A DNA stretch of 64,000 nucleotides from Comamonadaceae bacterium. GTDB lineage: Bacteria; Pseudomonadota; Gammaproteobacteria; Burkholderiales; Burkholderiaceae_C. Made by a program: the position numbers and the translations under genes. Position 1 is the first letter of the stretch. Each line of letters opens with the position of its first letter. Positions 1-64,000 of the stretch are shown here, piece by piece. The notes below the pieces were generated by a model. That model was not told the DNA's origin and searched no databases. It saw only the letters and a program-made list of their open reading frames with translations. Location of the stretch: NCBI GenBank assembly GCA_031421855.1, contig JANOPN010000198.1, positions 2,397-66,396 of the forward strand, written 5' to 3'.

Positions 1-1
1 G

Positions 2-583
2 CCAGCCGATGCGCTGAGAATCCGAGGGCGACACAACGCCAACAATGCGTTGGCCGCCTTGGCGCTTGCAGCCACGACAGGTGCGCCGCTGGCGGCAATG
101 CTGTACGGCATTCGCGAATACCGTGGCGAGCCGCACCGTGTTGAGTCGGTGGCCACAATCCACGGTGTTGAGTACTTTGACGACAGCAAAGGCACCAACG
201 TCGGAGCGACCCTCGCCGCAATCAAAGGCTTGGGCGCCGAGCGCAAACTGGTGTTGATTCTGGGTGGTGTGGGCAAGGGTCAAAACTTCTCACCTCTTGC
301 GGATGCTGTCACCCAGTACGCCCGAGGCGTGATTTTGATTGGCGCTGCGGCAAACGAGATTCGTGACGCGCTGACGCACAAACTCAGCCAATCGGTTATC
401 GCGCAAGCATCGACCATGAACGATGCGGTCAAACAAGCCGCAGAAATCGCCCAAAGCGGCGACGCGGTCTTGCTGTCCCCGGCTTGCGCAAGCTTTGACA
501 TGTTTGACGACTACGTGCATCGCGCGCAAGTTTTTGTATCGGCGGTGCAAGATCTCGCCACAGAAGCAGGAGATTGCGCATGA
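2..583 (+). CDS. murD: UDP-N-acetylmuramoyl-L-alanine--D-glutamate ligase, C-terminal part (5' end lies outside the window)
   Basis: Open frame runs from the window edge. C-terminal Mur-ligase residues [39 protein letters not shown]. Stop TGA 581-583 overlaps the ftsW ATG. Sits directly upstream of ftsW as in dcw clusters. Confidence 0.85.
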
Positions 584-1902
584 GCAGTCTGGCATCTGAA
601 AATCGCGGTGTTGACGAGGTGGGCAGCTGGCTGTCCCGGGCGCGGAAGGCACTTGCCAATCAAAAGTCGAAACTATTTGGCTACGGATCGGACCAGCACA
701 ACAGCGTCGACGATTTGCCGGTTCGACTTGGCCAGCAACACGTGCGGGTGTCCACCTCCCCCGGCGGCTATGCGAAATTCGATCAGTCACTTTTTTGGAT
801 GACTTTTGCAATCGTGGTTTGGGGCGCCGTGATGGTCTACTCGGCATCGATCGCGTTGCCAGATAACCCTCGATTTGCTCGCTACAGCCACACGCATTTT
901 TTAGTGCGTCACTTGCTATTTCTCGCAATCGCACTGGTCGCTGCGTTTGTGGCGTATCAGATATCGATGGATCGTTGGGAGCAATTCGCCAGACCACTGT
1001 TTGTTGCGTCACTTATCTTGCTGATCTTGGTTTTGATACCCGGAATCGGAAAAGTGGTCTACGGCGCTCGTCGCTGGATATCGCTGGGCTTCATGAGCTT
1101 TCAGCCCAGCGAATTGGCCAAGTTTTCGATCCTGCTTTATGCGGCCAACTACATGGTGCGCAAACTGGACGTCAAAGAGAGCTTTTACTCGTCGGTGCTA
1201 CCGATGGTGATCGCTGTCGCAGTCGTTGGCATGTTGCTGCTCGCAGAGCCGGACATGGGCGCGTTCATGGTCATCGCCGTCATCGCCATGGGGATTTTGT
1301 TCCTTGGTGGTGTCAACATGCGCGAGGTGATTTTGATCTTGATCGTGATGGTCGCTGCTTTCGCTATCATGATTTGGTTGAGTGAATGGCGACGTGAACG
1401 AATTTTTGCCTACCTAGATCCTTGGGATCCAAAGCACGCGCTCGGTAAAGGCTATCAGTTGTCGCACTCGCTGATCGCATTTGGACGCGGCGAGGTATTC
1501 GGCGTGGGTTTGGGTGGTTCGATCGAAAAGCTTCATTGGTTGCCAGAAGCGCACACCGACTTTTTGCTCGCCGTGATCGGTGAGGAATTTGGTCTCGTTG
1601 GCGTGATTTCGCTGATTCTGGCATTCATGTGGATGGTGCGGCGAATCATGATGATTGGTCGCCAAGCCATCGTTTTGGAGCGAATTTTCTCTGGGTTAGT
1701 GGCGCAGGGGATCGCGCTTTGGATCGGTTTTCAAGCCTTCATCAACATGGGGGTGAATCTGGGCGCCTTGCCAACCAAAGGGCTGACGCTGCCATTGATG
1801 AGCTACGGCGGGTCTGCCATGTTGCTCAACTTCATTGCACTTGCAGTGGTTCTGCGAATCGACGCAGAGAACAAAATCATGATGCAAGGCGGACGGTTGT
1901 GA
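580..1902 (+). CDS. ftsW: SEDS-family cell division peptidoglycan polymerase FtsW
   Basis: Polytopic membrane protein with [30 protein letters not shown] and [10 protein letters not shown] motifs. ATG 580 follows AGGAG (568-572) and forms an ATGA overlap with the murD stop. The TTG 574 start in the ORF track is less likely. Confidence 0.9.
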
Positions 1903-3023
1903 ACTCGGTCAACAAGCCCAGCAACGAAGCGCCCCACGCCATGATCATGGCTGCAGGCACGGGCGGGCACGTGATTCCTGGACTTGCAGTTGCCCGCGAA
2001 TTGCAGTCAAGAGGCTGGACCGTCAGCTGGCTCGGCACAGCCGCAGGCATGGAAAACAGGCTGTTGTCATCAACCGGGATCGAGATGGATCGCACCGATT
2101 TCAATGGCTTGCGCGGCAAAGGTGGCTTAGGTATGCTGAGTGGCGCGATCAAATTGATCAAAGCGTTTGTGCAGTGCGCCGGGTTCATTCGCAAGCGCCG
2201 CCCAAGCGTCGTCATTGGCATGGGAGGCTATGTTTGCTTTCCAGGTGGATGGACGGCTGCCGCGATGCGAAAACCGGTGATTCTGGTGAATGCGGATGCC
2301 GCGCTGCTTTTATCCAATCGCTCGCTACTGCCCATAGCAGACGCAATCGCATTTGGATTTGATGGTCCAGGTACAAAGTCAACCCGAGGTGCCGTCGTCA
2401 GTGGCAACCCGGTTCGTGCCGAGATCAGCGCAATGGCTCCACCAGCGGCGCGGTTTTCCGGACGAAGCGGACAGCTCAAAATTTTAGTCGTCGGCGGCAG
2501 CTCGGGCGCGAAAGTGTTGAATGAAACCGTACCTCAGGCACTTGCATTGCTGCCTCGCGAGGCGAGGCCGATGGTCATCCATCAAACAGGAATCGCCCAT
2601 GCCAGCAGCGTACACGCCAGCTACGCTGCGCTGGGTGTGGAGGCCGACATTCGGCCGTTCATTGAGGACATGGCGGTTGCACTTTCTCAATGCGACGCCA
2701 TCGTTTGCCGCGCCGGCGCCATCACCGTGAGTGAGCTATGCGCAGGCGGCGTCGCCAGCATTTTGATCCCATTGGTCATTTCAACCACCAGCCACCAACG
2801 CGACAACGCGCAATGGATGGCGCAACGACAGGCAGCCATTCACATGCCTCAGACCGACTTCAACCCGCAAAGTTTGGCTGAACTTTTGACATCTTTGACG
2901 CGCGAAAAGCTGCTGACGACTGCGCAAAACGCCAAAAAACTAGGCAAACCTGATGCGGCACGCGTGGTTGCAGACCTGGTTGAAGGCGTTTTGCCCAGCC
3001 GCGTAAAAAGGTCAACGACGTGA
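1899..3023 (+). CDS. murG: UDP-N-acetylglucosamine--N-acetylmuramyl-(pentapeptide) pyrophosphoryl-undecaprenol GlcNAc transferase
   Basis: GT28 N-terminus [26 protein letters not shown] and C-terminal [14 protein letters not shown] 1899 overlaps the ftsW stop; ATG 1941 is an alternative. The 1629 start in the track would lie inside ftsW. Confidence 0.9.
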
Positions 3024-4432
3024 AGCACGCGATTAAACACATCCATTTTGTCGGTATTGGCGGCTCAGGCATGAGCGGCATTGCCGAAGTGCTTCACAAC
3101 TTGGGCTACTTGGTGAGCGGCTCAGATCAAGCCGCTAGCCCGACGCTGACTCGGCTCGCCGCCATGGGTGTGCTCACGCATGTCGGTCACTCGGCTTCCA
3201 ACGTCAAAGGCGCTCAGGTTGTGGTCACGTCCAGTGCCATCCAGCTCCTTAATCCCGAGGTCAACGCAGCGCGCGAAGCGCACATTCCGATTGTCCCGCG
3301 TGCGGTCATGCTGGCTGAGTTGATGCGATTCAAACAAGGCATTGCCATTGCTGGCACCCACGGCAAAACAACGACCACCAGCTTGGTAGCAAGCATCTTT
3401 GCGCAAGCCGGGCTAGACCCCACGTTCGTCATCGGCGGCCGACTCAACAGCGCGGGAACTAACGCGCGATTGGGTAGCGGAGACCACATCATCGTCGAGG
3501 CCGACGAGTCAGATGCCTCGTTTCTCAATTTGCTGCCGATGATTGCCGTGGTTACCAACATCGACGAAGACCACATGTCGACTTATGGTCACAGCCGCGC
3601 GCAGCTCGACGATGCCTTTGTCGCCTTTTTGCACCGCATGCCCTTTTACGGGCAAGCGGTCATGTGCATCGACGACGCGGGCGTTCGGGCGGTCTTACCC
3701 CGAGTTGAAAGGCCGGTTGTCACCTACGGTTTTGACGCTTTAGCAGATGTGCGAGCCGTTGACGTCCAGGCGAAAAACGGGACCATGCAGTTTTCTGTGC
3801 AACGCAAAGACCAAGCCGATCAAGACTTCACGCTAAATTTGGCGGGCGAGCACAACGTACGAAATGCGCTGGCTGCAATCGCCATCGCCGGTCTTTTGCA
3901 GATCGACGGTCAAGCCGTGGCCGACTCGCTTGCACAGTTCAAGGGCGTTGGTCGCCGCTTTCAATTGGCGGGACAAGCCGCAACCGAAGATGGCGGTTTG
4001 GTCAGCATCATTGACGACTACGGCCACCACCCTGTAGAGATGGCGGCCACGCTTGCCGCCGCGCGCGGGGCATACCCTGGCAAGCGCTTGATTTTGGCCT
4101 TTCAACCCCATCGTTTTAGTCGTACCCGCGACTGCTTTGAAGATTTTGTTCAGGTTTTGGGCACTGCGGATTTGGTTCTCTTGACTGATGTCTACGCCGC
4201 CGGCGAGGCACCCATCGTGGCCGCAGACGCCAAAAGCCTGGCGCGCGCCGTGCGAATTCAAGGTAGGGCCGAGCCGATCTACGTTGCGCGCGTCGACGAT
4301 TTACCGAGTGAGATTTTGCGCGTCGCTCGTGACGGCGATGTGGTGCTTTGCATGGGCGCGGGCTCGATCGCGGCAGTTGCCGCCAATGCGGTGGCACTCG
4401 CCCCAGCACGAACCGGAGCGGAAGCTACGTGA
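3020..4432 (+). CDS. murC: UDP-N-acetylmuramate--L-alanine ligase
   Basis: [17 protein letters not shown]-terminus and Mur-ligase P-loop [14 protein letters not shown] 3020 forms a GTGA overlap with the murG stop. dcw synteny. Confidence 0.93.
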
Positions 4433-4441
4433 CGCGTCGAA

Positions 4442-4496
4442 CTACTAAATTTATAGCAACAAACTCAATGAATCCGGTGACCAAGGGGCGATATTA
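4442..4496 (+). repeat. Family-A interspersed repeat, copy 1 (core ATAGCAACAAACTCAATGAATCCGGTGACCAAGG at 4453-4486)
   Basis: Fills almost the entire 64-nt murC-ddl gap. Its core is identical to copy 2. The 3' AAGGGG (4483-4488) lies 8 nt upstream of the ddl ATG. Confidence 0.9.
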
Positions 4497-5477
4497 ATGA
4501 AAAAAGGTGCTTTTCGAACGTTGGCAACCCCAAAATCGATGGGGCGAGTCGCCGTGCTGATGGGCGGACGCTCTGGCGAGCGCGAGGTGTCGCTGATGAG
4601 TGGCCGTGGCGTGCTCGACGCGCTCACGTCAATGGGAGTCGACGCGCATGCGTTCGATCCCGCAACGCAGGCCCTCGGCGAGCTGCAAAGCGAAGGTGTT
4701 CAACGAGCGTTCATCAATTTGCACGGGCGACTGGGCGAAGACGGCTCTATTCAAGGCTGCCTGGAGTGGCTGGGCATCCCGTACACCGGTTCAGGCGTCA
4801 TGGCTTCGGCCATTGCAATGGACAAAGTCATGACCAAACGGCTTTGGATCGCGCAAGGTCTACCCACACCACGCCACGAAGTTTTGAGCAAACAGCATCA
4901 CGCACCCGCGTTTACGCGACTGGTACCGGACCGATTGGGCCTGCCTTTGATCGTCAAGCCACCGCACGAAGGCTCTAGCTTGGGCGTAACCAAGGTGATG
5001 GGCTATAGCCAAATGCAAGAGGCCGTGCGAATCGCTGCAGCCCTAGACCCAGACGTGCTGGTTGAAGAATTCATCGAAGGGCAGGAGGTGACCTGCCCAA
5101 TTTTGGGTGAAGGCGATACCGCCCAAGCCTTGCCAGTGGTGCGGATCGCCGCGCCCGGCGGCAACTACGACTACCAAAACAAATATTTCACCGATACGAC
5201 TGGCTACCACTGCCCCAGCGGTCTACCCGACGGCGAAGATGCTGCGATCCAAGCCCTGGCGCTCAAGTCGTATCAGTCTTTGGGGTGTCGCGGCTGGGGC
5301 CGCGCTGACTTGATGATCCGCGCCAGTGATCGCAAGCCGTTTTTGCTGGAGATGAACACCTCGCCCGGCATGACCAGCCACTCGCTGGTGCCCAAGTCAG
5401 CGTCGGCTGCCGGCCTCAGTTACCCCGATCTTTGTCTGTACATCCTGAGCCTTGCACGGCTCGACACCAACTGCTGA
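4497..5477 (+). CDS. ddl: D-alanine--D-alanine ligase
   Basis: ATP-grasp protein with [19 protein letters not shown] and C-terminal [10 protein letters not shown]. Sits between murC and ftsQ. Confidence 0.93.
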
Positions 5478-5496
5478 TCCATCGCACCTAACCAAC

Positions 5497-6285
5497 ATGA
5501 ACGAGCCCATTCCGACCGACATACGCCTCATGAACGCACTCAGCGCGGCATTCGTGTTCGCGCTCGGTTTGGGTGCGCTCGCTTGGGGGGCGCACACGCT
5601 CGTCACCCACAACCAGTTTGCCGTCAAACGCATCAGTGTCGAGGGCGACTCACAACACAACAGCGCCTTGACCTTGCGCGCAAACGTCGTCCCCAAACTC
5701 AAGGGTAACTTTTTTACAATGGATATGAACGATACGCAGCGCGCGTTCGAGCAAGTGCCATGGGTTCGTCGCGCGGTCGTTAATCGGGACTTCCCCAATC
5801 GGGTTCGGGTTCGCGTGCAAGAGCACACGCCCGTGGCCATGTTCGGTATCGATAGCGAATCGAGAATGGTTAACAGCTACGGCGAGGTTTTTGAAGCCAA
5901 CGCGGCTGAAGTCATCACCGAGTTGCCGCGCTTGGTTGGGCCTGAGGCCCAAGCGGCTTACATGCTGCGAACGCTCAAAACCATTGAGCCCATGTTTGAG
6001 CCACTCGAATTCGCAGTCGATCAACTGGAGTTGTCCACTCGAGGGTCGTGGCGAATCACCTTGGATAACGCCGCCACGATTGACGTGGGCCGAACCGACG
6101 AAGCAGAAATGGTCAGTGTGCTCAAGCGCTTCATTGCTGGCTTGACCCAAGCCACATCCCAACTGGGTCGGAAAGTACAGCACTTGGAGTCGGCAGACCT
6201 GCGCTACCCCAATGGCTTTGCCATCAAGCTGCAGGGTGTGACGACACAGGTCCCAGTCTCCAAAACCAACATCAGAAAAAACTGA
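5497..6285 (+). CDS. ftsQ: Cell division protein FtsQ
   Basis: Short cytoplasmic N-terminus, a single TM (ALSAAFVFALGLGALAWGA), then a POTRA-like FAVKRISVEGDSQ segment. ATG 5497 is the first start after the ddl stop. Position ddl-ftsQ-ftsA. Confidence 0.85.
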   Translation: MNEPIPTDIRLMNALSAAFVFALGLGALAWGAHTLVTHNQFAVKRISVEGDSQHNSALTLRANVVPKLKGNFFTMDMNDTQRAFEQVPWVRRAVVNRDFPNRVRVRVQEHTPVAMFGIDSESRMVNSYGEVFEANAAEVITELPRLVGPEAQAAYMLRTLKTIEPMFEPLEFAVDQLELSTRGSWRITLDNAATIDVGRTDEAEMVSVLKRFIAGLTQATSQLGRKVQHLESADLRYPNGFAIKLQGVTTQVPVSKTNIRKN

Positions 6286-6293
6286 GGCTCCAC

Positions 6294-7523
6294 ATGCCCA
6301 AAGAATACAAAGAACTCGTCGTCGGACTCGACATTGGTACCAGCAAGGTCATGGTGGCTGTTGCCGAAGTGCTTGCCGACGGCAGCCTCAAACTCGCCGG
6401 CCTGGGTGTCGCCAACAGCAACGGCTTGAAGCGCGGGGTTGTGGTCAACATCGAAGCGACGGTGCAGAGCATTCAGCAAGCACTCAAGGAGGCCGAGTTG
6501 ATGGCGGACTGCAAAATCACGCGCGTCCACACCGGCATCACTGGGAGCCACATCCGAGGCATTAACTCGAGCAGCATGGTTGCCGTCAAGGACCGCGAAG
6601 TCGGCGCATCCGATGTGGCACGCGTGATCGAGGCAGCCAAAGCCATCAGCATCTCAACCGACCAACGACTTTTACTCGTTGAGCCTCAAGAATTCATCAT
6701 CGACGGCCAAGAAGTTCGCGAGCCCATCGGCATGAGCGGCATTCGGCTTGATGCACGTGTGCACATCGTGACGGGTGCGCAAAGTGCTGCTGAAAACATC
6801 ATGAAGTGCGTTCGTCGTTGCGGTCTTGAAGTTGACTCGTTGACCCTGCACCCACTGGCATCAAGCTACTCGGTACTGACACAGGATGAACGCGATTTGG
6901 GGGTTGCCTTGGTCGACATCGGCGCGGGCACGACCGACGTCGCGATCTTTACCGGCGGCGCAATTCGACACACCTCGGTGATTCCGATCGCGGGCGACTT
7001 GATCACCAGCGACATCGCAATGGCCCTGCGCACGCCAACCAAAGACGCTGAAGAAGTCAAAGTCGAAAGCGGCTACGCGAAGCAGCTGCTCGCAGACGCC
7101 TCGGCCCAAGTCGAAGTGCCCGGACTTGGCGACCGCAGCCCCCGACTGATCGGCAAGCAAGCACTGGCGGGTGTCATTGAGCCGCGCGTTGAAGAGATTT
7201 ATCGCCTCGTCGCACAAGTTGTGAGGGAGTCGGGCTTCGAAGAGGTGCTATCCAGCGGCATCGTCATCACTGGGGGCTCGGCCGTCATGCCCGGCATGGT
7301 TGAACTCGGCGAAGACATTTTCTTGAAACCCGTGCGGCGAGGTTTGCCGCAGTACCGAGGGTCACTCGCTGACATGGTTGCGCAGCCCCGGGCCGCCACC
7401 GTCATGGGTCTACTTGAAGAAGCCCGCTTTGCCCGCTTGCGTGGGCACAAAGTGGCACAAAAAGCCGGATCACTTCGCACAACGGCTGGTCGGGTCAAAG
7501 ACTGGTTTGTAGGGAACTTTTGA
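6294..7523 (+). CDS. ftsA: Cell division protein FtsA (actin-like ATPase)
   Basis: VGLDIGTSKVMVAVAE and VDIGAGTTDVAIF phosphate-binding motifs. GAGG lies 6 nt upstream of the ATG. Confidence 0.95.
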   Translation: MPKEYKELVVGLDIGTSKVMVAVAEVLADGSLKLAGLGVANSNGLKRGVVVNIEATVQSIQQALKEAELMADCKITRVHTGITGSHIRGINSSSMVAVKDREVGASDVARVIEAAKAISISTDQRLLLVEPQEFIIDGQEVREPIGMSGIRLDARVHIVTGAQSAAENIMKCVRRCGLEVDSLTLHPLASSYSVLTQDERDLGVALVDIGAGTTDVAIFTGGAIRHTSVIPIAGDLITSDIAMALRTPTKDAEEVKVESGYAKQLLADASAQVEVPGLGDRSPRLIGKQALAGVIEPRVEEIYRLVAQVVRESGFEEVLSSGIVITGGSAVMPGMVELGEDIFLKPVRRGLPQYRGSLADMVAQPRAATVMGLLEEARFARLRGHKVAQKAGSLRTTAGRVKDWFVGNF

Positions 7524-7683
7524 TGAACTCAAGTCACGCCCCTCTCAAATCAGACCAGCCTCATGCCAGCGCTGCAGGCCCGCCGAAAAACACCACCTGG
7601 CACGGACTCCACGGACCACCAGGCCAGTTTCACACATCCAAAATTCGCACCAACAACCCATTTGCATTCGACGGAGAAACACA

Positions 7684-8943
7684 ATGATGATCGAAATGAT
7701 TGACAGCAGCAATTTTGAAAGTGGCACCAAGATCAAAGTAATCGGTGTCGGCGGCGGCGGCGGCAATGCCGTCGAGCACATGATCCGCAACAACGTCCAG
7801 GGCGTGGAGTTCATTTGTGCCAACACAGATGCACAAGCGCTCGCGGCCAGCGGTGCGGATCGCACGATTCAGCTTGGCGTCAACGGCTTGGGAGCTGGCG
7901 GCAAACCGGCCAAGGGCAAAGAGTCGGCCATCGCCCGCGAGCAAGAGATTCGCGATGCCTTGGAAGGTGCCGACATGCTGTTTGTGACTGCCGGTATGGG
8001 CGGTGGCACCGGGACAGGCGCTGCACCGGAAGTCGCCCGCATTGCCAAAAGCATGGGCATCCTCACCGTGGGCGTGGTGACCAAGCCGTTCGAGTGGGAA
8101 GGCAGCCGCCGCATGTCGAACGCCGACGCCGGGTTGCAGGAATTGGAGGCCAATGTTGACTCGCTGATTGTTGTGCTCAACGAAGAGCTGCAGTCGGTTT
8201 TGGGTGACGACATCGCGCAAGATGAGGCATTTGCGCACGCCAACGACGTGCTCAAAAACGCGGTCGGCGGCATCGCCGAGATCATCAATGTGCCAGGGCA
8301 CGTGAACGTAGACTTTGAAGATGTCCGCACGGTCATGGAAGCACCCGGCAAAGCCATGCTCGGCACGGCAACGGCCAGTGGCCCATCGCGTGCCGAAATC
8401 GCGGCAAACGAAGCCGTCAAATGCCCGTTGCTTGAAGGCATCCACCTCTCCGGAGCCAAAGGGGTTTTGGTGCTGGTGTCAGCGGCGCGCGGCTCACTCA
8501 AACTGAGTGAATCAAAAATCGCGATGAGTGCCATTTGCACCTACGCCTCGCGCGATGCACACGTGATCTACGGCACGGCCTACGATGACTCATTGGGTGA
8601 CCAAATCCGCATCACGGTGGTTGCAACGGGCCTCAGCGAGGCCAGCAGCAACAAGCAAAACCTGCGAATGGTCGAACCGGCTCGCCGCACCGGCACCGAC
8701 AATGTCGATATTCCCACGTTGACACAGCCGGTCGGGCACGCGAACCCGCTCGGTGCGACGACGCTTGGCGGCACAGCGATGGCGCCCAACGCGATGCGCC
8801 CTGCAGCTGGCGCATCGACGGCTGGGGCAAGCCCCCAGGTTTGGACGATGCGGACCACTGCGGCCGAACGGGTGAACGCCTTGTCGTCCAGCGGCATGGA
8901 AGATGTGGACATTCCTGCCTTTTTGCGCAAGCAAGCGGACTGA
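7684..8943 (+). CDS. ftsZ: Cell division GTPase FtsZ
   Basis: GVGGGGGNAVEHM and the tubulin signature TAGMGGGTGTGAAP. C-terminal DIPAFLRKQAD peptide. Confidence 0.97.
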   Translation: MMIEMIDSSNFESGTKIKVIGVGGGGGNAVEHMIRNNVQGVEFICANTDAQALAASGADRTIQLGVNGLGAGGKPAKGKESAIAREQEIRDALEGADMLFVTAGMGGGTGTGAAPEVARIAKSMGILTVGVVTKPFEWEGSRRMSNADAGLQELEANVDSLIVVLNEELQSVLGDDIAQDEAFAHANDVLKNAVGGIAEIINVPGHVNVDFEDVRTVMEAPGKAMLGTATASGPSRAEIAANEAVKCPLLEGIHLSGAKGVLVLVSAARGSLKLSESKIAMSAICTYASRDAHVIYGTAYDDSLGDQIRITVVATGLSEASSNKQNLRMVEPARRTGTDNVDIPTLTQPVGHANPLGATTLGGTAMAPNAMRPAAGASTAGASPQVWTMRTTAAERVNALSSSGMEDVDIPAFLRKQAD

Positions 8944-8983
8944 TTGGCCTTGAATTGAGCCCAACCTAAGGTTAGCCCGAAGA

Positions 8984-9025
8984 CCGAGAGCGCCAAATCG
9001 ACGATTTGGCGCTCTCGGCGCTTTT
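8984..9025 (+). terminator. Rho-independent terminator after ftsZ
   Basis: Near-perfect hairpin CCGAGAGCGCCAAATCG / CGATTTGGCGCTCTCGG followed by CGCTTTT. Confidence 0.75.
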
Positions 9026-9036
9026 AGAATAGCGGC

Positions 9037-10026
9037 ATGCTTCGCCAACGAACCCTCCGATCCACTGCAAGCGCCACGGGTGTCGGCGTTCACAGCGGCA
9101 GCCGGGTTCAGCTCGTGCTGCGACCGGCTCAGCCCGACACCGGCATCGTGTTTCGACGGGTCGATCTGAGTCCGCCGGTCGACATACCCGTCGATGCAAG
9201 CGCCGTTTCTGACACCCAAATGGCGACGACCGTATCGGCTGGAGGCGCAGTTGTCCGCACCGTCGAGCACATTTTGTCGGCCTGTGCGGGTTTGGGGCTG
9301 GACAACCTCATCATCGACATCGATGCTGAAGAAGTGCCCATACTTGACGGATCGGCCTCGGGATTCGTTTTTTTGCTCAACAGCGCGGGGGTGGTTGACC
9401 AAGCCGCGCCCAAGCAGTTCATTCGCGTGCTGCGCCCTGTCGAAGTGCGAGTGGGTGACGGCGCAAATCTGAAATGGGCTCGACTTGAGCCTTTTGATGG
9501 CTACAAGCTGAGTTTTGAGATTGAATTTGACCACCCAGCGGTGAGCGCGTCGGGTCAGTCTCATGTCTTCGATTTCGCCACAGGCGACTACGCCCGAGAC
9601 ATTTCGCGTGCGCGGACATTTGGCTTCACGGGAGAAGTCGAGTGGCTTCGAAGCAAGGGCCTGGGCCTTGGCGGCGGGCTCGACAACGCAATCGTCATGG
9701 ACGACGTCCGTGTGCTCAACAGTGGTGGCCTGCGTTACGACGACGAATTCGTCAAACACAAAATGTTGGATGCGATAGGCGACATGGCGCTTGCGGGCAA
9801 GCCGCTGCTGGCCTCGTACAGTGCCTACCGAGGCGGACACGCGCTCAATAACCAATTGCTTCGCGCTTTGCTCAGCCAAACCGATGCCTTTGAGACCGTG
9901 CGGTTTGCGCCGCTGTCGGGCCAAGGCGCTGCGGGTCACGGCGCTGCGGGTCACGGCGCGTCGAACCCCGCCGCCTCGTTGGTAAAACGCATCAACCCTC
10001 GGTTTGGATTGGCGAGCCCGGCATGA
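9037..10026 (+). CDS. lpxC: UDP-3-O-acyl-N-acetylglucosamine deacetylase with an extended C-terminal tail
   Basis: [35 protein letters not shown]-terminus and HKMLDAIGD motif. 329 aa, so roughly 20-25 aa longer than typical LpxC as I recall it. Confidence 0.93.
9925..9960 (+). repeat. 15-bp tandem duplication (GGCGCTGCGGGTCAC x2 plus a partial unit) inside the lpxC tail
   Basis: Direct reading of the sequence. Encodes [12 protein letters not shown]. Confidence 0.9.
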
Positions 10027-11792
10027 CCACCACGCAAAAGCTCACTGCCAATCGCACCGCTGAAACGCAGGCCGTTGACGCTCTCAAATTGAAATCGTCG
10101 GACACGCTCAGCATCAGGCCCGGAGATTCTGATCAGGCGAACGCGTTTGCGCTTGCCCAGCGTCAACAAGTCAACCGAGATGCACAAACTGAGCTGGCGA
10201 TCGACAGTGCTTATCGGGCAAAAGAGCAAGAATTGGTCACTGCGCAGTTTGCTGCGCGCAAAAGCGCCCAGGAACGCGACATCCTAACCAAGCAGATCAG
10301 CGCCCAAGAAGCCAACACGAGCCGGTGGCAGCTGCTAAGCGGCGCAGGGGCAGTGGGCACACTCTTGGCGGGCGCACTTTGGCTGCGCACCCGCCGCCAG
10401 TTGCGCGAAGCCCCGATCGCGCCAGATTCTTCCGACACGGGCGATTTGTTTGACACGACCAACTCGGACGACGCGAACACGTTGGCAACCCAATCGGCCC
10501 TGCTTCCCGGCTCAGAATTTGACAGCCACACCGAGCTCGACATCCGCGACGGCCTGTGGAGTGCCGACGAAACGGATGATTTGCCATCGCACGCCACGCT
10601 TCACGAGTTTGATGATGCCGCGCCCTATGCACGAGCAAATCACGGACGCGTGCGCGCGGATGTGCCAGCCAACGATGAACGCTCAGATGCGGCCCACACC
10701 ACATCACCCGGCACGCTGTGGCCGATGACGCAGGCAGCGGGCGAAGATACGGGTAACTCGGATTTTGATGAAATCAATGCGGTTGAAGAAGTCGCTGCGC
10801 AACCTCCTTTGGTGACACCCATCGGCAGCTTACAAACGCCACCGGATCAGTTGTCTGCACAAGCATCACCCCCCGAGATCGCACGGGTAGCCTTGTCGAT
10901 TGACGACGATCGAGCACCCACCGCAACCGCAGCCCCGGCGAAACTCGACCCCACCGCCGATCTGGATACCGCCTCAACCGAGTTGAAGGCGGGCCTGCAA
11001 ACGCCTCCTACCTCACCTTCGCTGCAACCAGTGCCTGCGTCGAAGGACGTCGCGACCTTGACGGACACACCGGCTGTGCCCGAGTGGCTGCAGTCGCCTG
11101 CCACCACAGCAGCGCACGCCACGCCGGAGCCGCAATCCCCGACTCCGATCAAAGACCTGCGGCAAGCATTGTTCAATTCGCTCAAGCGCACGCCGACAAA
11201 ATCTGGCGGTTCAAGCTTCGCCGCCACGGCCATGCCGTCCCACGCTGACATGATGCTCAGCGACGGCTTCAGTTTTCGGGAATTGGCCGATGTGCAATGG
11301 GTTCCGCAGCCGATGCAAGACCTGTTGTTGCTCTACCGCGGGCTGCAAGAGTGGGAAGGCTCGGCTCGATTTGGGGTTGCTGAGCAGGCAATTTTGCATC
11401 ACATCAACCTCCACACCGCAACCAGCGGCTGGGTGTATTTGGAGCTTTTGTACATCTATCGGCGCCTGGATCAACGCAAAGCCTTTGACCAATGGGCCGA
11501 CACGTTCAGAACCCGCTTCAATCGTTTGGCCCCCACATGGACCGATGCGCAAGACATGGGCAAGGAGCTGCTTCGATACGATTTAGCGACCTTGCAACTC
11601 ACACAAGCTTGGGCGAACAACAGCGTCATTTGGTTGCTTGAAGAATGGCTGGTCGGCGAGCCGCACATGCGCCGTTTGATGGACATCAACGCATTTCGCG
11701 ACGTGCTGATGTTGTACGAGCTGTCGCTCATGGTGAACGATAACCCCTACAAACCGATCACACGCCCCAAACGCCCGGCTCAACCGGGTTGA
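10023..11792 (+). CDS. Hypothetical single-pass membrane protein: coiled-coil N-terminus, TM, long acidic/Pro-Thr-Ala-rich linker, ~190-aa globular C-terminal domain
   Basis: ATG 10023 forms an ATGA overlap with the lpxC stop. [22 protein letters not shown] is followed by RTRRQLR. Low-complexity region spans aa ~130-400. No family recognised. Confidence 0.7.
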
Positions 11793-11804
11793 CGCTTTGG
11801 CAGG

Positions 11805-12359
11805 CTAATAGGTTCTGCCGTCTTTGTACATGGCGCTCGCGCGTCGATCCAACACATTGGCAGTTGACAGGCGAGCCATCGACTGCCCAGCATGCGCATG
11901 CGTGATGGCCATTCCCAGGGCATCTGCCGCATCGGGGCCCGGCAACCCGGGCAGTGCCAGCAGCCGCTGAACCATCGCTTGAACTTGGTTTTTAGCCGCT
12001 TTGCCATGGCCGGTCACGGCTTTTTTCATTTGCAGCGCCGTGTATTCGGCAACATCCAGCTTGGCCGCGACCAACGCGCAAAGAGCAGCGCCGCGCGCCT
12101 GTCCCAGTAGCAAGGTTGACTGTGGGTTGACGTTCACAAAAACGATTTCAAGTGCGGCTTGGCTGGGCGCGTAGGTCTTGATCACCTCGGATACGCCATC
12201 AAACAGCACGCCGATCCTGGCTGGCAAGGCGCCGGTTGCCAAGTGGGTGGTTCGAATCGTACCGCTGGCCACATAAGTCAACTGGGCACCGGCCACGTCG
12301 ATGACGCCGAACCCGGTGGTTTGTAGTCCAGGGTCGATTCCCAAAATTCGAATGGTCAA
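11805..12359 (-). CDS. ruvC: Crossover junction endodeoxyribonuclease RuvC
   Basis: N-terminus (M)[20 protein letters not shown] with the catalytic Asp motif; 184 aa. The start codon is apparently TTG. Confidence 0.9.
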
Positions 12360-12369
12360 AATGAAACCA

Positions 12370-12434
12370 TCATATTCATAGCAACAAACTCAATGAATCC
12401 GGTGACCAAGGGCCAAAAAGTCATAAAAATGACC
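12370..12434 (+). repeat. Family-A interspersed repeat, copy 2 (core 12378-12411)
   Basis: 34-nt core identical to copy 1. Tail is GGCCAAAAAGTCATAAAAATGACC. Fills the gap between ruvC and the CdsA-like gene. Confidence 0.9.
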
Positions 12435-12436
12435 AT

Positions 12437-13417
12437 TCAAAGCTCAAAATACCACCGCACCGAGTGAAAAAACACCGGCGCGGCGAAGCACAGGCCGTCA
12501 ACCTTATCGAGCAACCCGCTCGCACCGGTGGTCGAGCTGATGTGGCCGCCCCAATGCTTGACTCCGCGATCACGCTTTAAGGCTTTCATCACCAAATGCC
12601 CAAAACTGCCCGATGCACACGCAATCAAAGCCAAGACAAACGCCTGCCCAGGCTTAAACGGCGTGATGCCCGACAAAATCGCGCCGATCACGGCGGCAAA
12701 AAACAAGCCATACAGCCAGCCTCGCCAATGAAAACTGCGACTCACGTCGGGCGCGACTGGCTCATAGGCCAATTTGCGGGAGATGAGGTGCTGAATCACC
12801 AAACCGCCTTGCACCACAAATACCAAGAAAAACACCAAAAACGCGCCCTTGCCCTCGTACCCGTCAAAGTCAAGCAGCAACAATGCGGGCACGTGACTCA
12901 TGCCGTACACACAAACCATGATGCCCCACTGCAGTTTGGCGTTGCGCTCCAAAAACCGCTCGGGGTCGTTTGACAAGGCACTCACCACCGGAATCGCCAA
13001 AAACACGTAGACCGGAATGAACACCGTGAACAAATCGAAATGCTCGGTCGCCACCAAAACGAACTGGATCGGCAAAACGATGAAGAACGCCAAAATCATG
13101 CTGCGGTGGTCGCCCCGGCGCGTGGGCGAAAGCGTGATGAACTCGCGCAGCGCAAAAAAGGCCACCCAAGCAAACAGCACCGTGGCAGCCACCTCACCCA
13201 GCGCCCAACCGATCCAAAACACGCCAACCATCACCCACGAATTGCGCAACAAGCGCCGGTACTCGTACAAGTCTTCGGTGTATCGGCCATTGATTCGCTC
13301 ATCTTTGAGTGACAGCGCCAAAATCGCCAGCGAGGCCAATGCCAGCAAGCCAAACACCACGACAAACAACAACCCAACTTGGTGATTAGGCGACAAATTG
13401 CGCAAAAAACTGACCAT
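12437..13417 (-). CDS. CDP-diglyceride synthetase (CTP-transferase 1) family membrane protein, YnbB-like
   Basis: Multi-TM protein with a C-terminal SGSFGHLVMKALKRDRGVKHWG...GASGLLDKVD region resembling the CdsA signature. ATG 13415-13417 follows a GAGG. Paired with an acyltransferase as in E. coli ynbAB-type clusters. Confidence 0.7.
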   Translation of the reverse strand: MVSFLRNLSPNHQVGLLFVVVFGLLALASLAILALSLKDERINGRYTEDLYEYRRLLRNSWVMVGVFWIGWALGEVAATVLFAWVAFFALREFITLSPTRRGDHRSMILAFFIVLPIQFVLVATEHFDLFTVFIPVYVFLAIPVVSALSNDPERFLERNAKLQWGIMVCVYGMSHVPALLLLDFDGYEGKGAFLVFFLVFVVQGGLVIQHLISRKLAYEPVAPDVSRSFHWRGWLYGLFFAAVIGAILSGITPFKPGQAFVLALIACASGSFGHLVMKALKRDRGVKHWGGHISSTTGASGLLDKVDGLCFAAPVFFHSVRWYFEL

Positions 13418-13419
13418 AT

Positions 13420-14100
13420 TCAAACCTCGCGCAAGTCAACGACGGCGGTGCGAGCGCGGTCTAAAAACTCGCGCCGATCTTCGTCAGTTCGCAAGGCAAT
13501 CGGCGCGCCAAACGTCACCGAGCACAGCACTGGCACCGGAATCACCTCGCCCTTGGGCAGCAAACGCTGGATGTTGTTGATCCAGGCCGGCACCAACACC
13601 ACATCTGGAAAGCGCTGAGCCAAGTTGTACAAACCCGCCTTAAACGCGCCGGGGTCAACTTGGTTGCCCCGCGTTCCTTCAGGAAACATGATGATCGAGT
13701 CACCATTACTCAAGGCCTCAATCAACGGCTCCAACGGGTCAGCGTCGCCTGAGCGAACTCGGTCAACATAGACCGCGTTGAACACCGCTGTCGTGATCCA
13801 CTGCTTGAACGGCGATGCGGTCCAGTAATCTTTTGCAGCGATCGGGCGGGTGATGTGGCGCAGCTCAGTCGGCAGCGCTGCCCAGATCATCACCAAATCA
13901 GCATGACTTTGATGATTCGCAAAATAAATGCGCTGCTCCGCCTTGGGCGGGCAGCCCCACCACCGTGCCTGCGCCCCCGTGAGCACGCGCACCAGCCCCA
14001 ATAAAAACCAAGTCATCAATTTTGCTGCCATGGCCCAATGATAGAGCTTGAGCCAAGCGCCCTTTGGCGCGCCCGCTCTCGTCGGGCTTTGCCTGCGCAC
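13420..14100 (-). CDS. Lysophospholipid (1-acyl-sn-glycerol-3-phosphate) acyltransferase family protein
   Basis: HX4D motif HQSHAD and FPEGTRG motif. Start is uncertain: GTG 14100 or ATG 14031. Confidence 0.75.
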   Translation of the reverse strand: MRRQSPTRAGAPKGAWLKLYHWAMAAKLMTWFLLGLVRVLTGAQARWWGCPPKAEQRIYFANHQSHADLVMIWAALPTELRHITRPIAAKDYWTASPFKQWITTAVFNAVYVDRVRSGDADPLEPLIEALSNGDSIIMFPEGTRGNQVDPGAFKAGLYNLAQRFPDVVLVPAWINNIQRLLPKGEVIPVPVLCSVTFGAPIALRTDEDRREFLDRARTAVVDLREV

Positions 14101-14149
14101 GCCGCAAGCGACAAAGGGCCTGAATGCCGACGATTTAAGTTATCAGAGT

Positions 14150-14212
14150 CAAATTTATTAATATATTGGCTCTTGGTCACCGGATTCATTGACTTCGATG
14201 CTATGAATTTTA
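14150..14212 (-). repeat. Family-A interspersed repeat, copy 3 (core 14172-14204)
   Basis: Reverse complement reads TTCATAGCATCGAAGTCAATGAATCCGGTGACCAAGAGCC. Confidence 0.85.
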
Positions 14213-14224
14213 ATCAATCGAACG

Positions 14225-14259
14225 CAAAAAAGCCGCGCACGCTTGACGCGTGCGCGGCT
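14225..14259 (-). terminator. Rho-independent terminator of the hydrolase gene
   Basis: Perfect 12-bp stem AGCCGCGCACGC / GCGTGCGCGGCT with a 5-nt loop. Followed on the minus strand by TTTTTT (14225-14230). Confidence 0.8.
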
Positions 14260-14283
14260 GAGTGGGTCCGCTATTAGGTCAGA

Positions 14284-15816
14284 TCACGGTGCCGGGCAGG
14301 CGGCCGTGGTTGCCAAAATAATGGGGCGCAGGGCCCGGACAGCACCGCCATCGTCCGCGCCAATGGTGTTGTTGGTGTGGGTGCAACCGTATGACGGCGA
14401 AGCCACGACCGATGCCGTGACCACGTCGTCACCGGCAGGCTTGGCACCGCCGGCTTCCCACTTGATCATGTCGTCAAAGGCTTTGACCTGCTCCGCAATG
14501 GTGAAGTCGCAATGCGTGGCACCGCGAATGGCGCGCTGAACCAAGAACGCGCTGTTGCCTTTGGCCGCAACCCGCTTTTGGTAGACCTGCTGCATGCTGA
14601 ACGGGACAAACAGGTCGCCCAGGGTATGAATGCTGACCACTGGAATCTTCGAGTCGCCATTGACCTTGGGAATCCAACGCAGGCCATCGCGGCGCAGACG
14701 GTTGGCATCAGCTGCAGGTGTCAGCTTTTGCACACTCGCATTCAACGCGGTGGTCCCGGCGGCGTCGCCGTCAATTGTGTACGTCATGGCGGTGGTGTCC
14801 AGAACGTTTTTGTTCAAGATACCCGTGACCGAGCCGTCGCTGCCCCAAGTGCCGTACGCGCTTGGGAAACTGCCGCCAGCGGCCAAGCCCAGCGCAAACA
14901 AGGGTCGTTCGCCGCCGGTGATGTTTTTAAGCACCGAGGCGAATTTTTGGCCGTTTGCCGTCAACCCAACCTGCGCGTTGGGCGTAGCCGCAGACGGGAA
15001 GGTCGTGAACAAGCTTCCATGAACCAGCCCAAAGATCTCGCTGTACTTGGCTGTTGGGTAGCTGGGCACGCCAGCAATCGCCTGCGCAGCGACTTGCATC
15101 GCGGCAAACTGATTGAACAGCTCGGTGTCGCCCATCACACCGCACATGGGCACAGCGCCAGCGTACTTGGTTTTATTGATGGCAGTCGCGGCGGCTTCGT
15201 CGTCAATGGCTGCGCCAGTGACGTGACCACCCATCGAAATCCCGGTGATGAATATCTTGCTGGGTGCGGCCAAGGTGCGGCCGTTTTTGGTTGCAATTGC
15301 AACAAACTCGTTGGCCAAGGCGTTGGTATCTTCAACACCGGCGCGAACGTCGTAGTAGTTTTTGCTGTAGCTCGATGCCGCCCAAGCATAGCCATTGGCC
15401 AGCAGATAGCGGCGAATGGTGGGGTTTTGCACGGCCACGGCCGAGCCATTGCCGGCAAAGCCGTGCGCATACATCACCAAGCGACCATTCCAATTCGGTG
15501 GCACCTCGACTCGGTACGCCGCGCCCTTGAGCACGCCCGCCCAGCGACTGGTCGTGGCTAAGTCAAACGCATCGCCAGCGACTGCGGTCATGGCCGTGAA
15601 GGTGGTCGCAGCGGCATCTGCGGGTGCAAAAGTCCGCGTGTCGTGCTCGCGGGCTTCTTCAGGAACGGGGGCGGGCGGCGGAGGTGGCGGTGCAACAACC
15701 ACCGGCGGGGGCGCAACCGGGGCTGGGGGCGGCGCGTCTGACCCGCCGCCGCAGGCACTGAGCAGTGCAAACATGGCGACAAGAGAGAGTTTGTGCGGGT
15801 TGGTCAACTGTGGCAT
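14284..15816 (-). CDS. Secreted alpha/beta-fold hydrolase lipoprotein with a poly-proline linker
   Basis: Lipobox signal MPQLTNPHKLSLVAMFALLSAC, then the linker PPPAPVAPPPVVVAPPPPPPAPVP. Nucleophile elbow GISMGGH. Start is ATG 15816 (GAGG 9 nt upstream) or 15825. The longer start in the track runs into repeat copy 4. Confidence 0.7.
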   Translation of the reverse strand: MPQLTNPHKLSLVAMFALLSACGGGSDAPPPAPVAPPPVVVAPPPPPPAPVPEEAREHDTRTFAPADAAATTFTAMTAVAGDAFDLATTSRWAGVLKGAAYRVEVPPNWNGRLVMYAHGFAGNGSAVAVQNPTIRRYLLANGYAWAASSYSKNYYDVRAGVEDTNALANEFVAIATKNGRTLAAPSKIFITGISMGGHVTGAAIDDEAAATAINKTKYAGAVPMCGVMGDTELFNQFAAMQVAAQAIAGVPSYPTAKYSEIFGLVHGSLFTTFPSAATPNAQVGLTANGQKFASVLKNITGGERPLFALGLAAGGSFPSAYGTWGSDGSVTGILNKNVLDTTAMTYTIDGDAAGTTALNASVQKLTPAADANRLRRDGLRWIPKVNGDSKIPVVSIHTLGDLFVPFSMQQVYQKRVAAKGNSAFLVQRAIRGATHCDFTIAEQVKAFDDMIKWEAGGAKPAGDDVVTASVVASPSYGCTHTNNTIGADDGGAVRALRPIILATTAACPAP

Positions 15817-15927
15817 ACGGGTCATCCTCGAAGTGGTTGGTTTAGCAACGCATCGTGCCCCCAAGCCCGCGCGCCAAAACATCGGAAAACCCTTTGTTTC
15901 GTCACATCGGTGACGACAAGCACTCAC

Positions 15928-15990
15928 CAATTCATAGCACCAAAATCAATGGAATCGGCGACCAAGGGCCAATAAGTCCGATTTTTTGCG
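15928..15990 (+). repeat. Family-A interspersed repeat, copy 4 (core 15934-15967)
   Basis: TTCATAGCACCAAAATCAATGGAATCGGCGACCAAGGGCCAATAAGTCC. Confidence 0.8.
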
Positions 15991-16010
15991 CCGCCGCGTC
16001 CAAACGCACG

Positions 16011-17183
16011 CTACTTGGGCCGAACCTGTTTGGGTCGCGTGCCGGGGCTGAGCTTCAGCTTGAGTTTTTCGCCTTTGCGAAGCACCTCAAACGCAGCCTC
16101 CTCAGCCGGTTTGAGCGCAGCCACTGCGGCCAGCATTTGCGGCACGTTGGCAACCGCACGCCCGGCAACCGCCGTGATCACGTCCCCCGGCTTGACGCCG
16201 CCAATCGCGGCCGGGCCGTTTTGCAACACGCCCGTGATGACCACGCCGGTGTCAACTTTCAAGTCAAAGGTGTCGCGCAGTTCCGCATTGATGTCTTGCG
16301 GCTCCACACCGATGTAGCCGCGCGTGACCGAGCCATCTTTGACCAGGGCATCCATCACTTGCTTGGCCGTGCTGACCGGAATGGCAAACCCGATGCCCAT
16401 GTTGCCGCCCGAGCGGCTGTAAATCGCCGTGTTGATGCCCAGCAATTGCCCCGCTGAGTCAACCAATGCCCCGCCCGAGTTACCGGGGTTGATGGCCGCA
16501 TCGGTTTGAATGAAGTTCTCAAACGTGTTAATGCCCAATTGATTGCGCCCGGTGGCGCTCACAATGCCGCCAGTCACGGTTTGCCCCACCCCAAAAGGGT
16601 TACCAATGGCCAAAACCGGGTCACCAATTTGGAGCGAATCGGAGTTGCCAAAGACGATCACCGGGAGTCGTTCAAGCTCAATCTTCAACAGGGCCAGGTC
16701 ACTGTCGGGGTCGGTGCCGATGACTACTGCCTTGGTGCGGCGGCTGTCGCTCAGCACCACTTCAATCTCGTCGGCTCCTTCAACCACGTGGTTATTGGTC
16801 AACACGTAGCCCGACGCGCTGACAATCACGCCTGAGCCCAAACCTTCTTGTGGGCCTTGGTTGGCGTCGCGCTCACCAAAGAAAAACCGAAACCAGGGCT
16901 CGGCCGAGTTCGGGCCACTGCCCGACCCACGTGACTTGCGCGCTTTGCTGGTGTTGATGCTGACGACCGCGCTAGATGCCCGCTGGGCGGCGAGCCGAAA
17001 CGACCCAGCCGGTGCAGGCACGAGCTCGGTCCCGGTTGGCGCTTGAAGCACCGGCACACCGCTGGTGCTGGGTAACGCTACCGCACCCCGGTTGAGCCAC
17101 TGCGGTTTGAGCGTGGCCACAACGAAATAGCCCGCCAGCAAGACCGTGACAGATTGGGAAAACAGCAACCAAAGTTTTTTCAT
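16011..17183 (-). CDS. Membrane-anchored HtrA-family serine endoprotease with one PDZ domain (DegS/AlgW-like)
   Basis: N-terminal TM, then trypsin-fold motifs TNNHVVEGAD, DLALLKI and GNSGGALVD. A single C-terminal PDZ-like region. Confidence 0.85.
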   Translation of the reverse strand: MKKLWLLFSQSVTVLLAGYFVVATLKPQWLNRGAVALPSTSGVPVLQAPTGTELVPAPAGSFRLAAQRASSAVVSINTSKARKSRGSGSGPNSAEPWFRFFFGERDANQGPQEGLGSGVIVSASGYVLTNNHVVEGADEIEVVLSDSRRTKAVVIGTDPDSDLALLKIELERLPVIVFGNSDSLQIGDPVLAIGNPFGVGQTVTGGIVSATGRNQLGINTFENFIQTDAAINPGNSGGALVDSAGQLLGINTAIYSRSGGNMGIGFAIPVSTAKQVMDALVKDGSVTRGYIGVEPQDINAELRDTFDLKVDTGVVITGVLQNGPAAIGGVKPGDVITAVAGRAVANVPQMLAAVAALKPAEEAAFEVLRKGEKLKLKLSPGTRPKQVRPK

Positions 17184-17184
17184 T

Positions 17185-17286
17185 AGGACTTACGCAAAAT
17201 CGTTCCAGCAAGGCGCAGCGACGACGACAGTGCGGATAGCACGGCTAGGAGCTGCAACGCCGCTGGGGCGGTTTTGCGTAAGTCCT
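17185..17286 (+). repeat. 102-nt long-hairpin element (family B), copy A
   Basis: 15-nt terminal inverted repeat AGGACTTACGCAAAA / TTTTGCGTAAGTCCT. About 93% identical to 28117-28218. Begins 2 nt from the ATG of the DegS-like gene. Confidence 0.9.
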
Positions 17287-17374
17287 GTTCATGTGAGGCA
17301 CACCGGTTCAGTTGGCGAATTGTGTCAGTGAACGAGCCAGCACAGGCCGGCCAAAACAGTCGTTTCGTGTCACT

Positions 17375-17445
17375 TTGAGCATTTTTTGTGAGTTATTGGC
17401 ACTTGGTCTCCGTATCTATTGACTTTGTTGCTATTATTTTTGAAT
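17375..17445 (-). repeat. Family-A interspersed repeat, copy 5 (core 17402-17434)
   Basis: Reverse complement reads TTCAAAAATAATAGCAACAAAGTCAATAGATACGGAGACCAAGTGCCAATAACTC. Confidence 0.85.
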
Positions 17446-17627
17446 TATCAAAATCTAGGGCTAACCCTCGCTTGGCTTAGAAACGCCGCTCTAATCCGCA
17501 CGAAAAGCCCCGGATTGGGAGTCTCTTGGATGCGAGCAATCGCAAAACTGACACAAAATAGCACGACCGTTCTTTTTTGTGATCAACTGGCATTTCACGA
17601 TAAATCACGGCATCGACCAACCAACAC

Positions 17628-18305
17628 ATGACCATCACACCGATTCTTCGCTCAACTTCAGTCGTCACGCCCGCTGCGCAAGTGGTCAGCACGGATGCGC
17701 CCAGCCGCGCCGCTCAAAAGGGCACGCAGACCAAAGCGGCCATCATCGATGCTGCTTTGGGGCTGGCCACGCACGTTGGGCTCGAGGGTTTGAGCATTGG
17801 CGCGTTGGCTGAAGTGACGCAAATGAGCAAGTCGGGCGTTTTTGCTCACTTTGGCTCGCGTGAAGAGTTGCAAATCAGCGTGGTGCGCGAATACCACGAC
17901 CGTTTCGAGGCCGAAGTCTTCATTCCGGCGTTGGCCGAAGCCCGTGGCCTGCCGCGCCTACGCAAACTTTTTGATAATTGGATGACCCGTACCTCGATGG
18001 AAATCGACTCCGGTTGCCTCTATATCAGTGGCGCAGTCGAGTTCGACGACCGCCCGGGCCCCGTGCGCGATGCGTTGGCATCCAGCGTTCGCACCTGGTT
18101 GGCGGCGATGCACAAAGCGGTATCGCAAGCGCAATTGCTCGGTCAAATCGACGATGAGACCGATGCACAGCAAATTTTGTTTGAAATCCACGGCCTGATT
18201 TTGGCCCTGCATTTTGACGCGCGATTTCTCAAAACCAGTGGCAGTGCAGCCCGTGCGGTCACGGGTTTTGAACACATCTTGGCCCGATACGGCCGCAACG
18301 ATTGA
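17628..18305 (+). CDS. TetR/AcrR-family transcriptional regulator (head of the beta-oxidation operon)
   Basis: HTH region AIIDAALGLATHVGLEGLSIGALAEVTQMSKSGVFAHFGSREEL. Immediately upstream of an acyl-CoA dehydrogenase. Confidence 0.88.
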   Translation: MTITPILRSTSVVTPAAQVVSTDAPSRAAQKGTQTKAAIIDAALGLATHVGLEGLSIGALAEVTQMSKSGVFAHFGSREELQISVVREYHDRFEAEVFIPALAEARGLPRLRKLFDNWMTRTSMEIDSGCLYISGAVEFDDRPGPVRDALASSVRTWLAAMHKAVSQAQLLGQIDDETDAQQILFEIHGLILALHFDARFLKTSGSAARAVTGFEHILARYGRND

Positions 18306-18362
18306 GCCTGCAAGGCTTCAACAAGACATTTTTCTTGGTTTCACTTCCTCAAGGACTACGCA

Positions 18363-20159
18363 ATGGCTTCCTACACCCCCCCACTTCGTGACATGCAATT
18401 CGTGCTGCATGAGTTGTTGCACGTGACGGATGAATACAAAGGCATGGCTGACCACAAAGACGTGGACATTGACACCATCAATGCCGTGCTCGAAGCCGGC
18501 GGCAAATTTGCCTCTGAAGTCGCGTTTCCGCTCAACCAAAGCGGCGACCGCGAAGGCTGCAAGCTTGACAAGGTCACGCACGAGGTCACGCCGCCCAAGG
18601 GCTTCAAAGAGGCATACCAACAATTCACGGCAGACGGCTGGGCGGCATTGAGCTGTGACCCTGCCTACGGCGGCCAGGGTTTGCCAATCGTGCTAAACCA
18701 AGCCATCTACGAAATGCTCAACAGCGCCAACCAGGCTTGGACCATGTACCCCGGCTTGACCCACGGATGCTACGAAGCACTTCATGCCCACGGCACCCCC
18801 GCCCAAAAAGATACCTATTTGCGCAAACTGACCAGCGGCGAGTGGACCGGCACCATGTGCTTGACCGAGCCACATTGCGGCACCGACCTCGGGATGTTGC
18901 GCTCCAAGGCTGAGCCACAAGCCGATGGCACGTTCAAAATCACCGGTGGCAAGATCTTCATCAGCTCGGGCGAGCACGATTTGGCCGAAAACATCGTCCA
19001 TTTGGTGTTGGCCCGCACGCCCGATGCGCCAATTGGCACCAAAGGCATCAGTTTATTTGTGGTGCCCAAGTTTTTGGTCAACACCGACGGCAGCTTGGGC
19101 GCTCGCAATCCGATTTTTTGCTCAGGCTTAGAGCACAAAATGGGCATTCATGGCAATTCAACTTGCCAAATGACGCTGGACGGCGCTGTCGGCACCATGG
19201 TTGGCGAGCCCAACAAAGGGCTCAACGCCATGTTCGTGATGATGAACGTCGCTCGGCTTGGCGTGGGTAACCAATCCTTGGGTTTGACCGAGGTCGCCTA
19301 CCAAAACGCACTTGCCTATGCCAAAGACCGCCTCCAGTCGCGCAGCCTGACAGGCCCCAAATCGAAAGACAAGCCCGCCGACAGCATCATGGTGCACCCC
19401 GATGTTCGCAAGATGCTGCTCACCGCAAAGGCTTACGCCGAAGGCGGTCGGGCGTTGAGCATGTACACGTCGCTGCTGGTGGACCGCCACTTGAGCCACC
19501 CCGACGAAGCCGTGCGCAAAGAGTCCAATGAAATGGTGAGCATGCTCACGCCCATCATCAAGGCGTTTTTGACCGACAACGGCCACACGGCAACCAATGC
19601 GTGCATGCAAGTCTTTGGCGGCCATGGTTTCGTCTCGGATTGGGGCATGGAGCAATACGTGCGCGACAACCGCATCAACTTGATCTACGAAGGCACCAAC
19701 ACCATCCAAAGTCTGGATTTCTTGGGCCGCAAAGTGCTGCAAAACAACGGCGCAACCCTCAAGAAATTTGGCAAGCAAATCGGCGCATTCGTTGAAGCCA
19801 ATGGCGTGAACGAACAAATGGCCGAATTCATCAACCCGCTGGCCTACTTGGGCGACCAAGTCACCAAGCTCACAACCGAGTTGGGCTTCAAGGCCTTCCA
19901 AAACGCCGATGAGGTCGGCGGCGCAGCGGTTGACTATTTGCGTGTTTGCGGTCACTTGGTGTTCAGCTACATGTTTGCGCAAATGGCCAAACTGGCCTTG
20001 GACAAAATCGCCGAGGGCAGCACCGACACCTTCTATTTGGGCAAGCTCCAAACCGCGCGCTTTTACTTCGCCAAGCTGCAACCCGAAACCCGAAGCCTGA
20101 TTGCACAGGCAAAAACCGGGGTGAAACCCTTGATGGACACCGAAGCCGTTTTTGCTTAA
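18363..20159 (+). CDS. Large (598-aa) acyl-CoA dehydrogenase with a C-terminal extension domain
   Basis: ACAD core with GTMCLTEPHCGTDLG and the FGGHGF..EQYVRD region. AAGGA lies 7 nt upstream of the ATG. Confidence 0.88.
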   Translation: MASYTPPLRDMQFVLHELLHVTDEYKGMADHKDVDIDTINAVLEAGGKFASEVAFPLNQSGDREGCKLDKVTHEVTPPKGFKEAYQQFTADGWAALSCDPAYGGQGLPIVLNQAIYEMLNSANQAWTMYPGLTHGCYEALHAHGTPAQKDTYLRKLTSGEWTGTMCLTEPHCGTDLGMLRSKAEPQADGTFKITGGKIFISSGEHDLAENIVHLVLARTPDAPIGTKGISLFVVPKFLVNTDGSLGARNPIFCSGLEHKMGIHGNSTCQMTLDGAVGTMVGEPNKGLNAMFVMMNVARLGVGNQSLGLTEVAYQNALAYAKDRLQSRSLTGPKSKDKPADSIMVHPDVRKMLLTAKAYAEGGRALSMYTSLLVDRHLSHPDEAVRKESNEMVSMLTPIIKAFLTDNGHTATNACMQVFGGHGFVSDWGMEQYVRDNRINLIYEGTNTIQSLDFLGRKVLQNNGATLKKFGKQIGAFVEANGVNEQMAEFINPLAYLGDQVTKLTTELGFKAFQNADEVGGAAVDYLRVCGHLVFSYMFAQMAKLALDKIAEGSTDTFYLGKLQTARFYFAKLQPETRSLIAQAKTGVKPLMDTEAVFA

Positions 20160-20194
20160 ATGCGTTCCTTCGAACTACTTTTTTGGATATCCCC

Positions 20195-20632
20195 ATGAAC
20201 ATCAAATTCATCGCAGCCGTTGCCAGCCTTGGCCTCAGCTTCACCGCGTTTGCGCAAAACACCCCGGTTGGCAAATGGCACTCCATTGACGACAAAACCA
20301 AAGAGGCCAAAGCCGAAATCACCATCGTTGATTCGCCAGCGGGCTTGAGCGGTCGAATCACCAAGCGCTTGAGCAAAGACGCCAAGCCTGACGAGGTCTG
20401 TGACAAATGCACCGACGCGCGCAAAGACAAACCGATTCTCGGCTTGGAGATCATCAACGGCGCAAAAAAGGATCCAGATGAAGCCGTTTGGTACGGCGGC
20501 AAGATTTTGGACCCCGAAAACGGCAAAAACTACAGCTTGAAGCTCACGCCAGTCGACGGCGGCAAAACTTTGGCCGTTCGCGGCTCGATTGGCCCCTTTG
20601 GCCGCACGCAAACCTGGGTTCGCGTGCCCTGA
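20195..20632 (+). CDS. DUF2147-family secreted protein
   Basis: Signal peptide MNIKFIAAVASLGLSFTAFAQ. Characteristic GKW..IDDKT, C.KC, GG.ILDPENGK.Y and VRG..GPFGRTQTW pattern. The upstream part of the track ORF (from 19946) overlaps the ACAD gene. Confidence 0.8.
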   Translation: MNIKFIAAVASLGLSFTAFAQNTPVGKWHSIDDKTKEAKAEITIVDSPAGLSGRITKRLSKDAKPDEVCDKCTDARKDKPILGLEIINGAKKDPDEAVWYGGKILDPENGKNYSLKLTPVDGGKTLAVRGSIGPFGRTQTWVRVP

Positions 20633-20717
20633 ACGTCATGTCCGCTGGTTTGGGCGAGTGCGTCTCGCGCCTCGCCCTAGCCAGACCCAACCAATACTCA
20701 ACAGAAACAAAGCCATC

Positions 20718-23117
20718 GTGAACCGATTCAATCCCAAAAAAGTGGCCGTGCTAGGTGCCGGCGTGATGGGCGCGCAAATTGCCGCCCACCTGGTCAACGT
20801 CAAAGTTCCGGTGGTTCTGTTTGACCTCGCTGCCAAAGAAGGCCCAAAAAATGGCATCGTCTCCAAAGCGATCGACGGCCTCAAAAAGCTCAAACCCTCG
20901 CCGCTGGGCGTGGCTGACGATGCCGCCCTGATCGGGCAAGCCAACTACGACGAACACTTGGAGCAGCTCAAAGACTGCGACCTGATCATCGAGGCCATCG
21001 CCGAGCGCATGGACTGGAAGCACGACCTGTACAAGCGCATTGCGCCGTTCATCTCGGCCAACGCCATTTTGGCAAGCAACACATCGGGCTTGAGCATCAC
21101 GGCTTTGGGCGCCGATCTGCCCCTGGAATTGCGCGAGCGCTTTTGCGGCATTCACTTCTTCAACCCGCCACGCTACATGGCCCTGGTCGAATTGATCGCC
21201 ACACCGCACACCGATGCTGTGGTCGTGGACCAGTTGGAGGCGTTCGTGACGACGACACTGGGCAAATGTGCCGTGCGTGCCAAAGACACACCCAACTTCA
21301 TCGCCAACCGCATCGGCATCGCGGGCATGCTGGCCACGATGAAAGAGGCCGAGCAGTTTGGCCTGAGCTTTGACGTGGTGGACGACCTCACCGGCAAAAA
21401 AATGGGCCGCGCCAGCTCGGGCACCTTTCGCACCGCCGATGTGGTGGGTTTGGACACCTTGATGCATGTCGTCAAGACACTGCAAACCCAACTCACTCCA
21501 GAGACCGATCCGTTCTACGGCAGTTTTGGCACGCCACCGGTGTTGGCCAAACTCTTGGAACTGGGCAATTTGGGTCAAAAGGCCAAGGCCGGGTTTTTCA
21601 AGAAAACGGGCCGCGACATTGGCCGGTTTGATTTGGCGACCGCAACTTATGTGCCATCGGGCGACAAAAGCGACGAGGTTTACGCGCGGATGCTCAAAAA
21701 GCCAGCCGCCGAGCGCTTGGCTTTGCTTCGCGGTGCCACCGGCTTGCAAGGCCAGTTTTGCTGGGCCATCCTTCGCGACGGCTTTCATTACGCTGCCGTT
21801 CACTTGGCCAGCATCGCCGAGACCGCCCGCGACGTTGACTTCGCCATGCGCTGGGGCTTTGGCATGAAGCAGGGTCCGTTTGAGCTGTGGCAATCTGCCG
21901 GTTGGCTGGCTGTGGCCAACATGATCAAAGAAGACATCGCGGCGGGCAAAACCCTGTGCAGCGAGCCGCTGCCTGATTGGGTATTTGGTGACGCGGTCAT
22001 TAAAGCCGGTGGTGTTCACAGCGCAAACGGGTCGTTCAACCCCGAAACCGGTCAGTTTGTTGCCGCGCGCAGCAACGCCACGCTTGCGCGCCAGCACTTC
22101 CCGGAAGTCGTTCACGGCTCGAACGCGGTCGGATTTGAGTTTGCGGGCAAAACGCTTCACGAAGATGACGCCGTTCGTTTGTGGACGCTTGACGACGAGG
22201 TCGTCATCGCCAGCATCAAGACCAAAATGCACGCGATCAGCCCTGACGTGGCTGAGGGCCTCAACATGGCCGTCGATTTGGCCGAAAAGTCGTACAAAGG
22301 CGTGGTGATTTGGAGCGGCGACGAGCCCTTCAGCGCCGGTGCTGACTTGCAAGCCATGCTGCCCGCGTTCATGATCGGCGGCCCCGGCGCGGTTGAAGAA
22401 GCCGAGCATGAGCTGCAAAAAACCATGCTCAAGCTGCGCTACGCCAGCGTGCCAGTCGTCAGCGCGATTCGCGGCTTGGCGCTCGGTGGCGGCTGCGAAA
22501 TCGCGGTCCACAGCGCCCGCCGCGTGGCTCACATGGAGAGCTACATCGGTCTGGTCGAGGTCGGCGTAGGCTTGGTACCCGGCGCGGGCGGCTTGACCTA
22601 CATCGCCCGCCGCGCAGCCGAGTTGGTCGCCACGAGCACCAACAAAGACATCCTCGCGTTTTTGACCGAGCCGTTCAAGTGCGCGGCGATGGCCACCGTG
22701 GGCACAAGCGCGCTTGAAAGCCGAAAAATCGGCTACTTGCTCGACAGCGACATCATCGTCGCACACAAAGATGAGCTGCTGTTTGTCGCCATCGCGCAGG
22801 CCAAATCGATGTTTGACTGTGGCTACCGCGCCCCGCATCGCTCGATGATCCCCGTGGCGGGTCGCAATGGCTTGGCCACGATCACCGGCAGCTTGGTCAA
22901 CATGCGCGATGGTGGCTTCATCAGCCAACACGACTTCCACATCGCGCGCCTGATTGCCAATGTGGTTTGCGGCGGCGATGTCGACACCAACACCGTCGTC
23001 ACCGAGGAATACCTCATGGCGCTGGAGCGCAAAGCATTCACTTCGCTGCTCAGCCACCCAAAAACCCAAGAACGCATCATGGGCATGTTGTCCACGGGCA
23101 AGCCTGTTCGCAACTAA
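20718..23117 (+). CDS. Bifunctional 3-hydroxyacyl-CoA dehydrogenase (N-terminal) / enoyl-CoA hydratase (C-terminal), FadB'-type reversed domain order
   Basis: N-terminal Rossmann KKVAVLGAGVMGAQIAAHL. C-terminal crotonase segment VVIWSGDEPFSAGADLQAM ... GLALGGGCEIA. In-frame GTG 20718 gives 799 aa. Confidence 0.88.
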   Translation: MNRFNPKKVAVLGAGVMGAQIAAHLVNVKVPVVLFDLAAKEGPKNGIVSKAIDGLKKLKPSPLGVADDAALIGQANYDEHLEQLKDCDLIIEAIAERMDWKHDLYKRIAPFISANAILASNTSGLSITALGADLPLELRERFCGIHFFNPPRYMALVELIATPHTDAVVVDQLEAFVTTTLGKCAVRAKDTPNFIANRIGIAGMLATMKEAEQFGLSFDVVDDLTGKKMGRASSGTFRTADVVGLDTLMHVVKTLQTQLTPETDPFYGSFGTPPVLAKLLELGNLGQKAKAGFFKKTGRDIGRFDLATATYVPSGDKSDEVYARMLKKPAAERLALLRGATGLQGQFCWAILRDGFHYAAVHLASIAETARDVDFAMRWGFGMKQGPFELWQSAGWLAVANMIKEDIAAGKTLCSEPLPDWVFGDAVIKAGGVHSANGSFNPETGQFVAARSNATLARQHFPEVVHGSNAVGFEFAGKTLHEDDAVRLWTLDDEVVIASIKTKMHAISPDVAEGLNMAVDLAEKSYKGVVIWSGDEPFSAGADLQAMLPAFMIGGPGAVEEAEHELQKTMLKLRYASVPVVSAIRGLALGGGCEIAVHSARRVAHMESYIGLVEVGVGLVPGAGGLTYIARRAAELVATSTNKDILAFLTEPFKCAAMATVGTSALESRKIGYLLDSDIIVAHKDELLFVAIAQAKSMFDCGYRAPHRSMIPVAGRNGLATITGSLVNMRDGGFISQHDFHIARLIANVVCGGDVDTNTVVTEEYLMALERKAFTSLLSHPKTQERIMGMLSTGKPVRN

Positions 23118-23133
23118 TCAGCCGTCAACTCCC

Positions 23134-24339
23134 ATGAAACAACTCACAGAAGCCTACATCGTCGCCGCCACGCGCACCCCGATTGGCCGCTCGCACAAGG
23201 GCAGCTTCAAGCATTTGCGCCCTGACGACTTGCTGGCTCGCGCCATTCGCTCGGCGCTGGCTCAAGTTCCCGGGCTGGACTCCGCTTCGATTGAAGACGT
23301 GATCGCCGGTTGCGCCATCCCCGAAGCACAGCAGGGCTTAAACGTGGCGCGCATTGGCGCGGTTTTAGCTGGGCTGCCCACGTCAGTCGGTGGCATCACC
23401 GTGAACCGCTTTTGCGCCTCGGGCATCAGCGCGGTTCAAATGGCGGCTGATCGCATCCGCGTGGGAGAAGCTGACGTCATGATTGCCGCTGGCTGCGAAA
23501 GCATGAGCATGGTGCCGATGATGGGCAACACGCCGAGCTTGTCGCCCAGCATTTTTGGCAACACCGACAACGTAGACGACTACGGCATTGCCTACGGCAT
23601 GGGCTTGACGGCTGAGAAAGTCGCCAACCAATACCAAGTCAGCCGCGACGCGCAAGACGAGTTTGCCTACAAAAGCCACATGAAGGCCATCGCCGCCATG
23701 AAAGCGGGGCATTTTTCGGCTGAAATCACACCGATCGAAGTGACCGAGCGCAGCGTCAACCTGGACACCACCGAAGTCAGCTTGAACACCAAAATTGTGA
23801 GCTTAGACGAAGGCGCACGCCCTGACACCACGGTCGAGGGCCTGGCCAAGCTGAAGGCGGTTTTTGCTGCTCGCGGCTCGGTCACGGCTGGCAACAGCTC
23901 GCAGACATCCGACGGCGCAGGCGCACTCATTTTGGCCAGTGAATCCGCCGTTAAGCGCTTCAATTTGAAGCCGCTGGCCCGGTTTGTCAGCTTTGCCAGC
24001 AAGGGCGTGCCCCCGCATTTGATGGGCATTGGCCCCATCGCCGCGATCCCGGCTGCGCTCAAATCGGCTGGCTTGCACCTGGACGACATCGACTGGTTTG
24101 AGCTCAACGAGGCGTTTGCGGCGCAGTCCTTAGCCGTCATCAACACCCTGGGTCTCAACCCCGAGCGCGTCAACCCCATGGGCGGCGCGATTGCACTGGG
24201 CCACCCATTGGGCGCCACCGGCGCGATTCGGGCCGCGACCGTTGTCCATGCGCTGCAACGCACGCAAGGGCGCTTCGGCATGGTCACCATGTGCGTGGGC
24301 ATGGGCCAAGGCGCTGCGGGCATTTTTGAGCGCGTTTAG
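23134..24339 (+). CDS. Acetyl-CoA C-acyltransferase (3-ketoacyl-CoA thiolase)
   Basis: AYIVAATRTPIGRS, active-site region VNRFCASGISAV, C-terminal [17 protein letters not shown] and MCVGMGQG. Confidence 0.93.
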   Translation: MKQLTEAYIVAATRTPIGRSHKGSFKHLRPDDLLARAIRSALAQVPGLDSASIEDVIAGCAIPEAQQGLNVARIGAVLAGLPTSVGGITVNRFCASGISAVQMAADRIRVGEADVMIAAGCESMSMVPMMGNTPSLSPSIFGNTDNVDDYGIAYGMGLTAEKVANQYQVSRDAQDEFAYKSHMKAIAAMKAGHFSAEITPIEVTERSVNLDTTEVSLNTKIVSLDEGARPDTTVEGLAKLKAVFAARGSVTAGNSSQTSDGAGALILASESAVKRFNLKPLARFVSFASKGVPPHLMGIGPIAAIPAALKSAGLHLDDIDWFELNEAFAAQSLAVINTLGLNPERVNPMGGAIALGHPLGATGAIRAATVVHALQRTQGRFGMVTMCVGMGQGAAGIFERV

Positions 24340-24344
24340 TCGTT

Positions 24345-24410
24345 TTTTATGAGAAATTAACCATTGGTCACCGGATTCATTGACTTCTATGCTATTTAAT
24401 TAGTAGCAAA
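24345..24410 (-). repeat. Family-A interspersed repeat, copy 6 (core 24362-24395)
   Basis: Reverse complement reads GCTACTAATTAAATAGCATAGAAGTCAATGAATCCGGTGACCAATGG. Confidence 0.85.
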
Positions 24411-24423
24411 ATTGAGATCAAAC

Positions 24424-25242
24424 ATGCATGCCTTAGATCAAGCGCTTCAACTCAAACCCAGCGGCGACGCGCAACTGGGTCATTTTGTTGGGCAACCGCA
24501 TCCGGCTTGGGCCAACTTCATTGGGCCATTTGGCGGCATCACGGCTGCACAAATGTTGCAAGCGGTGCTGCTGCACCCAAGGTGCTTGGGCGAACCGACA
24601 ACGTTGACAGTCAATTTTTGTGCGGCGGTGGCAGACGCGCCGTTTCGCATCGATGCCACGCCGATGCGCACCAACCGATCAACCCAACACTGGCTGATCA
24701 CGCTCAGCCAAGCCGACGAGGTCGTGATCACTGCCACCGCCGTCACCGCCGTGCGCCGCGAAACCTGGAGCGGGCAAAACGCCCCTTTACCTGCCGACCT
24801 CACGCCACCCGAACACGTCGCCGCGCCGGACCCCCGGCTCACGCCGCCGATGGCTTGGCTCAAACAGTACGAGCTTTTGCCACTGGTCGGGTATTTTCCG
24901 CAGTGGAATGGCGAGGAATCACCCGACAGCTTGACTCGCATGTGGGTCCGCCTGCGCGAGCCGCGCCAGCTTGACGCACTCGCACTCACCGGCATTTGTG
25001 ATGTGTTCTTTCCTCGTGTGTTTTTGCGCCGCGCAACCGCTGTGCCCGCCGGAACCGTCAGCATGACGATCTACTTCCACGCCGACGCAGCCGAGTTGGC
25101 AGCGGTCGGCACCGACTATTTGCTCTGCCAAGCCCAAGGCCAGCGATTCAAAAACGGGTTTTTCGACCAAAGCGCTTTAATCTGGGGCCGATCGGGCGCG
25201 TTGCTGGCATCGACGCATCAGGTGGTGTACTACAAATCGTAG
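24424..25242 (+). CDS. Acyl-CoA thioesterase, TesB-like double hot-dog family
   Basis: N-terminal FVGQPHPAWANFIGPFGGITAAQMLQAV pattern typical of thioesterase-like 4HBT_3 proteins. ATG 24424 preferred over TTG 24412. Confidence 0.65.
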   Translation: MHALDQALQLKPSGDAQLGHFVGQPHPAWANFIGPFGGITAAQMLQAVLLHPRCLGEPTTLTVNFCAAVADAPFRIDATPMRTNRSTQHWLITLSQADEVVITATAVTAVRRETWSGQNAPLPADLTPPEHVAAPDPRLTPPMAWLKQYELLPLVGYFPQWNGEESPDSLTRMWVRLREPRQLDALALTGICDVFFPRVFLRRATAVPAGTVSMTIYFHADAAELAAVGTDYLLCQAQGQRFKNGFFDQSALIWGRSGALLASTHQVVYYKS

Positions 25243-25254
25243 CCTGAGATAATC

Positions 25255-25320
25255 CCATTTTGATAGCATCAAACCCAATGAATTCGGTGACCAAAGGCTA
25301 AAAATGCATCAAAATGACCT
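25255..25320 (+). repeat. Family-A interspersed repeat, copy 7 (core 25263-25297)
   Basis: GATAGCATCAAACCCAATGAATTCGGTGACCAAAGGCTAAAAATGCATCAAAATGACC. Its tail contains the SD-like AAAGG and the ATG (25304) of the downstream SDR gene. Confidence 0.85.
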
Positions 25321-26086
25321 CAAACCCAACCCAAGCCGCCCGGTTGCACTCGTCATCGGCGCGGGAGACGCCACTGGCGGCGCAATCGCTGAGCGCTTTG
25401 CTCGCGGTGGCTTTGCGGTGTGTGCGACGCGGCGCGAGCGCTCGCGGCTTGACGCATTGGTCAGCAAAATCGAGGCCGCTGGTCACGTCATCCATGCTTT
25501 TGGCAGTGATGCCCGTGACGAGGCGTCAGTTGTCGCATTGATCGAGCACATCGAGCGCGACATTGGCCCCATTGAGGTTTTGGTGTTCAACATCGGTGCC
25601 AACTCGCCCATGAGCGTGCTGACCGAGACCGCGCGACGCGTCACCAAAATGTGGGAAATGGCTTGTCTGTCGGGCTTTTTGAACGCCCGCGAAGTGGCGC
25701 TGCGCATGGTCAGCCGCGAGAAAATCGACCCCCAAGTCGGCGCGAAACACGTTGGCACCATCATTTTCACGGGTGCGACTGCTTCGCTGCGTGGCAGCGC
25801 CGGGTTTGCCGGTTTCGCCATCGCCAAACACGGGCTGCGCGCCTTGGCCCAAAGCATGGCCCGAGAGCTCGGCCCGCGGGGTATTCACGTCGCCCACAGC
25901 ATCATCGACGGCGCGATTGATACCGAATTCATCCGAAACCTTTTCCCCCAACGCTACGCCCTCAAAGAGCAGCATGGCATCATCGACCCCGCCAGCATTG
26001 CCGAGCAATATTGGCAACTGCACCAGCAAAGCCGCGATTGTTGGACGCACGAGCTTGATCTGCGACCCTACCTCGAAAAGTTTTGA
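25304..26086 (+). CDS. Short-chain dehydrogenase/reductase family protein (atypical: Phe at the catalytic Tyr position)
   Basis: Rossmann VALVIGAGDATGGAIAERFARGGFAV. Active-site region TGATASLRGSAGFAGFAIAKHG, where FAIAK replaces the usual YxxxK. Confidence 0.8.
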   Translation: MHQNDLKPNPSRPVALVIGAGDATGGAIAERFARGGFAVCATRRERSRLDALVSKIEAAGHVIHAFGSDARDEASVVALIEHIERDIGPIEVLVFNIGANSPMSVLTETARRVTKMWEMACLSGFLNAREVALRMVSREKIDPQVGAKHVGTIIFTGATASLRGSAGFAGFAIAKHGLRALAQSMARELGPRGIHVAHSIIDGAIDTEFIRNLFPQRYALKEQHGIIDPASIAEQYWQLHQQSRDCWTHELDLRPYLEKF

Positions 26087-26104
26087 CCATACCCCTTGCG
26101 CACG

Positions 26105-26698
26105 ATGAAAACCATTGAATTTTTCTACGACTACGGCAGCCCAGCCGCGTACTTGGCCTGGGCTCGCCTGCCCCAACTCGTGGCCGATACCGGCGCCGGA
26201 CTTCGCCGCCAGCCCATGCTCTTGGGCGGCGTGTTCCAAGCCACTGGCAACCAGTCGCCCGCCGCCGTGCCCGCCAAAGGCCGCTACACCTTCACAGACT
26301 TCAGCCGGTTTGCCAAACGCTTCAATATTGCCTTCGGCCACAACCCGCACTTCCCCATCAACACCCTCACCCTCATGCGCATGGCTGCGGGCTTGCAGTT
26401 GACCGCACCTGAGCGCTTGGTCGCGTTTGACGCCGCCGTTTTTGACTCAATTTGGGTCAAGGGCGACAACCTCAACGACGCAGGCGTTGCCGGGCAAATG
26501 CTGGCTGCGGCGGGCTTTGACCCTGCCCAAATGATGGCACTCGCCAGCGACACCGCGACAAAAGACCACCTCAAAGCGGCCACCGCTGAGGCTGTCGCGC
26601 GCGGCGCGTTTGGCGCGCCCACTTTTTTCGTTGGCTCCGACATGTTTTGGGGCCAAGACCGGCTGGACTTCGTTGCCGAAGCCGCTAAATCCAACTGA
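26105..26698 (+). CDS. 2-hydroxychromene-2-carboxylate isomerase / DsbA-like thioredoxin-fold protein
   Basis: IEFFYDYGSPAAYLAW N-terminus and C-terminal GAFGAPTFFVG..MFWGQDRLDF. Both are typical of the HCCA isomerase family. Confidence 0.8.
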   Translation: MKTIEFFYDYGSPAAYLAWARLPQLVADTGAGLRRQPMLLGGVFQATGNQSPAAVPAKGRYTFTDFSRFAKRFNIAFGHNPHFPINTLTLMRMAAGLQLTAPERLVAFDAAVFDSIWVKGDNLNDAGVAGQMLAAAGFDPAQMMALASDTATKDHLKAATAEAVARGAFGAPTFFVGSDMFWGQDRLDFVAEAAKSN

Positions 26699-26711
26699 TT
26701 ACCTCCTAAAA

Positions 26712-27482
26712 ATGGCCATGCAAGACATCAAAACCCACATCGAACAAGGCGTTCTCACGCTGACCTTCAACCGCTTAGACAAGAAGAACTCAATCAATGT
26801 GGCCATGTACGCGGCCTTGGCCGAAGCGCTGAGCCAAGCCGTCACTGACCCCGCGATTCGGGTGGTGCTCATCCAGGGCGACGCGACGATTTTCAGCGCT
26901 GGTAACGACATGGGTGACTTTTTAAACAACAAGCCCACGACCACCGAGTCACCTGTGTTTCGGTTTTTGCATGCGCTGGCGCAGTTCCCTAAGCCGTTGA
27001 TCGCGGCGGTTTGCGGGCCTGCGGTCGGCATTGGCACCACCTTGCTGTTTCACTGCGACTTGGTCTACGCGGGGGACAATGCCGCGTTTTCAATGCCTTT
27101 TGTGAACCTTGGTTTGTGCCCCGAAGCCGCCAGCAGCGTGCTCGTGCCGCAAATGCTGGGCTACCACCGCGCCGCAGAAGCGCTGTTGCTGGGTGAGCCG
27201 TTCATGGCAGAAGCTGCCCTTGAGGTCGGCTTGGTCAACCGCGTGCTGGCCCCAACCGAGGCCAACAACTACGCTGCAGGTGTCGCGAAAAAGCTCGCGG
27301 CCAAACCCCTGAGCAGCCTGATCGAGACCAAGCGCCTGATGAAAAAGGGCCAAGCCAAGCTGATCGCCGACGTCATCAACGAGGAAAGCGTCAGTTTTGG
27401 CCGCATGCTGGGCGAGCCGGCAGCCCGAGAAGCCTTGGGGGCATTCATGGAGCGGCGCAAACCCGATTTTTCCAAGGTTTGA
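26712..27482 (+). CDS. Enoyl-CoA hydratase/isomerase (crotonase) family protein
   Basis: LTLTFNRLDKKNS, IFSAGNDMGDF, AAVCGPAVGIGTTLLFHCDLVYA. Confidence 0.88.
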   Translation: MAMQDIKTHIEQGVLTLTFNRLDKKNSINVAMYAALAEALSQAVTDPAIRVVLIQGDATIFSAGNDMGDFLNNKPTTTESPVFRFLHALAQFPKPLIAAVCGPAVGIGTTLLFHCDLVYAGDNAAFSMPFVNLGLCPEAASSVLVPQMLGYHRAAEALLLGEPFMAEAALEVGLVNRVLAPTEANNYAAGVAKKLAAKPLSSLIETKRLMKKGQAKLIADVINEESVSFGRMLGEPAAREALGAFMERRKPDFSKV

Positions 27483-28111
27483 GCAAGGTGTCGAGCCCGC
27501 CAACTCGGCAAATGTCGCTGGCTGAGGCGCAGGCCAGTGGCGAGTTTGTTGCGTTGGCCAGCATCGCAGGCATTCGGGTGGATTTGCGATACGCGAGCCC
27601 GCACAATTTTCTAGGCCGAAACATCTACGGCGACATGGACTGCGCTTGGCTACACCGCGACGCCGCGCTGGCCTTGTCTCGGGCACAAGCGCAACTCAAC
27701 CAACTCGCACCCGGCGCGCAGTTGCTGGTGTTGGACGCGCTTCGACCGCATCGCATCCAAATTGAGCTGTTTGAGAGCCTGCGTGGAACGGGCCTTGAGC
27801 TGTATTTGGCCCCACCTGAGCGAGGCTCGATTCACAGTTTTGGCATGGCGCTTGACGTCACCATCGTCGACGCCAAGGGCTGTGAGGTGGACATGGGCAC
27901 GGGCTTTGATGCCATGGTGTCCGCCTCTCACCCTGAGTTTGAAGCCGCAAGCCTGGCCAGCGGTGAGCTAACCCCGCAACACATTGAGGCGCGTCAACGG
28001 CTGCGGCAAGTCATGACCGGCAATGGCTTTCAGGGCATAAGCACCGAATGGTGGCACTTTGACTGCGGCAACAAAGACCAAATTCGGGCTCAGTACGCTC
28101 GCGTAGACTAA
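27479..28111 (+). CDS. D-alanyl-D-alanine dipeptidase (VanX/DdpX, peptidase M15D)
   Basis: VDLRYASPHNFLG, SIHSFGMALDVTIVD and EWWHFD zinc-site motifs. Start is uncertain: TTG 27479 overlaps the upstream stop, with GTG 27488 and ATG 27512 as alternatives. Confidence 0.85.
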   Translation: MSKVSSPPTRQMSLAEAQASGEFVALASIAGIRVDLRYASPHNFLGRNIYGDMDCAWLHRDAALALSRAQAQLNQLAPGAQLLVLDALRPHRIQIELFESLRGTGLELYLAPPERGSIHSFGMALDVTIVDAKGCEVDMGTGFDAMVSASHPEFEAASLASGELTPQHIEARQRLRQVMTGNGFQGISTEWWHFDCGNKDQIRAQYARVD

Positions 28112-28116
28112 TTAAT

Positions 28117-28218
28117 AGGACTTATGCAAAATTGTCCCAGCAAGGCGCAGCGACGACGACAGTGCGAACAGCACGGCTAGGAGCTGCAACGCGGCTGGGG
28201 TGGTTTTGCGTAAGTCCT
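28117..28218 (+). repeat. 102-nt long-hairpin element (family B), copy B
   Basis: Same architecture as 17185-17286. Lies between the convergent ddpX-like and dacB genes. Followed 3 nt later by family-A copy 8. Confidence 0.9.
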
Positions 28219-28220
28219 AA

Positions 28221-28283
28221 TTAAAATAATAGCAACGAACCCAATAGATCCGGAGACCAAGGGCTGATTTCACTCAAAAAATG
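28221..28283 (+). repeat. Family-A interspersed repeat, copy 8 (core 28229-28262)
   Basis: TTAAAATAATAGCAACGAACCCAATAGATCCGGAGACCAAGGGCTGATTTCACTCAAAAAATG. Ends at the dacB stop codon. Confidence 0.85.
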
Positions 28284-29849
28284 TCAAAAATCAACTTCCA
28301 GACTGATTTTTGAGCCGCGCGACTTCGCCGCCCATTCGATCACTGCGTCCAGCACGGCGCGGGCGGTTTTGCCTTGGACTTTTTCATCGTTGAGCATGGC
28401 CACCACCACCAAGGGCTGGTCGGCTGCATCGCGCACATAGCCGGCCACGGCGTAGGCATTTCTGAGCGTTCCGGTTTTCATGCGGGCGCGCTCTTGGGCT
28501 GCGGTGTTTTTGAGCCGATTGCGCATGGTGCCATCCACCCCCACGATGGGCATGCTGGCTTGCAACTCGGGCGCCCACCGGCTCGCGCCGGCCACTTGCA
28601 AAACCTGGCCGAGCGTGCGGGCGCTGATGCGCTCGCTGCGCGACAAGCCGGAGCCATTGTCCAAAACCAAACCCGTGGTGTCGATTTGGTTGTCAGTCAT
28701 CCAGGCTTTGACGCTGGCTGCCGCCCGGTCGGCTGTGTGGTTCGCCCCCACGGCTGCAGACTGCGTTCCCAACGCCAAAAAGGTCATCCGGGTAATCGGA
28801 TTGTCGCTGATTTTGTTGATCTCGCGCAGCAGTTCAGACAAGGGGCGAGCGCTGCTGCTGGCCAAGATTTGTCCAGCTGGCAAAACCTCTGCGGGTGTCG
28901 CTTCGCGCACCGCGGCAGACCAAACACCGCCCATTTGCCGCCAAAGGCTCGCCAAAAAACCATGGGCAAACCGGGTGCGATCGAGCACGTTGAGCTGGGT
29001 TGATGCCTTGCAGTTGCGCGGAAAAGTGCCCGACAGCTTGACGGTTGCCGTGCCATTGGCTTCAACGACAACGGGCAAAACCCATCCGTTTTCCCAAGAC
29101 GGGCAGCTCGCGTCGATCAATTTGAAGTCACCAGTCAGCGCCACACCGGCAAGCGGCGGATCCATCGCCAAGCTCACGGTCGTCGAGGTCGATTGCAGGC
29201 GAACGCCCATCAAGTTCATGTTGAGCGAAAGTGCATCTGGCACGACGTTGTAGCGAAACTCGGGCGCTTCATCGAAGGGCGTGAGGCCCAAATCGGGCCG
29301 CGTCGGCGAGTAGTGCGAACGATCAATCACGACGGTGCCGCTGATCTCACGCACGCCAGAGTCCATCAAACTCTTGAGCCAACGATTCGTGGCTTCAACA
29401 TTCAACTCGGCATGTCCAACACCACGAATGACCGATGTCCCAGCCAATGCCGTGTTTGAGGCGTCAGCCGCACCCGACAAAGTGCCCCGCCACTCGACAC
29501 GCCCACGATGCAGTGGCCCCAAACGCTCCAAAGCGACCACGGATGTGATCAGTTTCATCGTCGAGCCGGGCTGCATCGGCACGTCCACGTTGTACGACAA
29601 CCTGGCTTGGGCGCGCCGATTGAGCGGTTGCACCAAAATCGACACCGAATTTAATGGTAGTTCAGCAGAGCTAATGAGAGCCAGAACGTCGGGTGGAAGG
29701 GCTGAGTTAGTGCGTGGTTCAGCATGCGACAGGGCCGAATGAGAGGTTGCGCACGCACCCAGTGCGCCAATGGCGGCCAACGCGGCTAAGCCAAACACCA
29801 TCCGGCCAGCACGCAACACAAACCGCCCGATCTGTCGAAGTAAAAACAT
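28284..29849 (-). CDS. dacB: D-alanyl-D-alanine carboxypeptidase/endopeptidase (PBP4, peptidase S13)
   Basis: SxxK (PGSTMKL), SxN (KISDNP) and KTG (RMKTGTL) motifs. Signal-like N-terminus MFLLRQIGRFVLRAGRMVFGLAALAAIGALGACA. ATG 29849 with AGGA 9 nt upstream. Confidence 0.88.
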   Translation of the reverse strand: MFLLRQIGRFVLRAGRMVFGLAALAAIGALGACATSHSALSHAEPRTNSALPPDVLALISSAELPLNSVSILVQPLNRRAQARLSYNVDVPMQPGSTMKLITSVVALERLGPLHRGRVEWRGTLSGAADASNTALAGTSVIRGVGHAELNVEATNRWLKSLMDSGVREISGTVVIDRSHYSPTRPDLGLTPFDEAPEFRYNVVPDALSLNMNLMGVRLQSTSTTVSLAMDPPLAGVALTGDFKLIDASCPSWENGWVLPVVVEANGTATVKLSGTFPRNCKASTQLNVLDRTRFAHGFLASLWRQMGGVWSAAVREATPAEVLPAGQILASSSARPLSELLREINKISDNPITRMTFLALGTQSAAVGANHTADRAAASVKAWMTDNQIDTTGLVLDNGSGLSRSERISARTLGQVLQVAGASRWAPELQASMPIVGVDGTMRNRLKNTAAQERARMKTGTLRNAYAVAGYVRDAADQPLVVVAMLNDEKVQGKTARAVLDAVIEWAAKSRGSKISLEVDF

Positions 29850-30065
29850 CGCTGTCAATCCTGTTGCGCTTACGCCTATCGGGGTAAACATGTGTGAAGA
29901 AATGAACACGTAACATTTCATAATGTAAGTCGTGCCACAAGCGCTGCGCCAATCGCCAAATTGCGACCCACCCGTCCCAATTTGAAGCAAGCGGCAAGGG
30001 AAACCATGAGCCGTTTGGCCCGACCTCCTTTCACATCACCCACTCGACCTCAAGGAAAAGACCAA

Positions 30066-32834
30066 GTGAAACTCAACAAAATTGCCCTAGCTGCAACACT
30101 GGGCTGCGCTGCCACCTCCGGTTTTGCGCAAACCGCCGATAACGCCCAAAAGCAAGAGCGAATCGAAATCACCGGGTCAAGCATCAAGCGCGTACAAGAT
30201 GCGACCGCCTTACCGATTCAGATCATTACCCGTGCCGACATCGAAAAAGCGGGCATCGTCAGCGCCGAGCAACTGATCGCCACAATCTCAGCCAATGGCA
30301 CCAGTGCCGATAACTTGAGCTCTAACGTCGGCATTCAGCTGGGCAGCTCCGACCGAAACAACAACGGCAACTCAAGCGCAAACTTGCGTGGGCTAGGTTC
30401 ATCCAGCACCTTGGTCTTGCTCAACGGTCGCCGCGTGTCGCTCCACGGCGCAAAAGGCAACTCGGTGGACTTGAATTCCATCCCGCTTGCTGCCGTTCGG
30501 CGTGTTGAGGTGTTGAAAGACGGCGCTTCCGCCATTTACGGCACGGACGCAATCGGCGGCGTGATCAACTTCATTTTGGAAAGCAACTTCCAAGGCGCGA
30601 CCGTCACCGGTTTTGTGGATGCCACACAGCACGGCGGCGGCAACATTTACCGCGGCTCGGTCACAGCGGGCACTGGTGACCTGGCCAAAGACAAATACAA
30701 CATCATGGGCAGCTTGACGATTGATCGCCAAGAAATTCTGAAACCAGACGATCGACGCAGTTTCGTCAATGGGTTCCAGCCCGAGCGCGGCTTGTCTCCG
30801 GACACCGCCGGCACACCTTACGCCACTCACACTGGCGGCGCCAACACCGCCATTGGTGCCAGCTATCGGCTACCAGCCACGGGCACACAAGCCTACACAC
30901 GCGCAAATTTATTGAGTTTTCAGGGTAAGTGCGACTCGGTCCCCGGACAGTCGCAGTATCAGTTTGTGCTTTGGGACACAGCCAGCTTTCGAAACGCCTG
31001 TGCCTTTGACTACGGTGGTTCAGCGATCCTGATTCAACCCATTGATCGCCTGAATTTGGTGACTCGTGGACGCTACGAGCTAAGCGGCGAACACGCGGTG
31101 ATTGCCGAATTGGTCGCCTCAACCACCAAAGCTGTGAAGCAGTTCGAGGCAAGCCAGCTGACAACCAGCATCGCCGCGGGCAATGCCTACCCAGTCAACG
31201 GACCGTACTACCAAGACCTGTCGGCATTCATTCCGACGTTTGACAAGACAAAACCAATTGCCTACCGCTGGCGCTGCACGATTTGCGGCGGTCGAACGAT
31301 TGAAACCGAGACTCGCGCCCATCGCTTGCTTGTCGGCATGGAGGGCGTGCTGGGCGCATATGACTACAAAGTGGGCCTATCGACCGCTGGCAGCGGCGCA
31401 GACTCAACGCTTGGGCGTGGTTACATGCGCAATACCGACAAAAACGGGGTTCCTGGCCTGAACAGCGTGCTGGGCTCTGGCATTTTGAACCCATGGTTGC
31501 TGCCAGGCCAGACGCAGACCGCTGCGGGTTTGGCTGCCTTGGACGGCGCGCGCGCCGACGGCACCAAGCTGTTTGGTGGACGCGCCAAACTTAGCCAGCT
31601 TGATGGCTCGATCTCGGGCGAGTTGATGAAGCTCCCGGCAGGCCCATTGGCATTTGCCGCGGGTGTCGATATGCGCAGCGAGAGCTACCAGTTCAGCAAC
31701 GCAGCAGTGACGACCGAAGTCATTCGTGATGCGCCGTTTGACCCAGAATTTGCCAAAGTGTCGCGCACCATCAAAGCCGTTTACGGCGAGTTGGCGATTC
31801 CGATCACCAAAACGCTGGAAACATCCCTTGCGATTCGGCACGACAAGTACAGTGATTTTGGTGGCACCACCAACCCCAAAATTTCGTTCAAGTTCTCGCC
31901 CATCAAGGAGCTCGCGTTCCGTGGCTCAGCCAACACCGGCTTTCGCGCACCAAGCTTCTTCCAGCTTTATGGCGCCACCAGTGAGTCACCTGTGCCAGGC
32001 AACGTTGCTGACCCAATTTTGTGCCCCCAACGCCCAGGCGACGTGACAGTGTGCGCGATCCGGCCTTTGGCTCGGTTTGGCGGAAACAAAGACTTGCAGC
32101 CCGAAACCGCCAAGCAACTCACGTTGGGCTTCGTGGTTGCGCCGACCGATTGGATGACGGCCAGCATCGACATGTGGCGCATCGCGCGGCGAGATCGCAT
32201 TTATGAGCTGACTCCACAGCAAGTTCTCGCCAATTACACGACCTTTCCCACGAACTTGGTTCGTGGAACCAATGGTTTGCTTGACGGTCCCGGCGGCTAC
32301 ATCCGCGCAGGCTTTGTCAACGCAGACGGAGACATTCTTCGTGGAACCGAGCTCAGCTTGGCATTCAACGGCAAGGTTGCAGGTGGCAAGTGGACAGCCA
32401 AACTCGACGGTACATACATCGACGAATTCAAGTCGCGGGTCTTCGTGACCGACAAATATGTCGACACCGTGGGGAAATGGAATTCACGCGATTTGTATGT
32501 CCGCTGGAAACACGGCGCAAGTGTGAGCTACGAGACAGGCCCTTGGAGCGTCACCGTGAGCCAGCAGTACACGTCAGGCTATAAAGACGAAGTGCCGTTC
32601 ACGCCACCACCGGGCTTCAGCCCAGATGTGAGCGCATACACAACTTACGGCGCGTCGGTGAGCTACACGGGCATCAAGAACGCGACGCTGCGTTTGGGTG
32701 TCAAAAACTTGTTTGATACCAAGCCACCGTTCACCGCGCACAATGTTGACTTCGCCTCCGGCGCTGGCTGGGATCCACGCGTAGGCGACCCCCGTTTGCG
32801 TGCCTTCACGTTTGGTGCAACCTACAAGTTCTAA
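30066..32834 (+). CDS. TonB-dependent outer-membrane receptor
   Basis: Signal peptide VKLNKIALAATLGCAATSGFAQ. Plug region ERIEITGSSIKR...RVEVLKDGASAIYGTDAIGGVINF. C-terminal FGATYKF. GTG 30066 follows AGGA; ATG 30006 is an alternative. Confidence 0.9.
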   Translation: MKLNKIALAATLGCAATSGFAQTADNAQKQERIEITGSSIKRVQDATALPIQIITRADIEKAGIVSAEQLIATISANGTSADNLSSNVGIQLGSSDRNNNGNSSANLRGLGSSSTLVLLNGRRVSLHGAKGNSVDLNSIPLAAVRRVEVLKDGASAIYGTDAIGGVINFILESNFQGATVTGFVDATQHGGGNIYRGSVTAGTGDLAKDKYNIMGSLTIDRQEILKPDDRRSFVNGFQPERGLSPDTAGTPYATHTGGANTAIGASYRLPATGTQAYTRANLLSFQGKCDSVPGQSQYQFVLWDTASFRNACAFDYGGSAILIQPIDRLNLVTRGRYELSGEHAVIAELVASTTKAVKQFEASQLTTSIAAGNAYPVNGPYYQDLSAFIPTFDKTKPIAYRWRCTICGGRTIETETRAHRLLVGMEGVLGAYDYKVGLSTAGSGADSTLGRGYMRNTDKNGVPGLNSVLGSGILNPWLLPGQTQTAAGLAALDGARADGTKLFGGRAKLSQLDGSISGELMKLPAGPLAFAAGVDMRSESYQFSNAAVTTEVIRDAPFDPEFAKVSRTIKAVYGELAIPITKTLETSLAIRHDKYSDFGGTTNPKISFKFSPIKELAFRGSANTGFRAPSFFQLYGATSESPVPGNVADPILCPQRPGDVTVCAIRPLARFGGNKDLQPETAKQLTLGFVVAPTDWMTASIDMWRIARRDRIYELTPQQVLANYTTFPTNLVRGTNGLLDGPGGYIRAGFVNADGDILRGTELSLAFNGKVAGGKWTAKLDGTYIDEFKSRVFVTDKYVDTVGKWNSRDLYVRWKHGASVSYETGPWSVTVSQQYTSGYKDEVPFTPPPGFSPDVSAYTTYGASVSYTGIKNATLRLGVKNLFDTKPPFTAHNVDFASGAGWDPRVGDPRLRAFTFGATYKF

Positions 32835-32861
32835 ACCAGGACGCGTTAGCACCACCCGATA

Positions 32862-32899
32862 AGCAGGGCGCTCGTAAGAGCGGCCCTGCTTTTTTTATT
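32862..32899 (+). terminator. Rho-independent terminator after the TonB-dependent receptor
   Basis: Hairpin AGCAGGGCGCTC-GTAA-GAGCGGCCCTGCT followed by TTTTTTTATT. Confidence 0.8.
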
Positions 32900-32920
32900 C
32901 CCTTTTCTGAGCCTTTGACG

Positions 32921-34018
32921 ATGCAAAACCGACGACAGGCCATCGCTGCGGTTGCGGCCACCGTGACGACTTTGGCTGGCTGCGCCGCACCCACTGCATC
33001 GGGCTTGGTGACCAAAGCTGCCAATCGACCCACGATCAAACCGCCACCTTTGCGTGCAGGCGACACGATCGGCCTCGTGGCGACGAGCGGTGTGCTGAAT
33101 CCGACTGGCGTGGCACAGCGTGTGTCCAACTTGGAGGGTATGGGCTTCAAGGTGCGCTTGAGTAAGCACTTACTCGCACGCTGGGGCGGCTATGCGGGCA
33201 CGGTTGAACAACGCTTAGACGACTTACATGCGATGTTTTCTGATGCCGATGTGCGCGCGGTTTGGGCTGCGCGTGGCGGCTCGGGCTTGAGTGCGCTTCT
33301 GCCGCACATTGACTATTCGCTGCTCGCCAAAAATCCAAAAATTGTTGTGGGCTACTCCGATGTCACGGCCCTGCACATGGCTTTGTACAGCCAAATTGGT
33401 CTGGTGAGTTTTCATGGCCCCACTGCGGGGTCGACGTTTTCAGAATTCAATGTGCGCAATCTCCGCGCCGTGCTCATGGGCGAATCGCGCGGCTACGCAA
33501 TGGGCCACGCGCCCGAGAATCTTGCCCGCGCGCTGACCGAGTCCGCCTTTAAGCCACGCACCCATGTGGCCGGTCGTGCCGTGGGCGCGCTCTTGGGCGG
33601 CAATTTGAGTGTGCTCGCCGCCTTGGTTGGCACACCGTATTTGACCCCGCTCGGCGGACACTTGCTTTTTTTAGAAGAGATCGACGAAGCCCCGTACCGG
33701 GTTGATCGGCTCATGCATCAGCTGCAGCAAAGCAACGCCCGTGGCCAACGGGCCTTAGGTGAGTTAGGCGGATCGAGCGGCTGCGCGGGTGTCATGGTCG
33801 GTGTTTTCAGCAAGTGCGAAGCTCGACCCGGCGACCAATCACTGAGCCTGCAAGAAGTATTGAGCGAACACTTGGACTCACTCGGTGTGCCAGCCGTGTC
33901 AGGGTACGGCGTTGGCCACATCGCCCACCAAATGACCCTACCCATTGGGATCACGGCCGAGCTCGACACGGCCAAGCAGCAACTGACGCTGCTGGAGTCG
34001 GCGACCGATGCGAGTTGA
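32921..34018 (+). CDS. ldcA: LD-carboxypeptidase (peptidase S66, LdcA family) with a predicted Tat/lipoprotein export signal
   Basis: VVGYSDVTALH nucleophile motif and the LFLEEIDEAPYRVDRLMHQL region. N-terminus MQNRRQAIAAVAATVTTLAGC has a twin-Arg plus a lipobox-like Cys. Confidence 0.82.
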   Translation: MQNRRQAIAAVAATVTTLAGCAAPTASGLVTKAANRPTIKPPPLRAGDTIGLVATSGVLNPTGVAQRVSNLEGMGFKVRLSKHLLARWGGYAGTVEQRLDDLHAMFSDADVRAVWAARGGSGLSALLPHIDYSLLAKNPKIVVGYSDVTALHMALYSQIGLVSFHGPTAGSTFSEFNVRNLRAVLMGESRGYAMGHAPENLARALTESAFKPRTHVAGRAVGALLGGNLSVLAALVGTPYLTPLGGHLLFLEEIDEAPYRVDRLMHQLQQSNARGQRALGELGGSSGCAGVMVGVFSKCEARPGDQSLSLQEVLSEHLDSLGVPAVSGYGVGHIAHQMTLPIGITAELDTAKQQLTLLESATDAS

Positions 34019-34020
34019 GC

Positions 34021-34090
34021 TACTATGTTTTTAGTAGCAACAAACTCAATGAATCCGGAGACCAAGTGCCGAAAAATCCTAAAATTCGAT
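34021..34090 (+). repeat. Family-A interspersed repeat, copy 9 (core ~34034-34068)
   Basis: TTTTTAGTAGCAACAAACTCAATGAATCCGGAGACCAAGTGCCGAAAAATCCTAAAATTCG. Lies between the convergent ldcA and AmpH-like genes and overlaps the latter's stop codon. Confidence 0.85.
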
Positions 34091-35503
34091 GCTGTAGCGA
34101 TGCAAAGCGGTCAAAATGCGCTCTTCGTAGCCAAAGAGCGATGAATAGCGGCCAGGGTCCGAGGCATCGGGGTTGAATCCGGGGCCACCGACCAAAAACA
34201 CCATGCCTGACTGTGTGCTGGGGTCAAGCACCAAGGCCGACGTCAATCCCCAAGCGTTACCCAAATGACCCATGCCTCGGTACCCGCCGGGGGCGATCAA
34301 GCGGTCGCCGCTTGGTGACTTGGTTGTGGTGACGCTGACGTCGGTGAAGTGTTGAACCCCCAAACCCCAGGCCCGCATGAGGCCGCCGTAGCTGTCGCCG
34401 TTGGCACGGCTACTCGATTGACCGCCTGCGGCCTCATTCATGCGCCACTGCGAACTCAACATCAGCGCAACTGTCTCAGGCTTCAAAAACAGCGCCCTGC
34501 CACCAGACGCACCATCTAGCACTTGCCCATTTGCAAGCAACATGCGCAGCACCACACCCAGACCGTTAGCCGACAGGCGCGCCCCACCCTGAGGCCCAAA
34601 AACCGTGCCGTTGCTACCAATGACGTAGCTCGGCCCCGCGCGAGGCACGGGCGCAGCACTCGAGTAGTCATCCACTTGTGGCACCCACGGGCCAGCAGGA
34701 TTCCAAACTTCTTTGCCGCTGACTTCGCTGCGTTTTCGGTACAAAGTGGCCAGTCGTTTCAGCTGGTCCGCTGGAAACGCGGCTGGGTTGAAGCCGCCTT
34801 CTATGCCAAGCGGCACAAAAACCAACTCGTGCATCAGCAAATCAAACCGCTTGCCACTGGCTCGCTCCATCACCGTGCCGATAACGCCCCACGGTAAGTT
34901 GGCGTACTGAAAGTACGCGCCCGGCTCGGCATTTTTGCCCCACATGGCACCCTTGCCATGCAGCGCGCCGCCCAACTGCAAGACATCGCGGATGTTTTTA
35001 CCCGCTTCCCAGTAGTAGTTCGCGTCGTCTCGCAACGACGAGGTATGGCTGAGCAACATCCGCAGCGTGATGGCTGTATCGGGAAAGTTCGGATTTCTAA
35101 GCGACCAACCCAAAACTTCGCTCACATCGGCATCGAGGGTCAATTGCCCCCGCTCAAGCATGCGCATCACGCCCAAGCTGGTGATCAGTTTGGAGATCGA
35201 TGCCACGCGGTAAAGCGTGTCAGACCCAGCCAAGACATCAGGGCGCCCCGCTCCACCCATCTGCGCGCGGCCAAAGCCGCCGCTATAGGCCACTTGGCCA
35301 GCTCGGACCGACAAAACCGCCAGACTCGCCAGCGGCTTGGTCGCATCATTGCAAATGGCAGTGAGCTCCGTGCTCAGCCCAAGAAGAGGCGAGTACACAA
35401 GTGTCGAAGGGTTAGCCTTGGGTTTTGGCGAGTTCATTTGAGCGCAACCTGACAAAGTTGCCGCCGCCGCGACAGAAAAGCAACGCCGATTGATGGGATT
35501 CAT
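34079..35503 (-). CDS. Beta-lactamase-fold serine hydrolase lipoprotein (AmpH/class-C-like DD-peptidase)
   Basis: SxxK (VASISKLITS) and YxN (YANLPWG). Lipoprotein signal MNPINRRCFSVAAAATLSGC. ATG 35503 forms an ATGA overlap with the upstream amidase stop. Confidence 0.8.
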   Translation of the reverse strand: MNPINRRCFSVAAAATLSGCAQMNSPKPKANPSTLVYSPLLGLSTELTAICNDATKPLASLAVLSVRAGQVAYSGGFGRAQMGGAGRPDVLAGSDTLYRVASISKLITSLGVMRMLERGQLTLDADVSEVLGWSLRNPNFPDTAITLRMLLSHTSSLRDDANYYWEAGKNIRDVLQLGGALHGKGAMWGKNAEPGAYFQYANLPWGVIGTVMERASGKRFDLLMHELVFVPLGIEGGFNPAAFPADQLKRLATLYRKRSEVSGKEVWNPAGPWVPQVDDYSSAAPVPRAGPSYVIGSNGTVFGPQGGARLSANGLGVVLRMLLANGQVLDGASGGRALFLKPETVALMLSSQWRMNEAAGGQSSSRANGDSYGGLMRAWGLGVQHFTDVSVTTTKSPSGDRLIAPGGYRGMGHLGNAWGLTSALVLDPSTQSGMVFLVGGPGFNPDASDPGRYSSLFGYEERILTALHRYSIEF

Positions 35504-36291
35504 TTCGTGGTCAACACATCTAATATGGCTGCGGTTTCGCCGTCCATCGCACCGTCGTAGCGAGTCGGTCGGTACTTCATTTGAAACGCCGCCACCACAT
35601 CTCGGGTCAATTTGTCGAATTCGCCATTGCTTGAGACTAAAAAACCATGTTTGGCCAGTTTGCCTTGAAACCATGCCACGTCGGGTAACTTGGCCGTGTA
35701 CATGGGCAGTTTGGCAGCGACGGCAGCAGCGTCTGGCCAAGGAATCAAGCCTTCATCTGCGAGGCGCTTCCACGGAAACTTTGGGCCAGGGTCGGTCTTG
35801 CGAGTCGGCGCGATGTCGCTGTGGCCGACGATGCGGTCGCCTCGAATGTTGTGGCGTTTGACGATGTCTTTGACCAGCTTCAGCACGGCCTCGACCTGAG
35901 CGGGCGGATAGTCAGCATAAGCAAACTGTCCTTGCGCGTTGGGTCGACCACCGCCGTTGACGATTTCGATGCCGATCGAGCTGGCGTTGAGCGAGGTGCT
36001 CCCCTGCCACGAGCTCACACCGGCATGAAAGGAGCGCCGCTCTTCGTCAACCAATTGGTAAATCTCAACAGGGTCGTCGCGCACCAAATAGTGGCTGCTC
36101 ACCGGCCCACCCGTGAGGGTTTTGAGCGACGAAGGAAAGTCGCCCCATGTGTAGTGAATGACCAAAAACTGCACGCGGCTGTCTTGGTTCTTCGACACAA
36201 AGGACTTATCAATTTTCAGATCGGTCGCGCATGCGCCTAAGCTGGCGATTGCGGCCACGGCGAGCAACTTCAAAAAGGATCGAATCAACAT
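35500..36291 (-). CDS. amiD: N-acetylmuramoyl-L-alanine amidase lipoprotein (Amidase_2, AmiD-like) with a C-terminal peptidoglycan-binding-like domain
   Basis: Lipobox AIASLGAC. VIHYTWGDF..SSHYLV...RSFHAGVSSWQG..LNASSIGIEIVN amidase_2 pattern. Confidence 0.82.
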   Translation of the reverse strand: MLIRSFLKLLAVAAIASLGACATDLKIDKSFVSKNQDSRVQFLVIHYTWGDFPSSLKTLTGGPVSSHYLVRDDPVEIYQLVDEERRSFHAGVSSWQGSTSLNASSIGIEIVNGGGRPNAQGQFAYADYPPAQVEAVLKLVKDIVKRHNIRGDRIVGHSDIAPTRKTDPGPKFPWKRLADEGLIPWPDAAAVAAKLPMYTAKLPDVAWFQGKLAKHGFLVSSNGEFDKLTRDVVAAFQMKYRPTRYDGAMDGETAAILDVLTTK

Positions 36292-36295
36292 GGTG

Positions 36296-37240
36296 TCAAG
36301 GCTCCAAAACGGGTGAAATCATGCCGCATGCAGCTAGTTTGGCTGCAGCTTGAGCCAGATTCAGCGGCATCGCACAGAGTACATCAGCGCCAGGATGCAC
36401 TTCACGAATGCGCGCCAAACAAGCTGACTGCACCCTAGGCAACTCGGTCAGTACCCGCCCAGCCAGTGCCAAGGGGCGAAGCCCGTGACTTCGAAACGAC
36501 GCGTTGACAAGTCGTGCCAGTTCTTGGCCGGCACGAGTCAAAATTTGCGCTGACATGACATCCGAATTTTGGGTTTGAGCAACCGCTAAAGTGAGTTTGG
36601 CCACACCGCCGCGCGCGTTAGCCAGCTCTTGCCCGTAGACAAGGGCACGAGTCGCCGCCCAGTCATCGCTGCCAATTTGCTCAAATATGGCATCAGCCAG
36701 CTGAGTTCTGGGCAGGGATTCGCCACTTTCTTCTTGCCGCCAAACCGCGCGAAGGGCTTCACAACCGATCCAAAATCCGCCACCAGCGTCGTCGAGCAAC
36801 GCGCCTCGACCACCGACCCGGTGCAAACGACCAGCGTGGTCCAAATGCGACGCATAGGACCCTGTGCCCGCGTAGAGCACATGTCCAAGACCCGCGCCAG
36901 ACGGAAAATGCACCTGATGGACCAAGGCCATGTCGCTGCGCAAGTGAATCGCATCCGGGTTGAGTCCAAAAGCCTGTGCGGTCATCGACGCGGCCAAAGC
37001 CGCATTTGACCCCGCCCCGGCCCCAGTCAGCCCGAAGAGCACGGCAGCCACAGGCTCCGCGCGCGGCAAGGCTGTTGCGATTGATTTCAGCACCGAGGCA
37101 AACTGCTCACGCCCGTCGCTTGAACTCAGCATCAAACCCGACAGCGTGCCCACCTCGCCATCCGCCAGCACCCGCCCGCCGCCGTTCGCAACCGCCCACC
37201 GCGTGGACGTACCACCGGCGTCGAGCCCCAGGCCAATCAC
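36296..37240 (-). CDS. BadF/BadG/BcrA/BcrD-type ATPase; probable GlcNAc/MurNAc kinase (MurK-like)
   Basis: N-terminal GLGLDAGGTSTRWAV phosphate-1 motif. GTG 37240 forms a GTGA overlap with the upstream stop. Sits in an operon with murQ and nagA. Confidence 0.7.
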   Translation of the reverse strand: MIGLGLDAGGTSTRWAVANGGGRVLADGEVGTLSGLMLSSSDGREQFASVLKSIATALPRAEPVAAVLFGLTGAGAGSNAALAASMTAQAFGLNPDAIHLRSDMALVHQVHFPSGAGLGHVLYAGTGSYASHLDHAGRLHRVGGRGALLDDAGGGFWIGCEALRAVWRQEESGESLPRTQLADAIFEQIGSDDWAATRALVYGQELANARGGVAKLTLAVAQTQNSDVMSAQILTRAGQELARLVNASFRSHGLRPLALAGRVLTELPRVQSACLARIREVHPGADVLCAMPLNLAQAAAKLAACGMISPVLEP

Positions 37241-38874
37241 GGACTAACCTTCACCGATGCCGACACGGTTTGCGACTCGTGACCAAATCGGTCGATGGAC
37301 GACACCACAATGGCATCGGTGCCACCTGCGAGTTTGATCGGCGCACCAGCCGCATGGATACCAAGCTGCCAAGCGCCAGAAACGCGCTGCCAAACCGCTA
37401 GCTTCAGCGGCACGGCACCGGCTTGGTTTTTGGGATGCTCGCTTACAGCAACCAACAAATCGTCGCCGCTGACCCTGAGCAAAGTGGGTGCGGCCAAGCC
37501 TGTTTTAGGCGCGCGAAGCGAGGGCGGAACAAGGGCCGTTTGCGCATAAAGGGGCTTCAAAGCATCGGCAAGGCCGAGTCGATTTTTGTAGAGCGCAATC
37601 CAACTGAAATGCACGTGTCCGTTGAGTAGCGAGTTGGCAGCTGACCGCTCGCGGGTGATGTCGATCTGTCGGGTGATCTCAGGCGGTTGCCATGTCGCGG
37701 TTGATCCGTTGATTCGGCTACTGTACAGGCCCGAAAACACATGCAAACCTTTTGGGTTTTGAGCGGCCCAGTAGTCAAGCAACACCGGAAAAGACTGCGC
37801 CTTTTGATCAATTGCCCAATACAGCTGAGGAACCAAATAATCCATCCAGCCGCGCGCCATCCACAGCTCGACGTCGGCGTACAGCTCGTCGTATTGGCTA
37901 AACCCTTTGATGCCCTCGGGTCGCAGCGCGGGCTTGCCCAAACCAAATGGGCTCACCCCAACACGCAACCATGGCTTGATGGCGCGCACGCGGGTGTCCA
38001 TCTGTTCGACAAATCGGTTGACGTTGTCGCGTCGCCAACCGGCGCGGGTGAGCGTGCCGCCGGTTTGGGTGTACGCGCGCCAACTGGGCTCATCGGGGAA
38101 GTCAAGCTTTACACTCACGGTGACAGACCCACGCGCGGTCGACGGCTGCGCGCTTGTCACAGGGTACGGGTAAAAGTAGTCATCGATGTGAATACCGTCA
38201 ATGTCGTATCGCCGCGCAACGTCGTCGATGACGGCAAGCGAGTGCGCCGACGCTTTGGACTCGCCGGGGTCAAGCCAACCAAAACCGCCATATGTTTTCA
38301 CCAGATCGGGTTGCGTGCGGCTGATGTGGTTCGCGCTCGCGGCAGACTTGGCAGCCACGTGGCGAGCACGGTAGGGGTTGAACCACGCATGCAACTCGAT
38401 GCCAGAGCGATGCGCCTCGTCAATCCATGTCTGCAGCGGATCGAACGCTGCTGTGTTCGTCGGGTCTAGCCATTTGGGCGGCTCACCTTGTTTGCCACTG
38501 AGCACGTCGGCCCACGGCTCCAGCTCGCTGGGGTAGATGGCATCAGCATTGGAGCGTACCTGCAACAGCAAGGCATTGATGCCCAAGGCCTTGGCAGCCT
38601 TCACGCTGTCAACGATCTCGCTGCGCATGGCATCGGCGCTCAATCCAGGCTTACTCGGCCAATCGATGTTGGCAACCGTCGCCACCCATGCTGCCCGAAA
38701 CTCTCTGGGCAGCGCGGGTGCTTGATGGGGCTCTAACACGAAGCCTGGCGACGCTTGGGTTGGGTCAGGCATCGAAGCACTTGAGCCCGGATCGGTTGCA
38801 CAAGCGCTCAGGATCGCCGCAAGGGAAATCCACTTGGGCCATCGCTTCGCGCATCGAGTTAAAGAGATGTTCAT
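37237..38874 (-). CDS. Glycosyl-hydrolase-like 10 (GHL10, YddW/DigH-like) lipoprotein
   Basis: Lipobox LAAILSAC. FRAAWVATVANIDWPSKPGLS...LGINALLLQVRSNADAIYPSELEPW is typical of GHL10. ATG 38874 lies 2 nt after the upstream stop. Confidence 0.8.
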   Translation of the reverse strand: MNISLTRCAKRWPKWISLAAILSACATDPGSSASMPDPTQASPGFVLEPHQAPALPREFRAAWVATVANIDWPSKPGLSADAMRSEIVDSVKAAKALGINALLLQVRSNADAIYPSELEPWADVLSGKQGEPPKWLDPTNTAAFDPLQTWIDEAHRSGIELHAWFNPYRARHVAAKSAASANHISRTQPDLVKTYGGFGWLDPGESKASAHSLAVIDDVARRYDIDGIHIDDYFYPYPVTSAQPSTARGSVTVSVKLDFPDEPSWRAYTQTGGTLTRAGWRRDNVNRFVEQMDTRVRAIKPWLRVGVSPFGLGKPALRPEGIKGFSQYDELYADVELWMARGWMDYLVPQLYWAIDQKAQSFPVLLDYWAAQNPKGLHVFSGLYSSRINGSTATWQPPEITRQIDITRERSAANSLLNGHVHFSWIALYKNRLGLADALKPLYAQTALVPPSLRAPKTGLAAPTLLRVSGDDLLVAVSEHPKNQAGAVPLKLAVWQRVSGAWQLGIHAAGAPIKLAGGTDAIVVSSIDRFGHESQTVSASVKVSP

Positions 38875-38876
38875 GC

Positions 38877-40046
38877 TCAAACCTTCACAAACCAGCGTTT
38901 TTTCCACATCGCCCAAGCTATAAAGAAAAAGCACAGGTTAAATAAACAAGCGAATAGCAGGGACGTGTCGACTGGCGACAACCCGAGAGACTTCATCGGC
39001 ACAAACAAGGCCATCTTCAACGTCACGACGGCACCCCCGCCGCCATCCACTTTGATGAAGTTCAGCATCTTGGCGACCAAACTGGCCAATGCGAACAAAA
39101 ACAGCGCGTTCATGCCGTAAATGGTCATCGGCTTGAGCCACTTCTGTGATGCCGTGCGAACCGATGCGCGCTGACAAGCATCCATGAGCCAATAAAACGC
39201 GCCAAACACCAACCAAGCCCACCCTGTCATGAACACGGCATACGACGGCGTCCACAGGCTTTTGTTGATGGGCATCAACACACTGCCCAGCACAGCGCCC
39301 AACCAAAGCGCGGCCAACCCAGCCAACAACAGCCAGACGGTTTTCTCGGCCGCGTCAACTTTGGCCAGCAACCAATGCCCGGTCAGTGCGCCAAAAAGCA
39401 AACTACCAATGGCGGGTAGCGTGCTCCAAAGCCCCTCGGGATCCCAAGTTTTGACCTTGGCCCACAAATGCCCGCTCATGAGCATTCGGTCCAGGTGAGC
39501 GCCAAAATCACGGCCCGGTTCAAGTACCCCGGCCGCGACCACACCCGTGACATCAGGCACCGCAACCCAAAGCATCGCCGCGCTGTAAATCGCAAACAAA
39601 GCCACGATTGCACCAAGTTGTGCGCGCCATTGGCACAAAACAACCAAAGGCGCAGCCAAGGCCGTGCAAATCGCAATGCGCTGCAACACACCGAGAATGC
39701 GCACGGTGCTGAAATCAAACGCCGGAATCAAACTGAGGACAAACCCAATCGCAAAAATCGTTGCGGCGCGTCGCCACAGGGTCAGCAACAACGCCTGATT
39801 TGTGGCGCTTGACCGCTGCACATCGCCATGCTTGGCGTGCATGGCCAAAACCATGGACACACCGGAGATGAACAGAAAAAACGGAAAAATCCAGTCGGTG
39901 AACGTCCATCCATGCCACTCGGCATGCGCCAATTGCGGATACAACGCACCCCAGTCGCCGGGGTTGTTAACCAGCAACATCGACGCAATCGTGAACCCGC
40001 GAAACGCGTCCAGCGACACCAAGCGCTTGTTGTCCGACGTGCTCAC
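38877..40046 (-). CDS. Polytopic membrane acyltransferase, DUF5009 / HGSNAT-like (heparan-alpha-glucosaminide N-acetyltransferase-like)
   Basis: RLVSLDAFRGFTIASMLLVNNPGDWG..YPQLAHAEWHGWTFTDWIFPFFLFISG N-terminal signature and about 10 TM segments. GTG 40046 forms a GTGA overlap with the ampG stop. Confidence 0.72.
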   Translation of the reverse strand: MSTSDNKRLVSLDAFRGFTIASMLLVNNPGDWGALYPQLAHAEWHGWTFTDWIFPFFLFISGVSMVLAMHAKHGDVQRSSATNQALLLTLWRRAATIFAIGFVLSLIPAFDFSTVRILGVLQRIAICTALAAPLVVLCQWRAQLGAIVALFAIYSAAMLWVAVPDVTGVVAAGVLEPGRDFGAHLDRMLMSGHLWAKVKTWDPEGLWSTLPAIGSLLFGALTGHWLLAKVDAAEKTVWLLLAGLAALWLGAVLGSVLMPINKSLWTPSYAVFMTGWAWLVFGAFYWLMDACQRASVRTASQKWLKPMTIYGMNALFLFALASLVAKMLNFIKVDGGGGAVVTLKMALFVPMKSLGLSPVDTSLLFACLFNLCFFFIAWAMWKKRWFVKV

Positions 40047-41329
40047 TTGCCCTCCTGCGCGCGCTGGCCAAAGGCAGGGTCGATCTTCAAAAACACGGTC
40101 ACCAGCACCGACGGCAAGGTCGCGATACAAACCCAGATGAAGAAGTTCGGATATCCAATGGCTTGCTGAATGTAGCCACTTACCATGCCCGGCAACATCA
40201 TGCCCATCGCCATGAAGCCTGTACACAGCGCGTAGTGCGCCGTTTTATGCGGCCCGTCAGCCACCATGATCATGAAGAGCAAATACGCCGCAAAGCCAAA
40301 GCCGTAGCCAAACTGTTCGACCATCAAGGCAGCCGATATGGCGACCATGCTGGTCGGTTGCGTGTAGGCGAGCACCACAAACAAAATGTTGGGCAAGTGC
40401 ACCGCCAACAACATCGGCCAAATCCAGCGCTTTAAACCATGCTTTGAGATCGCCAAACCACCCAAAATGCCGCCGACCGTGAGCGAAGCCACACCCAGGG
40501 TGCCGTACACCAAGCCCACTTGCTGGGTACTCAAGTTCAAGCCGCCCTTATCCATTGGGTCAAGCAAAAAAGGGGCAACCAGTTTGAGCGCCTGCGCTTC
40601 ACCCAAGCGAAACGTCAACAAGAACGCCAACACAATGAAGATATCTTTGCGCTTGAAAAACGACTTAAACGTCAACACAAACTCAGTCCAAACCGCTGTG
40701 CCCCGAGTTCGAACCGCTTGGTCGGTGCTGGGTCGCGGCAACACAAAGCGGTGATAAACGCTGAGCAGCACAAACAAGAGCGCCAGTACCCAGAAAACGA
40801 TTGACCAGGCCGTCCGCACGTCGCCTGTCCAGTCGCGCAAGCTGCCGGCGAGCCACACCAAAGCCCCTTGCCCAGCGATGTTGGCCAGTCGATAAAACGT
40901 GCTGCGCACCCCGACAAAAGCCGCTTGTTGATGCTGCTCCAGACTCAGCATGTAAAAGCCGTCGGCTGCGATGTCATGGGTCGCAGACGCAAACGCCATC
41001 AGCCACAAAACGGCCAGCGACATTTGCACAAAATTCGATGTCGGCAAAGTCAAAGCAACTAAAGCCATGGCCGCTGCAACGACCGCTTGCAAGGTCACAA
41101 TCCAAAATCGTTTGGTGCGAAACATGTCAACCAGCGGCGACCACAGCGGCTTGATGACCCACGGCAAATACAACCAGCTGGTGTAGGCGGCGATCTCGCC
41201 ATTGCTCAGCCCCAAGTTTTTGAACATGATGACCGACAGCGTCATCACAACCACATACGGAATGCCTTGCCCGAAATAGAGCGTCGGAATCCACGCCCAA
41301 GGGTTTCGTTTTGCAATCGATTGACTCAT
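40043..41329 (-). CDS. ampG: AmpG-family muropeptide MFS permease
   Basis: PWAWIPTLYFGQGIPYVVV...YLPWVIKPLWSPLVD pattern of AmpG/PAT-family transporters; 12-14 TM. ATGA overlap with the murQ stop. Confidence 0.82.
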   Translation of the reverse strand: MSQSIAKRNPWAWIPTLYFGQGIPYVVVMTLSVIMFKNLGLSNGEIAAYTSWLYLPWVIKPLWSPLVDMFRTKRFWIVTLQAVVAAAMALVALTLPTSNFVQMSLAVLWLMAFASATHDIAADGFYMLSLEQHQQAAFVGVRSTFYRLANIAGQGALVWLAGSLRDWTGDVRTAWSIVFWVLALLFVLLSVYHRFVLPRPSTDQAVRTRGTAVWTEFVLTFKSFFKRKDIFIVLAFLLTFRLGEAQALKLVAPFLLDPMDKGGLNLSTQQVGLVYGTLGVASLTVGGILGGLAISKHGLKRWIWPMLLAVHLPNILFVVLAYTQPTSMVAISAALMVEQFGYGFGFAAYLLFMIMVADGPHKTAHYALCTGFMAMGMMLPGMVSGYIQQAIGYPNFFIWVCIATLPSVLVTVFLKIDPAFGQRAQEGK

Positions 41330-42237
41330 GGGGCTTTTCCTTCAAGTGCTTTGCGCACATTGCCGTCCACGCCGTCAAGCAAGGATTTGGCTTGTTCGGC
41401 GCTCAGGGATTTCAAAATAGCAACGATGGCGACCTTGACCGACCCCGCGCAGGCTAGCAAGGTTGAGGCCGCAACGGACTCTTCGGCGTCGGTTGCCAAC
41501 ATCGTCAACCGAATGCTGCGGCGCACCAGCTTGGCATTGGTCGCCTTGAGGTCAACCATCAGGTTGCCGTGAACTTTGTTCAGGCGCACCATGATGCCGC
41601 TTGAAATCGCGTTAAGCGTGATTTTTTGCGAGGTTCCGGCTTTGAGGCGTGTGCTGCCCGAGATGACCTCGGGGCCCGTGTCGAGCACGATGCCAATGTC
41701 AGCCTGACGGGCCACCGGCGCGTCGGCGTTGTTGGCAATGCCGATGCTCAACGCGCCAGCTGATTTGGCTTTTGCCAATGCACCCAGCGCATACGGGGTC
41801 GTGCCAGAAGCTGCCAAGGCAATCACAACGTCGACGGTTTGCACATCGACCGCTTGCAAGTCAATTGCGCCTTGCTCAAAGTTGTCCTCGGCACCTTCAA
41901 CGGCTTGGTAGATGGCTTGTTTGCCACCGGCCAGTAGGGCAATCGCGCGCTCGCGCGGCCACGAGAAAGTTGGATAGAGCTCAACGCTGTCCAGCAAACC
42001 CAGCCGACCCGACGTGCCTGCGCCGACGTAAATCAGTCTCCCACCTTCGCGCAGCCTGGCGGTTGCTGCGTTTACCGCACGGGCAATTTCCTTTGATGCC
42101 GCGCGCACGGCTTCAACGGCTTCGCGCTGATCGTCAATCAAGGCACCGACTAAGTCTTCGGTGGTGTAGCTGTCCAATTGGCTATGCTGAGGGTGCGCTT
42201 GCTCGGTTTGGAGGATGAGGGGAGCAGGGGTCGTCAT
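41326..42237 (-). CDS. murQ: N-acetylmuramic acid 6-phosphate etherase
   Basis: SIS domain with GRLIYVGAGTSGRLG and ALAASGTTPYALGALAKAKSAGALSIGIANN. ATG 42237 is the first start after the upstream stop at 42257. Confidence 0.88.
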   Translation of the reverse strand: MTTPAPLILQTEQAHPQHSQLDSYTTEDLVGALIDDQREAVEAVRAASKEIARAVNAATARLREGGRLIYVGAGTSGRLGLLDSVELYPTFSWPRERAIALLAGGKQAIYQAVEGAEDNFEQGAIDLQAVDVQTVDVVIALAASGTTPYALGALAKAKSAGALSIGIANNADAPVARQADIGIVLDTGPEVISGSTRLKAGTSQKITLNAISSGIMVRLNKVHGNLMVDLKATNAKLVRRSIRLTMLATDAEESVAASTLLACAGSVKVAIVAILKSLSAEQAKSLLDGVDGNVRKALEGKAP

Positions 42238-42256
42238 GTGTGGGTTTTGGTTCACC

Positions 42257-43291
42257 TCAATGGGTGCGAGTGACTTTTGACAAATGCGCCGGCTCATCGG
42301 GGTTCAGACCTCGCAAACGCGCCAACGCCTCGACCATGACATAAAACGACTGCATCGCGCAAATGCCATCAAGCAATGGGTGTCGGCTCTCAACAATCGT
42401 TAAGTCAGATGCAACGCCAGAGACGTTGCCTGACGCAGCAACCAACACCGCAGCACCACGCTCGCGCAAGGCCTTCGACACCGCGAGGGCATCCGCTTGT
42501 CCAGGGCCGCGCGGCGCGATGACCAACACGGCGAAACCGGGCTGCACCAAAGCCATTGGGCCGTGAACGACCTCGGCACTTGAGAAGGCCTCGGCATGAA
42601 TGCCGCAGGTTTCCTTGAACTTGAGCGCCACCTCCATGGCAAGCGGCCAAGCGGACCCACGTCCCAAAACATAGAGCTGATGCACGCGCGCAAGCCTATC
42701 CAAAGCCTTCGACCAATTTTCGGTCAAGGCACGATTCATGGTCTGAGGTAAGGCCGACAACGCGTCGGCCAAATGGTCGTCTTGTTGCCACAAAGCCTGC
42801 AAATGCAGGCCGGCCACCAGTTGCGCCAAATAGCTCTTGGTGGCCGCCACACTCGTCTCAGGACCGGCGTGCAGGTCAAGTGCCCATCGCGCACCCGTCG
42901 CCAAAGGCGATTTCAGGTCGTTGACCCAAGCCACAGTTGGTGACCCGGCGTTTGCGAAATGCGCCATCGCCGCAACCAAGTCTGGGCTTTGCCCCGATTG
43001 CGAGAACGCAAAGGCCCAGGTGTTTGGGCCGCCGCTGGGCGCTTGGAACAAGTTCACCAAGGAGCTTGGAATCGAGGTGATCACACGTTTGCTTGCCGCC
43101 ATCGCGTTGTAGGCAAAAAAACTGGCCGCATGATCCGAGCTGCCGCGTGCCAAGGTGAGCATGGCTTCGCAAGCGTTGGCTCGCAGCTCGCCCGCAAGTT
43201 CGCTAACCGCAGCCGCGTTCGCAGCGAGTTGATGGGCAACGCGTGTTGGAGCCTCGCTCGCCTCCTTGAACATTTGCGTCGGGCTATTCAT
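42257..43291 (-). CDS. SIS-domain sugar isomerase/deaminase (NagB-II-type glucosamine-6-phosphate deaminase, GlmS C-terminal-like)
   Basis: Two SIS-like halves: LARGSSDHAASFFAYN... and LYVLGRGSAWPLAMEVALKFKET. Sits between nagA and murQ. Confidence 0.75.
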   Translation of the reverse strand: MNSPTQMFKEASEAPTRVAHQLAANAAAVSELAGELRANACEAMLTLARGSSDHAASFFAYNAMAASKRVITSIPSSLVNLFQAPSGGPNTWAFAFSQSGQSPDLVAAMAHFANAGSPTVAWVNDLKSPLATGARWALDLHAGPETSVAATKSYLAQLVAGLHLQALWQQDDHLADALSALPQTMNRALTENWSKALDRLARVHQLYVLGRGSAWPLAMEVALKFKETCGIHAEAFSSAEVVHGPMALVQPGFAVLVIAPRGPGQADALAVSKALRERGAAVLVAASGNVSGVASDLTIVESRHPLLDGICAMQSFYVMVEALARLRGLNPDEPAHLSKVTRTH

Positions 43292-43300
43292 CGATCTGTT

Positions 43301-44437
43301 TCACTCAATTCCTTGGACATCAAGCCCAGCAGCGAGCACCCGTTGTAGCTGCAAATTCGCATCGAACACCACCACATCGGCCCAGGCGCCAACCGCGAGC
43401 ACACCTCGGTCGGTCAACCCCAAATAGTTGGCTGCACGGGTCGCCGTCAACGCGCTGGCCTGCGCATAACTCAAGCCCAGAACTTGCACCAAGTTGCGAA
43501 ACGCTTGGTCCATCGTCAACGCCGAGCCCGCCAAGGTCCCATCAGCGAGCCGCACCGCGCCCAGACATTTATGTACTGAATGCGATCCCAATTGATAGCT
43601 TCCGTCTGGCATGCCAGTGGCCGCTGTGGCATCGGTCACGCAAAACGCGCCGGGAATGCAGCGCAAGGCCACACGAATCGCCCCCGGGTGAACGTGAATC
43701 GTGTCCACAATGACCTCAGCGTGGATCGCATGGGCCAAGGCCGCCCCCACCACACCCGGCTCGCGGTGATGCAAGCCCGACATGGCATTGAACACATGGG
43801 TGATACCCAGCGCACCGCGCTTCAAAGCCGCCGCCGCTTGCTCGTAGCTGGCATTGCTGTGACCGATTTGCACCTTAAAGCCCTGAGCGTTCAGGCCATC
43901 GATCAAGGCATCATGTCCAGGCAGTTCGGGGGCCAGCGTGATCACTCGAATCGGCGCAATGGCGTGCAAGCGCGCAATCTCAGCCACGTCGCCGCCTCGC
44001 GCAAAGTCGGGCTGCGCGCCCAACTTGCTTGGGTTGATGAATGGCCCCTCAAGATGAACGCCGAGGATCGTCGCCGCACCGCTTGAACTTGCATCAATCG
44101 CCGCGCGAACGCCCTTAAACGCAGCGACCAGCTCGGGCTCAGGCGCAGTCAAAGTCGTGGCCAGCATGGCAGTCGTGCCAAATTGGGCATGAGCGCGGGC
44201 GATGCGCAAGGCCGCATCGCCACCGTCCATGAAATCGCACCCTTTGCCGCCGTGGACATGGGTGTCAACAAAACCTGGTACGGCGAACGCGGCGCGAGAC
44301 TCGACCACCTCGGCCTCGCTCACTGGCGCGCCCTCGATGCGGTCGATGCGACCGCCGCGCCAACTCACTGTGGCATCAAAAAAACCAGTGGGCATCAGGG
44401 CATAACCCCTGAAGTGGCCCTCGTTGCGACTCATCAT
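43301..44437 (-). CDS. nagA: N-acetylglucosamine-6-phosphate deacetylase
   Basis: PGFVDTHVHGGKGCDFMDG metal-binding motif, GVHLEGPFINP, THVFNAMS. Confidence 0.9.
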   Translation of the reverse strand: MMSRNEGHFRGYALMPTGFFDATVSWRGGRIDRIEGAPVSEAEVVESRAAFAVPGFVDTHVHGGKGCDFMDGGDAALRIARAHAQFGTTAMLATTLTAPEPELVAAFKGVRAAIDASSSGAATILGVHLEGPFINPSKLGAQPDFARGGDVAEIARLHAIAPIRVITLAPELPGHDALIDGLNAQGFKVQIGHSNASYEQAAAALKRGALGITHVFNAMSGLHHREPGVVGAALAHAIHAEVIVDTIHVHPGAIRVALRCIPGAFCVTDATAATGMPDGSYQLGSHSVHKCLGAVRLADGTLAGSALTMDQAFRNLVQVLGLSYAQASALTATRAANYLGLTDRGVLAVGAWADVVVFDANLQLQRVLAAGLDVQGIE

Positions 44438-44545
44438 CCGGTAATCCTAACAAACGCATCCAAAATACCTCACAGTACATTTGCTGAGTCAAAGTCGATA
44501 GCACAACGCATTAAGCACCATCAGCAGCGCTTATGTATCACCAGG

Positions 44546-45796
44546 ATGCCCCCACTCATGGCCCTTGCTTACCTCTGGATCAGTTTTTTCGTCGTCGGAT
44601 TTGTTGCCGCTCTGGCCCAGTGGTTGTTCATGGGTGACGTCGATATTTTCAAAAAAATCGTCGATGGCACGTTTGATTCAGCCAAAGCTGCAGTGATGGA
44701 CATCGCTTTGCCACTGGCGGGCGTGATGACGCTGTGGCTCGGCATCTTGAACGTGGGCGAAAAGGCGGGCGCTATTGACTATGTGGCGCGCGTCATCGGG
44801 CCGTTCTTTTCGCGGATCTTTCCAGAGGTGCCGAAAAACCACCCCGCTACCGGCTTGATGGTGATGAACTACTCAGCAAACTTCTTGGGTTTGGACAACG
44901 CGGCGACACCCATCGGCCTCAAAGCGATGGAAAGCTTGCAGTCGATCAACCCGCAAAAAGACACCGCCAGCAACGCGCAGCTGATGTTTTTGGTGCTTCA
45001 AACCGCGGGTCTCACGCTCATTCCCATCACCGTGATGGCTCAGCGAGCGGTACTCGGTGCCAAAGACCCATCCGACATCTTCATCCCCACCATGATTGCG
45101 ACCTTTGTCGGCACCGTTGTCGCGTTTTTCGCAGTCGCGCTCAAGCAGCGCATCAACGTATTTGACCGCGTCATCATGGGCTGGATTGGCGGTATCAGCG
45201 CCTTCATGCTCGCCATCGTTTGGTACTTCACCCAGGTGCTAAGCCGAGCCGAAATTCAAGTCGTGTCCAAAGTGGCCAGCAACTTGGTGCTGCTGAGCAT
45301 CATCGTGATCTTCTTGCTGCTCGCCGCCCGCAAAAAAGTCAACGCGTACGAGGCCTTCATTGAAGGCGCAAAAGGGGGTATCCAAACCTCGTTGGTCATC
45401 ATTCCGTACTTGGTGGGCATGCTGGTTGCGATTTCGGTGCTGCGCAATTCAGGCGTGTTGGGCTGGGTCGTCAACGCGTTTGCTTGGGGGTTCGCGCAAA
45501 TGGGTTTCAACACCGATTTCACCCCGGCCTTGCCCACGGCCATCATGAAATCCGTCAGCGGCAGCGGTGCCCGCGCCATGATGATCGAAGCCATGAAGAC
45601 CTACGGCGTTGACTCATTCGTGGGCCGCCTGGTGAGCATCATGCAAGGCTCGTCAGACACCACCTTCTACATCGTCGCCCTGTATTTCGGCTCAGTCGGT
45701 ATCGTCAAGACCCGTTACGCGATCACCTACGGCCTATTGGCCGATGTCGCAGGCGTGATTGCGGCGATTTGGGTGGCGTATTTGTTCTTTCATTGA
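44546..45796 (+). CDS. Nucleoside-recognition (Gate) domain membrane protein, fused SpmA/SpmB-like
   Basis: Two Gate-like halves and ~10 TM. N-terminal LPLAGVMTLWLGILNVGEKAG...NYSANFLGLDNAATPIGLKAM pattern. ATG 44546 or 44558. The 44183 start in the track would overlap nagA. Confidence 0.7.
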   Translation: MPPLMALAYLWISFFVVGFVAALAQWLFMGDVDIFKKIVDGTFDSAKAAVMDIALPLAGVMTLWLGILNVGEKAGAIDYVARVIGPFFSRIFPEVPKNHPATGLMVMNYSANFLGLDNAATPIGLKAMESLQSINPQKDTASNAQLMFLVLQTAGLTLIPITVMAQRAVLGAKDPSDIFIPTMIATFVGTVVAFFAVALKQRINVFDRVIMGWIGGISAFMLAIVWYFTQVLSRAEIQVVSKVASNLVLLSIIVIFLLLAARKKVNAYEAFIEGAKGGIQTSLVIIPYLVGMLVAISVLRNSGVLGWVVNAFAWGFAQMGFNTDFTPALPTAIMKSVSGSGARAMMIEAMKTYGVDSFVGRLVSIMQGSSDTTFYIVALYFGSVGIVKTRYAITYGLLADVAGVIAAIWVAYLFFH

Positions 45797-45817
45797 TGCG
45801 ATTTCAGGCGATTCGCG

Positions 45818-46840
45818 TCACAAGCTGACCCGGTTCTCGGTCAGGTAGAACCACTCATTTCCCGGCAATGCGTTGGCATCAGGGAACAAAATTCGGCCGC
45901 TGATTGGGGAGCGCACTTCGGTGCCGTCTGCCCGGGTGCCAATCAAGTCACCCACGCTCAAACTGTCAAAACTGCCCCACGTGCGGACGAAGGTGTCGCC
46001 AGCGTCTAGCCGGTCAATGACGTCGATCATGCTGAGGTACTCGTAGCTTGCTACCGGCACGGGCGGCTGGGCGTCGCTGATGCCCAAATGTGCCAATGTG
46101 TTGCAAATGGCTTGGTACGCCACCTCGGGCGATTGCGGGTCGGCGTGCGAGCCGCACTCCAGCGTGATGGCGTAGCCGCCCATCGCTCGCATGTATTCGG
46201 TGGTGCCCACGCCGTAGCGCGAGTCGGTGTTCAGGGCTGCGCTTTTGCTGTCTTTGCCGCCGACACCGCCTTGGGCCATGCGTTGCGCTCTGCGCATCGT
46301 TCCTTGGGCATAAGTGTTGAGCCAACCATCCACAAAGCGGCCTACGCCCAACCGCAGCGCCATGGCACGCTCCGCTTTTTCGTGTGTAAACGACTGCAAC
46401 ACCCCGTTGTTGTCTCGTGGACCAATCATGGCAAACGCGGGGTTTTGCGCATGGGTTGAGTGGCAATCCAACAGCACATCGTGGGCAGCAAGCTGGGGGC
46501 ACAACCAGTTGGCGATGCCATCTTCAAAGTCTTGCGCTTGATCCGTTGGGAACAGGTTGCGGTTGAGGTTGCGGTCACCCACACGCACCCCGCGCGCATA
46601 CGCCAAAGGGTTCGTTACTGGAACCAAGGTCAACATCCCGGCGCGAATGCGAATGGCTCCGCGCTCAATGTCAGCCATGACGCGGCGAATCGCGATGGGG
46701 CCACAGACCTCGTTGCCGTGCACCGCGCCCGTGACGATCAAACTAAGCCCCGGGCGCTGCCCGTGAAACTGGTGCGACGCGAAATGCAACGCAGCGGCAT
46801 CGATCGGCAAGCCTGCCGGCGTGGTGTATGGAGTGGTCAT
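45818..46840 (-). CDS. Succinylglutamate desuccinylase/aspartoacylase (AstE/AspA) family zinc hydrolase
   Basis: LIVTGAVHGNEVCGP zinc-binding HxxE motif, plus a later His (LLDCHSTH). ATG 46840 preferred over TTG 46846. Confidence 0.72.
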   Translation of the reverse strand: MTTPYTTPAGLPIDAAALHFASHQFHGQRPGLSLIVTGAVHGNEVCGPIAIRRVMADIERGAIRIRAGMLTLVPVTNPLAYARGVRVGDRNLNRNLFPTDQAQDFEDGIANWLCPQLAAHDVLLDCHSTHAQNPAFAMIGPRDNNGVLQSFTHEKAERAMALRLGVGRFVDGWLNTYAQGTMRRAQRMAQGGVGGKDSKSAALNTDSRYGVGTTEYMRAMGGYAITLECGSHADPQSPEVAYQAICNTLAHLGISDAQPPVPVASYEYLSMIDVIDRLDAGDTFVRTWGSFDSLSVGDLIGTRADGTEVRSPISGRILFPDANALPGNEWFYLTENRVSL

Positions 46841-46875
46841 GACCAATTTGGGCGCGCTTGCACCCGTTGAAGATG

Positions 46876-46940
46876 TTCAAAAATAGTAGCAACGAACTCA
46901 ATAGATTTCGAGACCAATGGCCAAAAATCCATCAAAAACA
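46876..46940 (+). repeat. Family-A interspersed repeat, copy 10 (core 46886-46920)
   Basis: TTCAAAAATAGTAGCAACGAACTCAATAGATTTCGAGACCAATGGCCAAAAATCCATCAAAAAC. Confidence 0.85.
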
Positions 46941-46944
46941 CGCT

Positions 46945-47196
46945 TCAATGCTCGTGACGCATACCGCAGTGCTTGCCGATGGCCAGCCCTTTGCAGGCGG
47001 TTTGCAACTCAGCCTGACACACATCGTGTTTTTTGCCGCTTTCAAGGCACTTGGCTGCGGCTTCGTGCGCAGCAGCCATGGCGCGGTGGCGGGCGATATC
47101 GGCTTTGGTTTCTTTGTCGCCGTGCGGTGCGGCCCCGGCGGCCAATGCAAGCAGGGCCAAGCTGGTGGCGATGATGAGGGTGCGGGAGAAATTCAT
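46945..47196 (-). CDS. Small secreted Cys/His-rich protein (83 aa), possible metal-binding protein
   Basis: Signal peptide MNFSRTLIIATSLALLALAAGAA. Mature part has 4 Cys, several His and a C-terminal GKHCGMRHEH. No family recognised. Confidence 0.55.
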   Translation of the reverse strand: MNFSRTLIIATSLALLALAAGAAPHGDKETKADIARHRAMAAAHEAAAKCLESGKKHDVCQAELQTACKGLAIGKHCGMRHEH

Positions 47197-47228
47197 ATTT
47201 GTTCAGTGAGTTGATGGTTAGGCTTGGT

Positions 47229-47795
47229 TCAGCGCCCCAAGCCCCAGCCTTGTTGTGCTGCGGTGGCTTCAAGGCTGGAGATGCGCGCAGCTGCATTGTC
47301 GCGCGCAAGTTGGGCTGTTGCGGCATCGCGGCGCGCACCTGCACGGTCAGCGGTCGGCTTTTTATCGTCGCTGGCGATCGCTTGGGCTTTGCGCACGGCG
47401 TTTTCGGCACGGCTCAAATCATCGTCCGCAGTTTTGAGCACGCGGCCCATGTCATGGGCTCGCAAAAAATCGAAATCAAGCGGCGGCGTGCAAATGTTTT
47501 GGTGATTTGCGCCCTCACGGCCCAATTTGAGCGCGTTGCGCGGCGCGCAGTAGGCGGCAAACCCGCCGCCCCAAGCCTGCTCGAAGGCCGCCTGGTTGAC
47601 GGCAAAACCGGCGACCGCACATTCGCGCGACGCCCGACTCCAGCTGCTGGCCAGTGGCTCGCCGCGCGCAACCGCTCGCGCGCCCGAACGAGCCCAGTCC
47701 GTGTTGGCGCATTCAGCGGCCGTTTTGGGTGCACTTTCGCAACCCGCCACGAAAACAGTGGCGGCCGCCAACGCGCAAAAACTCAATCGATTCAT
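47229..47795 (-). CDS. DUF2799-like lipoprotein
   Basis: Lipobox ATVFVAGC. Repeated C..(T)DW...G.....G and C motifs recalled from DUF2799. C-terminal coiled-coil-like Ala/Arg-rich segment. Confidence 0.6.
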   Translation of the reverse strand: MNRLSFCALAAATVFVAGCESAPKTAAECANTDWARSGARAVARGEPLASSWSRASRECAVAGFAVNQAAFEQAWGGGFAAYCAPRNALKLGREGANHQNICTPPLDFDFLRAHDMGRVLKTADDDLSRAENAVRKAQAIASDDKKPTADRAGARRDAATAQLARDNAAARISSLEATAAQQGWGLGR

Positions 47796-47817
47796 TGCCC
47801 AAACCCTTAAAAATCTA

Positions 47818-47847
47818 TTTTCACCAAGCAAGCGCTTGCTAAAATAA
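47818..47847. promoter_or_regulatory. Candidate TetR operator: perfect 14-bp palindrome AGCAAGCGCTTGCT (47827-47840) in an A/T-rich frame
   Basis: 24-50 nt upstream of the TetR ATG at 47871. 14 nt (CCAAGCAAGCGCTT) plus flanks recur at 62522-62550. Confidence 0.55.
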
Positions 47848-47870
47848 AACCATTCTGATATGGTTCATCC

Positions 47871-48629
47871 ATGCCCCGCGACCCTGACCCCGACCTCAAA
47901 CCCGATGCACCCGATGCACCCGATGCACCCGACGAGCCCGCTGTGCCCAGCGCACGCGCCCGGGGACGTCCGCGCAAAACCTTGAGCGAGCGCGACGACG
48001 GCAATCGCCGCATGGGGTTGATTGAGGCAGCAGCCAAATTGTTCCGCCAAAAAGGCTTTGCTGCAACCGCAACCCGAGACATCGCGTCAGCCGTCGGCAT
48101 GCGCAGCGGCAGCCCGTTTTACCACTTCAAAAGCAAAGACGATTTGCTGGCCGCCGTGATGGAACAAGGCATGACAAGGGCCATTGAAAGCCAGCAGTTG
48201 CGACTGAGTTCACTCCTAAATAGTGAGCAACAAACCCAACAGATTCGGAGACCAAGTGCTGATTTCACGTCAAAAGTGCTGCAAATCTTGGTTCGCAACC
48301 ATTTTGAGGTGCTGGTAGGCCCCGGCAGCGACTTCATACCGGTCATGTTGTACGAATGGCGCTCATTGGGCGACGATGCGCGGGCGCGGGTTCAGGCCTT
48401 GCAAACCCAATACGAGGCCGCTTGGCGACCCGTTTTGTCGGTCCTGCACGCCTCGGGGCGGCTGCGCGGGGATGAAAAACTGGCGCGACTGCTCATTTTT
48501 GGCGCCCTGAACTGGACGGCACAGTGGTATCGAATGGGTGATGCAGGCAACCCCGGTGTCGCCACGCTTGACGAGCTTACCGACAGCGCATTGGCCCTGT
48601 TCCTACACGACCTTGCGCCCGCCAAATAG
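47871..48629 (+). CDS. TetR-family transcriptional regulator (AtuR-like position) carrying an in-frame family-A repeat insertion
   Basis: HTH region LIEAAAKLFRQKGFAATATRDIASAVGMRSGSPFYHFKSKDDLL. 252 aa, longer than the usual ~200 aa because of a Pro/Asp-rich N-terminal tail and a ~20-aa insert. Confidence 0.85.
   Translation: MPRDPDPDLKPDAPDAPDAPDEPAVPSARARGRPRKTLSERDDGNRRMGLIEAAAKLFRQKGFAATATRDIASAVGMRSGSPFYHFKSKDDLLAAVMEQGMTRAIESQQLRLSSLLNSEQQTQQIRRPSADFTSKVLQILVRNHFEVLVGPGSDFIPVMLYEWRSLGDDARARVQALQTQYEAAWRPVLSVLHASGRLRGDEKLARLLIFGALNWTAQWYRMGDAGNPGVATLDELTDSALALFLHDLAPAK
47901..47933 (+). repeat. 9-bp tandem repeat CCCGATGCA x3 (plus a partial unit) encoding PDA-PDA-PDA
   Basis: Direct reading. 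Lies in the N-terminal tail of the TetR gene. Confidence 0.9.
48215..48275 (+). repeat. Family-A interspersed repeat, copy 11, inside the TetR CDS (core 48223-48258)
   Basis: AAATAGTGAGCAACAAACCCAACAGATTCGGAGACCAAGTGCTGATTTCACGTCAAAAGTG, translated in frame as NSEQQTQQIRRPSADFTSK. Confidence 0.85.
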
Positions 48630-48653
48630 ACTGATTCAGGACACCATCACCCC

Positions 48654-50336
48654 ATGACCGCCAGCTTTCAACCCAGCTTCAACACGTCCAGCCCCACCGC
48701 GCTGGCTCGCGCAACCGCGATGCGCGCCAAGGTCGAGTCGCTCAGGGCGCTAGAGGCCCGCGCGACTTACGAGTCGAGCAAGTCACGCGCGACGTTTGAC
48801 AAGCGCGGCCAGTTGCTGCCGCGTGACCGAGTGGCCTTGCTGATCGATCCGCACACACCGTGGTTGCCACTGATGAGCTTGGTCGGCTACGGGCTTGACG
48901 TGGAAACCAGCAACGACCCTGTCGCCCAGGCCAAGGCCCTGTCGCAGTCGATCCCCGGCGGCGGCATGGTCGCAGGCATTGGATTCATCAGCGGGGTGCG
49001 GTGCATGGTGAGTGCGAGCGACTCCGGCATTGAGGCCGGTGCCATCCAAGCAGGTGGCCTACAAAAAATCCTTCGCGTGCAAGAAATCGCGCTACAAAAC
49101 AAACTGCCATTCATCCATTTGGTTGAAAGCGCAGGGGCCAATTTGCTTCGCTACCGGGTTGATGGCTTTGTGCAAGGCGGCGCACTGTTTCGCAATCTGG
49201 CGCGCTTGTCGGCGGCTGGCATCCCGGTGTTGACGATTCAGCATGGCTCAGGCACAGCAGGCGGCGCGTACATGCCGGGCTTGAGTGACGCGGTGATCAT
49301 GGTCGAGGGGCGATCAAGGGCGTTTTTGGCCGGCCCCCCCTTGCTCAAGGCCGCAACTGGCGAGATTGCAGGAGAGGAAGAGCTGGGCGGCGCATTCATG
49401 CACGCCAGCGTCTCAGGCTTGGGCGAGGCTTTGGTGGCAGACGACCGCGAAGCCATTGGCCTGGCACGTGCCTGGGTGGCTCAATGGGAGCATTTCAAGC
49501 CAAATTTGATGCCAAATATGGCCTTGGTCACCGAATCTATTGAGTTTACTGCTACTAATAGCATAGCAAGTGACGACATGCTCGCGCTGATGCCGTCACA
49601 CTACGCCGAGCCGGTTGACATGCGCGAAGTGATGCATCGGCTGGTTGACTTGCAGCTGTTTGAGTTCAAAGCCCTTTATGGCGCGGCGACCATTTGCGCT
49701 CAAGGCCAGATTGGCGGACACAGCGTGGGCTTCATCAGCAACAACGGCCCAATCGACGTGGCCGGTGCCAACAAGGCCACCCATTTCATCCAGCACATGT
49801 GCCAACTGGGGCACCCCATCATCTACTTGCAAAACACCACCGGCTACATGGTGGGTGTGGCCAGTGAGCAGGCTGGCATGATCAAGCACGGCAGCAAAAT
49901 GATCCAAGCGGTGACGAACGCCAGCGTGCCCCAAATCACCATCCAGTGCGGCGCCAGTTTTGGAGCAGGCAACTACGGCATGTGCGGCCGGGCGTTTGAG
50001 CCCCGTTTTTTGTTCAGCTGGCCCGGCGCACAAACCGCCGTCATGGGCGGTGAGCAAGCGGCTGGCACCATGCGCGAAGTCGTCATGGGCGCGTTTGCCA
50101 AGCGCGGCCTCACCCCAAGCCCCGAGCAAAGCGCGAAATTTGAAGCCCAAGAGCGCGCCATCGTGGCCTTGTTTGCAGCGCAGCAAGATGGGTTTATCAC
50201 CAGCGGCATGGGCTTGGACGACGGCGTGATCGACCCCCGAGACACCCGCGCGACGCTGATCGAATGCTTGGACATGTGCGCCCAGGCCGCCACCCGACAA
50301 CTTCGCCCCACGTCGTTTGGCGTGGCGCGCATGTGA
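48654..50336 (+). CDS. Acyl-CoA carboxylase carboxyltransferase (beta) subunit, methylcrotonyl-/geranyl-CoA carboxylase type, carrying an in-frame family-A repeat insertion
   Basis: Two crotonase-like CT halves: GGMVAGIGFISGV...; NKATHFIQHMCQLGHPIIYLQNTTGYMVG; GASFGAGNYGMCGRAF. 560 aa. Confidence 0.88.
   Translation: MTASFQPSFNTSSPTALARATAMRAKVESLRALEARATYESSKSRATFDKRGQLLPRDRVALLIDPHTPWLPLMSLVGYGLDVETSNDPVAQAKALSQSIPGGGMVAGIGFISGVRCMVSASDSGIEAGAIQAGGLQKILRVQEIALQNKLPFIHLVESAGANLLRYRVDGFVQGGALFRNLARLSAAGIPVLTIQHGSGTAGGAYMPGLSDAVIMVEGRSRAFLAGPPLLKAATGEIAGEEELGGAFMHASVSGLGEALVADDREAIGLARAWVAQWEHFKPNLMPNMALVTESIEFTATNSIASDDMLALMPSHYAEPVDMREVMHRLVDLQLFEFKALYGAATICAQGQIGGHSVGFISNNGPIDVAGANKATHFIQHMCQLGHPIIYLQNTTGYMVGVASEQAGMIKHGSKMIQAVTNASVPQITIQCGASFGAGNYGMCGRAFEPRFLFSWPGAQTAVMGGEQAAGTMREVVMGAFAKRGLTPSPEQSAKFEAQERAIVALFAAQQDGFITSGMGLDDGVIDPRDTRATLIECLDMCAQAATRQLRPTSFGVARM
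49505..49567 (-). repeat. Family-A interspersed repeat, copy 12, inside the carboxyltransferase CDS (core 49522-49556)
   Basis: Plus strand reads GCCTTGGTCACCGAATCTATTGAGTTTACTGCTACTAATAGC, the reverse complement of the family core. Translated in frame as ALVTESIEFTATNS. Confidence 0.85.
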
Positions 50337-50362
50337 TTTTTGCCATTTTTTAGGAGCCCACC

Positions 50363-51553
50363 ATGAAGTTCACCGAAGACCACCGAGCCATGCAGCGCAC
50401 GCTTGAGCGGTTCATTGACAACGAGATCAACCCCCATGTCGACGAATGGGAAGCCGCCGAGATATTCCCAGCCCACGAGCTGTTCAAGAAAATGGGCGAT
50501 TTGGGCCTTTTGGGGCTCACCAAGCCCGAAGCCTACGGCGGAAGCGGGCTTGACTACTCGTTCTCAGTCGCGATGGCCGAGACCTTGGGGCACATCAAAT
50601 GCGGCGCAATCCCGATGGCGATTGGCGTACAGACCGACATGTGCACACCCGCGCTGGCCAAATTTGGCTCTGATGCGCTGCGCGAGCAATTCCTCAAACC
50701 CGCCATCGCCGGCGACATGGTGGGCTGCATCGGCGTGAGCGAGCCCGGCGCGGGCAGCGACGTGGCCAGCATCAAGACCTACGCAAAAAAGGACGGTGAC
50801 GACTACGTGATCTCGGGTCAAAAAATGTGGATCACCAACAGCTTGCAAGCCGATTGGATGTGCATGCTGGTCAACACCGCGCCCGTCGAAGAAAAAGGCG
50901 TGCACAAGAACAAGAGTTTGATCATGGTGCCGATGCGCGACGGCAAAAACGGCACCCTGACCAAAGGCATCGAAGTCGCCAAAAAGATCCGCAAAATCGG
51001 CATGAACGCCAGCGACACCGGCCTGATCTACTTTGACGAGGTGCGGGTTCCCCAGGCGTATTTGCTGGGCAAAGAAGGCGCGGGCTTCAGCTACCAGATG
51101 CAACAGTTCCAAGAAGAGCGCCTGTGGGCAATGGCCAGCTGCATTCAGGGCCTCACCAACTGCATCGAATGGACGATCGAGTGGGCGCAGTCGCGCAAAG
51201 TCTCGGGGGGCGCACTGGCTGACCAGCAATGGGTGCAGTTCAAACTCGGCGAAATGATGACCGAGGTTGAATGTTTGCGAGCGCTTACTTACCGGGCGTG
51301 TGAGCTGTACACGAGCGGCGAGGACGTCACCATGCTGGCCAGCATGGGCAAGCTAAAAGCTGGTCGCATGAACCACGACATCCCCCACGGTTGCCTTCAG
51401 TTTTGGGGTGGCATGGGCTACACCTGGGACAACCCGGTGAGCCGCATGTACCGCGACGGCCGTTTGGCCTCCATTGGCGGCGGCGCAGACGAGGTCATGC
51501 TGGGCATCATTGCCAAAATCGCTGGCATTGCTAAGCAGCGGTTACCGGGATGA
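50363..51553 (+). CDS. Acyl-CoA dehydrogenase (isovaleryl-/citronellyl-CoA dehydrogenase-like)
   Basis: GCIGVSEPGAGSDVASI, ITNS, and the C-terminal QFWGGMGY...YRDGRLASIGGGADEV ACAD pattern. TAGGAG SD. Confidence 0.88.
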   Translation: MKFTEDHRAMQRTLERFIDNEINPHVDEWEAAEIFPAHELFKKMGDLGLLGLTKPEAYGGSGLDYSFSVAMAETLGHIKCGAIPMAIGVQTDMCTPALAKFGSDALREQFLKPAIAGDMVGCIGVSEPGAGSDVASIKTYAKKDGDDYVISGQKMWITNSLQADWMCMLVNTAPVEEKGVHKNKSLIMVPMRDGKNGTLTKGIEVAKKIRKIGMNASDTGLIYFDEVRVPQAYLLGKEGAGFSYQMQQFQEERLWAMASCIQGLTNCIEWTIEWAQSRKVSGGALADQQWVQFKLGEMMTEVECLRALTYRACELYTSGEDVTMLASMGKLKAGRMNHDIPHGCLQFWGGMGYTWDNPVSRMYRDGRLASIGGGADEVMLGIIAKIAGIAKQRLPG

Positions 51554-53532
51554 AACGGTTACTGATTGCCAATCGAGGCGAGATCGCGCGCCGTGTCATG
51601 CGCACCGCTTACCAAATGGGTGTGCAAACCGTCGCGGTGTACTCGGACGCAGATGCAAACGCGCTTCACGTCGCCGATGCCGACTCAGGCGTCGCCTTGG
51701 GTGGCAATGCCTCAGCCGACAGCTATTTGCGCATCGACAAGCTGCTGGCAGCGGCAAAAGCCAGCGGGGCCGACGCGGTGCATCCGGGCTACGGGTTTTT
51801 GAGCGAAAGCGCCGAGTTTGCCCAAGCGGTGATCGACGCGGGGCTGATTTGGGTCGGGCCGCCGCCATCGGCCGTGCAGGCCTTGGGCAGCAAGTCAGCT
51901 TGCAAGGCGCTGGCCCGCCGACAAGGCGTGCCAGTCTTGGGCGGCTACGAGGGCGCAGACCAAAGCGACGAGCGCTTTGTGGCCGAGGCCGCTGGCATGG
52001 GCTTTCCGGTCATGGTCAAAGCGGCGGCGGGCGGCGGCGGGCGTGGCATGCGGTTGGTGCATTCGGGTGATCAGCTCGTTGCCTCGCTTGCCAGCGCGCG
52101 CTCTGAGGCCTTGGCAGGATTTGGCAACGCCGAGCTGCTCATGGAGCGCGCCTTGCTTGCGCCACGCCATGTCGAGGTGCAGGTTTTTGCCGACCAGCAT
52201 GGCAACTGCATCCACTTAGGCGAGCGCGATTGCTCAGTGCAGCGGCGCAACCAAAAAATCATTGAAGAGTCGCCCAGCCCTGCCGTCTCGCCCGAACTTC
52301 GCCAGCGCATGGGCGCTTGTGCTGTGGCGCTTGCCCTAGGCGCAGGCTATGTGGGCGCGGGCACGGTTGAGTTTTTACTCGAAGGGGGCGAGTTCTATCT
52401 GATGGAGATGAACACGCGGCTACAGGTCGAGCATCCAGTCACCGAGGCCGTCACCGGGCTTGACTTGGTCGAGTGGCAGCTTCGCATCGCGCGCGGCGAG
52501 GCATTGCCGCTGACGCAAGCGCAGGTCAAGCTCACCGGTCACGCAATCGAGGTGCGCCTGTGCGCCGAAGATGAGCAGTTCAACCCGCACGCCGGTCGCG
52601 TCACCGCGCTGATCTGGCCAAGCGATGCCATCGAATTCGCTCGAGCCGACATGCACGCAGGCGTGCGCATCGATCACGCGCTGGAGCGTGGTTTGGTCGT
52701 GCCTGAGTTTTACGACTCGATGCTGGGCAAATTGATCGCCCACGCGCCCACCCGAAGCGAGGCCATCGAGCGGCTGAGCCATGCTCTAGCGCGCACCGTC
52801 GTCGCCGGGCTACCCACCAACCGCGCGATGCTGTTGGCCTGCTTGGGCCACGCTGAGTTTGTCCAAGGCAATGCCTTGGTGCCTTTTTTGGGCACACATG
52901 CCCAAGGACTGCGTGACACCATCCATGCGCGCGAGACCGCGCTTTTGGGGTTTGCGGTTTCCGCGTGGGTGATGTCGCGCGCTGGCAATACCCGGCCAAG
53001 CGCGTCGCTGGCTTGCCCGTTCATCCGCAGCTTGCGCCTCGTCCACCGTGGCCAGCGCATGGATGTGGCGGTGCTGGAATTGGGCAACGGTCGGCTGCAG
53101 CTGGAAGTCGCCGACTTGGAGGTCATGGCGCAGGTCCGTTGGCGCTCCGATCACGAACTTGACGTGTCGATTGACGGCCTCAATCGGCGAGTGGCGGTCG
53201 CGCCAGAAGGCTTTTTGCAGCTCGACGGGGTGTCGTTTGAGTTCAGCGACGCGACATTTGCGCCCCCGGTCAAGGCAATGGATGCCAACACCGAGCGCCA
53301 AATTGCCGCACCCATGAACGGCAAAGTCGTCTCGGTCAACGTGGTCATTGGCCAAGCCGTGCACGCAGGTGATGTGTTGGTCATCATCGAGGCCATGAAG
53401 CTCCAACACAACATCACCGCACCGCGCAACGGCACCGTTGAGCGCGTACACGCCACCCTGGGTGCGCAAGTTGCACCACGCGCCCTTTTGGTGGAGCTGA
53501 CGACCGCAACCGAAACCCAAACCGCCGCATGA
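51550..53532 (+). CDS. Acyl-CoA carboxylase alpha subunit (biotin carboxylase + biotinyl carrier domain)
   Basis: KRLLIANRGEIARRVMRTA, ATP-grasp MVKAAAGGGGRGMR, EMNTRLQVEHPVTE, and the C-terminal biotinylation motif IIEAMKLQH. ATGA overlap with the upstream stop. Confidence 0.92.
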   Translation: MKRLLIANRGEIARRVMRTAYQMGVQTVAVYSDADANALHVADADSGVALGGNASADSYLRIDKLLAAAKASGADAVHPGYGFLSESAEFAQAVIDAGLIWVGPPPSAVQALGSKSACKALARRQGVPVLGGYEGADQSDERFVAEAAGMGFPVMVKAAAGGGGRGMRLVHSGDQLVASLASARSEALAGFGNAELLMERALLAPRHVEVQVFADQHGNCIHLGERDCSVQRRNQKIIEESPSPAVSPELRQRMGACAVALALGAGYVGAGTVEFLLEGGEFYLMEMNTRLQVEHPVTEAVTGLDLVEWQLRIARGEALPLTQAQVKLTGHAIEVRLCAEDEQFNPHAGRVTALIWPSDAIEFARADMHAGVRIDHALERGLVVPEFYDSMLGKLIAHAPTRSEAIERLSHALARTVVAGLPTNRAMLLACLGHAEFVQGNALVPFLGTHAQGLRDTIHARETALLGFAVSAWVMSRAGNTRPSASLACPFIRSLRLVHRGQRMDVAVLELGNGRLQLEVADLEVMAQVRWRSDHELDVSIDGLNRRVAVAPEGFLQLDGVSFEFSDATFAPPVKAMDANTERQIAAPMNGKVVSVNVVIGQAVHAGDVLVIIEAMKLQHNITAPRNGTVERVHATLGAQVAPRALLVELTTATETQTAA

Positions 53533-54104
53533 ACCGCAGAGACCTTGTGTGCGCTGGCGCTTTGTTGCCGATTGCGAGCGCATGGAGCCAGCCCGATCCG
53601 TGGACACAAGTCTTGCCGGGGCGTATCGTGCTCATGCGCCATGCAATGGCACCCGGCATTGGCGACCCACCTGGCTTTAAACTCAACAACTGCGCTTCAC
53701 AGCGCAACCTCGACGAGGTTGGCAAAGATCAAGCGCGGCGCATCGGCGCGGCGTTTGCCCAGCACGCGGCCAAATCTGGCGTCAAAGTCACATCGGTCTG
53801 GCACTCGCAGTGGTGCCGAACCACCGACACCGCGCAGTTGGCCTTTGGCAATGCCCCAAAGCCTGTAGCCCAAAGCGCGTTCAATTCGTTTTTTGGCAAT
53901 GCCGATGCCGCCCCGCAGCAAACCGCCGCCGCACGCAAACTGCTCATGGCCTGGGTCGCAAGCAAGCCCGTGGGCGTGTTGGTGGTCGTCACCCACCAAG
54001 TCAACATCACGGCGCTGACGCAGATGGGCGCCGCCTCAGGCGAATCAGTGATCGTCGCCGCAGCCGGTCAAAAACTCATCGTCGTCGGCCAACTACCGCC
54101 TTGA
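53529..54104 (+). CDS. Histidine phosphatase superfamily protein with a Tat-like signal
   Basis: MNRRDLVCAGALLPIASAWS signal, RHA motif (LMRHAMAPG) and a distal VVVTHQ His. ATGA overlap with the carboxylase alpha subunit stop. Confidence 0.7.
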   Translation: MNRRDLVCAGALLPIASAWSQPDPWTQVLPGRIVLMRHAMAPGIGDPPGFKLNNCASQRNLDEVGKDQARRIGAAFAQHAAKSGVKVTSVWHSQWCRTTDTAQLAFGNAPKPVAQSAFNSFFGNADAAPQQTAAARKLLMAWVASKPVGVLVVVTHQVNITALTQMGAASGESVIVAAAGQKLIVVGQLPP

Positions 54105-54127
54105 CGCTTCAAAACGGTATCTCAGAG

Positions 54128-54192
54128 AGATTTTTAGTGGAAAATCAGCACTTGGTCACCGTATTCATTGGGTTAGTTGCTATTATTTTTGA
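54128..54192 (-). repeat. Family-A interspersed repeat, copy 13 (core 54151-54183)
   Basis: Reverse complement reads ATCAAAAATAATAGCAACTAACCCAATGAATACGGTGACCAAGTGCTGATTTTCCACTAAAAATC. Its A-rich 5' flank holds the last codons and the TAA stop (54183-54185) of atuA. Confidence 0.85.
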
Positions 54193-55997
54193 TTGTCCAG
54201 CTTCACCCACGCCATCAAACTCGGTGGCACTTTGATCGGCATGTTGAGCAATATTTGAGCCATGCCTTTGCCCAGCGGGTCGTGGCGAAGGCTGGCCATG
54301 CCGCCGCCGTCTAGGGCTTGCTGGCAGACGAAATTGAAAGCGTTGATGCCGGGTAATTCGTATCGCGTGACACTGCCGCTGACGAAATGGGCCAAGTACC
54401 CAGCGACGGCAGCTTCAGTGACTTGAACGGCGATCAAACCGAGCAAGTCTGGGTGTCGAGCAACGATGCCGATGTTGGATGTGTCGCCTTTGTCGCCGCT
54501 GCGGCCATGAGCAACGGCAATCAACGGCACGGTGACGCTATCGGTCAAATCAATCACGGGCCATGCTTTGGGGGTACCAGGCTCGTCGCCCGTATCGATG
54601 CCCGGCGCGACATCAATGGCGGTTGACACATCGCCAATTTTCATCGTTGCGCGCACGAGCGGCTTATCGATCAAGAAGCCAAACTGCTTGATGCAAGGGT
54701 TGACGCTGGGTCGGCCGCCGTCCATGCCAGTCGTACCGGGGCTAAACGACGTACCCGGTGCTGCAATTTCTCGCGCAAAAATCTCAAGTGCGGCTTTCAC
54801 GGGATGGCGAACAGCCAAACGCAAAATGGCCTCGCGCACATGCACGCCATGCGCGTGCGGGCCAAATGCGTTCTCGGTTCCCAGGATTTCAATGTTGGTG
54901 GCGCTGTAGTCGGGCAAGCCCAACCGCGCAAACATCGCGCGGGTGCGCTCCAGCAAAGCCTCACCGGTGCGCCGCGCTTTTGCTGCCGCATCAAACCCGA
55001 TGATTGCGATTTGCACGACGCTTTTGAATCCGTCCATGTATGTCGCGCTGACCTTGTACTGCGCCGGTGCGGGCAACCCACGTGCGCCGGTGACGCGAAC
55101 CGCGTGCTCGCCGACCGCCGCGAGCTGCACATGGGTGAAGTCGCAAATCACGTCCGGCAGCCGGTAGTGCGCCGGGTCGTGAATTTCGTACAGCAACTGC
55201 TCTGCGATCACCGCGGGCGTGACCAACCCACCGGTGCCTGGCGGTTTGGTCGCAATGAAGCTGCCGTCAAACGAGACCTCAACAATGGGGTAGCCGATGT
55301 TGGCCCAGTCTGGCACGTCTTGCCAATCGGTGAACAAACCGCCAGTACCCTGTGCGCCGCACTCAATGATGTGCCCCGCCAAACTGCCTTGGGCCAACTC
55401 ATTAAGCTGATCGGCGCGCCAATTGAAATGGTGCATGAGCGCACCCAGCGTAACGGCGCTGTCGACGCACCGACCGGTGATGACGACATCGGCCCCGGCG
55501 TCCAGCGCGGCCTTGATTGGCAACGCGCCCAAATACGCATTGGCCGTGAGCAACTTGTCTGGCAGCGCGCGCGTGCCGTTGAACTCACGCGTGCCCAGCT
55601 CGCGCAGCAGGGGCAGCCGATCGGTCACATCGTCTCCGAGCACCACGGCGACTTTGAGATCAAGCCCAAGTTCTGCCGCCAAGGCCTCTACTGCTTTGGC
55701 ACACGACTGAGGATTCACTCCGCCTGCATTGCTGATCAAGCGGATGCCCTTGGCTTTGCAGTCTTTGAGGATTTGGCGGCAGGTGACCGTGACGAAATCA
55801 AGTGCAAAACCCGCGTCCGGGTTTTTCATACGCTGCGCGGCCATGATGCTCATGGTCAGCTCAGCCAAGTAGTCAAACACCACGAAATCAACATCGCCAA
55901 ATGCCACCAATTGGGGTGCGCCGACGCTGCTGTCGCCCCAAAATCCACTCGCTCCGCCGATGCGCAGGGGTTTGATTGCTGTGGTGGTGTTGTTCAT
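54183..55997 (-). CDS. atuA: AtuA-family protein (DUF1446, acyclic terpene utilisation; includes the C-terminal DUF4387-like part)
   Basis: N-terminal LRIGGASGFWGDS signature; 604 aa, similar in size to P. aeruginosa AtuA. Next to an atuC/D/F-like carboxylase cluster. Confidence 0.78.
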   Translation of the reverse strand: MNNTTTAIKPLRIGGASGFWGDSSVGAPQLVAFGDVDFVVFDYLAELTMSIMAAQRMKNPDAGFALDFVTVTCRQILKDCKAKGIRLISNAGGVNPQSCAKAVEALAAELGLDLKVAVVLGDDVTDRLPLLRELGTREFNGTRALPDKLLTANAYLGALPIKAALDAGADVVITGRCVDSAVTLGALMHHFNWRADQLNELAQGSLAGHIIECGAQGTGGLFTDWQDVPDWANIGYPIVEVSFDGSFIATKPPGTGGLVTPAVIAEQLLYEIHDPAHYRLPDVICDFTHVQLAAVGEHAVRVTGARGLPAPAQYKVSATYMDGFKSVVQIAIIGFDAAAKARRTGEALLERTRAMFARLGLPDYSATNIEILGTENAFGPHAHGVHVREAILRLAVRHPVKAALEIFAREIAAPGTSFSPGTTGMDGGRPSVNPCIKQFGFLIDKPLVRATMKIGDVSTAIDVAPGIDTGDEPGTPKAWPVIDLTDSVTVPLIAVAHGRSGDKGDTSNIGIVARHPDLLGLIAVQVTEAAVAGYLAHFVSGSVTRYELPGINAFNFVCQQALDGGGMASLRHDPLGKGMAQILLNMPIKVPPSLMAWVKLDNQK

Positions 55998-56026
55998 GTT
56001 CGTCTCGTGCTGTCGAAAGGGGTTGG

Positions 56027-57172
56027 CTAGGCCGCGAGTTGCATCAAAAATTCATCGGCGCGGCAAATCTCGATGGTGTCTAGAAAGTGGCTGTTGCGCA
56101 GGTCGCGCAACACGTGGGTCGCGCGTGCATCGGGGAACTGTTGCGCGAATCGCCGCAGAGCTTTGCTGGGCTTGGGGTCGCTGAGCTTGCACTCGATCAA
56201 GTGCGTGAGTGCGCGACCGTTACTGAGCACAAAGTCAACTTCCGCCTCGTCTTTGGTGCGCACGTAGTGCAAACCACTCGATTGACCCAAGACATCTTGC
56301 TCCCAATCAACGTGTTTTAGCAGCGAGGTGGCGACCAAGTTCTCAAACCGCACGCCCTCGTCGCCGTCAACAAGCCCCGTGTCGAAAAAGTAAGCCTTAG
56401 GCATTTGAAGGGTGGCGCGCGCGATGTTTTGACCCCAAGGCCGCACCAAAAAAACGATGTACAGGGCTTCCAAAATCTCCAAATACCGCTTGAGTGTCGT
56501 GGGCGACAACTGCAAGTCGCGGGCAATGCTGGCCAGCGACAAAGGCGAGCCGACTCGCTTGCGCAAGAGCTCAACAAACAAACGAATCGCGCCCAACTCG
56601 TGGACGCGAGAAAACTCCAGCACATCGTTGCGAATCAAACCATCAAAGTACTGCCTGCGCCAACGATCCGCCTGGGCGGCGCTGTCGGCCAAACACGGCT
56701 CAGGAAAGCCGCCGCGCTCCAATAAATGCGTAAGCGCTCGGTCGGGCGTGGCTGCAAGCGCCGTGCCTGAATGTTGCTCACACCACTCGCGCACCGAAAT
56801 GGGGTGCAGCCGCAGCGCAAAAAAACGCCCAGCCAATGACTCACCGCTTTGGCGAAAGGTGTCTAAGCGCGCACTGCCGGTGACCAAAATTTGCTGCCCT
56901 GCTGGTCTGCCGTCCACGACCCCCTTGAGCCAAGCCTTCCAGTCAGGCATTTTGTGGATTTCATCAAACACAACCAGCGGCGCGCGGGCGCTCCAGAGCT
57001 GGTTGACGATCAAGCCACGGTCTGCCGAGACGTCGTAGTTGAGGTATTGCCCGCCTCGCTCGCTCACCAAGTCATGGCTCATGGTGGTTTTACCGACTTG
57101 GCGTGGGCCGACAAGAAAAACCATTTTCTTGGCAAGATCGGCCTTCACGCGGGCGTCTAGGTAGCGTTTCAT
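56027..57172 (-). CDS. AAA-family ATPase with a DUF4143 C-terminal domain
   Basis: Walker A VGPRQVGKTT, Walker B-like LVVFDEIH, and a C-terminal region typical of AAA_14/DUF4143 proteins. Confidence 0.8.
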   Translation of the reverse strand: MKRYLDARVKADLAKKMVFLVGPRQVGKTTMSHDLVSERGGQYLNYDVSADRGLIVNQLWSARAPLVVFDEIHKMPDWKAWLKGVVDGRPAGQQILVTGSARLDTFRQSGESLAGRFFALRLHPISVREWCEQHSGTALAATPDRALTHLLERGGFPEPCLADSAAQADRWRRQYFDGLIRNDVLEFSRVHELGAIRLFVELLRKRVGSPLSLASIARDLQLSPTTLKRYLEILEALYIVFLVRPWGQNIARATLQMPKAYFFDTGLVDGDEGVRFENLVATSLLKHVDWEQDVLGQSSGLHYVRTKDEAEVDFVLSNGRALTHLIECKLSDPKPSKALRRFAQQFPDARATHVLRDLRNSHFLDTIEICRADEFLMQLAA

Positions 57173-57202
57173 GGGGAAATTTTACGACTTTTTGCCATGA
57201 TA

Positions 57203-57230
57203 TTGGATAAAAGTCGCGACTTTTATCCAA
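57203..57230. promoter_or_regulatory. Perfect 28-bp palindrome TTGGATAAAAGTCG|CGACTTTTATCCAA with extra half-sites at 57236-57249 and ~57184-57197
   Basis: Direct reading. Lies in the 128-bp divergent gap between the AAA ATPase and thioesterase genes. Confidence 0.6.
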
Positions 57231-57300
57231 TTCACTGGATAAAAGTCGCATATTGAGGCTCGTGCCACGCTAAACAACGACTGTCAACGACAATCACCGC

Positions 57301-57783
57301 ATGCACAAAAATGACCCCACTGCCGTCGTGTTCGAACCCGAATTCATCGATGGTGTGCGCGACATTTGGCACAACAAAATTGTGTTCAACCGCACCTTGG
57401 GCTTGGAAGTGATCACGATAGAACCCATGCGTGTCACCGCTCAAATCGCAATGCGGCCCGAGTTGGTCGGCCACTACGCTCACAACCGCATCCACGGCGG
57501 CGTCATCAGCGCGGGGCTTGACGCAATGGGCGGCTTGGCGGTGATGGCTGCAATCGGTGCGCGGCACATGGACGAATCGGTCGCCAAGCGATTGGATCGG
57601 TTCAAGTATCTGGGCACGATTGACCTTCGCATCGACTATTTGCGCCCTGGCATCGGTGAGGTGTTCCGCTTGACGGGCGAAGTGCTGCGCTTGGGGTCGC
57701 GGGTGGCCAACACCCGCATGGCGTTTTTGGGCGACGACGGCAAACTGTTGTCGACCGGAAGTGCCGCGTACATCGTGAGCTGA
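57301..57783 (+). CDS. Hot-dog fold thioesterase (PaaI/YigI-like)
   Basis: NRIHGGVISAGLDAMGGLAV core motif; 160 aa. Confidence 0.78.
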   Translation: MHKNDPTAVVFEPEFIDGVRDIWHNKIVFNRTLGLEVITIEPMRVTAQIAMRPELVGHYAHNRIHGGVISAGLDAMGGLAVMAAIGARHMDESVAKRLDRFKYLGTIDLRIDYLRPGIGEVFRLTGEVLRLGSRVANTRMAFLGDDGKLLSTGSAAYIVS

Positions 57784-57790
57784 ATTCGCC

Positions 57791-59020
57791 TCACGCATGG
57801 ATCGGCATTCGGGCATGCGCCAGTGTCTGTGTGAGCACGTCGCGCTGGGCGTGGCTTCCGCCAAAGGCTGCGGCTTGCTCAATGACGGGCTCAAGCAAGG
57901 CAACCACAGCCGCAAAATCTCGCTTGGCAAACGCTCGCACGCTCAAACACGCGGCGTGCCCGATTTGACTCAAAAAGTGCTGGTTGTCGTGGCTTGGGTC
58001 GGCCAAAGCGGCTCGCTGTGCTGACAACAGTGCCTCAGCATGCGCATCGCGACCGGTCATGGCGAACGCCATCATCGCGTGAAGATCATTGAACGCATAG
58101 CTGCTGATGGTGGCGTGGCGCTCCCAGGCTTTGGCAAGCGGCTCCCACCGAGAGTCGACATCGACGGCGCGAAGGTGCAGCCGCCACAGCATTGAGCTGG
58201 CATCAAGCAAATTGAGGGCAAGGGACTCGTCAGCAGGTGCCAATTGATCGTCGTATCGGGCTAAAACCTCGTCAATGCGGCCGTTCGCCAGATGAAACAA
58301 CGCCCAGTGCCAATGGTTGTGCACCCGAAAGAAGCTGTCGTCGTGCCACTGGGTTGACTGCGCGAACCACTGCTCACCGTCACGCGGGCGACGCTGCATC
58401 TCCATCACATGCGCAACCGCGTGCCAGGCCCAGCCGTCGCGCGGCTCCAACGCCGCAGCGCGCCTGCCCAAGGCCTCGGCTTGTGCGTAGTCGCCGTTTT
58501 CCTCGCAACCAAAAGCATGCATGGCCAAAACGCCGTGGAAGCCTCGCATGTCAGCATCCCACGCCGGCACGGCCTGTTTGATGCGATCCAGCAGCCGGCC
58601 TGGGTTACCGGTGAAGAAGTCAATCTGGTGCCCCACTTGCAAGGCCAGTGCATCAAGCGGTGACGCGAGGTTGATGGCCAATACGCTGTCGCTTGCCTTG
58701 AACCAGTGTCCGCTGGCTAACTCATGCGCAGCGCGCCAGTGCGACTGCTCGCCGCACGACAAACGCAAACCATGGGCTACATCGAGCAGCTTGTGCGCCT
58801 GGGCTGACGCATGGGGCTCTGTGCCCAACAAATGCAACCACGCCATGAGCACATGCGGCATGCCCCAGTGTGGATCGAGCGCGGCGGCCTCAAGCGCACT
58901 GGCCATGGGGTCGCCGCCGTAACGCAGCAGCTGCGCGCAGGCTGAGTCAAAACTGGCTTGTGCGGCAGAGTTCAAATCAGTAACTGACGCGATGCGCGTG
59001 TACGCAGGCAATGGCTTCAT
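57791..59020 (-). CDS. TPR-like protein of the TTC38 family
   Basis: N-terminal A..F..A...LL.YGGDP....ALEAAALDP.. pattern and all-helical repeats. ATG 59020 overlaps the upstream gene's 3' end by 44 nt, so the start is uncertain. Confidence 0.6.
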   Translation of the reverse strand: MKPLPAYTRIASVTDLNSAAQASFDSACAQLLRYGGDPMASALEAAALDPHWGMPHVLMAWLHLLGTEPHASAQAHKLLDVAHGLRLSCGEQSHWRAAHELASGHWFKASDSVLAINLASPLDALALQVGHQIDFFTGNPGRLLDRIKQAVPAWDADMRGFHGVLAMHAFGCEENGDYAQAEALGRRAAALEPRDGWAWHAVAHVMEMQRRPRDGEQWFAQSTQWHDDSFFRVHNHWHWALFHLANGRIDEVLARYDDQLAPADESLALNLLDASSMLWRLHLRAVDVDSRWEPLAKAWERHATISSYAFNDLHAMMAFAMTGRDAHAEALLSAQRAALADPSHDNQHFLSQIGHAACLSVRAFAKRDFAAVVALLEPVIEQAAAFGGSHAQRDVLTQTLAHARMPIHA

Positions 59021-61163
59021 CGCTCAACGCGAAACCAGCGCCGTGGTCGCGGGCCAGCTGGGCAGCTCGCGCGGCAAACACGGGCACACCCATTCCATAG
59101 ACAAATTGCAGCGCACCGCCCGTCCATGCCGGAAAGCCAATGCCAAAAATGCTACCGATGTTGGCGTCGTGTACCGTGGTGAGCACGCCTTCGTGAAGAC
59201 ATCGGATGGCCTCAACGGCTTGCCGATACAAGATGCGGTCTTTGAGCTCAGCAAACGCGGCTGGGGCCTCAAAACCGGTTTTGGCAGGAAAGGCCTGCTT
59301 CAGACCGCTCCACAGCCGCTTTTTACCGCCCTCTGGGTATTCATAAAAGCCGCCGCCCGCGGCACGCCCGCCGCGACCCAACTCGTTGACCATGCGCGCG
59401 ACCAGCAGCTCGCCCGGTGTGTCCACATAGGTTTGCCCTTGCTCCGCCAGGTCAGCACGGGCTTGCGCGCGCACATGCATGCTGAGCGTGAGCGATGTTT
59501 CATCCAGTACCGCCAAACCGCCAACCGGCATGCCGGCCTGTACGCATGCGTTTTCAATGATCTCTGCGGGCACTCCCTCGCCCAGCATCGCCACGGCTTC
59601 CATCACAAATGTACCAAACGTGCGACTGGTGAAAAACCCGCGCGAGTCGTTGACGACGATTGGCAGCTTGCCCAATGCCAGCACATAGTCGTACGCTCGG
59701 GCTAGGGTTTCATCGTCAGTTTCGCGCCCGCGAATGATCTCGACCAGTTTCATTTTGTCCACTGGGCTGAAGAAGTGAATCCCCACAAACTTGGCCGCAT
59801 GTGCACTGGCCTGGGCCAAACCACTGATGGGCAAGGTGCTGGTGTTGCTTGCGAAAAATCCGCCCGGTGCGAGCATGGGCTCGGCATCGGCGGTGACCTG
59901 CGCTTTCAGCGCGCGGTTTTCAAAAACTGCCTCAATGATCAAGTCGCAACCTGCTAAGTCGGCTGCATCCGCCGTCGGTTTGATTCGCGCCAACAAGGTT
60001 TGCTGCTCACCCACGGTCATGCGCCCTTTGGACACGCGCGGCGTGGTCAGCTTTTCGCTGTAGGCCTTGCCCGCTTGGGCTTTCTCAAGGCTGGTGTCTT
60101 TGAGCACGGTTTCAATGCCGCGCGAGGCTTGTGCGTAGGCAATGCCCGCGCCCATCATGCCAGCCCCCAACAGCCCCACCTTTTGCGGTTTGTATCGCGG
60201 CACGCCCTTGGGTCTGGACGCGCCACTTTTGACCGCGTTGAGGTTGAAGAAGAAGGTGTTGATCATGGCGCGCGCATTCGAACCCGTCATGAGTTTGGCC
60301 AAATAGCGGCTTTCGATTCGCAGCGCTGTTTCCACATCAACGCTCGCCCCTTCGATCATGCAAGCCATGATCGCCTCGGGTGCGGGCATCAACCCCCAGG
60401 TGCGTTTGCGCAGCATGGCCGGGGCAACGGCTAAGCCCATGGCGATGCTGGGGCTGGTCGGTTTGCCGCCGGGTATGCGGTATTCGCGCGCTTCCCACGG
60501 GTGGGTGGCTGCTTGCGGGTTGGCTTGATTGGCCTCAAGCCAGACCAAGGCCTGGTTTGTCAAGGCCTGCGCGTCGGCAGCCAAGGCATGAATCAGCCCC
60601 AAGTCAAGTGCCTGCTTCGGGCCAAACAACTTGCCCTCCATCAAATACGGCTGAGCGGCCAAGATGCCCAAGGCCCGAGTCATTTTGGTCACGCCGCTCG
60701 CGCCCGGCAGCAGACCAAGGCCCACCTCGGGTAGCCCAAGCTGGATTTTGGAGTCGTCGACCGCTATTCGGTGGTGCCCGATCAAGGCGACCTCCCAGCC
60801 GCCACCCAATGCTGTGCCATTGATGCAGCTCACCACTGGCTTGCCCAAGGTCTCTATGCGGCGCATGTTGCGTTTGAGCAGCTCAATCTCTTGGTATGCC
60901 CTTGGCGCATCGCTCTCTGTCATGCGCATCACGCCTTTGAGGTCAGCACCTGCAAAAAACGTCGACTTAGCCGAGGTCAGCAAAAAGCCGCAAACGCCCA
61001 GTGCGCTATCTGCTGCGTCATCGGCCATTTGTTGCGACAAAGTCGACATGTCAGCCTGCCAGTCAACGCACATGGTGTTCACGCTTGACTCGGGCTCATC
61101 AAACGTCACCACCCCCACAACACCAAAAGGGTGGGCAACGCGTTCGTATCGAATGGTTTTCAT
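58977..61163 (-). CDS. Fatty-acid oxidation multifunctional enzyme: enoyl-CoA hydratase (N-terminal) / 3-hydroxyacyl-CoA dehydrogenase (C-terminal), FadB/FadJ order
   Basis: N-terminal crotonase FFAGADLKG ... NGTALGGGWEVAL. Central Rossmann KVGLLGAGMMGAGIAYA. 728 aa. Confidence 0.9.
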   Translation of the reverse strand: MKTIRYERVAHPFGVVGVVTFDEPESSVNTMCVDWQADMSTLSQQMADDAADSALGVCGFLLTSAKSTFFAGADLKGVMRMTESDAPRAYQEIELLKRNMRRIETLGKPVVSCINGTALGGGWEVALIGHHRIAVDDSKIQLGLPEVGLGLLPGASGVTKMTRALGILAAQPYLMEGKLFGPKQALDLGLIHALAADAQALTNQALVWLEANQANPQAATHPWEAREYRIPGGKPTSPSIAMGLAVAPAMLRKRTWGLMPAPEAIMACMIEGASVDVETALRIESRYLAKLMTGSNARAMINTFFFNLNAVKSGASRPKGVPRYKPQKVGLLGAGMMGAGIAYAQASRGIETVLKDTSLEKAQAGKAYSEKLTTPRVSKGRMTVGEQQTLLARIKPTADAADLAGCDLIIEAVFENRALKAQVTADAEPMLAPGGFFASNTSTLPISGLAQASAHAAKFVGIHFFSPVDKMKLVEIIRGRETDDETLARAYDYVLALGKLPIVVNDSRGFFTSRTFGTFVMEAVAMLGEGVPAEIIENACVQAGMPVGGLAVLDETSLTLSMHVRAQARADLAEQGQTYVDTPGELLVARMVNELGRGGRAAGGGFYEYPEGGKKRLWSGLKQAFPAKTGFEAPAAFAELKDRILYRQAVEAIRCLHEGVLTTVHDANIGSIFGIGFPAWTGGALQFVYGMGVPVFAARAAQLARDHGAGFALSDEAIACVHAHRVSY

Positions 61164-61179
61164 GATTTGATTTGACTGA

Positions 61180-61255
61180 AAATACTATTATTTATGTAGC
61201 AACAAAGTGAATAGATATCGAGACCAAGTGCCAAAAACACCCAATATTTCACTCA
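61180..61255 (+). repeat. Family-A interspersed repeat, copy 14 (core 61196-61230)
   Basis: TATTTATGTAGCAACAAAGTGAATAGATATCGAGACCAAGTGCCAAAAACACCC. Confidence 0.8.
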
Positions 61256-61276
61256 TTTGCCCGTTTTTGGCTCTTT

Positions 61277-62482
61277 TTAGACCCGTTCAACGATGGTCGC
61301 GATTCCCATGCCGCCGCCGACACACAGCGTTGCCAGGCCATATCGCAGCTGGCGGCGGTGCAACTCGTCGATTAGGGTGCCCAAAATCATCGCGCCAGTC
61401 GCGCCCAGCGGGTGACCCATGGCGATGGCACCGCCGTTGACGTTGACCTTGTCATGCGGCACACCCAGCTCTTGCATGAAACGCATCGGAACCGCCGCAA
61501 AGGCCTCGTTCACCTCAAACAAATCAATTTGGTCGATGCTCAAACCCGCCTTGGCCAGCGCCTTTCGCGCAGCGGGCATGGGGCCAGTGAGCATGATGGT
61601 TGGGTCAGCACCACTCAGCGCCGTGGCCACAATTCGGGCCCGTGGCTGCCAGCCGTATTCGCGCCCAATCGCCTCGCTGCCAACCAGCACGGCCGCAGCG
61701 CCATCCACGATGCCCGACGCATTGCCCGCGTGGTGAACGTGGTGGATGCGCTCGACTTGCGGATAGCGGCGCGCGGCGACCGCGTCAAAACCCATGGCCC
61801 CCATTTGCTCAAAACTGGGCTTGAGCGCAGCCAGGCCCGCCATTGTGGTGCGTGGCTTGATGAATTCGTCTTCCTCCAAAATGACCTGCCCGATCATGTC
61901 GCGCACCGGCACGATTGACGACTTGAAGTACCCCGCAGCGCGTGCGGCGGTTGCGCGCTGTTGTGAGCCCAGCGCGTAGGCATCAACATCGTCGCGGCTG
62001 AACCCGCTCAAGGTTGCGATCAAATCCGCGCCAATGCCCTGCGGCACGAAATCTGTGGCCATGTTGGTTTGCGGATCTTGCGCCCAAGCGCCGCCGTCAC
62101 TGCCCATCGCGACCCGGCTCATGCTCTCAACGCCCCCTGCGACGACCAAATCCTCCCAACCACTGGCGACTTTTTGGGCCGCCATGTTGACGGCCTCAAG
62201 GCCAGAGGCGCAAAACCGGTTGATTTGAACCCCCGCGCAACGAAAATCCCAGCCCGCCTTGAGTGCCGCGACCTTCGGCAAGACTGACCCCTGCTCGCCA
62301 ATCGGCGAGACGATGCCCATGACCACGTCGTCAACCCGGGCGGTATCAAAACCCTTGCGCCGCTGCAATTCAGTCAGCAAACCGGCCAACAAATCAACCG
62401 GCTTGACCTCATGCAAGCTGCCGTCTGACTTGCCTTTGCCTCGCGGTGTGCGAATGGCCTCGTAGATGAATGCTTGGGTCAC
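61277..62482 (-). CDS. Acetyl-CoA C-acyltransferase (thiolase)
   Basis: (M)[56 protein letters not shown] start with AGGA 8 nt upstream. Confidence 0.92.
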
Positions 62483-62521
62483 GGCGTTTTTCCTGTGTGT
62501 GTGTCAAAAAAGAGTATATTC

Positions 62522-62550
62522 TTTTTGCCAAGCAAGCGCTTTGTAAAAAT
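62522..62550. promoter_or_regulatory. Second copy of the candidate TetR operator (TTTTTGCCAAGCAAGCGCTTTGTAAAAAT)
   Basis: Shares CCAAGCAAGCGCTT plus A/T flanks with 47818-47847. Lies in the 83-bp divergent thiolase/ACAD gap. Confidence 0.5.
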
Positions 62551-62565
62551 ACCCGGAAAGTCCAC

Positions 62566-63747
62566 ATGCCTGCCAGTCAATTGATCCCCCGCACCCTGTT
62601 TGACGCCGACCACGAGGCGTTTCGAGACAGCTTTCGCCGATTCATGAACATTGAAATTGCCCCACACCATGCGCAATGGGAGGAGCAAGGCTTCGTTGAT
62701 CGCGGCGTCTGGGACAAAGCAGGAGCAAACGGCTACCTTTGCATGGGGCTACCCGAGCGATTCGGTGGCTGCGGCGCGGACAAGCGCTTCTCCATCATTC
62801 AGATGGAAGAACTCGCCACCGGCGGATTCACGGGCATTGGCTACGGGCTGCACAGCGAAATCGTCGCGCCATACATCGCCCATTACGGCACGCCTGAGCA
62901 GCAAGCCCATTATTTGCCCGCCATGGCGAGTGGCACGACCATCGGGGCAATCGCCATGAGCGAGCCCGCAGCGGGCAGCGACTTGCAAGGCATCAAAACC
63001 ACCGCCATCGACCAAGGCGACCACTATGTGATCAATGGCAGCAAAACCTTCATCACCAACGGCTGGCACGCGGACTTGGTCATCGTCGTGGCCAAAACCA
63101 ACCCCCAGGCAGGTGCGAAGGGGACAAGCCTATTCTTAGTTGAGCGGGGCATGCCGGGGTTTGAAAAAGGCCAACGACTCAAAAAGCTTGGCCTCAAAGC
63201 GCAAGACACCAGCGAGCTGTTTTTCAACAACGTGCGCGTACCCAAAAGCCATTTGCTCGGAGGCGAGACCCAGCTCAACCGAGGCTTCATCTGCTTGATG
63301 GAGCAACTGCCGTGGGAGCGCCTGCAAATTGCAGTCACCGCAGTCGCGGCCGCCCAAGCTGCCATCGACTGGACGGTTGCCTATGTCAAAGAGCGGCAGG
63401 TCTTTGGCCAACCGGTCGCCAGCTTTCAGCACACCCGCTACCAACTCGCTGAGCTACAAACCCAAGTTCAAGTCGCCCGGGTATTTGTCGACCGCTGCAC
63501 CGAACTCGTCTTAAAAGACGAACTCGACACCAGCACCGCCAGCATGGCCAAGCTGTGGACGACCGACTTGCAATGCCAAGTCATGGATGCCTGCGTTCAA
63601 CTCTTTGGCGGCTATGGTTTCATGTGGGAGTACCCCATCACACGAGCCTACGCCGACGCCCGCGTGCAGCGCATTTACGGCGGCACCAACGAGATCATGA
63701 AAGAAGTGATCGCGCGCGGCATGGGTTTGAGCTCGGGTGGGCGTTGA
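62566..63747 (+). CDS. Acyl-CoA dehydrogenase
   Basis: GAIAMSEPAAGSDLQGI, FITNG, and the C-terminal FGGYGFMWEYPITRAYADARVQRIYGGTNEIM. ATG 62566 is the first ATG clear of the divergent thiolase. Confidence 0.9.
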   Translation: MPASQLIPRTLFDADHEAFRDSFRRFMNIEIAPHHAQWEEQGFVDRGVWDKAGANGYLCMGLPERFGGCGADKRFSIIQMEELATGGFTGIGYGLHSEIVAPYIAHYGTPEQQAHYLPAMASGTTIGAIAMSEPAAGSDLQGIKTTAIDQGDHYVINGSKTFITNGWHADLVIVVAKTNPQAGAKGTSLFLVERGMPGFEKGQRLKKLGLKAQDTSELFFNNVRVPKSHLLGGETQLNRGFICLMEQLPWERLQIAVTAVAAAQAAIDWTVAYVKERQVFGQPVASFQHTRYQLAELQTQVQVARVFVDRCTELVLKDELDTSTASMAKLWTTDLQCQVMDACVQLFGGYGFMWEYPITRAYADARVQRIYGGTNEIMKEVIARGMGLSSGGR

Positions 63748-63754
63748 ATGAGTC

Positions 63755-63820
63755 CTAAAGATATAGCAACAGATTCAATGAATCCGTTGACCAAGTGCCG
63801 AAAAGTCATTATTTTTTGTC
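63755..63820 (+). repeat. Family-A interspersed repeat, copy 15 (core 63763-63796)
   Basis: AAGATATAGCAACAGATTCAATGAATCCGTTGACCAAGTGCCGAAAAGTCATTATTTTTT. Confidence 0.85.
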
Positions 63821-64000
63821 CCATGCGACTCCAATCGCATCCCACGGCATCGCCCGGTCGTTTTTGCTCAGGGCCAGCAGGTGTTCAGTGGGCGTAACCA
63901 ACAGCCTCGGCGCAACTTGCAGCTCAGGGTGCGCTTGACGATTGAGTGAAGCGCCAACGCATTTAAATCAGAAGCGCGCATCTAAACAAAAAACTAGGGA

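Follow-up and report, generated by a model that had tools for sequence, protein, structure and literature searches.

An in-frame repeat copy in a TetR-family regulator resembles the dispersed copies of its own genome more closely than its positional orthologues

How does a dispersed repeat come to be read as protein inside a conserved regulator gene, when its consensus is closed by stop codons in the frame that the gene uses? The question is raised by a 64,000-nucleotide stretch of DNA from a Comamonadaceae bacterium (the window), which holds 15 copies of a short repeat, family A, 10 in plus and 5 in minus orientation, one of them within the ORF of a TetR-family regulator. Repeats that insert in frame are usually portrayed as one-off accidents, decaying later, and an earlier note on this DNA envisaged a repeat that inserted into the regulator gene and was then purged of stops. 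We report that the in-gene copy belongs to the family, that it lies in an intact and constrained gene, and that it departs from the family at the stop-creating positions, as the note held. Its position is common to related lineages and its sequence is more like that of its own genome's dispersed copies than that of its positional orthologues; the part of the earlier reading that does not stand is the single insertion in the window lineage.

The regulator and its in-frame copy

The regulator gene is the first of an acyl-CoA carboxylase/dehydrogenase (liu/atu-like) cluster and is followed by carboxyltransferase, acyl-CoA dehydrogenase and biotin carboxylase genes. Its predicted 252-aa product, which contains the peptide SEQQTQQIRRPSADFTSK, exceeds the curated Pfam cut-offs for both TetR_N, at residues 50-96 (E=4e-15), and TetR_C_24, at residues 137-246 (E=1e-15), and has the homologue 4mxm in the PDB (E=8e-35). 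The best Foldseek matches of the AF2 model (pLDDT 80.7) are the acyl-CoA-responsive TetR regulators PfiT (4mo7), AibR (5k7h), FadR and KstR2, with probability 1.00; given the genomic context and the fold likeness to the isovaleryl-CoA regulator AibR, the ligand is presumably an acyl-CoA of the adjacent pathway. Compared with its orthologue in GCA_965187865.1 (L001), the gene has a dN/dS of 0.11 outside the loop discussed below, with dS ~1.5; judged from this sequence comparison it is intact and under purifying selection, in agreement with the earlier note.

The ORF runs uninterrupted through the repeat, reading ...LLNSEQQTQQIRRPSADFTSKVLQ..., just as had been quoted. A family of 14 copies besides this one is real: an nhmmer profile built from those 14 recovers the TetR copy with E=1e-9 and 38 bits, at exactly the coordinates first proposed for it (Table 1). 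Translated in the frame of the TetR gene, the consensus of the family is TAG CAA CAA ACT CAA TGA ATC CGG TGA, with stops at codons 1, 6 and, in the GGTGACC copies, 9; stops at both codons 1 and 6 are found in 12 of the 13 intergenic window copies. The positions that create these stops are exactly those changed in the TetR copy, to GAG, CAG and AGA. T29 (of TAG) and T44 (of CAAT) are T in all 14 others and altered in the TetR copy alone, so the GAG and CAG are unique among the 15 as claimed, although the "extra G" thought to create GAG is a T-to-G substitution and not an insertion. The CAG lies one nucleotide from the CAATAG of copies 28217, 17373, 46874, 61184 and 49494. The third change is not private to the gene, since GGAGACC also occurs in the intergenic copies 28217, 34022 and 17373, as had been noticed, and CGAGACC in 46874 and 61184. 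The TetR gene uses the only closed one of the three plus frames of the consensus, the other two being open, and insertion followed by repair of two or three stops is therefore unlikely as a single history. The nearest paralogue is copy 28217, with 91% identity over 43 nt (21/25 in the box and N20, 11/12 in the 3' box) and a common tail, GCTGATTTCAC; the longest identical run between the two is at most 11 nt.

In the AF2 model the repeat-encoded residues 116-135 form the end of helix 4, a loop at 123-129 and the start of helix 5, so that the segment is predicted to lie at the tip of the helix 4/helix 5 hairpin (pLDDT 73 in block 121-130), and not directly after the DNA-binding domain as had been supposed. 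The gain in length is also smaller than the ~20 aa first suggested: the SPFYHF-to-DFIPV distance is 73 residues in the window against 58-62 in most orthologues, a net gain of ~11 aa (15 aa relative to the closest solved homologue), and the indel is thus smaller than the 20 aa encoded by the repeat.

The next gene downstream carries a second in-frame copy, recovered with E=1e-10 by a model from which it was excluded. It is read in an open frame within a hypervariable linker of the carboxyltransferase. L001 and L005-L009 have an orthologous copy in the same place, with loop lengths identical between the window and L001. In many Comamonadaceae this linker carries other repeat families in translation (WIAGQARND, FRRKPESM, PLPLAGEGWGEG, KLESDPNF). 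Both in-gene copies lengthen their protein.

Table 1. Family-A copies, stop-position codons and host genes in the window.
Feature	Position	Strand	Basis or remark
TetR-family regulator ORF, 252 aa	47871..48629	+	ORF list, Pfam, predicted fold
In-frame family-A copy, residues 116-135 (LNSEQQTQQIRRPSADFTSK)	48215..48275	+	nhmmer profile without this copy
GAG; TAG (5' box TAGCA) in every other window copy	48225..48227	+
CAG; TGA or TAG in family (element codon 6)	48240..48242	+
AGA (GGAGACC variant); TGA in GGTGACC copies	48249..48251	+
Carboxyltransferase subunit ORF, 560 aa, next gene downstream of TetR	48654..50336	+	Pfam Carboxyl_trans, E=4e-100
Second in-frame family-A copy (FKPNLMPNMALVTESIEFTATNSIA), hypervariable carboxyltransferase linker	49494..49565	-	read in open frame
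Intergenic copy	4441..4503	+	found by family profile
Intergenic copy	12366..12428	+	found by family profile
Intergenic copy	14143..14214	-	found by family profile
Intergenic copy, downstream of DegP-like gene	15922..15984	+	no stop at codons 6 or 9, TetR frame
Intergenic copy, spacer upstream of DegP-like protease gene	17373..17444	-
Intergenic copy	24334..24405	-	found by family profile
Intergenic copy	25251..25313	+	found by family profile
Intergenic copy nearest to TetR copy	28217..28279	+
Intergenic copy	34022..34084	+	found by family profile
Intergenic copy, ~1 kb upstream of TetR gene	46874..46936	+
Intergenic copy, end of carboxylase cluster	54122..54193	-
Intergenic copy	61184..61246	+	found by family profile
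Intergenic copy	63751..63813	+	found by family profile

The family-A unit is ~60-75 nt long and non-palindromic, with a 32-nt conserved core. A REP-like hairpin or structured RNA was considered for it and ruled out, as the DNA folds of eight copies are no better than those of shuffles (z-scores -1.9 to +2.0); the sole hairpin, found in some copies only, is an AT-rich one of 5 bp (GCTAT-N7-8-ATAGC). Rfam gave no match in the whole window at the gathering threshold and no known RNA family at E<=1 in 17100-17500 and 47800-49700. A promoter and terminator scan of 4000-18000 returned chance counts and no site at a fixed place in the element, and a degenerate core pattern found no match in viral contigs. 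Inspection of 40 copies aligned in register showed no terminal inverted repeats, 5' and 3' boxes that are not reverse complements, and neither direct repeats on the flanks nor target-site duplications; the 15 copies of the window include no visible inverted doublets.

Common positions and local sequence

An element-derived segment occupies the same TetR loop in the same frame in L001, in GCA_013298415.1 (L003) and in a group of Polaromonas MAGs (L005-L009, L018), and the idea of a lineage-specific ~20-aa indel coinciding exactly with the repeat fails on this alignment. Loop lengths are identical in the window and L001, the gene is collinear with its orthologues in the coding sequence that flanks the copy, and the arrangement is the same in the independent assemblies L001, L002, L003 and L005-L009. 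At the TAG position all orthologous copies have GAG, except L018, which has AAG.

Orthologues without family signal have loops 11-15 aa shorter. A profile search limited to 151 TetR gene segments matched only extended-loop genes, always in the loop and in frame; orthologues with 58-62-residue loops gave no match at E<50, and no empty site of the required length was found among ~150 orthologues. The short-loop genes nevertheless share a GCTAC-N8-GAGCA...GGCT architecture with the element, have P-type states at the diagnostic sites and read GAG CAR at the TAG position, which suggests on sequence grounds that their loops may be decayed element copies, yet none of them matches the family profile. 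In an unbootstrapped Neighbor-Joining tree, whose deep branches are short, the clade of the window, L001 and L003 and the Polaromonas-MAG clade are not sisters, and one common origin for both is thus not established. A metagenome scan with the TetR alignment yielded 80 loci, none above ~61% identity and one, L149, with a weak family match.

The in-gene copies follow the dispersed family of the genome in which they lie. We compared window copies (W_) with those of the L001 genome (A_), naming the in-gene copies by their host gene (TetR, or CT for carboxyltransferase) and counting matches out of 53 nt; the dispersed families outside the window are known from MAG contigs, with 4 intergenic copies in the L001 genome, 1 in L003 and 8 in the Polaromonas group. 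W_TetR matches the dispersed copies of the window at a mean of 33.9 positions and those of the L001 genome at 26.5, while A_TetR matches its own-genome copies at 34.2 (maximum 41) and those of the window at 26.5. The carboxyltransferase copies behave alike (W_CT, 33.0 own against 29.8 other; A_CT, 37.0 against 28.6). Positional orthologues match one another at only 32 of 53, and at the five sites where the family consensus differs between the genomes, 18 of 20 in-gene states are those of the own genome. The same is seen outside genes: the spacer upstream of the DegP-like gene is orthologous between the window and L164, a locus of L001's genome; its copy is W-type in the former and A-type in the latter, and the two copies match each other at 30/53 and their own-genome paralogues at means of 37.8 and 41.7. 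Own-genome likeness hence exceeds orthologue likeness at two in-gene and one or two intergenic positions, in both genomes. These are likenesses among copies that are only ~65-80% alike.

The likeness is not uniform along the copy. In its 5' part W_TetR comes nearest to the TetR orthologues, with 13/16 matches to L005; in its centre it comes nearest to paralogues in the window, with 21/25 and 12/12. A_TetR has the same mosaic pattern. Overall, the in-gene copy is most like TetR orthologues in its 5' part and tail, and most like local dispersed copies in the central ~37 nt. The signal is weaker in the Polaromonas TetR copies, whose centre matches the short-loop gene L046 (18/25) as well as it does their own family. 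In three lineages, codons 1 and 6 (in the window also codon 9) are stops in the local family and sense codons in the TetR copies, the solution at codon 6 differing by lineage (CAG, ATT, GAA or AAA, CAA). Copies 15922, P9_int3 and P9_int4 have no stop beyond codon 1 and are potential donors. The window and L001 have no intergenic copies in common around the TetR operon, from which it follows that turnover by insertion also occurs.

Explanations for the local likeness

The reading that we favour, and to which we give about an even chance, is that of a position-conserved element whose central ~37 nt has been repeatedly re-templated from the local family while selection removed stops. A family-A copy would already have lain in the TetR loop when the lineage of the window organism parted from those of L001 and L003, its position and frame being inherited. 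The central tract (5' box, N20, 3' box) would periodically be overwritten from the genome's own dispersed copies, either by gene conversion or through replacement by the family's mobilising enzyme; the identical runs of 11 nt or less between the TetR copy and its nearest paralogue are short for RecA-type conversion. Selection on the regulator would pass only stop-free tracts or later point mutants, giving a copy like the local family everywhere but at the stop positions, and the protein may tolerate the segment as a solvent-exposed extension of the two predicted helices. We propose more tentatively, as a possibility that we would not yet back, that family A is fixed in position across genera and that a dedicated copying or repair activity, specific to each genome, rewrites it where it lies, in coding sequence too, with selection vetoing only stops. 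By analogy, such an activity would be a REPIN/RAYT-like partnership with a non-palindromic element.

An unlikely alternative, in effect the insert-then-repair model of the earlier note repeated in each lineage, is that the TetR loop and the carboxyltransferase linker are hot spots where each genome's own family variant lands independently and has its stops repaired afterwards. The translated repeats of other families in the carboxyltransferase linker, the differing intergenic copies near the operon, the element-bearing clades that are not sisters and the lineage-specific repair of codon 6 would all suit such a history. It sits poorly with loop lengths that are identical between the window and L001 in both genes, with the same GAG at codon 1 in all lineages, with orthologous and not family signal in the 5' part and tail, and with a net gain of 11 aa for an element of 20-25 codons; moreover, as the gene reads the one plus frame that is closed, any insertion would knock it out until two or three substitutions arose, and the ~150 orthologues include no empty site of the required length.

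Somewhat less probable still is that nothing is copied, and that family A consists of functional sites, for instance for a DNA-binding or uptake-type factor of drifting specificity, kept in step by point mutation and selection or by biased recombination between strains, in the manner of DNA uptake sequences (DUS). The copies have kept orthologous positions despite near-saturated synonymous sites, they occur in both orientations without RNA structure, promoter or terminator signals, and uptake sequences, which originate through mutation and recombination, are likewise found within coding regions (PMC2817400). However, the conserved unit is 35-60 nt and not 9-12 nt, the density is ~1 copy per 4.3 kb and just 2 of the 15 lie in genes, the families differ at many linked positions that would be hard to track site by site, and the TetR copy has a variable tail in common with one particular paralogue. 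The copies also fill whole intergenic spacers, like inserted units, and lengthen both host proteins.

A single ancient insertion followed by ordinary divergence, with the local likeness residual or due to chance, is very improbable; it would account for the common position and the common GAG, but not for own-genome likeness exceeding orthologue likeness at two in-gene and one or two intergenic positions in both genomes, nor for 91% identity over 43 nt to copy 28217 when synonymous sites between the genomes are near saturation. That the ORF is a pseudogene or a repeat-made assembly artefact can be set aside almost entirely, for although repeats can cause misassembly and the source is possibly a draft genome, the collinear flanks, the dN/dS, the confidently predicted TetR fold and the agreement of independent assemblies all speak against it.

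Likeness to known repeats

The closest precedents, by analogy, would be the in-frame Rickettsia palindromic elements (RPEs) and the in-place change of REPINs. RPEs are known as in-frame insertions in protein genes (Ogata et al. 2000; summary in PMC10969869). They resemble family A as short dispersed repeats in frame in intact ORFs, at positions common to related species, and they add a peptide where the fold tolerates it, as family A may also do; they differ in being ~100-150 bp long and palindromic with an open frame of their own, whereas family A is ~60-75 nt, not palindromic and closed in the frame used. RPEs proper belong to the Rickettsia lineage and the host here is a member of the Comamonadaceae. 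To our knowledge, RPE copies are described as decaying insertions and not as tracking a genome-specific family variant.

Such tracking is known for REPINs: copies that keep their place in the genome come to match its RAYT over time, and the authors of that study suggest that the enzyme "can modify or replace" them where they lie (bioRxiv 10.1101/2024.10.14.618302). Family A likewise keeps its positions while its sequence follows the genome's own family, as seen at four positions here. REPs, however, are GC-rich hairpins (imperfect palindromes of 20-40 nt) in inverted pairs, extragenic by definition, with a GTAG or CGTC tag at one end; family A lacks a strong hairpin and doublets. It does have a conserved [AG]TAGC box, though no palindrome follows it. 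Our comparison also differs from the REPIN study in spanning genera with synonymous sites near saturation and in including copies in coding sequence.

Uptake sequences share with family A their abundance as oriented motifs in both orientations, also inside genes. Their cores are 9-12 nt, arise by mutation without added length and lie in genes in one third to two thirds of cases (PMC2817400); lineage-specific "dialects" of such sequences are the topic of PMC3630211. With 15 copies per 64 kb, family A is far from the ~1 per kb and the large coding share of DUS, and its 60-75-nt unit fills spacers and adds length to two proteins. Intragenic ERIC, BOX or MITE copies are a further parallel, as small non-autonomous repeats tolerated within ORFs and giving in-frame fusions according to the review PMC10969869, whose consulted passages do not speak of orthologous sites changing in concert; the terminal inverted repeats and target-site duplications of MITEs were not seen on inspection of family A.

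The same two coding positions thus hold the element in several genera, in the local version of its sequence except where a stop would arise. In practice, loop peptides such as SEQQTQQIRRPSADF or the repeat peptides of the carboxyltransferase linker should not be taken as a sign of function at the protein level. If in-place rewriting does reach coding sequence, the loop peptides of two host proteins would be repeatedly re-specified by a repeat family, and the recent REPIN observation would be carried over to a repeat of different structure, across much deeper divergence and into coding DNA. The in-gene copies would then provide a clean natural assay of the element, because they record which positions are free to change (the stops) and which are re-imposed. 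In-place replacement would also offer selfish or symbiotic repeats a route to keep rewriting the surface loops of conserved proteins, a peptide-loop turnover driven by mobile DNA in proteins that are otherwise conserved.

A dispersed repeat with two copies inside genes

Family A, the dispersed repeat of about 60-75 nt, was found by repeat search and mismatch scan in 15 copies across the 64 kb of the window (10 plus, 5 minus; G+C of the window 58.7%), with a common core of approximately TAGCAACAAACTCAATGAATCCGGTGACCAAG. On a crude gene map, 13 of the 15 copies fall between genes, in short spacers of 60-110 nt, and they point either way with respect to the neighbouring genes. In-register alignment shows a small AT-rich hairpin (GCTAY-N7-8-RTAGC) in only part of the copies, an invariant box TAGCA, 20 variable nt, a 3' box such as GACCAAGKGCC and an A-rich tail. 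Rfam holds no family matching the repeat, folds of 8 copies are no better than those of shuffles, and a promoter and terminator scan of 4000-18000 found no pattern recurring within the element. In several cases an intergenic copy overlaps a start or stop codon predicted for a gene beside it on the crude map (4497, 25304, 15930); at 4497 and 25304 the ATG would come from the A-rich tail. Translation signals may be provided by the repeat. Directly adjoining one copy is a strong terminator-like hairpin of 12 pairs, 10 of them G-C, followed by a T run. A different element, 103 nt long and bounded by 15-bp terminal inverted repeats (AGGACTTACGCAAAA...TTTTGCGTAAGTCCT), is present in two copies that are 93% identical. 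Family-A copy 28217 directly adjoins one of them, and some 90 nt separate the second from family-A copy 17373. Rfam gave no match in 17100-17500, which spans a copy of this element.

Features of the window and of two comparison contigs
Feature	Position	Strand
TetR regulator ORF	47871-48629	+
Family-A copy in the TetR ORF	48215-48275	
9-nt tandem repeat in the TetR ORF	47896-47944	
Carboxyltransferase ORF	48654-50336	
Family-A copy in the carboxyltransferase ORF	49494-49565	minus
Closest paralogue of the TetR copy	28217-28279	
Family-A copy beside the hairpin	14143-14214	
Terminator-like hairpin	14231-14259	minus
548-aa gene	14284-15930	
548-aa gene with bracketing family-A copies (14143 and 15922)	14143-15984	
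103-nt element, two copies	17184-17286; 28116-28218	
Copy of mixed type, contig L164 (L001 genome)	1971-2034	minus
Spacer, contig L165 (L003 genome)	3227-3332	

The TetR ORF encodes 252 aa and is uninterrupted, reading across the repeat as ...LLNSEQQTQQIRRPSADFTSKVLQ...; with an nhmmer profile of the remaining 14 copies, the TetR copy is recovered at exactly its position (E=1e-9), in agreement with the coordinates, ORF and reading of the earlier note. Its closest paralogue is 91% identical over 43 nt, including the variable tail GCTGATTTCAC. TetR_N (residues 50-96) and TetR_C_24 (137-246) both exceed the curated Pfam thresholds. Carboxyltransferase is encoded immediately downstream (Carboxyl_trans, Pfam E=4e-100), and at the orthologous locus L001 acyl-CoA dehydrogenase and biotin carboxylase genes come next. 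In the PDB the AlphaFold2 model (pLDDT 80.7) matches TetR regulators that respond to acyl-CoA (PfiT 4mo7, AibR 5k7h, FadR, KstR2). Its residues 116-135 take in the last part of helix 4 (89-122), the loop 123-129 and the first part of helix 5 (130-149); confidence in this segment is lower (pLDDT 73). With the loop left out, the window and L001 genes give pS 0.65 (dS about 1.5), dN 0.17 and dN/dS 0.11; by this sequence comparison the regulator is under purifying selection, and neutral sites between the two genomes are near saturation. The N-terminal tail carries (PDA)n encoded by 3-4 units of CCCGATGCA; orthologues have tails of variable length, unrelated to it.

Reading frame and loop length among orthologues

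In the TetR frame the window consensus reads TAG CAA CAA ACT CAA TGA ATC CGG TGA, with stops at codons 1 and 6 in 12 of 13 intergenic copies and at codon 9 as well in seven. At these three codons the TetR copy reads GAG, CAG and AGA. The claim that its stops had been substituted is confirmed because both the T of TAG and that of CAAT are kept in all 14 other copies, while the GGAGACC/CGAGACC variant is found in five others; the "extra G" said to create GAG is a substitution that adds no base. Since the consensus is open in the two remaining plus-strand frames, the TetR gene uses the only closed one. In each of the three lineages sampled well enough, codons 1 and 6 are stops in the local family (window, TAG and TGA/TAG; L001 genome and Polaromonas, TAG and TAA). 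Codon 1 is GAG in all TetR copies (AAG in L018), and TetR genes lacking the loop extension have GAG CAR at the same place. Codon 6 differs by lineage (CAG, ATT, GAA or AAA, CAA) and is often one nucleotide from the local stop. Some dispersed copies are already stop-free beyond codon 1 (window 15922, P9_int3 and P9_int4).

A protein search with the regulator returned an identical protein, then P0002 (71%), P0003 (65%) and hundreds at 55-63%, and scanning the species genomes of GTDB yielded 80 TetR loci, all in Comamonadaceae (Polaromonas, Ramlibacter, Hydrogenophaga, Rhodoferax). Between the landmarks SPFYHF and DFIPV most orthologues have 58-62 residues, against 73 in the window, L001 and L006, 77 in L003, 72 in L007 and L009, 69 in L005 and L018 and 66 in L008; 4mxm, the nearest homologue of known structure, has a loop 15 residues shorter. 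Among 151 TetR gene segments the family profile matched extended-loop genes only, each in the loop and in frame (E: window 2e-8, L001 9e-4, L006 5e-3, L003 0.016, L009 0.08, L018 0.2), and no short-loop gene at E<50. By these lengths and matches the segment derives from the element and, as such, appears to be missing from most orthologues. It is nevertheless common to the window's nearest relatives, and the net gain is about 11 aa against a 20-aa repeat footprint. In an unbootstrapped NJ tree the two element-bearing TetR clades are not sisters.

Short-loop genes (L046, L013, L019) share GCTAC-N8-GAGCA...CGCnGGCT with the element at its spacing, and, compared with the dispersed copies of L005/L009, agree with the Polaromonas type at 4-5 of 6 diagnostic sites; the Polaromonas-type core also resembles the ancestral short loop. 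Homology of this segment with the element was not supported by the profile search. The resemblance could reflect an older decayed copy, a pseudo-site attracting the family's machinery, or chance.

Resemblance of in-gene copies to the family of their own genome

All comparison loci lie on MAG contigs, with thin sampling of the L001-genome and L003 families. Their dispersed copies share one architecture (TAGCA, N20, 3' box, fixed spacing) with genome-specific sequence, exemplified from the TAGC box onward by TAGCAACAAAGTGTTTAAATTCGCTGGCTAACTGCC (L001 genome), TAGCTGTTTAGGCAGTAAATACGCCGGCTAAGTGCC (Polaromonas MAGs) and TAGCACCACAGGCAATCTGCATGCGGGCCAAGTGCC (Rhodoferax L071). A search with the window DegP-like protease added contigs L164 and L165, contributing two more copies of L001-genome type (A-type) and one of L003 type.

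Mean gapless matches over 53 nt (maxima in brackets; background 13 +/- 3.2)
Copy	Window dispersed	L001-genome dispersed
Window, TetR gene	33.9 (38)	26.5
L001 genome, TetR gene	26.5	34.2 (41)
Window, carboxyltransferase gene	33.0	29.8
L001 genome, carboxyltransferase gene	28.6	37.0

Positional orthologues match each other at only 32/53, and the four in-gene copies have the own-genome state in 18 of 20 cases (five positions where the two consensus sequences differ). The L003-specific 3' box GACAGAG is common to the L003 TetR copy and the single dispersed L003 copy sampled. The window TetR copy is a mosaic: its 5' part matches L005 at 13/16 and L001 at 10/16 (mean to window paralogues 6.5), its centre matches window paralogues at 21/25 and 12/12 (orthologues 12-17/25 and 5-8/12), and its tail resembles the two groups about equally. 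The L001 TetR copy shows the same part-by-part pattern. Variants within one genome are not fully uniform, since an L164 copy combines a window-like N20 5' half (AAAGTCAATGAA) with an A-type 3' box (GCTGGCTAA).

The second in-gene copy lies in frame in a hypervariable linker of the carboxyltransferase, in an orientation and frame in which the consensus is open. L001 and L005-L009 carry a minus-oriented copy at the same position, each of local type, and linker length is equal in the window and L001. The linker of other Comamonadaceae holds peptides typical of other translated repeats (WIAGQARND, FRRKPESM, PLPLAGEGWGEG, KLESDPNF), and peptides of this look occur in L011, L020, L022, L034, L040, L042, L045, L065 and others. 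This linker looks like a general sink for in-frame repeats.

Resemblance to the own-genome family is also seen outside genes. Upstream of the DegP-like gene, an orthologous spacer (second flanking gene 84% identical) carries a same-orientation copy in the window and L164; these match each other at 30/53, against means of 37.8 and 41.7 to own-genome paralogues. The downstream copies, whose spacer shares one flank only, match at 31 against 34.3 and 39.3. Gain and loss of copies also occur, because intergenic copies beside the TetR operon sit at different places in the window and in L001. In the window a 548-aa gene is bracketed by two family-A copies; L165 lacks this gene, and its DegP-like gene is followed, after a 105-nt spacer with no family copy, by the acyltransferase orthologue.

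A model for the in-gene element

The sequence comparisons are best fitted by a position-conserved element whose central tract would be repeatedly re-templated from the local family. Independent insertion into a hot spot in each lineage is possible and fits less well: lengths are identical, GAG is shared, the flanks are orthologous and the frame is closed. Also possible is a drive without copying, like that of uptake sequences, which agrees less well with the length of the unit, with the linked differences from family to family and with the tail common to one particular paralogue. Chance, a pseudogene and a single insertion that merely decayed are excluded by the evidence.

Re-templating could proceed by gene conversion or by enzyme-mediated replacement; the short identical runs between copies speak weakly against RecA-type conversion. 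For extragenic REPINs within species, the REPORTH preprint describes this same behaviour and proposes that RAYTs 'modify or replace' REPINs in place (bioRxiv 10.1101/2024.10.14.618302). Family A has neither palindrome nor doublets and is not a REP, and our comparison, unlike that extragenic, within-species report, spans genera and includes coding DNA. We propose that the central tract of the in-gene element is re-templated again and again from the genome's own family, and that stop-bearing outcomes would be removed by selection.

Follow-up and report, generated by a model that had tools for sequence, protein, structure and literature searches.

A dispersed-repeat copy translated in frame within the inter-domain linker of a putative geranyl-CoA carboxylase beta subunit from Comamonadaceae

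The carboxyltransferase gene and its neighborhood

The window analyzed here, a 64-kb stretch of DNA from a Comamonadaceae bacterium, contains an uninterrupted 560-aa ORF (48654..50336, + strand; including ...KPNLMPNMALVTESIEFTATNSIASDD...) coding for a carboxyltransferase (CT, beta) subunit predicted to be of the geranyl-CoA carboxylase (GCC) type and AtuC-like from its Pfam, PDB and Foldseek matches. The ORF matches Pfam Carboxyl_trans (E 4e-100), and its best sequence match in the PDB is the beta subunit of PaGCC (5ikl_B, E 3e-144). Foldseek searches with the predicted model recovered the same chain with TM scores of 0.80/0.87, MCC chains with 0.74-0.77 and PCC/12S chains with ~0.35; as modeled, the N-C domain connectivity is of the MCC/GCC type and not of the PCC type. 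Published criteria for GCC are a glycine (Gly162 in PaGCC; Phe191 in MCC) and a 3-residue insertion found in MCC only, and a long N-terminal helix α0 (~30 residues) is not found in PCC-beta (PMC4673880). The CT has glycine at the Gly162 position (its FVQGG aligns with FVEGA of PaGCC and ..EHFGR of PaMCC), is without the MCC insertion (alignment to MCC requires inserted positions in MCC), and shows a helix at residues 14-42 of its AF2 model corresponding to α0. Its catalytic motifs are intact, and its homologs are named 'geranyl-CoA carboxylase beta subunit' by JGI.

By Pfam, the gene neighborhood is Atu-type (TetR, CT, ACAD and BC/BCCP, plus AtuA). Upstream lies an AtuR-like TetR-family regulator (47871..48629, +; 252 aa; TetR_N at residues 50-96, TetR_C_24 at 137-246) that is syntenic in the two closest relatives of the window; downstream are an AtuD-like acyl-CoA dehydrogenase (50363..51553, +; Acyl-CoA_dh_N/M/1) and an AtuF-like alpha subunit with biotin carboxylase, BT and BCCP regions (51550..53532, +; Biotin_carb_N, CPSase_L_D2, Biotin_carb_C, BT_MCC_alpha, Biotin_lipoyl), followed by an AtuA-family protein convergent with the operon (54186..55997, −; AtuA, E 9e-139, and AtuA_ferredoxin). 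These sequence and model comparisons suggest that the product of 48654..50336 is a GCC-beta/AtuC-type carboxyltransferase with geranyl-CoA as its putative substrate. The initial annotation of this DNA had called the subunit essential, which overstates the case: GCC is required for growth on geranic acid, not in general (PMC4673880).

The repeat family and its in-frame copies

Using a profile made from the window's own copies, an nhmmer search over the 64 kb recovered exactly 15 members of a dispersed repeat family (family A; a fuzzy regex on the core misses known copies). The units are ~65-70 nt long with ~40% GC, occur about once per 4 kb and are never tandem, all 15 being solitary at a spacing of at least 1.3 kb. 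When assigned by a greedy longest-ORF map (GC3-based gene calling loses real genes), 13 copies are intergenic and only two intragenic, although ORFs take up at least ~90% of the window; family copies are counter-selected in genes generally. The intergenic copies lie in the murC-ddl spacer (4441..4507, +; 57.2 bits), between a divergent gene pair (24339..24407, −; 51.7 bits), between convergent gene pairs (28220..28284, +, 57.2 bits; 34022..34089, +, 60.4 bits), upstream of the Atu cluster (46875..46938, +; 47.7 bits), just upstream of the AtuA stop and downstream of a 191-aa ORF that comes after the alpha-subunit gene (54129..54191, −; 53.3 bits), and at 12369..12431 (+; 60.5 bits), 14148..14212 (−; 54.1 bits), 15923..15989 (+; 52.1 bits), 17378..17445 (−; 55.1 bits), 25252..25318 (+; 55.2 bits), 61184..61251 (+; 46.4 bits) and 63751..63816 (+; 52.9 bits).

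The copy within CT (49499..49567, −) is a full-length member of this family: its 69 bases cover model positions 3-71, the full model length, with 53.5 bits (E 1.3e-15), a score in the middle of the family range (46-60 bits), and it contains all the invariant blocks of the 15-copy alignment (AGCA, CAAT and GACCAA). The minus-strand copy that the initial annotation had placed at 49505-49567 of this 560-aa ORF is hence real and was located to within 6 nt. GC content drops to 0.40-0.43 at the copy, against ~0.62 for the gene. Its in-frame translation supplies residues 283-305 (PNLMPNMALVTESIEFTATNSIA) of the N-C domain linker, which joins the N- and C-terminal halves of Carboxyl_trans; PVDMREV...FEFKALYG follows immediately downstream. 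This is the position named initially. The insertion had been put at ~20 aa; this holds for the repeat-coded segment (23 aa) and fails for the net gain of the linker, which is just ~10 aa relative to repeat-free Comamonadaceae homologs (47 vs 37 aa between anchors) and ~7 aa relative to P. aeruginosa GCC-beta. What remains of the difference between 560 and 537 aa is accounted for by 11 aa in a loop (residues ~83-98) and by 3 aa inserted near residue 500. In the AF2 model, which is of moderate quality overall (mean pLDDT 73.8, with further low-confidence segments elsewhere), pLDDT falls below 50 at residues 285-303, with confident domains on both sides, and a helix is suggested at 289-301 inside this low-confidence stretch; by Foldseek of the predicted model, the CT fold is kept despite the insert.

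The second coding copy (48212..48279, +; 53.8 bits, E 1.1e-15) occupies residues ~115-137 of the TetR regulator, in frame between TetR_N and TetR_C_24; as first annotated, it sits in the adjacent gene in the opposite orientation, and the CT and TetR copies are translated in different orientations and frames.

The 15-copy alignment, in which the element ends are fuzzy, shows no evident terminal inverted repeat; the family does have a short local palindrome, GCTAy-N7-rTAGC. RNAalifold run on the family alignment returned no pairs on either strand, and we therefore rejected a structured RNA or REP hairpin for the window-type repeat; the linker fold z at the CT copy is only −2.4, and Rfam 15 at the gathering threshold gave zero matches in the whole window. 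When 44000-56000 was scanned for promoters and terminators, no site coincided with the four copies of that region and counts were at or below shuffle expectation, leaving such a role unsupported; the window copies follow no orientation rule relative to genes. A Pfam scan of 54 window ORFs, which covered all those of at least 90 aa but 62470-63747, found no transposase, RAYT or Y1 domain (64 kb is a small part of a genome). The 81 metagenome matches to CAATRRATNCGGNGACCAAG are single matches spanning just the pattern, and we dismissed them as chance.

The receiving linker ranges from 36 to 60 aa in 54 homologs, bearing out its initial description as variable; it differs by up to 10 Å between GCC and MCC, a 'dramatic structural plasticity', and in MCC it touches the BT hook (PMC4673880). 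Of these 54 linkers, 23 match non-CT DNA elsewhere, and across 83 Comamonadaceae homologs at least five repeat types occur as in-frame copies in the same linker, four of them strong REP-like hairpins. Inserts are present in every member of several clades, and the Polaromonas-type in-CT matches (n=22) all have the same strand and offset. On the CT tree, carriers of the ATAGC type are spread over at least three clades with non-carrier clades between them, a single old gain and recurrent gains being inseparable across the deeper clades of this NJ tree. With at least five unrelated repeat types in 83 genomes, the GCC-beta hinge is a natural insertion-tolerance experiment for the MCC/GCC family. 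It also carries a warning for annotation: linker length and composition reflect repeat content, not enzyme subtype.

Inheritance, selection and genome-specific matching

The two closest relatives, GCA_965187865.1 (L001) and GCA_965190865.1 (L002), are independent MAG assemblies with the same gene order. A scan of the GTDB representative genomes gave no relative above 70% identity, so the species of the window is not among them. The linker of the L001 CT (80% aa identity) aligns codon for codon with that of the window with zero gaps, and the L002 CT (73% aa identity) has a copy that agrees in site, frame and orientation and is detected by a Polaromonas-type profile (E 6e-4) and a superfamily profile (E 3e-6). 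The in-frame arrangement is common to three independent assemblies, which argues against the earlier concern that the ORF might be split in the true assembly. Nor was the same linker found in genomes lacking the repeat family, because the homologs that share the segment bear their own variants of the repeat superfamily. The TetR copy is common to the window and L001 without a gap, and L002 has a 10-aa gap at that place. As dS between the window and these relatives is saturated (0.9-1.9), the CT and TetR insertions, being shared across this distance, are not recent. The presence of a CT copy at one site, frame and orientation in both relatives shows that this insertion is old, and it was probably inherited and tolerated.

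Omega is 0.12 for TetR, 0.13 for CT (0.11 without the insert), 0.07 for ACAD and 0.18 for BC. With values of 0.07-0.18 throughout, purifying selection on the Atu cluster is strong and its constraint is not relaxed, contrary to one of the initial suggestions. The CT value favors another of them, that a catalytic subunit can tolerate a translated repeat segment in an AtuC/MccB-type linker; we infer this tolerance from the conservation of the gene. Within the CT insert, in contrast, pN exceeds pS between the window and L001 (0.43 vs 0.24), and its DNA differs at 39% of positions against a pS of 0.61 at flanking synonymous sites. In the genes of the Polaromonas clade (n=21), codon positions 1/2/3 differ by 0.23/0.30/0.33 in the element and by 0.07/0.04/0.32 in the rest of the gene, and amino acids by 0.445 and 0.085, respectively. 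The insert peptide is unconstrained and, from these comparisons, appears to drift almost neutrally. In Polaromonas, blocks such as AGCTAt.aATTCagtAGC are at least 90% conserved whatever the codon position.

The in-gene copies also resemble the repeats of their own genomes. At five diagnostic columns, set from intergenic copies only, the CT and TetR copies of the window are window-type in 5/5, and the orthologous L001 copies are L001-type in 4/5, the L001 family being known from just four copies at three loci (one spacer in L001 holds an inverted pair). Core identity is 0.64-0.70 between paralogs within a genome and 0.57-0.61 between orthologs, and 17 consecutive nt are identical in the CT copy and an intergenic copy of L001. 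That in-gene copies are nearer to their own genome's variant than to the sister ortholog is a sign of concerted evolution. The changes between window-type and L001-type are not polarizable with the Polaromonas-type outgroup in a gapless alignment; we dropped the idea of the L001-type as an 'intermediate', the central blocks of that outgroup being too different in such an alignment.

We tentatively raise the possibility, itself rather doubtful, that the repeat belongs to an as yet undescribed superfamily extending across Comamonadaceae, and that an active process keeps its copies, including those in genes, in line with a 'master' sequence specific to each genome. In the layout proposed for this superfamily, a GCTAy-N7-rTAGC head precedes a core of ~25 nt that is specific to the lineage, and GCC and an A/T tail follow; copies might undergo template-directed replacement, or be selected by a protein that binds or processes the DNA and co-evolves with it. 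If this is true, coding DNA in an enzyme gene evolves by repeat-family rules and not protein rules, and the GCC-beta hinge is a natural landing pad that records genome-matched copies in many lineages. How short dispersed repeats are homogenized or selected is an open question for REP-like elements, and the pattern, if upheld in complete genomes, would give a testable handle on it; if the own-genome matching fails, what is left is an ordinary, old, neutral insertion.

Interpretation and known analogs

We think it likely that the CT segment is an old, inherited, in-frame repeat copy that acts as a passive, tolerated linker spacer. The copy would have entered CT in a stop-free orientation and frame, no later than the ancestor that the window organism shared with L001 and L002, the nearest relatives known. 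Because the linker is long, length-variable and conformationally plastic, the 23 extra residues probably act as a passive spacer in an enzyme that presumably is active and remains under strong purifying selection; their peptide, probably without function, would drift almost neutrally, and the insertion would persist because clean removal requires a precise in-frame deletion. A passive spacer alone does not predict that insert DNA diverges less than its flanks, that conserved blocks ignore the codon position, or that copies match their own genome; a homogenizing or selective process on the DNA may keep the in-gene copy like its genome's family.

These three observations lend weight to an alternative that we take seriously without expecting it to hold, in which the in-gene copy is a functional DNA element (a factor binding site or substrate of a family enzyme), kept or re-templated as such, with the peptide as a by-product. 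It would account for the diagnostic columns, the higher core identity of paralogs than of orthologs, the 17-nt run shared by L001 CT and intergenic copies, insert DNA more conserved than flanking synonymous sites around an unconstrained peptide, and the GCTAy-N7-rTAGC module conserved regardless of codon position. Set against this, the L001 family rests on four copies at three loci, the direction of change is not polarizable, the repeat shows no consensus structure, promoter or terminator signal, Rfam match or gene-orientation rule, and the window ORFs scanned include no candidate trans factor or transposase. Gene conversion of the RecA type is also not expected between 65-nt copies that are ~70% identical, which counts against such re-templating. 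Own-genome matching would follow directly, too, if the linker were a hotspot into which the window, L001, L002 and Polaromonas copies had each been inserted independently, every one from the family of its own genome; independent landing in this linker is clear for at least four unrelated repeat types, and ATAGC-type carriers in at least three clades of the CT tree are interrupted by non-carriers. However, the window and L001 are gap-free through the repeat and its flanks in both CT and TetR, so that site, orientation, frame and length would have had to coincide exactly twice; with 22/22 Polaromonas-type in-CT matches on one strand at one offset and a 12-nt tail duplication in both the window and L001 copies, we regard recurrent insertion as unlikely.

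The remaining alternatives carry far less weight. Selection of a longer linker because it makes a new contact, such as one with the BT hook of the alpha subunit, would be in keeping with the linker-BT hook contact of MCC (PMC4673880), the retention of inserts by all members of several clades and the AF2 helix at 289-301; it is very improbable given an essentially unconstrained aa sequence, unrelated repeat peptides at the same place in other lineages and a pLDDT below 50. The initial annotation, impressed by two intragenic copies 1.3 kb apart in adjacent genes, had favored locally active spread or relaxed constraint, and the CT copy does score on par with intergenic ones. We hold such a recent insertion to be most improbable: L001 shares both copies at dS >1 and L002 the CT copy, with dS of 0.9-1.9 overall, all four cluster genes have omega of 0.07-0.18, the catalytic motifs are intact, and at 75.6% nucleotide identity L001 and L002 cannot be wrongly binned pieces of the same organism. 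Chance similarity, misassembly or a pseudogene is scarcely credible; the source contig is MAG-like and collapse of an abundant repeat conceivable, but the match is full-length (E 1.3e-15) in an uninterrupted ORF, and the same architecture recurs in two more assemblies under strong purifying selection.

In-frame survival of 'selfish' repeats within genes is textbook knowledge for Rickettsia, and to our knowledge it is poorly documented in free-living bacteria. By analogy, the closest counterparts of the CT and TetR copies are the Rickettsia palindromic elements (RPEs; Ogata et al., 2000, 2002, as summarized in PMC10969869), likewise a dispersed family between and inside genes whose intragenic copies are in frame, open, tolerated by the fold and inherited across species. 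According to that summary, RPEs are palindromic, ~100-150 bp long, nearly half intragenic and have a conserved peptide per family (PMC10969869), whereas the window family has ~65-70-nt units without a consensus hairpin, an unconserved peptide, 2/15 intragenic copies and a free-living betaproteobacterial host. The same source, via Delihas (2007), describes small mobile ERIC/MITE sequences with open frames that give in-frame fusions with host ORFs; these are TIR-bearing, hairpin-forming and mostly strain-specific (PMC10969869), unlike the CT copy, which is shared over deep divergence and in which no TIR was found.

REP/REPIN-RAYT systems are similar in that their repeats are short, abundant and intergenic, are inherited vertically, persist for long and have a 'master' sequence specific to the genome and a conserved rTAG(C) head (PMC3116915; bioRxiv 10.1101/2021.07.10.451892); the inverted pair in one L001 spacer is a further likeness. 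A REP is defined as an imperfect 20-40 nt palindrome with a conserved head, and the window-type has no consensus hairpin; unlike REPINs, which are inverted doublets, window-type copies are single, and no RAYT occurs in the 54 window ORFs scanned. The DUS 'dialects' of Neisseriaceae (Frye et al., 2013, cited in PMC4212676) are also dispersed short sequences, present in genes too, with a lineage-specific variant genome-wide. DUS/USS are frequent in coding DNA, with 9-12 nt cores at ~1 per kb, unlike the window family (~65 nt, ~1 per 4 kb, strongly depleted from genes), for which a tie to DNA uptake is unsupported; natural transformation exists in a Comamonadaceae member. Finally, the Beta-proteobacterial repeat element (BRE) of Bordetella and Comamonadaceae (Hot et al., 2011; PMC3110155) is usually intergenic with 'some ... 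located entirely within coding sequences'. BRE measures ~90 bp, has 69% GC and is frequently arrayed in tandem (PMC3110155), against ~65-70 nt, ~40% GC and never tandem here; it was rejected as the identity of the window family on length, GC and tandem organization, a separation made by description, not sequence. BRE may equal one GC-rich hairpin repeat found in the linkers of other genomes.

The repeat copy in the carboxyltransferase hinge

The carboxyltransferase beta-subunit (CT) ORF (48654..50336, plus strand; 560 aa; Pfam Carboxyl_trans, E 4e-100) is open throughout and holds the repeat-derived peptide quoted in the initial annotation. Its closest solved structure is 5IKL_B, the P. aeruginosa geranyl-CoA carboxylase (GCC) beta subunit (E 3e-144), which is also the best superposition of the CT AF2 model (mean pLDDT 73.8; TM 0.80/0.87, against only ~0.35 for propionyl-CoA-type chains, whose domain connectivity differs). 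Every mark of GCC-beta given in the structure paper (PMC4673880) is found in CT: the long N-terminal helix (AF2 helix 14-42), a Gly where PaGCC has Gly162 (window FVQGG/PaGCC FVEGA in the alignment), and absence of the 3-residue insertion of the methylcrotonyl-CoA enzyme (MCC) when aligned with PaGCC and MCC. Its Pfam-identified neighbors are a TetR regulator, an acyl-CoA dehydrogenase (ACAD) and a BC-BT-BCCP alpha subunit (BC), with an AtuA-family protein nearby (E 9e-139); the gene cluster is Atu-like. The remainder of the window (GC 58.7%) is core chromosome, including the dcw cluster, ruvC and genes of beta-oxidation; among the ORFs scanned with Pfam, none has a transposase domain, and three long ones matched no family at E <= 1e-5 (10023-11789, 589 aa; 14287-15930, 548 aa; 57794-59020, 409 aa). 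Separately, much of the CT length excess (560 vs 537 aa) comes from an 11-aa loop, VETSNDPVAQAKALSQS, at residues ~83-98 (48900-48950), which has normal GC, is not repeat-like and is common only to the two nearest relatives and a few others.

A repeat search recovered a dispersed family in both orientations, and a profile built from the window's own members found exactly 15 copies there, with no weaker matches. The CT copy (49499-49567, minus strand; model positions 3-71, 53.5 bits, E 1.3e-15) scores mid-range for the family (46-60 bits), which bears out the reported minus-strand copy within this ORF and places its coordinates, 49505-49567, within 6 nt of the profile match. Its GC is 0.40-0.43, against ~0.62 for the gene, and since the 60-mer at the insert site occurs once in the window, the copy has diverged within the family and does not stem from a recent duplication. 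Translated, it supplies residues 283-305 (PNLMPNMALVTESIEFTATNSIA) of the linker between the two domain halves; residues 285-303 have AF2 pLDDT <50 between confident domains. In GCC and MCC this linker takes conformations up to 10 A apart, and in MCC it touches the BT hook, the authors speaking of 'dramatic structural plasticity' (PMC4673880). This plasticity, the low pLDDT and the sharing of the copy by relatives lend good support to the proposed mechanism, a repeat tolerated in frame by a plastic hinge. The suggested insertion of ~20 aa holds for the repeat-encoded stretch (23 aa), but the linker as a whole is lengthened by less: ~10 aa relative to Comamonadaceae homologues that have no repeat (47 aa against 37 aa between anchors) and ~7 aa relative to PaGCC. 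The tail of the copy also contains a 12-nt tandem duplication, TTCAAGCCAAAT|TTGATGCCAAAT (49491-49520; FKPN|LMPN), the source of four extra CT residues; it is locus-specific and common to the window and the nearest relative, where it is partly present (FKPN|NAKN).

Age of the insertions and selection on the cluster

The nearest CT relatives in the protein collection are P0002 (80% identity, locus L001) and P0003 (73%, locus L002), both from independent MAG assemblies that retain the TetR-CT-ACAD-BC order. The L001 linker aligns codon for codon with that of the window, with zero gaps across the repeat and both flanks. L002 carries a copy at the identical CT site and orientation, matched by a profile made solely from non-CT Polaromonas-type copies (E 6e-4) and by a superfamily profile (E 3e-6); the insert-free alleles envisaged in sister genomes were thus not found in either relative. 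The TetR copy (48212-48279) is likewise gap-free in L001, and L002 has a 10-aa gap there. Given these shared copies and the saturation of synonymous sites between window and L001 (dS 0.9-1.9), the CT and TetR insertions are old and not marks of local activity, contrary to the locally active spread initially suggested. The other option offered, relaxed constraint, is ruled out by Nei-Gojobori omega between the window and L001: 0.12 for TetR, 0.13 for CT (0.11 without the insert), 0.07 for ACAD and 0.18 for BC. The CT insertion is therefore ancient and inherited, and the cluster is not decaying. At the TetR N-terminus, a 9-nt tandem repeat (CCCGATGCA x3-4, encoding PDAPDAPDAPDE; 47896-47944) is present in neither L001 nor L002.

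Within the CT insert, pN (0.43) exceeds pS (0.24) between the window and L001. A broader comparison drew on 21 Polaromonas-clade CT genes whose linkers hold, at this site, their own variant of the element: differences at codon positions 1/2/3 are 0.23/0.30/0.33 in the element (amino acids 0.445), against 0.07/0.04/0.32 in the rest of the gene (amino acids 0.085). The insert peptide is under essentially no selection at the protein level.

The repeat superfamily and its in-gene copies

Thirteen of the 15 copies almost fill short intergenic spacers, in tandem, convergent and divergent settings and oriented either way with respect to neighboring genes; one (4441-4507) fills the murC-ddl spacer of the highly conserved dcw cell-division cluster, with an 11-nt overlap onto the predicted start of ddl. 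ORFs cover ~90% or more of the window and only 2/15 copies are intragenic, a deficit to be expected were most insertions into genes purged. The best minus frame is open in 8/15 copies and the best plus frame in 6/15, and the two surviving genic copies are read in frames of opposite orientation. We found no Rfam match in the window, no consensus secondary structure for the family on either strand and, at the four copies scanned, nothing resembling a promoter or terminator. Window-type sequence was absent from 1.4 Mb of 80 other Comamonadaceae genomes and gave only chance matches in the metagenome collection. It nevertheless belongs to a wider superfamily, alignable without gaps, with a head GCTAy-N7-rTAGC, a ~25-nt lineage-specific block, GCC and a tail rich in A/T. 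It comes in three observed variants, window-type (...AACAAACTCAATGAATCCGGTGACCAAG...), L001-type (...AACAAAGTGTTTAAATTCGCTGGCTAAC...) and Polaromonas-type (...TGCTTGCGC-N9-ATAAGGGCTGGAG...), and the literature searched gave no description of this superfamily. Two 103-nt direct repeats (17184-17286 and 28116-28218; 93% identity) contain a terminator-like hairpin, GCCGCTGGGGCGGTTTT; the second abuts the copy at 28220-28284 and the first ends ~90 nt before that at 17378-17445, so that repeat and copy may form a composite unit.

At five diagnostic columns, set from intergenic copies alone, the CT and TetR copies of the window score 5/5 for window-type and their L001 orthologues 4/5 for L001-type, a type defined from just four copies at three loci, with the direction of change between types unpolarized. 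Core identity is 0.70 between CT and TetR copies within the window and 0.64 within L001, against 0.61 (CT) and 0.57 (TetR) between orthologues. The L001 CT copy and an intergenic copy of L001 are identical over a 17-nt stretch, the insert DNA is 39% diverged between the window and L001 against 61% at flanking synonymous sites, and the Polaromonas head module is >=90% conserved regardless of codon position. Paralogues closer than orthologues are the signature of concerted evolution, and these comparisons make it possible that the in-gene copies evolve in concert. Candidate causes would be template-directed replacement or gene conversion, exact re-insertion, or selection exerted by a co-evolving factor that binds or processes the DNA.

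Among known systems, the closest analogue is the Rickettsia palindromic elements, likewise a dispersed repeat with in-frame, tolerated and inherited genic copies (PMC10969869); the window element, however, is shorter, not palindromic, lacks a conserved peptide, is seldom genic and resides in a free-living betaproteobacterium. Abundance, vertical inheritance and a genome-specific master sequence recall REP/REPIN-RAYT systems, which differ in having hairpins, doublets and an 'almost exclusively' extragenic distribution (PMC3116915; bioRxiv 10.1101/2021.07.10.451892); no RAYT was seen in the window. Precedent for variants switching across a whole genome, genic copies among them, comes from DUS dialects, albeit at unlike scale and density (PMC4212676). 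The betaproteobacterial BRE was rejected as the identity of the family on its published length (~90 bp), GC (69%) and tandem arrangement (PMC3110155). In L001 (7702-8037), unlike in the window, the two intergenic copies ~200 nt apart form an inverted pair flanking a GC-rich tandem array (GCGCGTTCGGTCT x ~4, then GCGCGGTCGGTCG), a REPIN-like doublet layout.

The hinge as a recurrent landing site

Besides the possible concerted evolution, what this analysis adds is the hotspot behavior of the hinge. Among 83 CT homologues, 22 linkers hold a Polaromonas-type element, always on the minus strand and at one offset, two their own variant (window and L001), 13 the head module only, 20 one of four other repeat-like classes, and 26 nothing recognizable. 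The four classes (..VRPEPVEG..STGSxRT.., ..SFPRRRES..WIPACAGMTG.., ..NRGQIP/LESDP.. and ..PTLPQGGRE/GEGWGG..) are all translated in frame; their carriers fall into groups L008, L012, L015, L063; L046, L048, L050, L062, L065; L033, L037, L049, L054, L067; and L005, L043, L058, L060, L077, L080. With all CT genes masked, 23/54 linker DNAs match elsewhere in the fetched loci. The members of the four classes that were tested are strong hairpins (fold z -4 to -11, down to -107 kcal/mol), which window-type and Polaromonas-type are not, and they recur in up to 11 other loci; hence unrelated REP-like elements have been independently fixed in frame in the CT hinge, and one of these classes may be the published BRE. 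On a CT tree built without the linker, ATAGC-type carriers occupy at least three clades with non-carrier clades between, and at that depth one very old gain with losses and recurrent gains are indistinguishable.

A 266-aa ORF of the CT operon likewise encloses a complete Polaromonas-type copy in 11 loci of the Polaromonas clade (L047 12845-13645, copy 13505-13575; ~13500-13545 in L031, L055, L075, L073, L072, L070, L040, L029 and L019; ~4700 in L012). The ORF ends in ..AQAAIKFAANLRSPEAAEGLAAFAQKRKPGWAA, and from its crotonase-like C-terminal motif we take it to resemble enoyl-CoA hydratase; its copy may add a third in-frame case within genes of Atu-like clusters.
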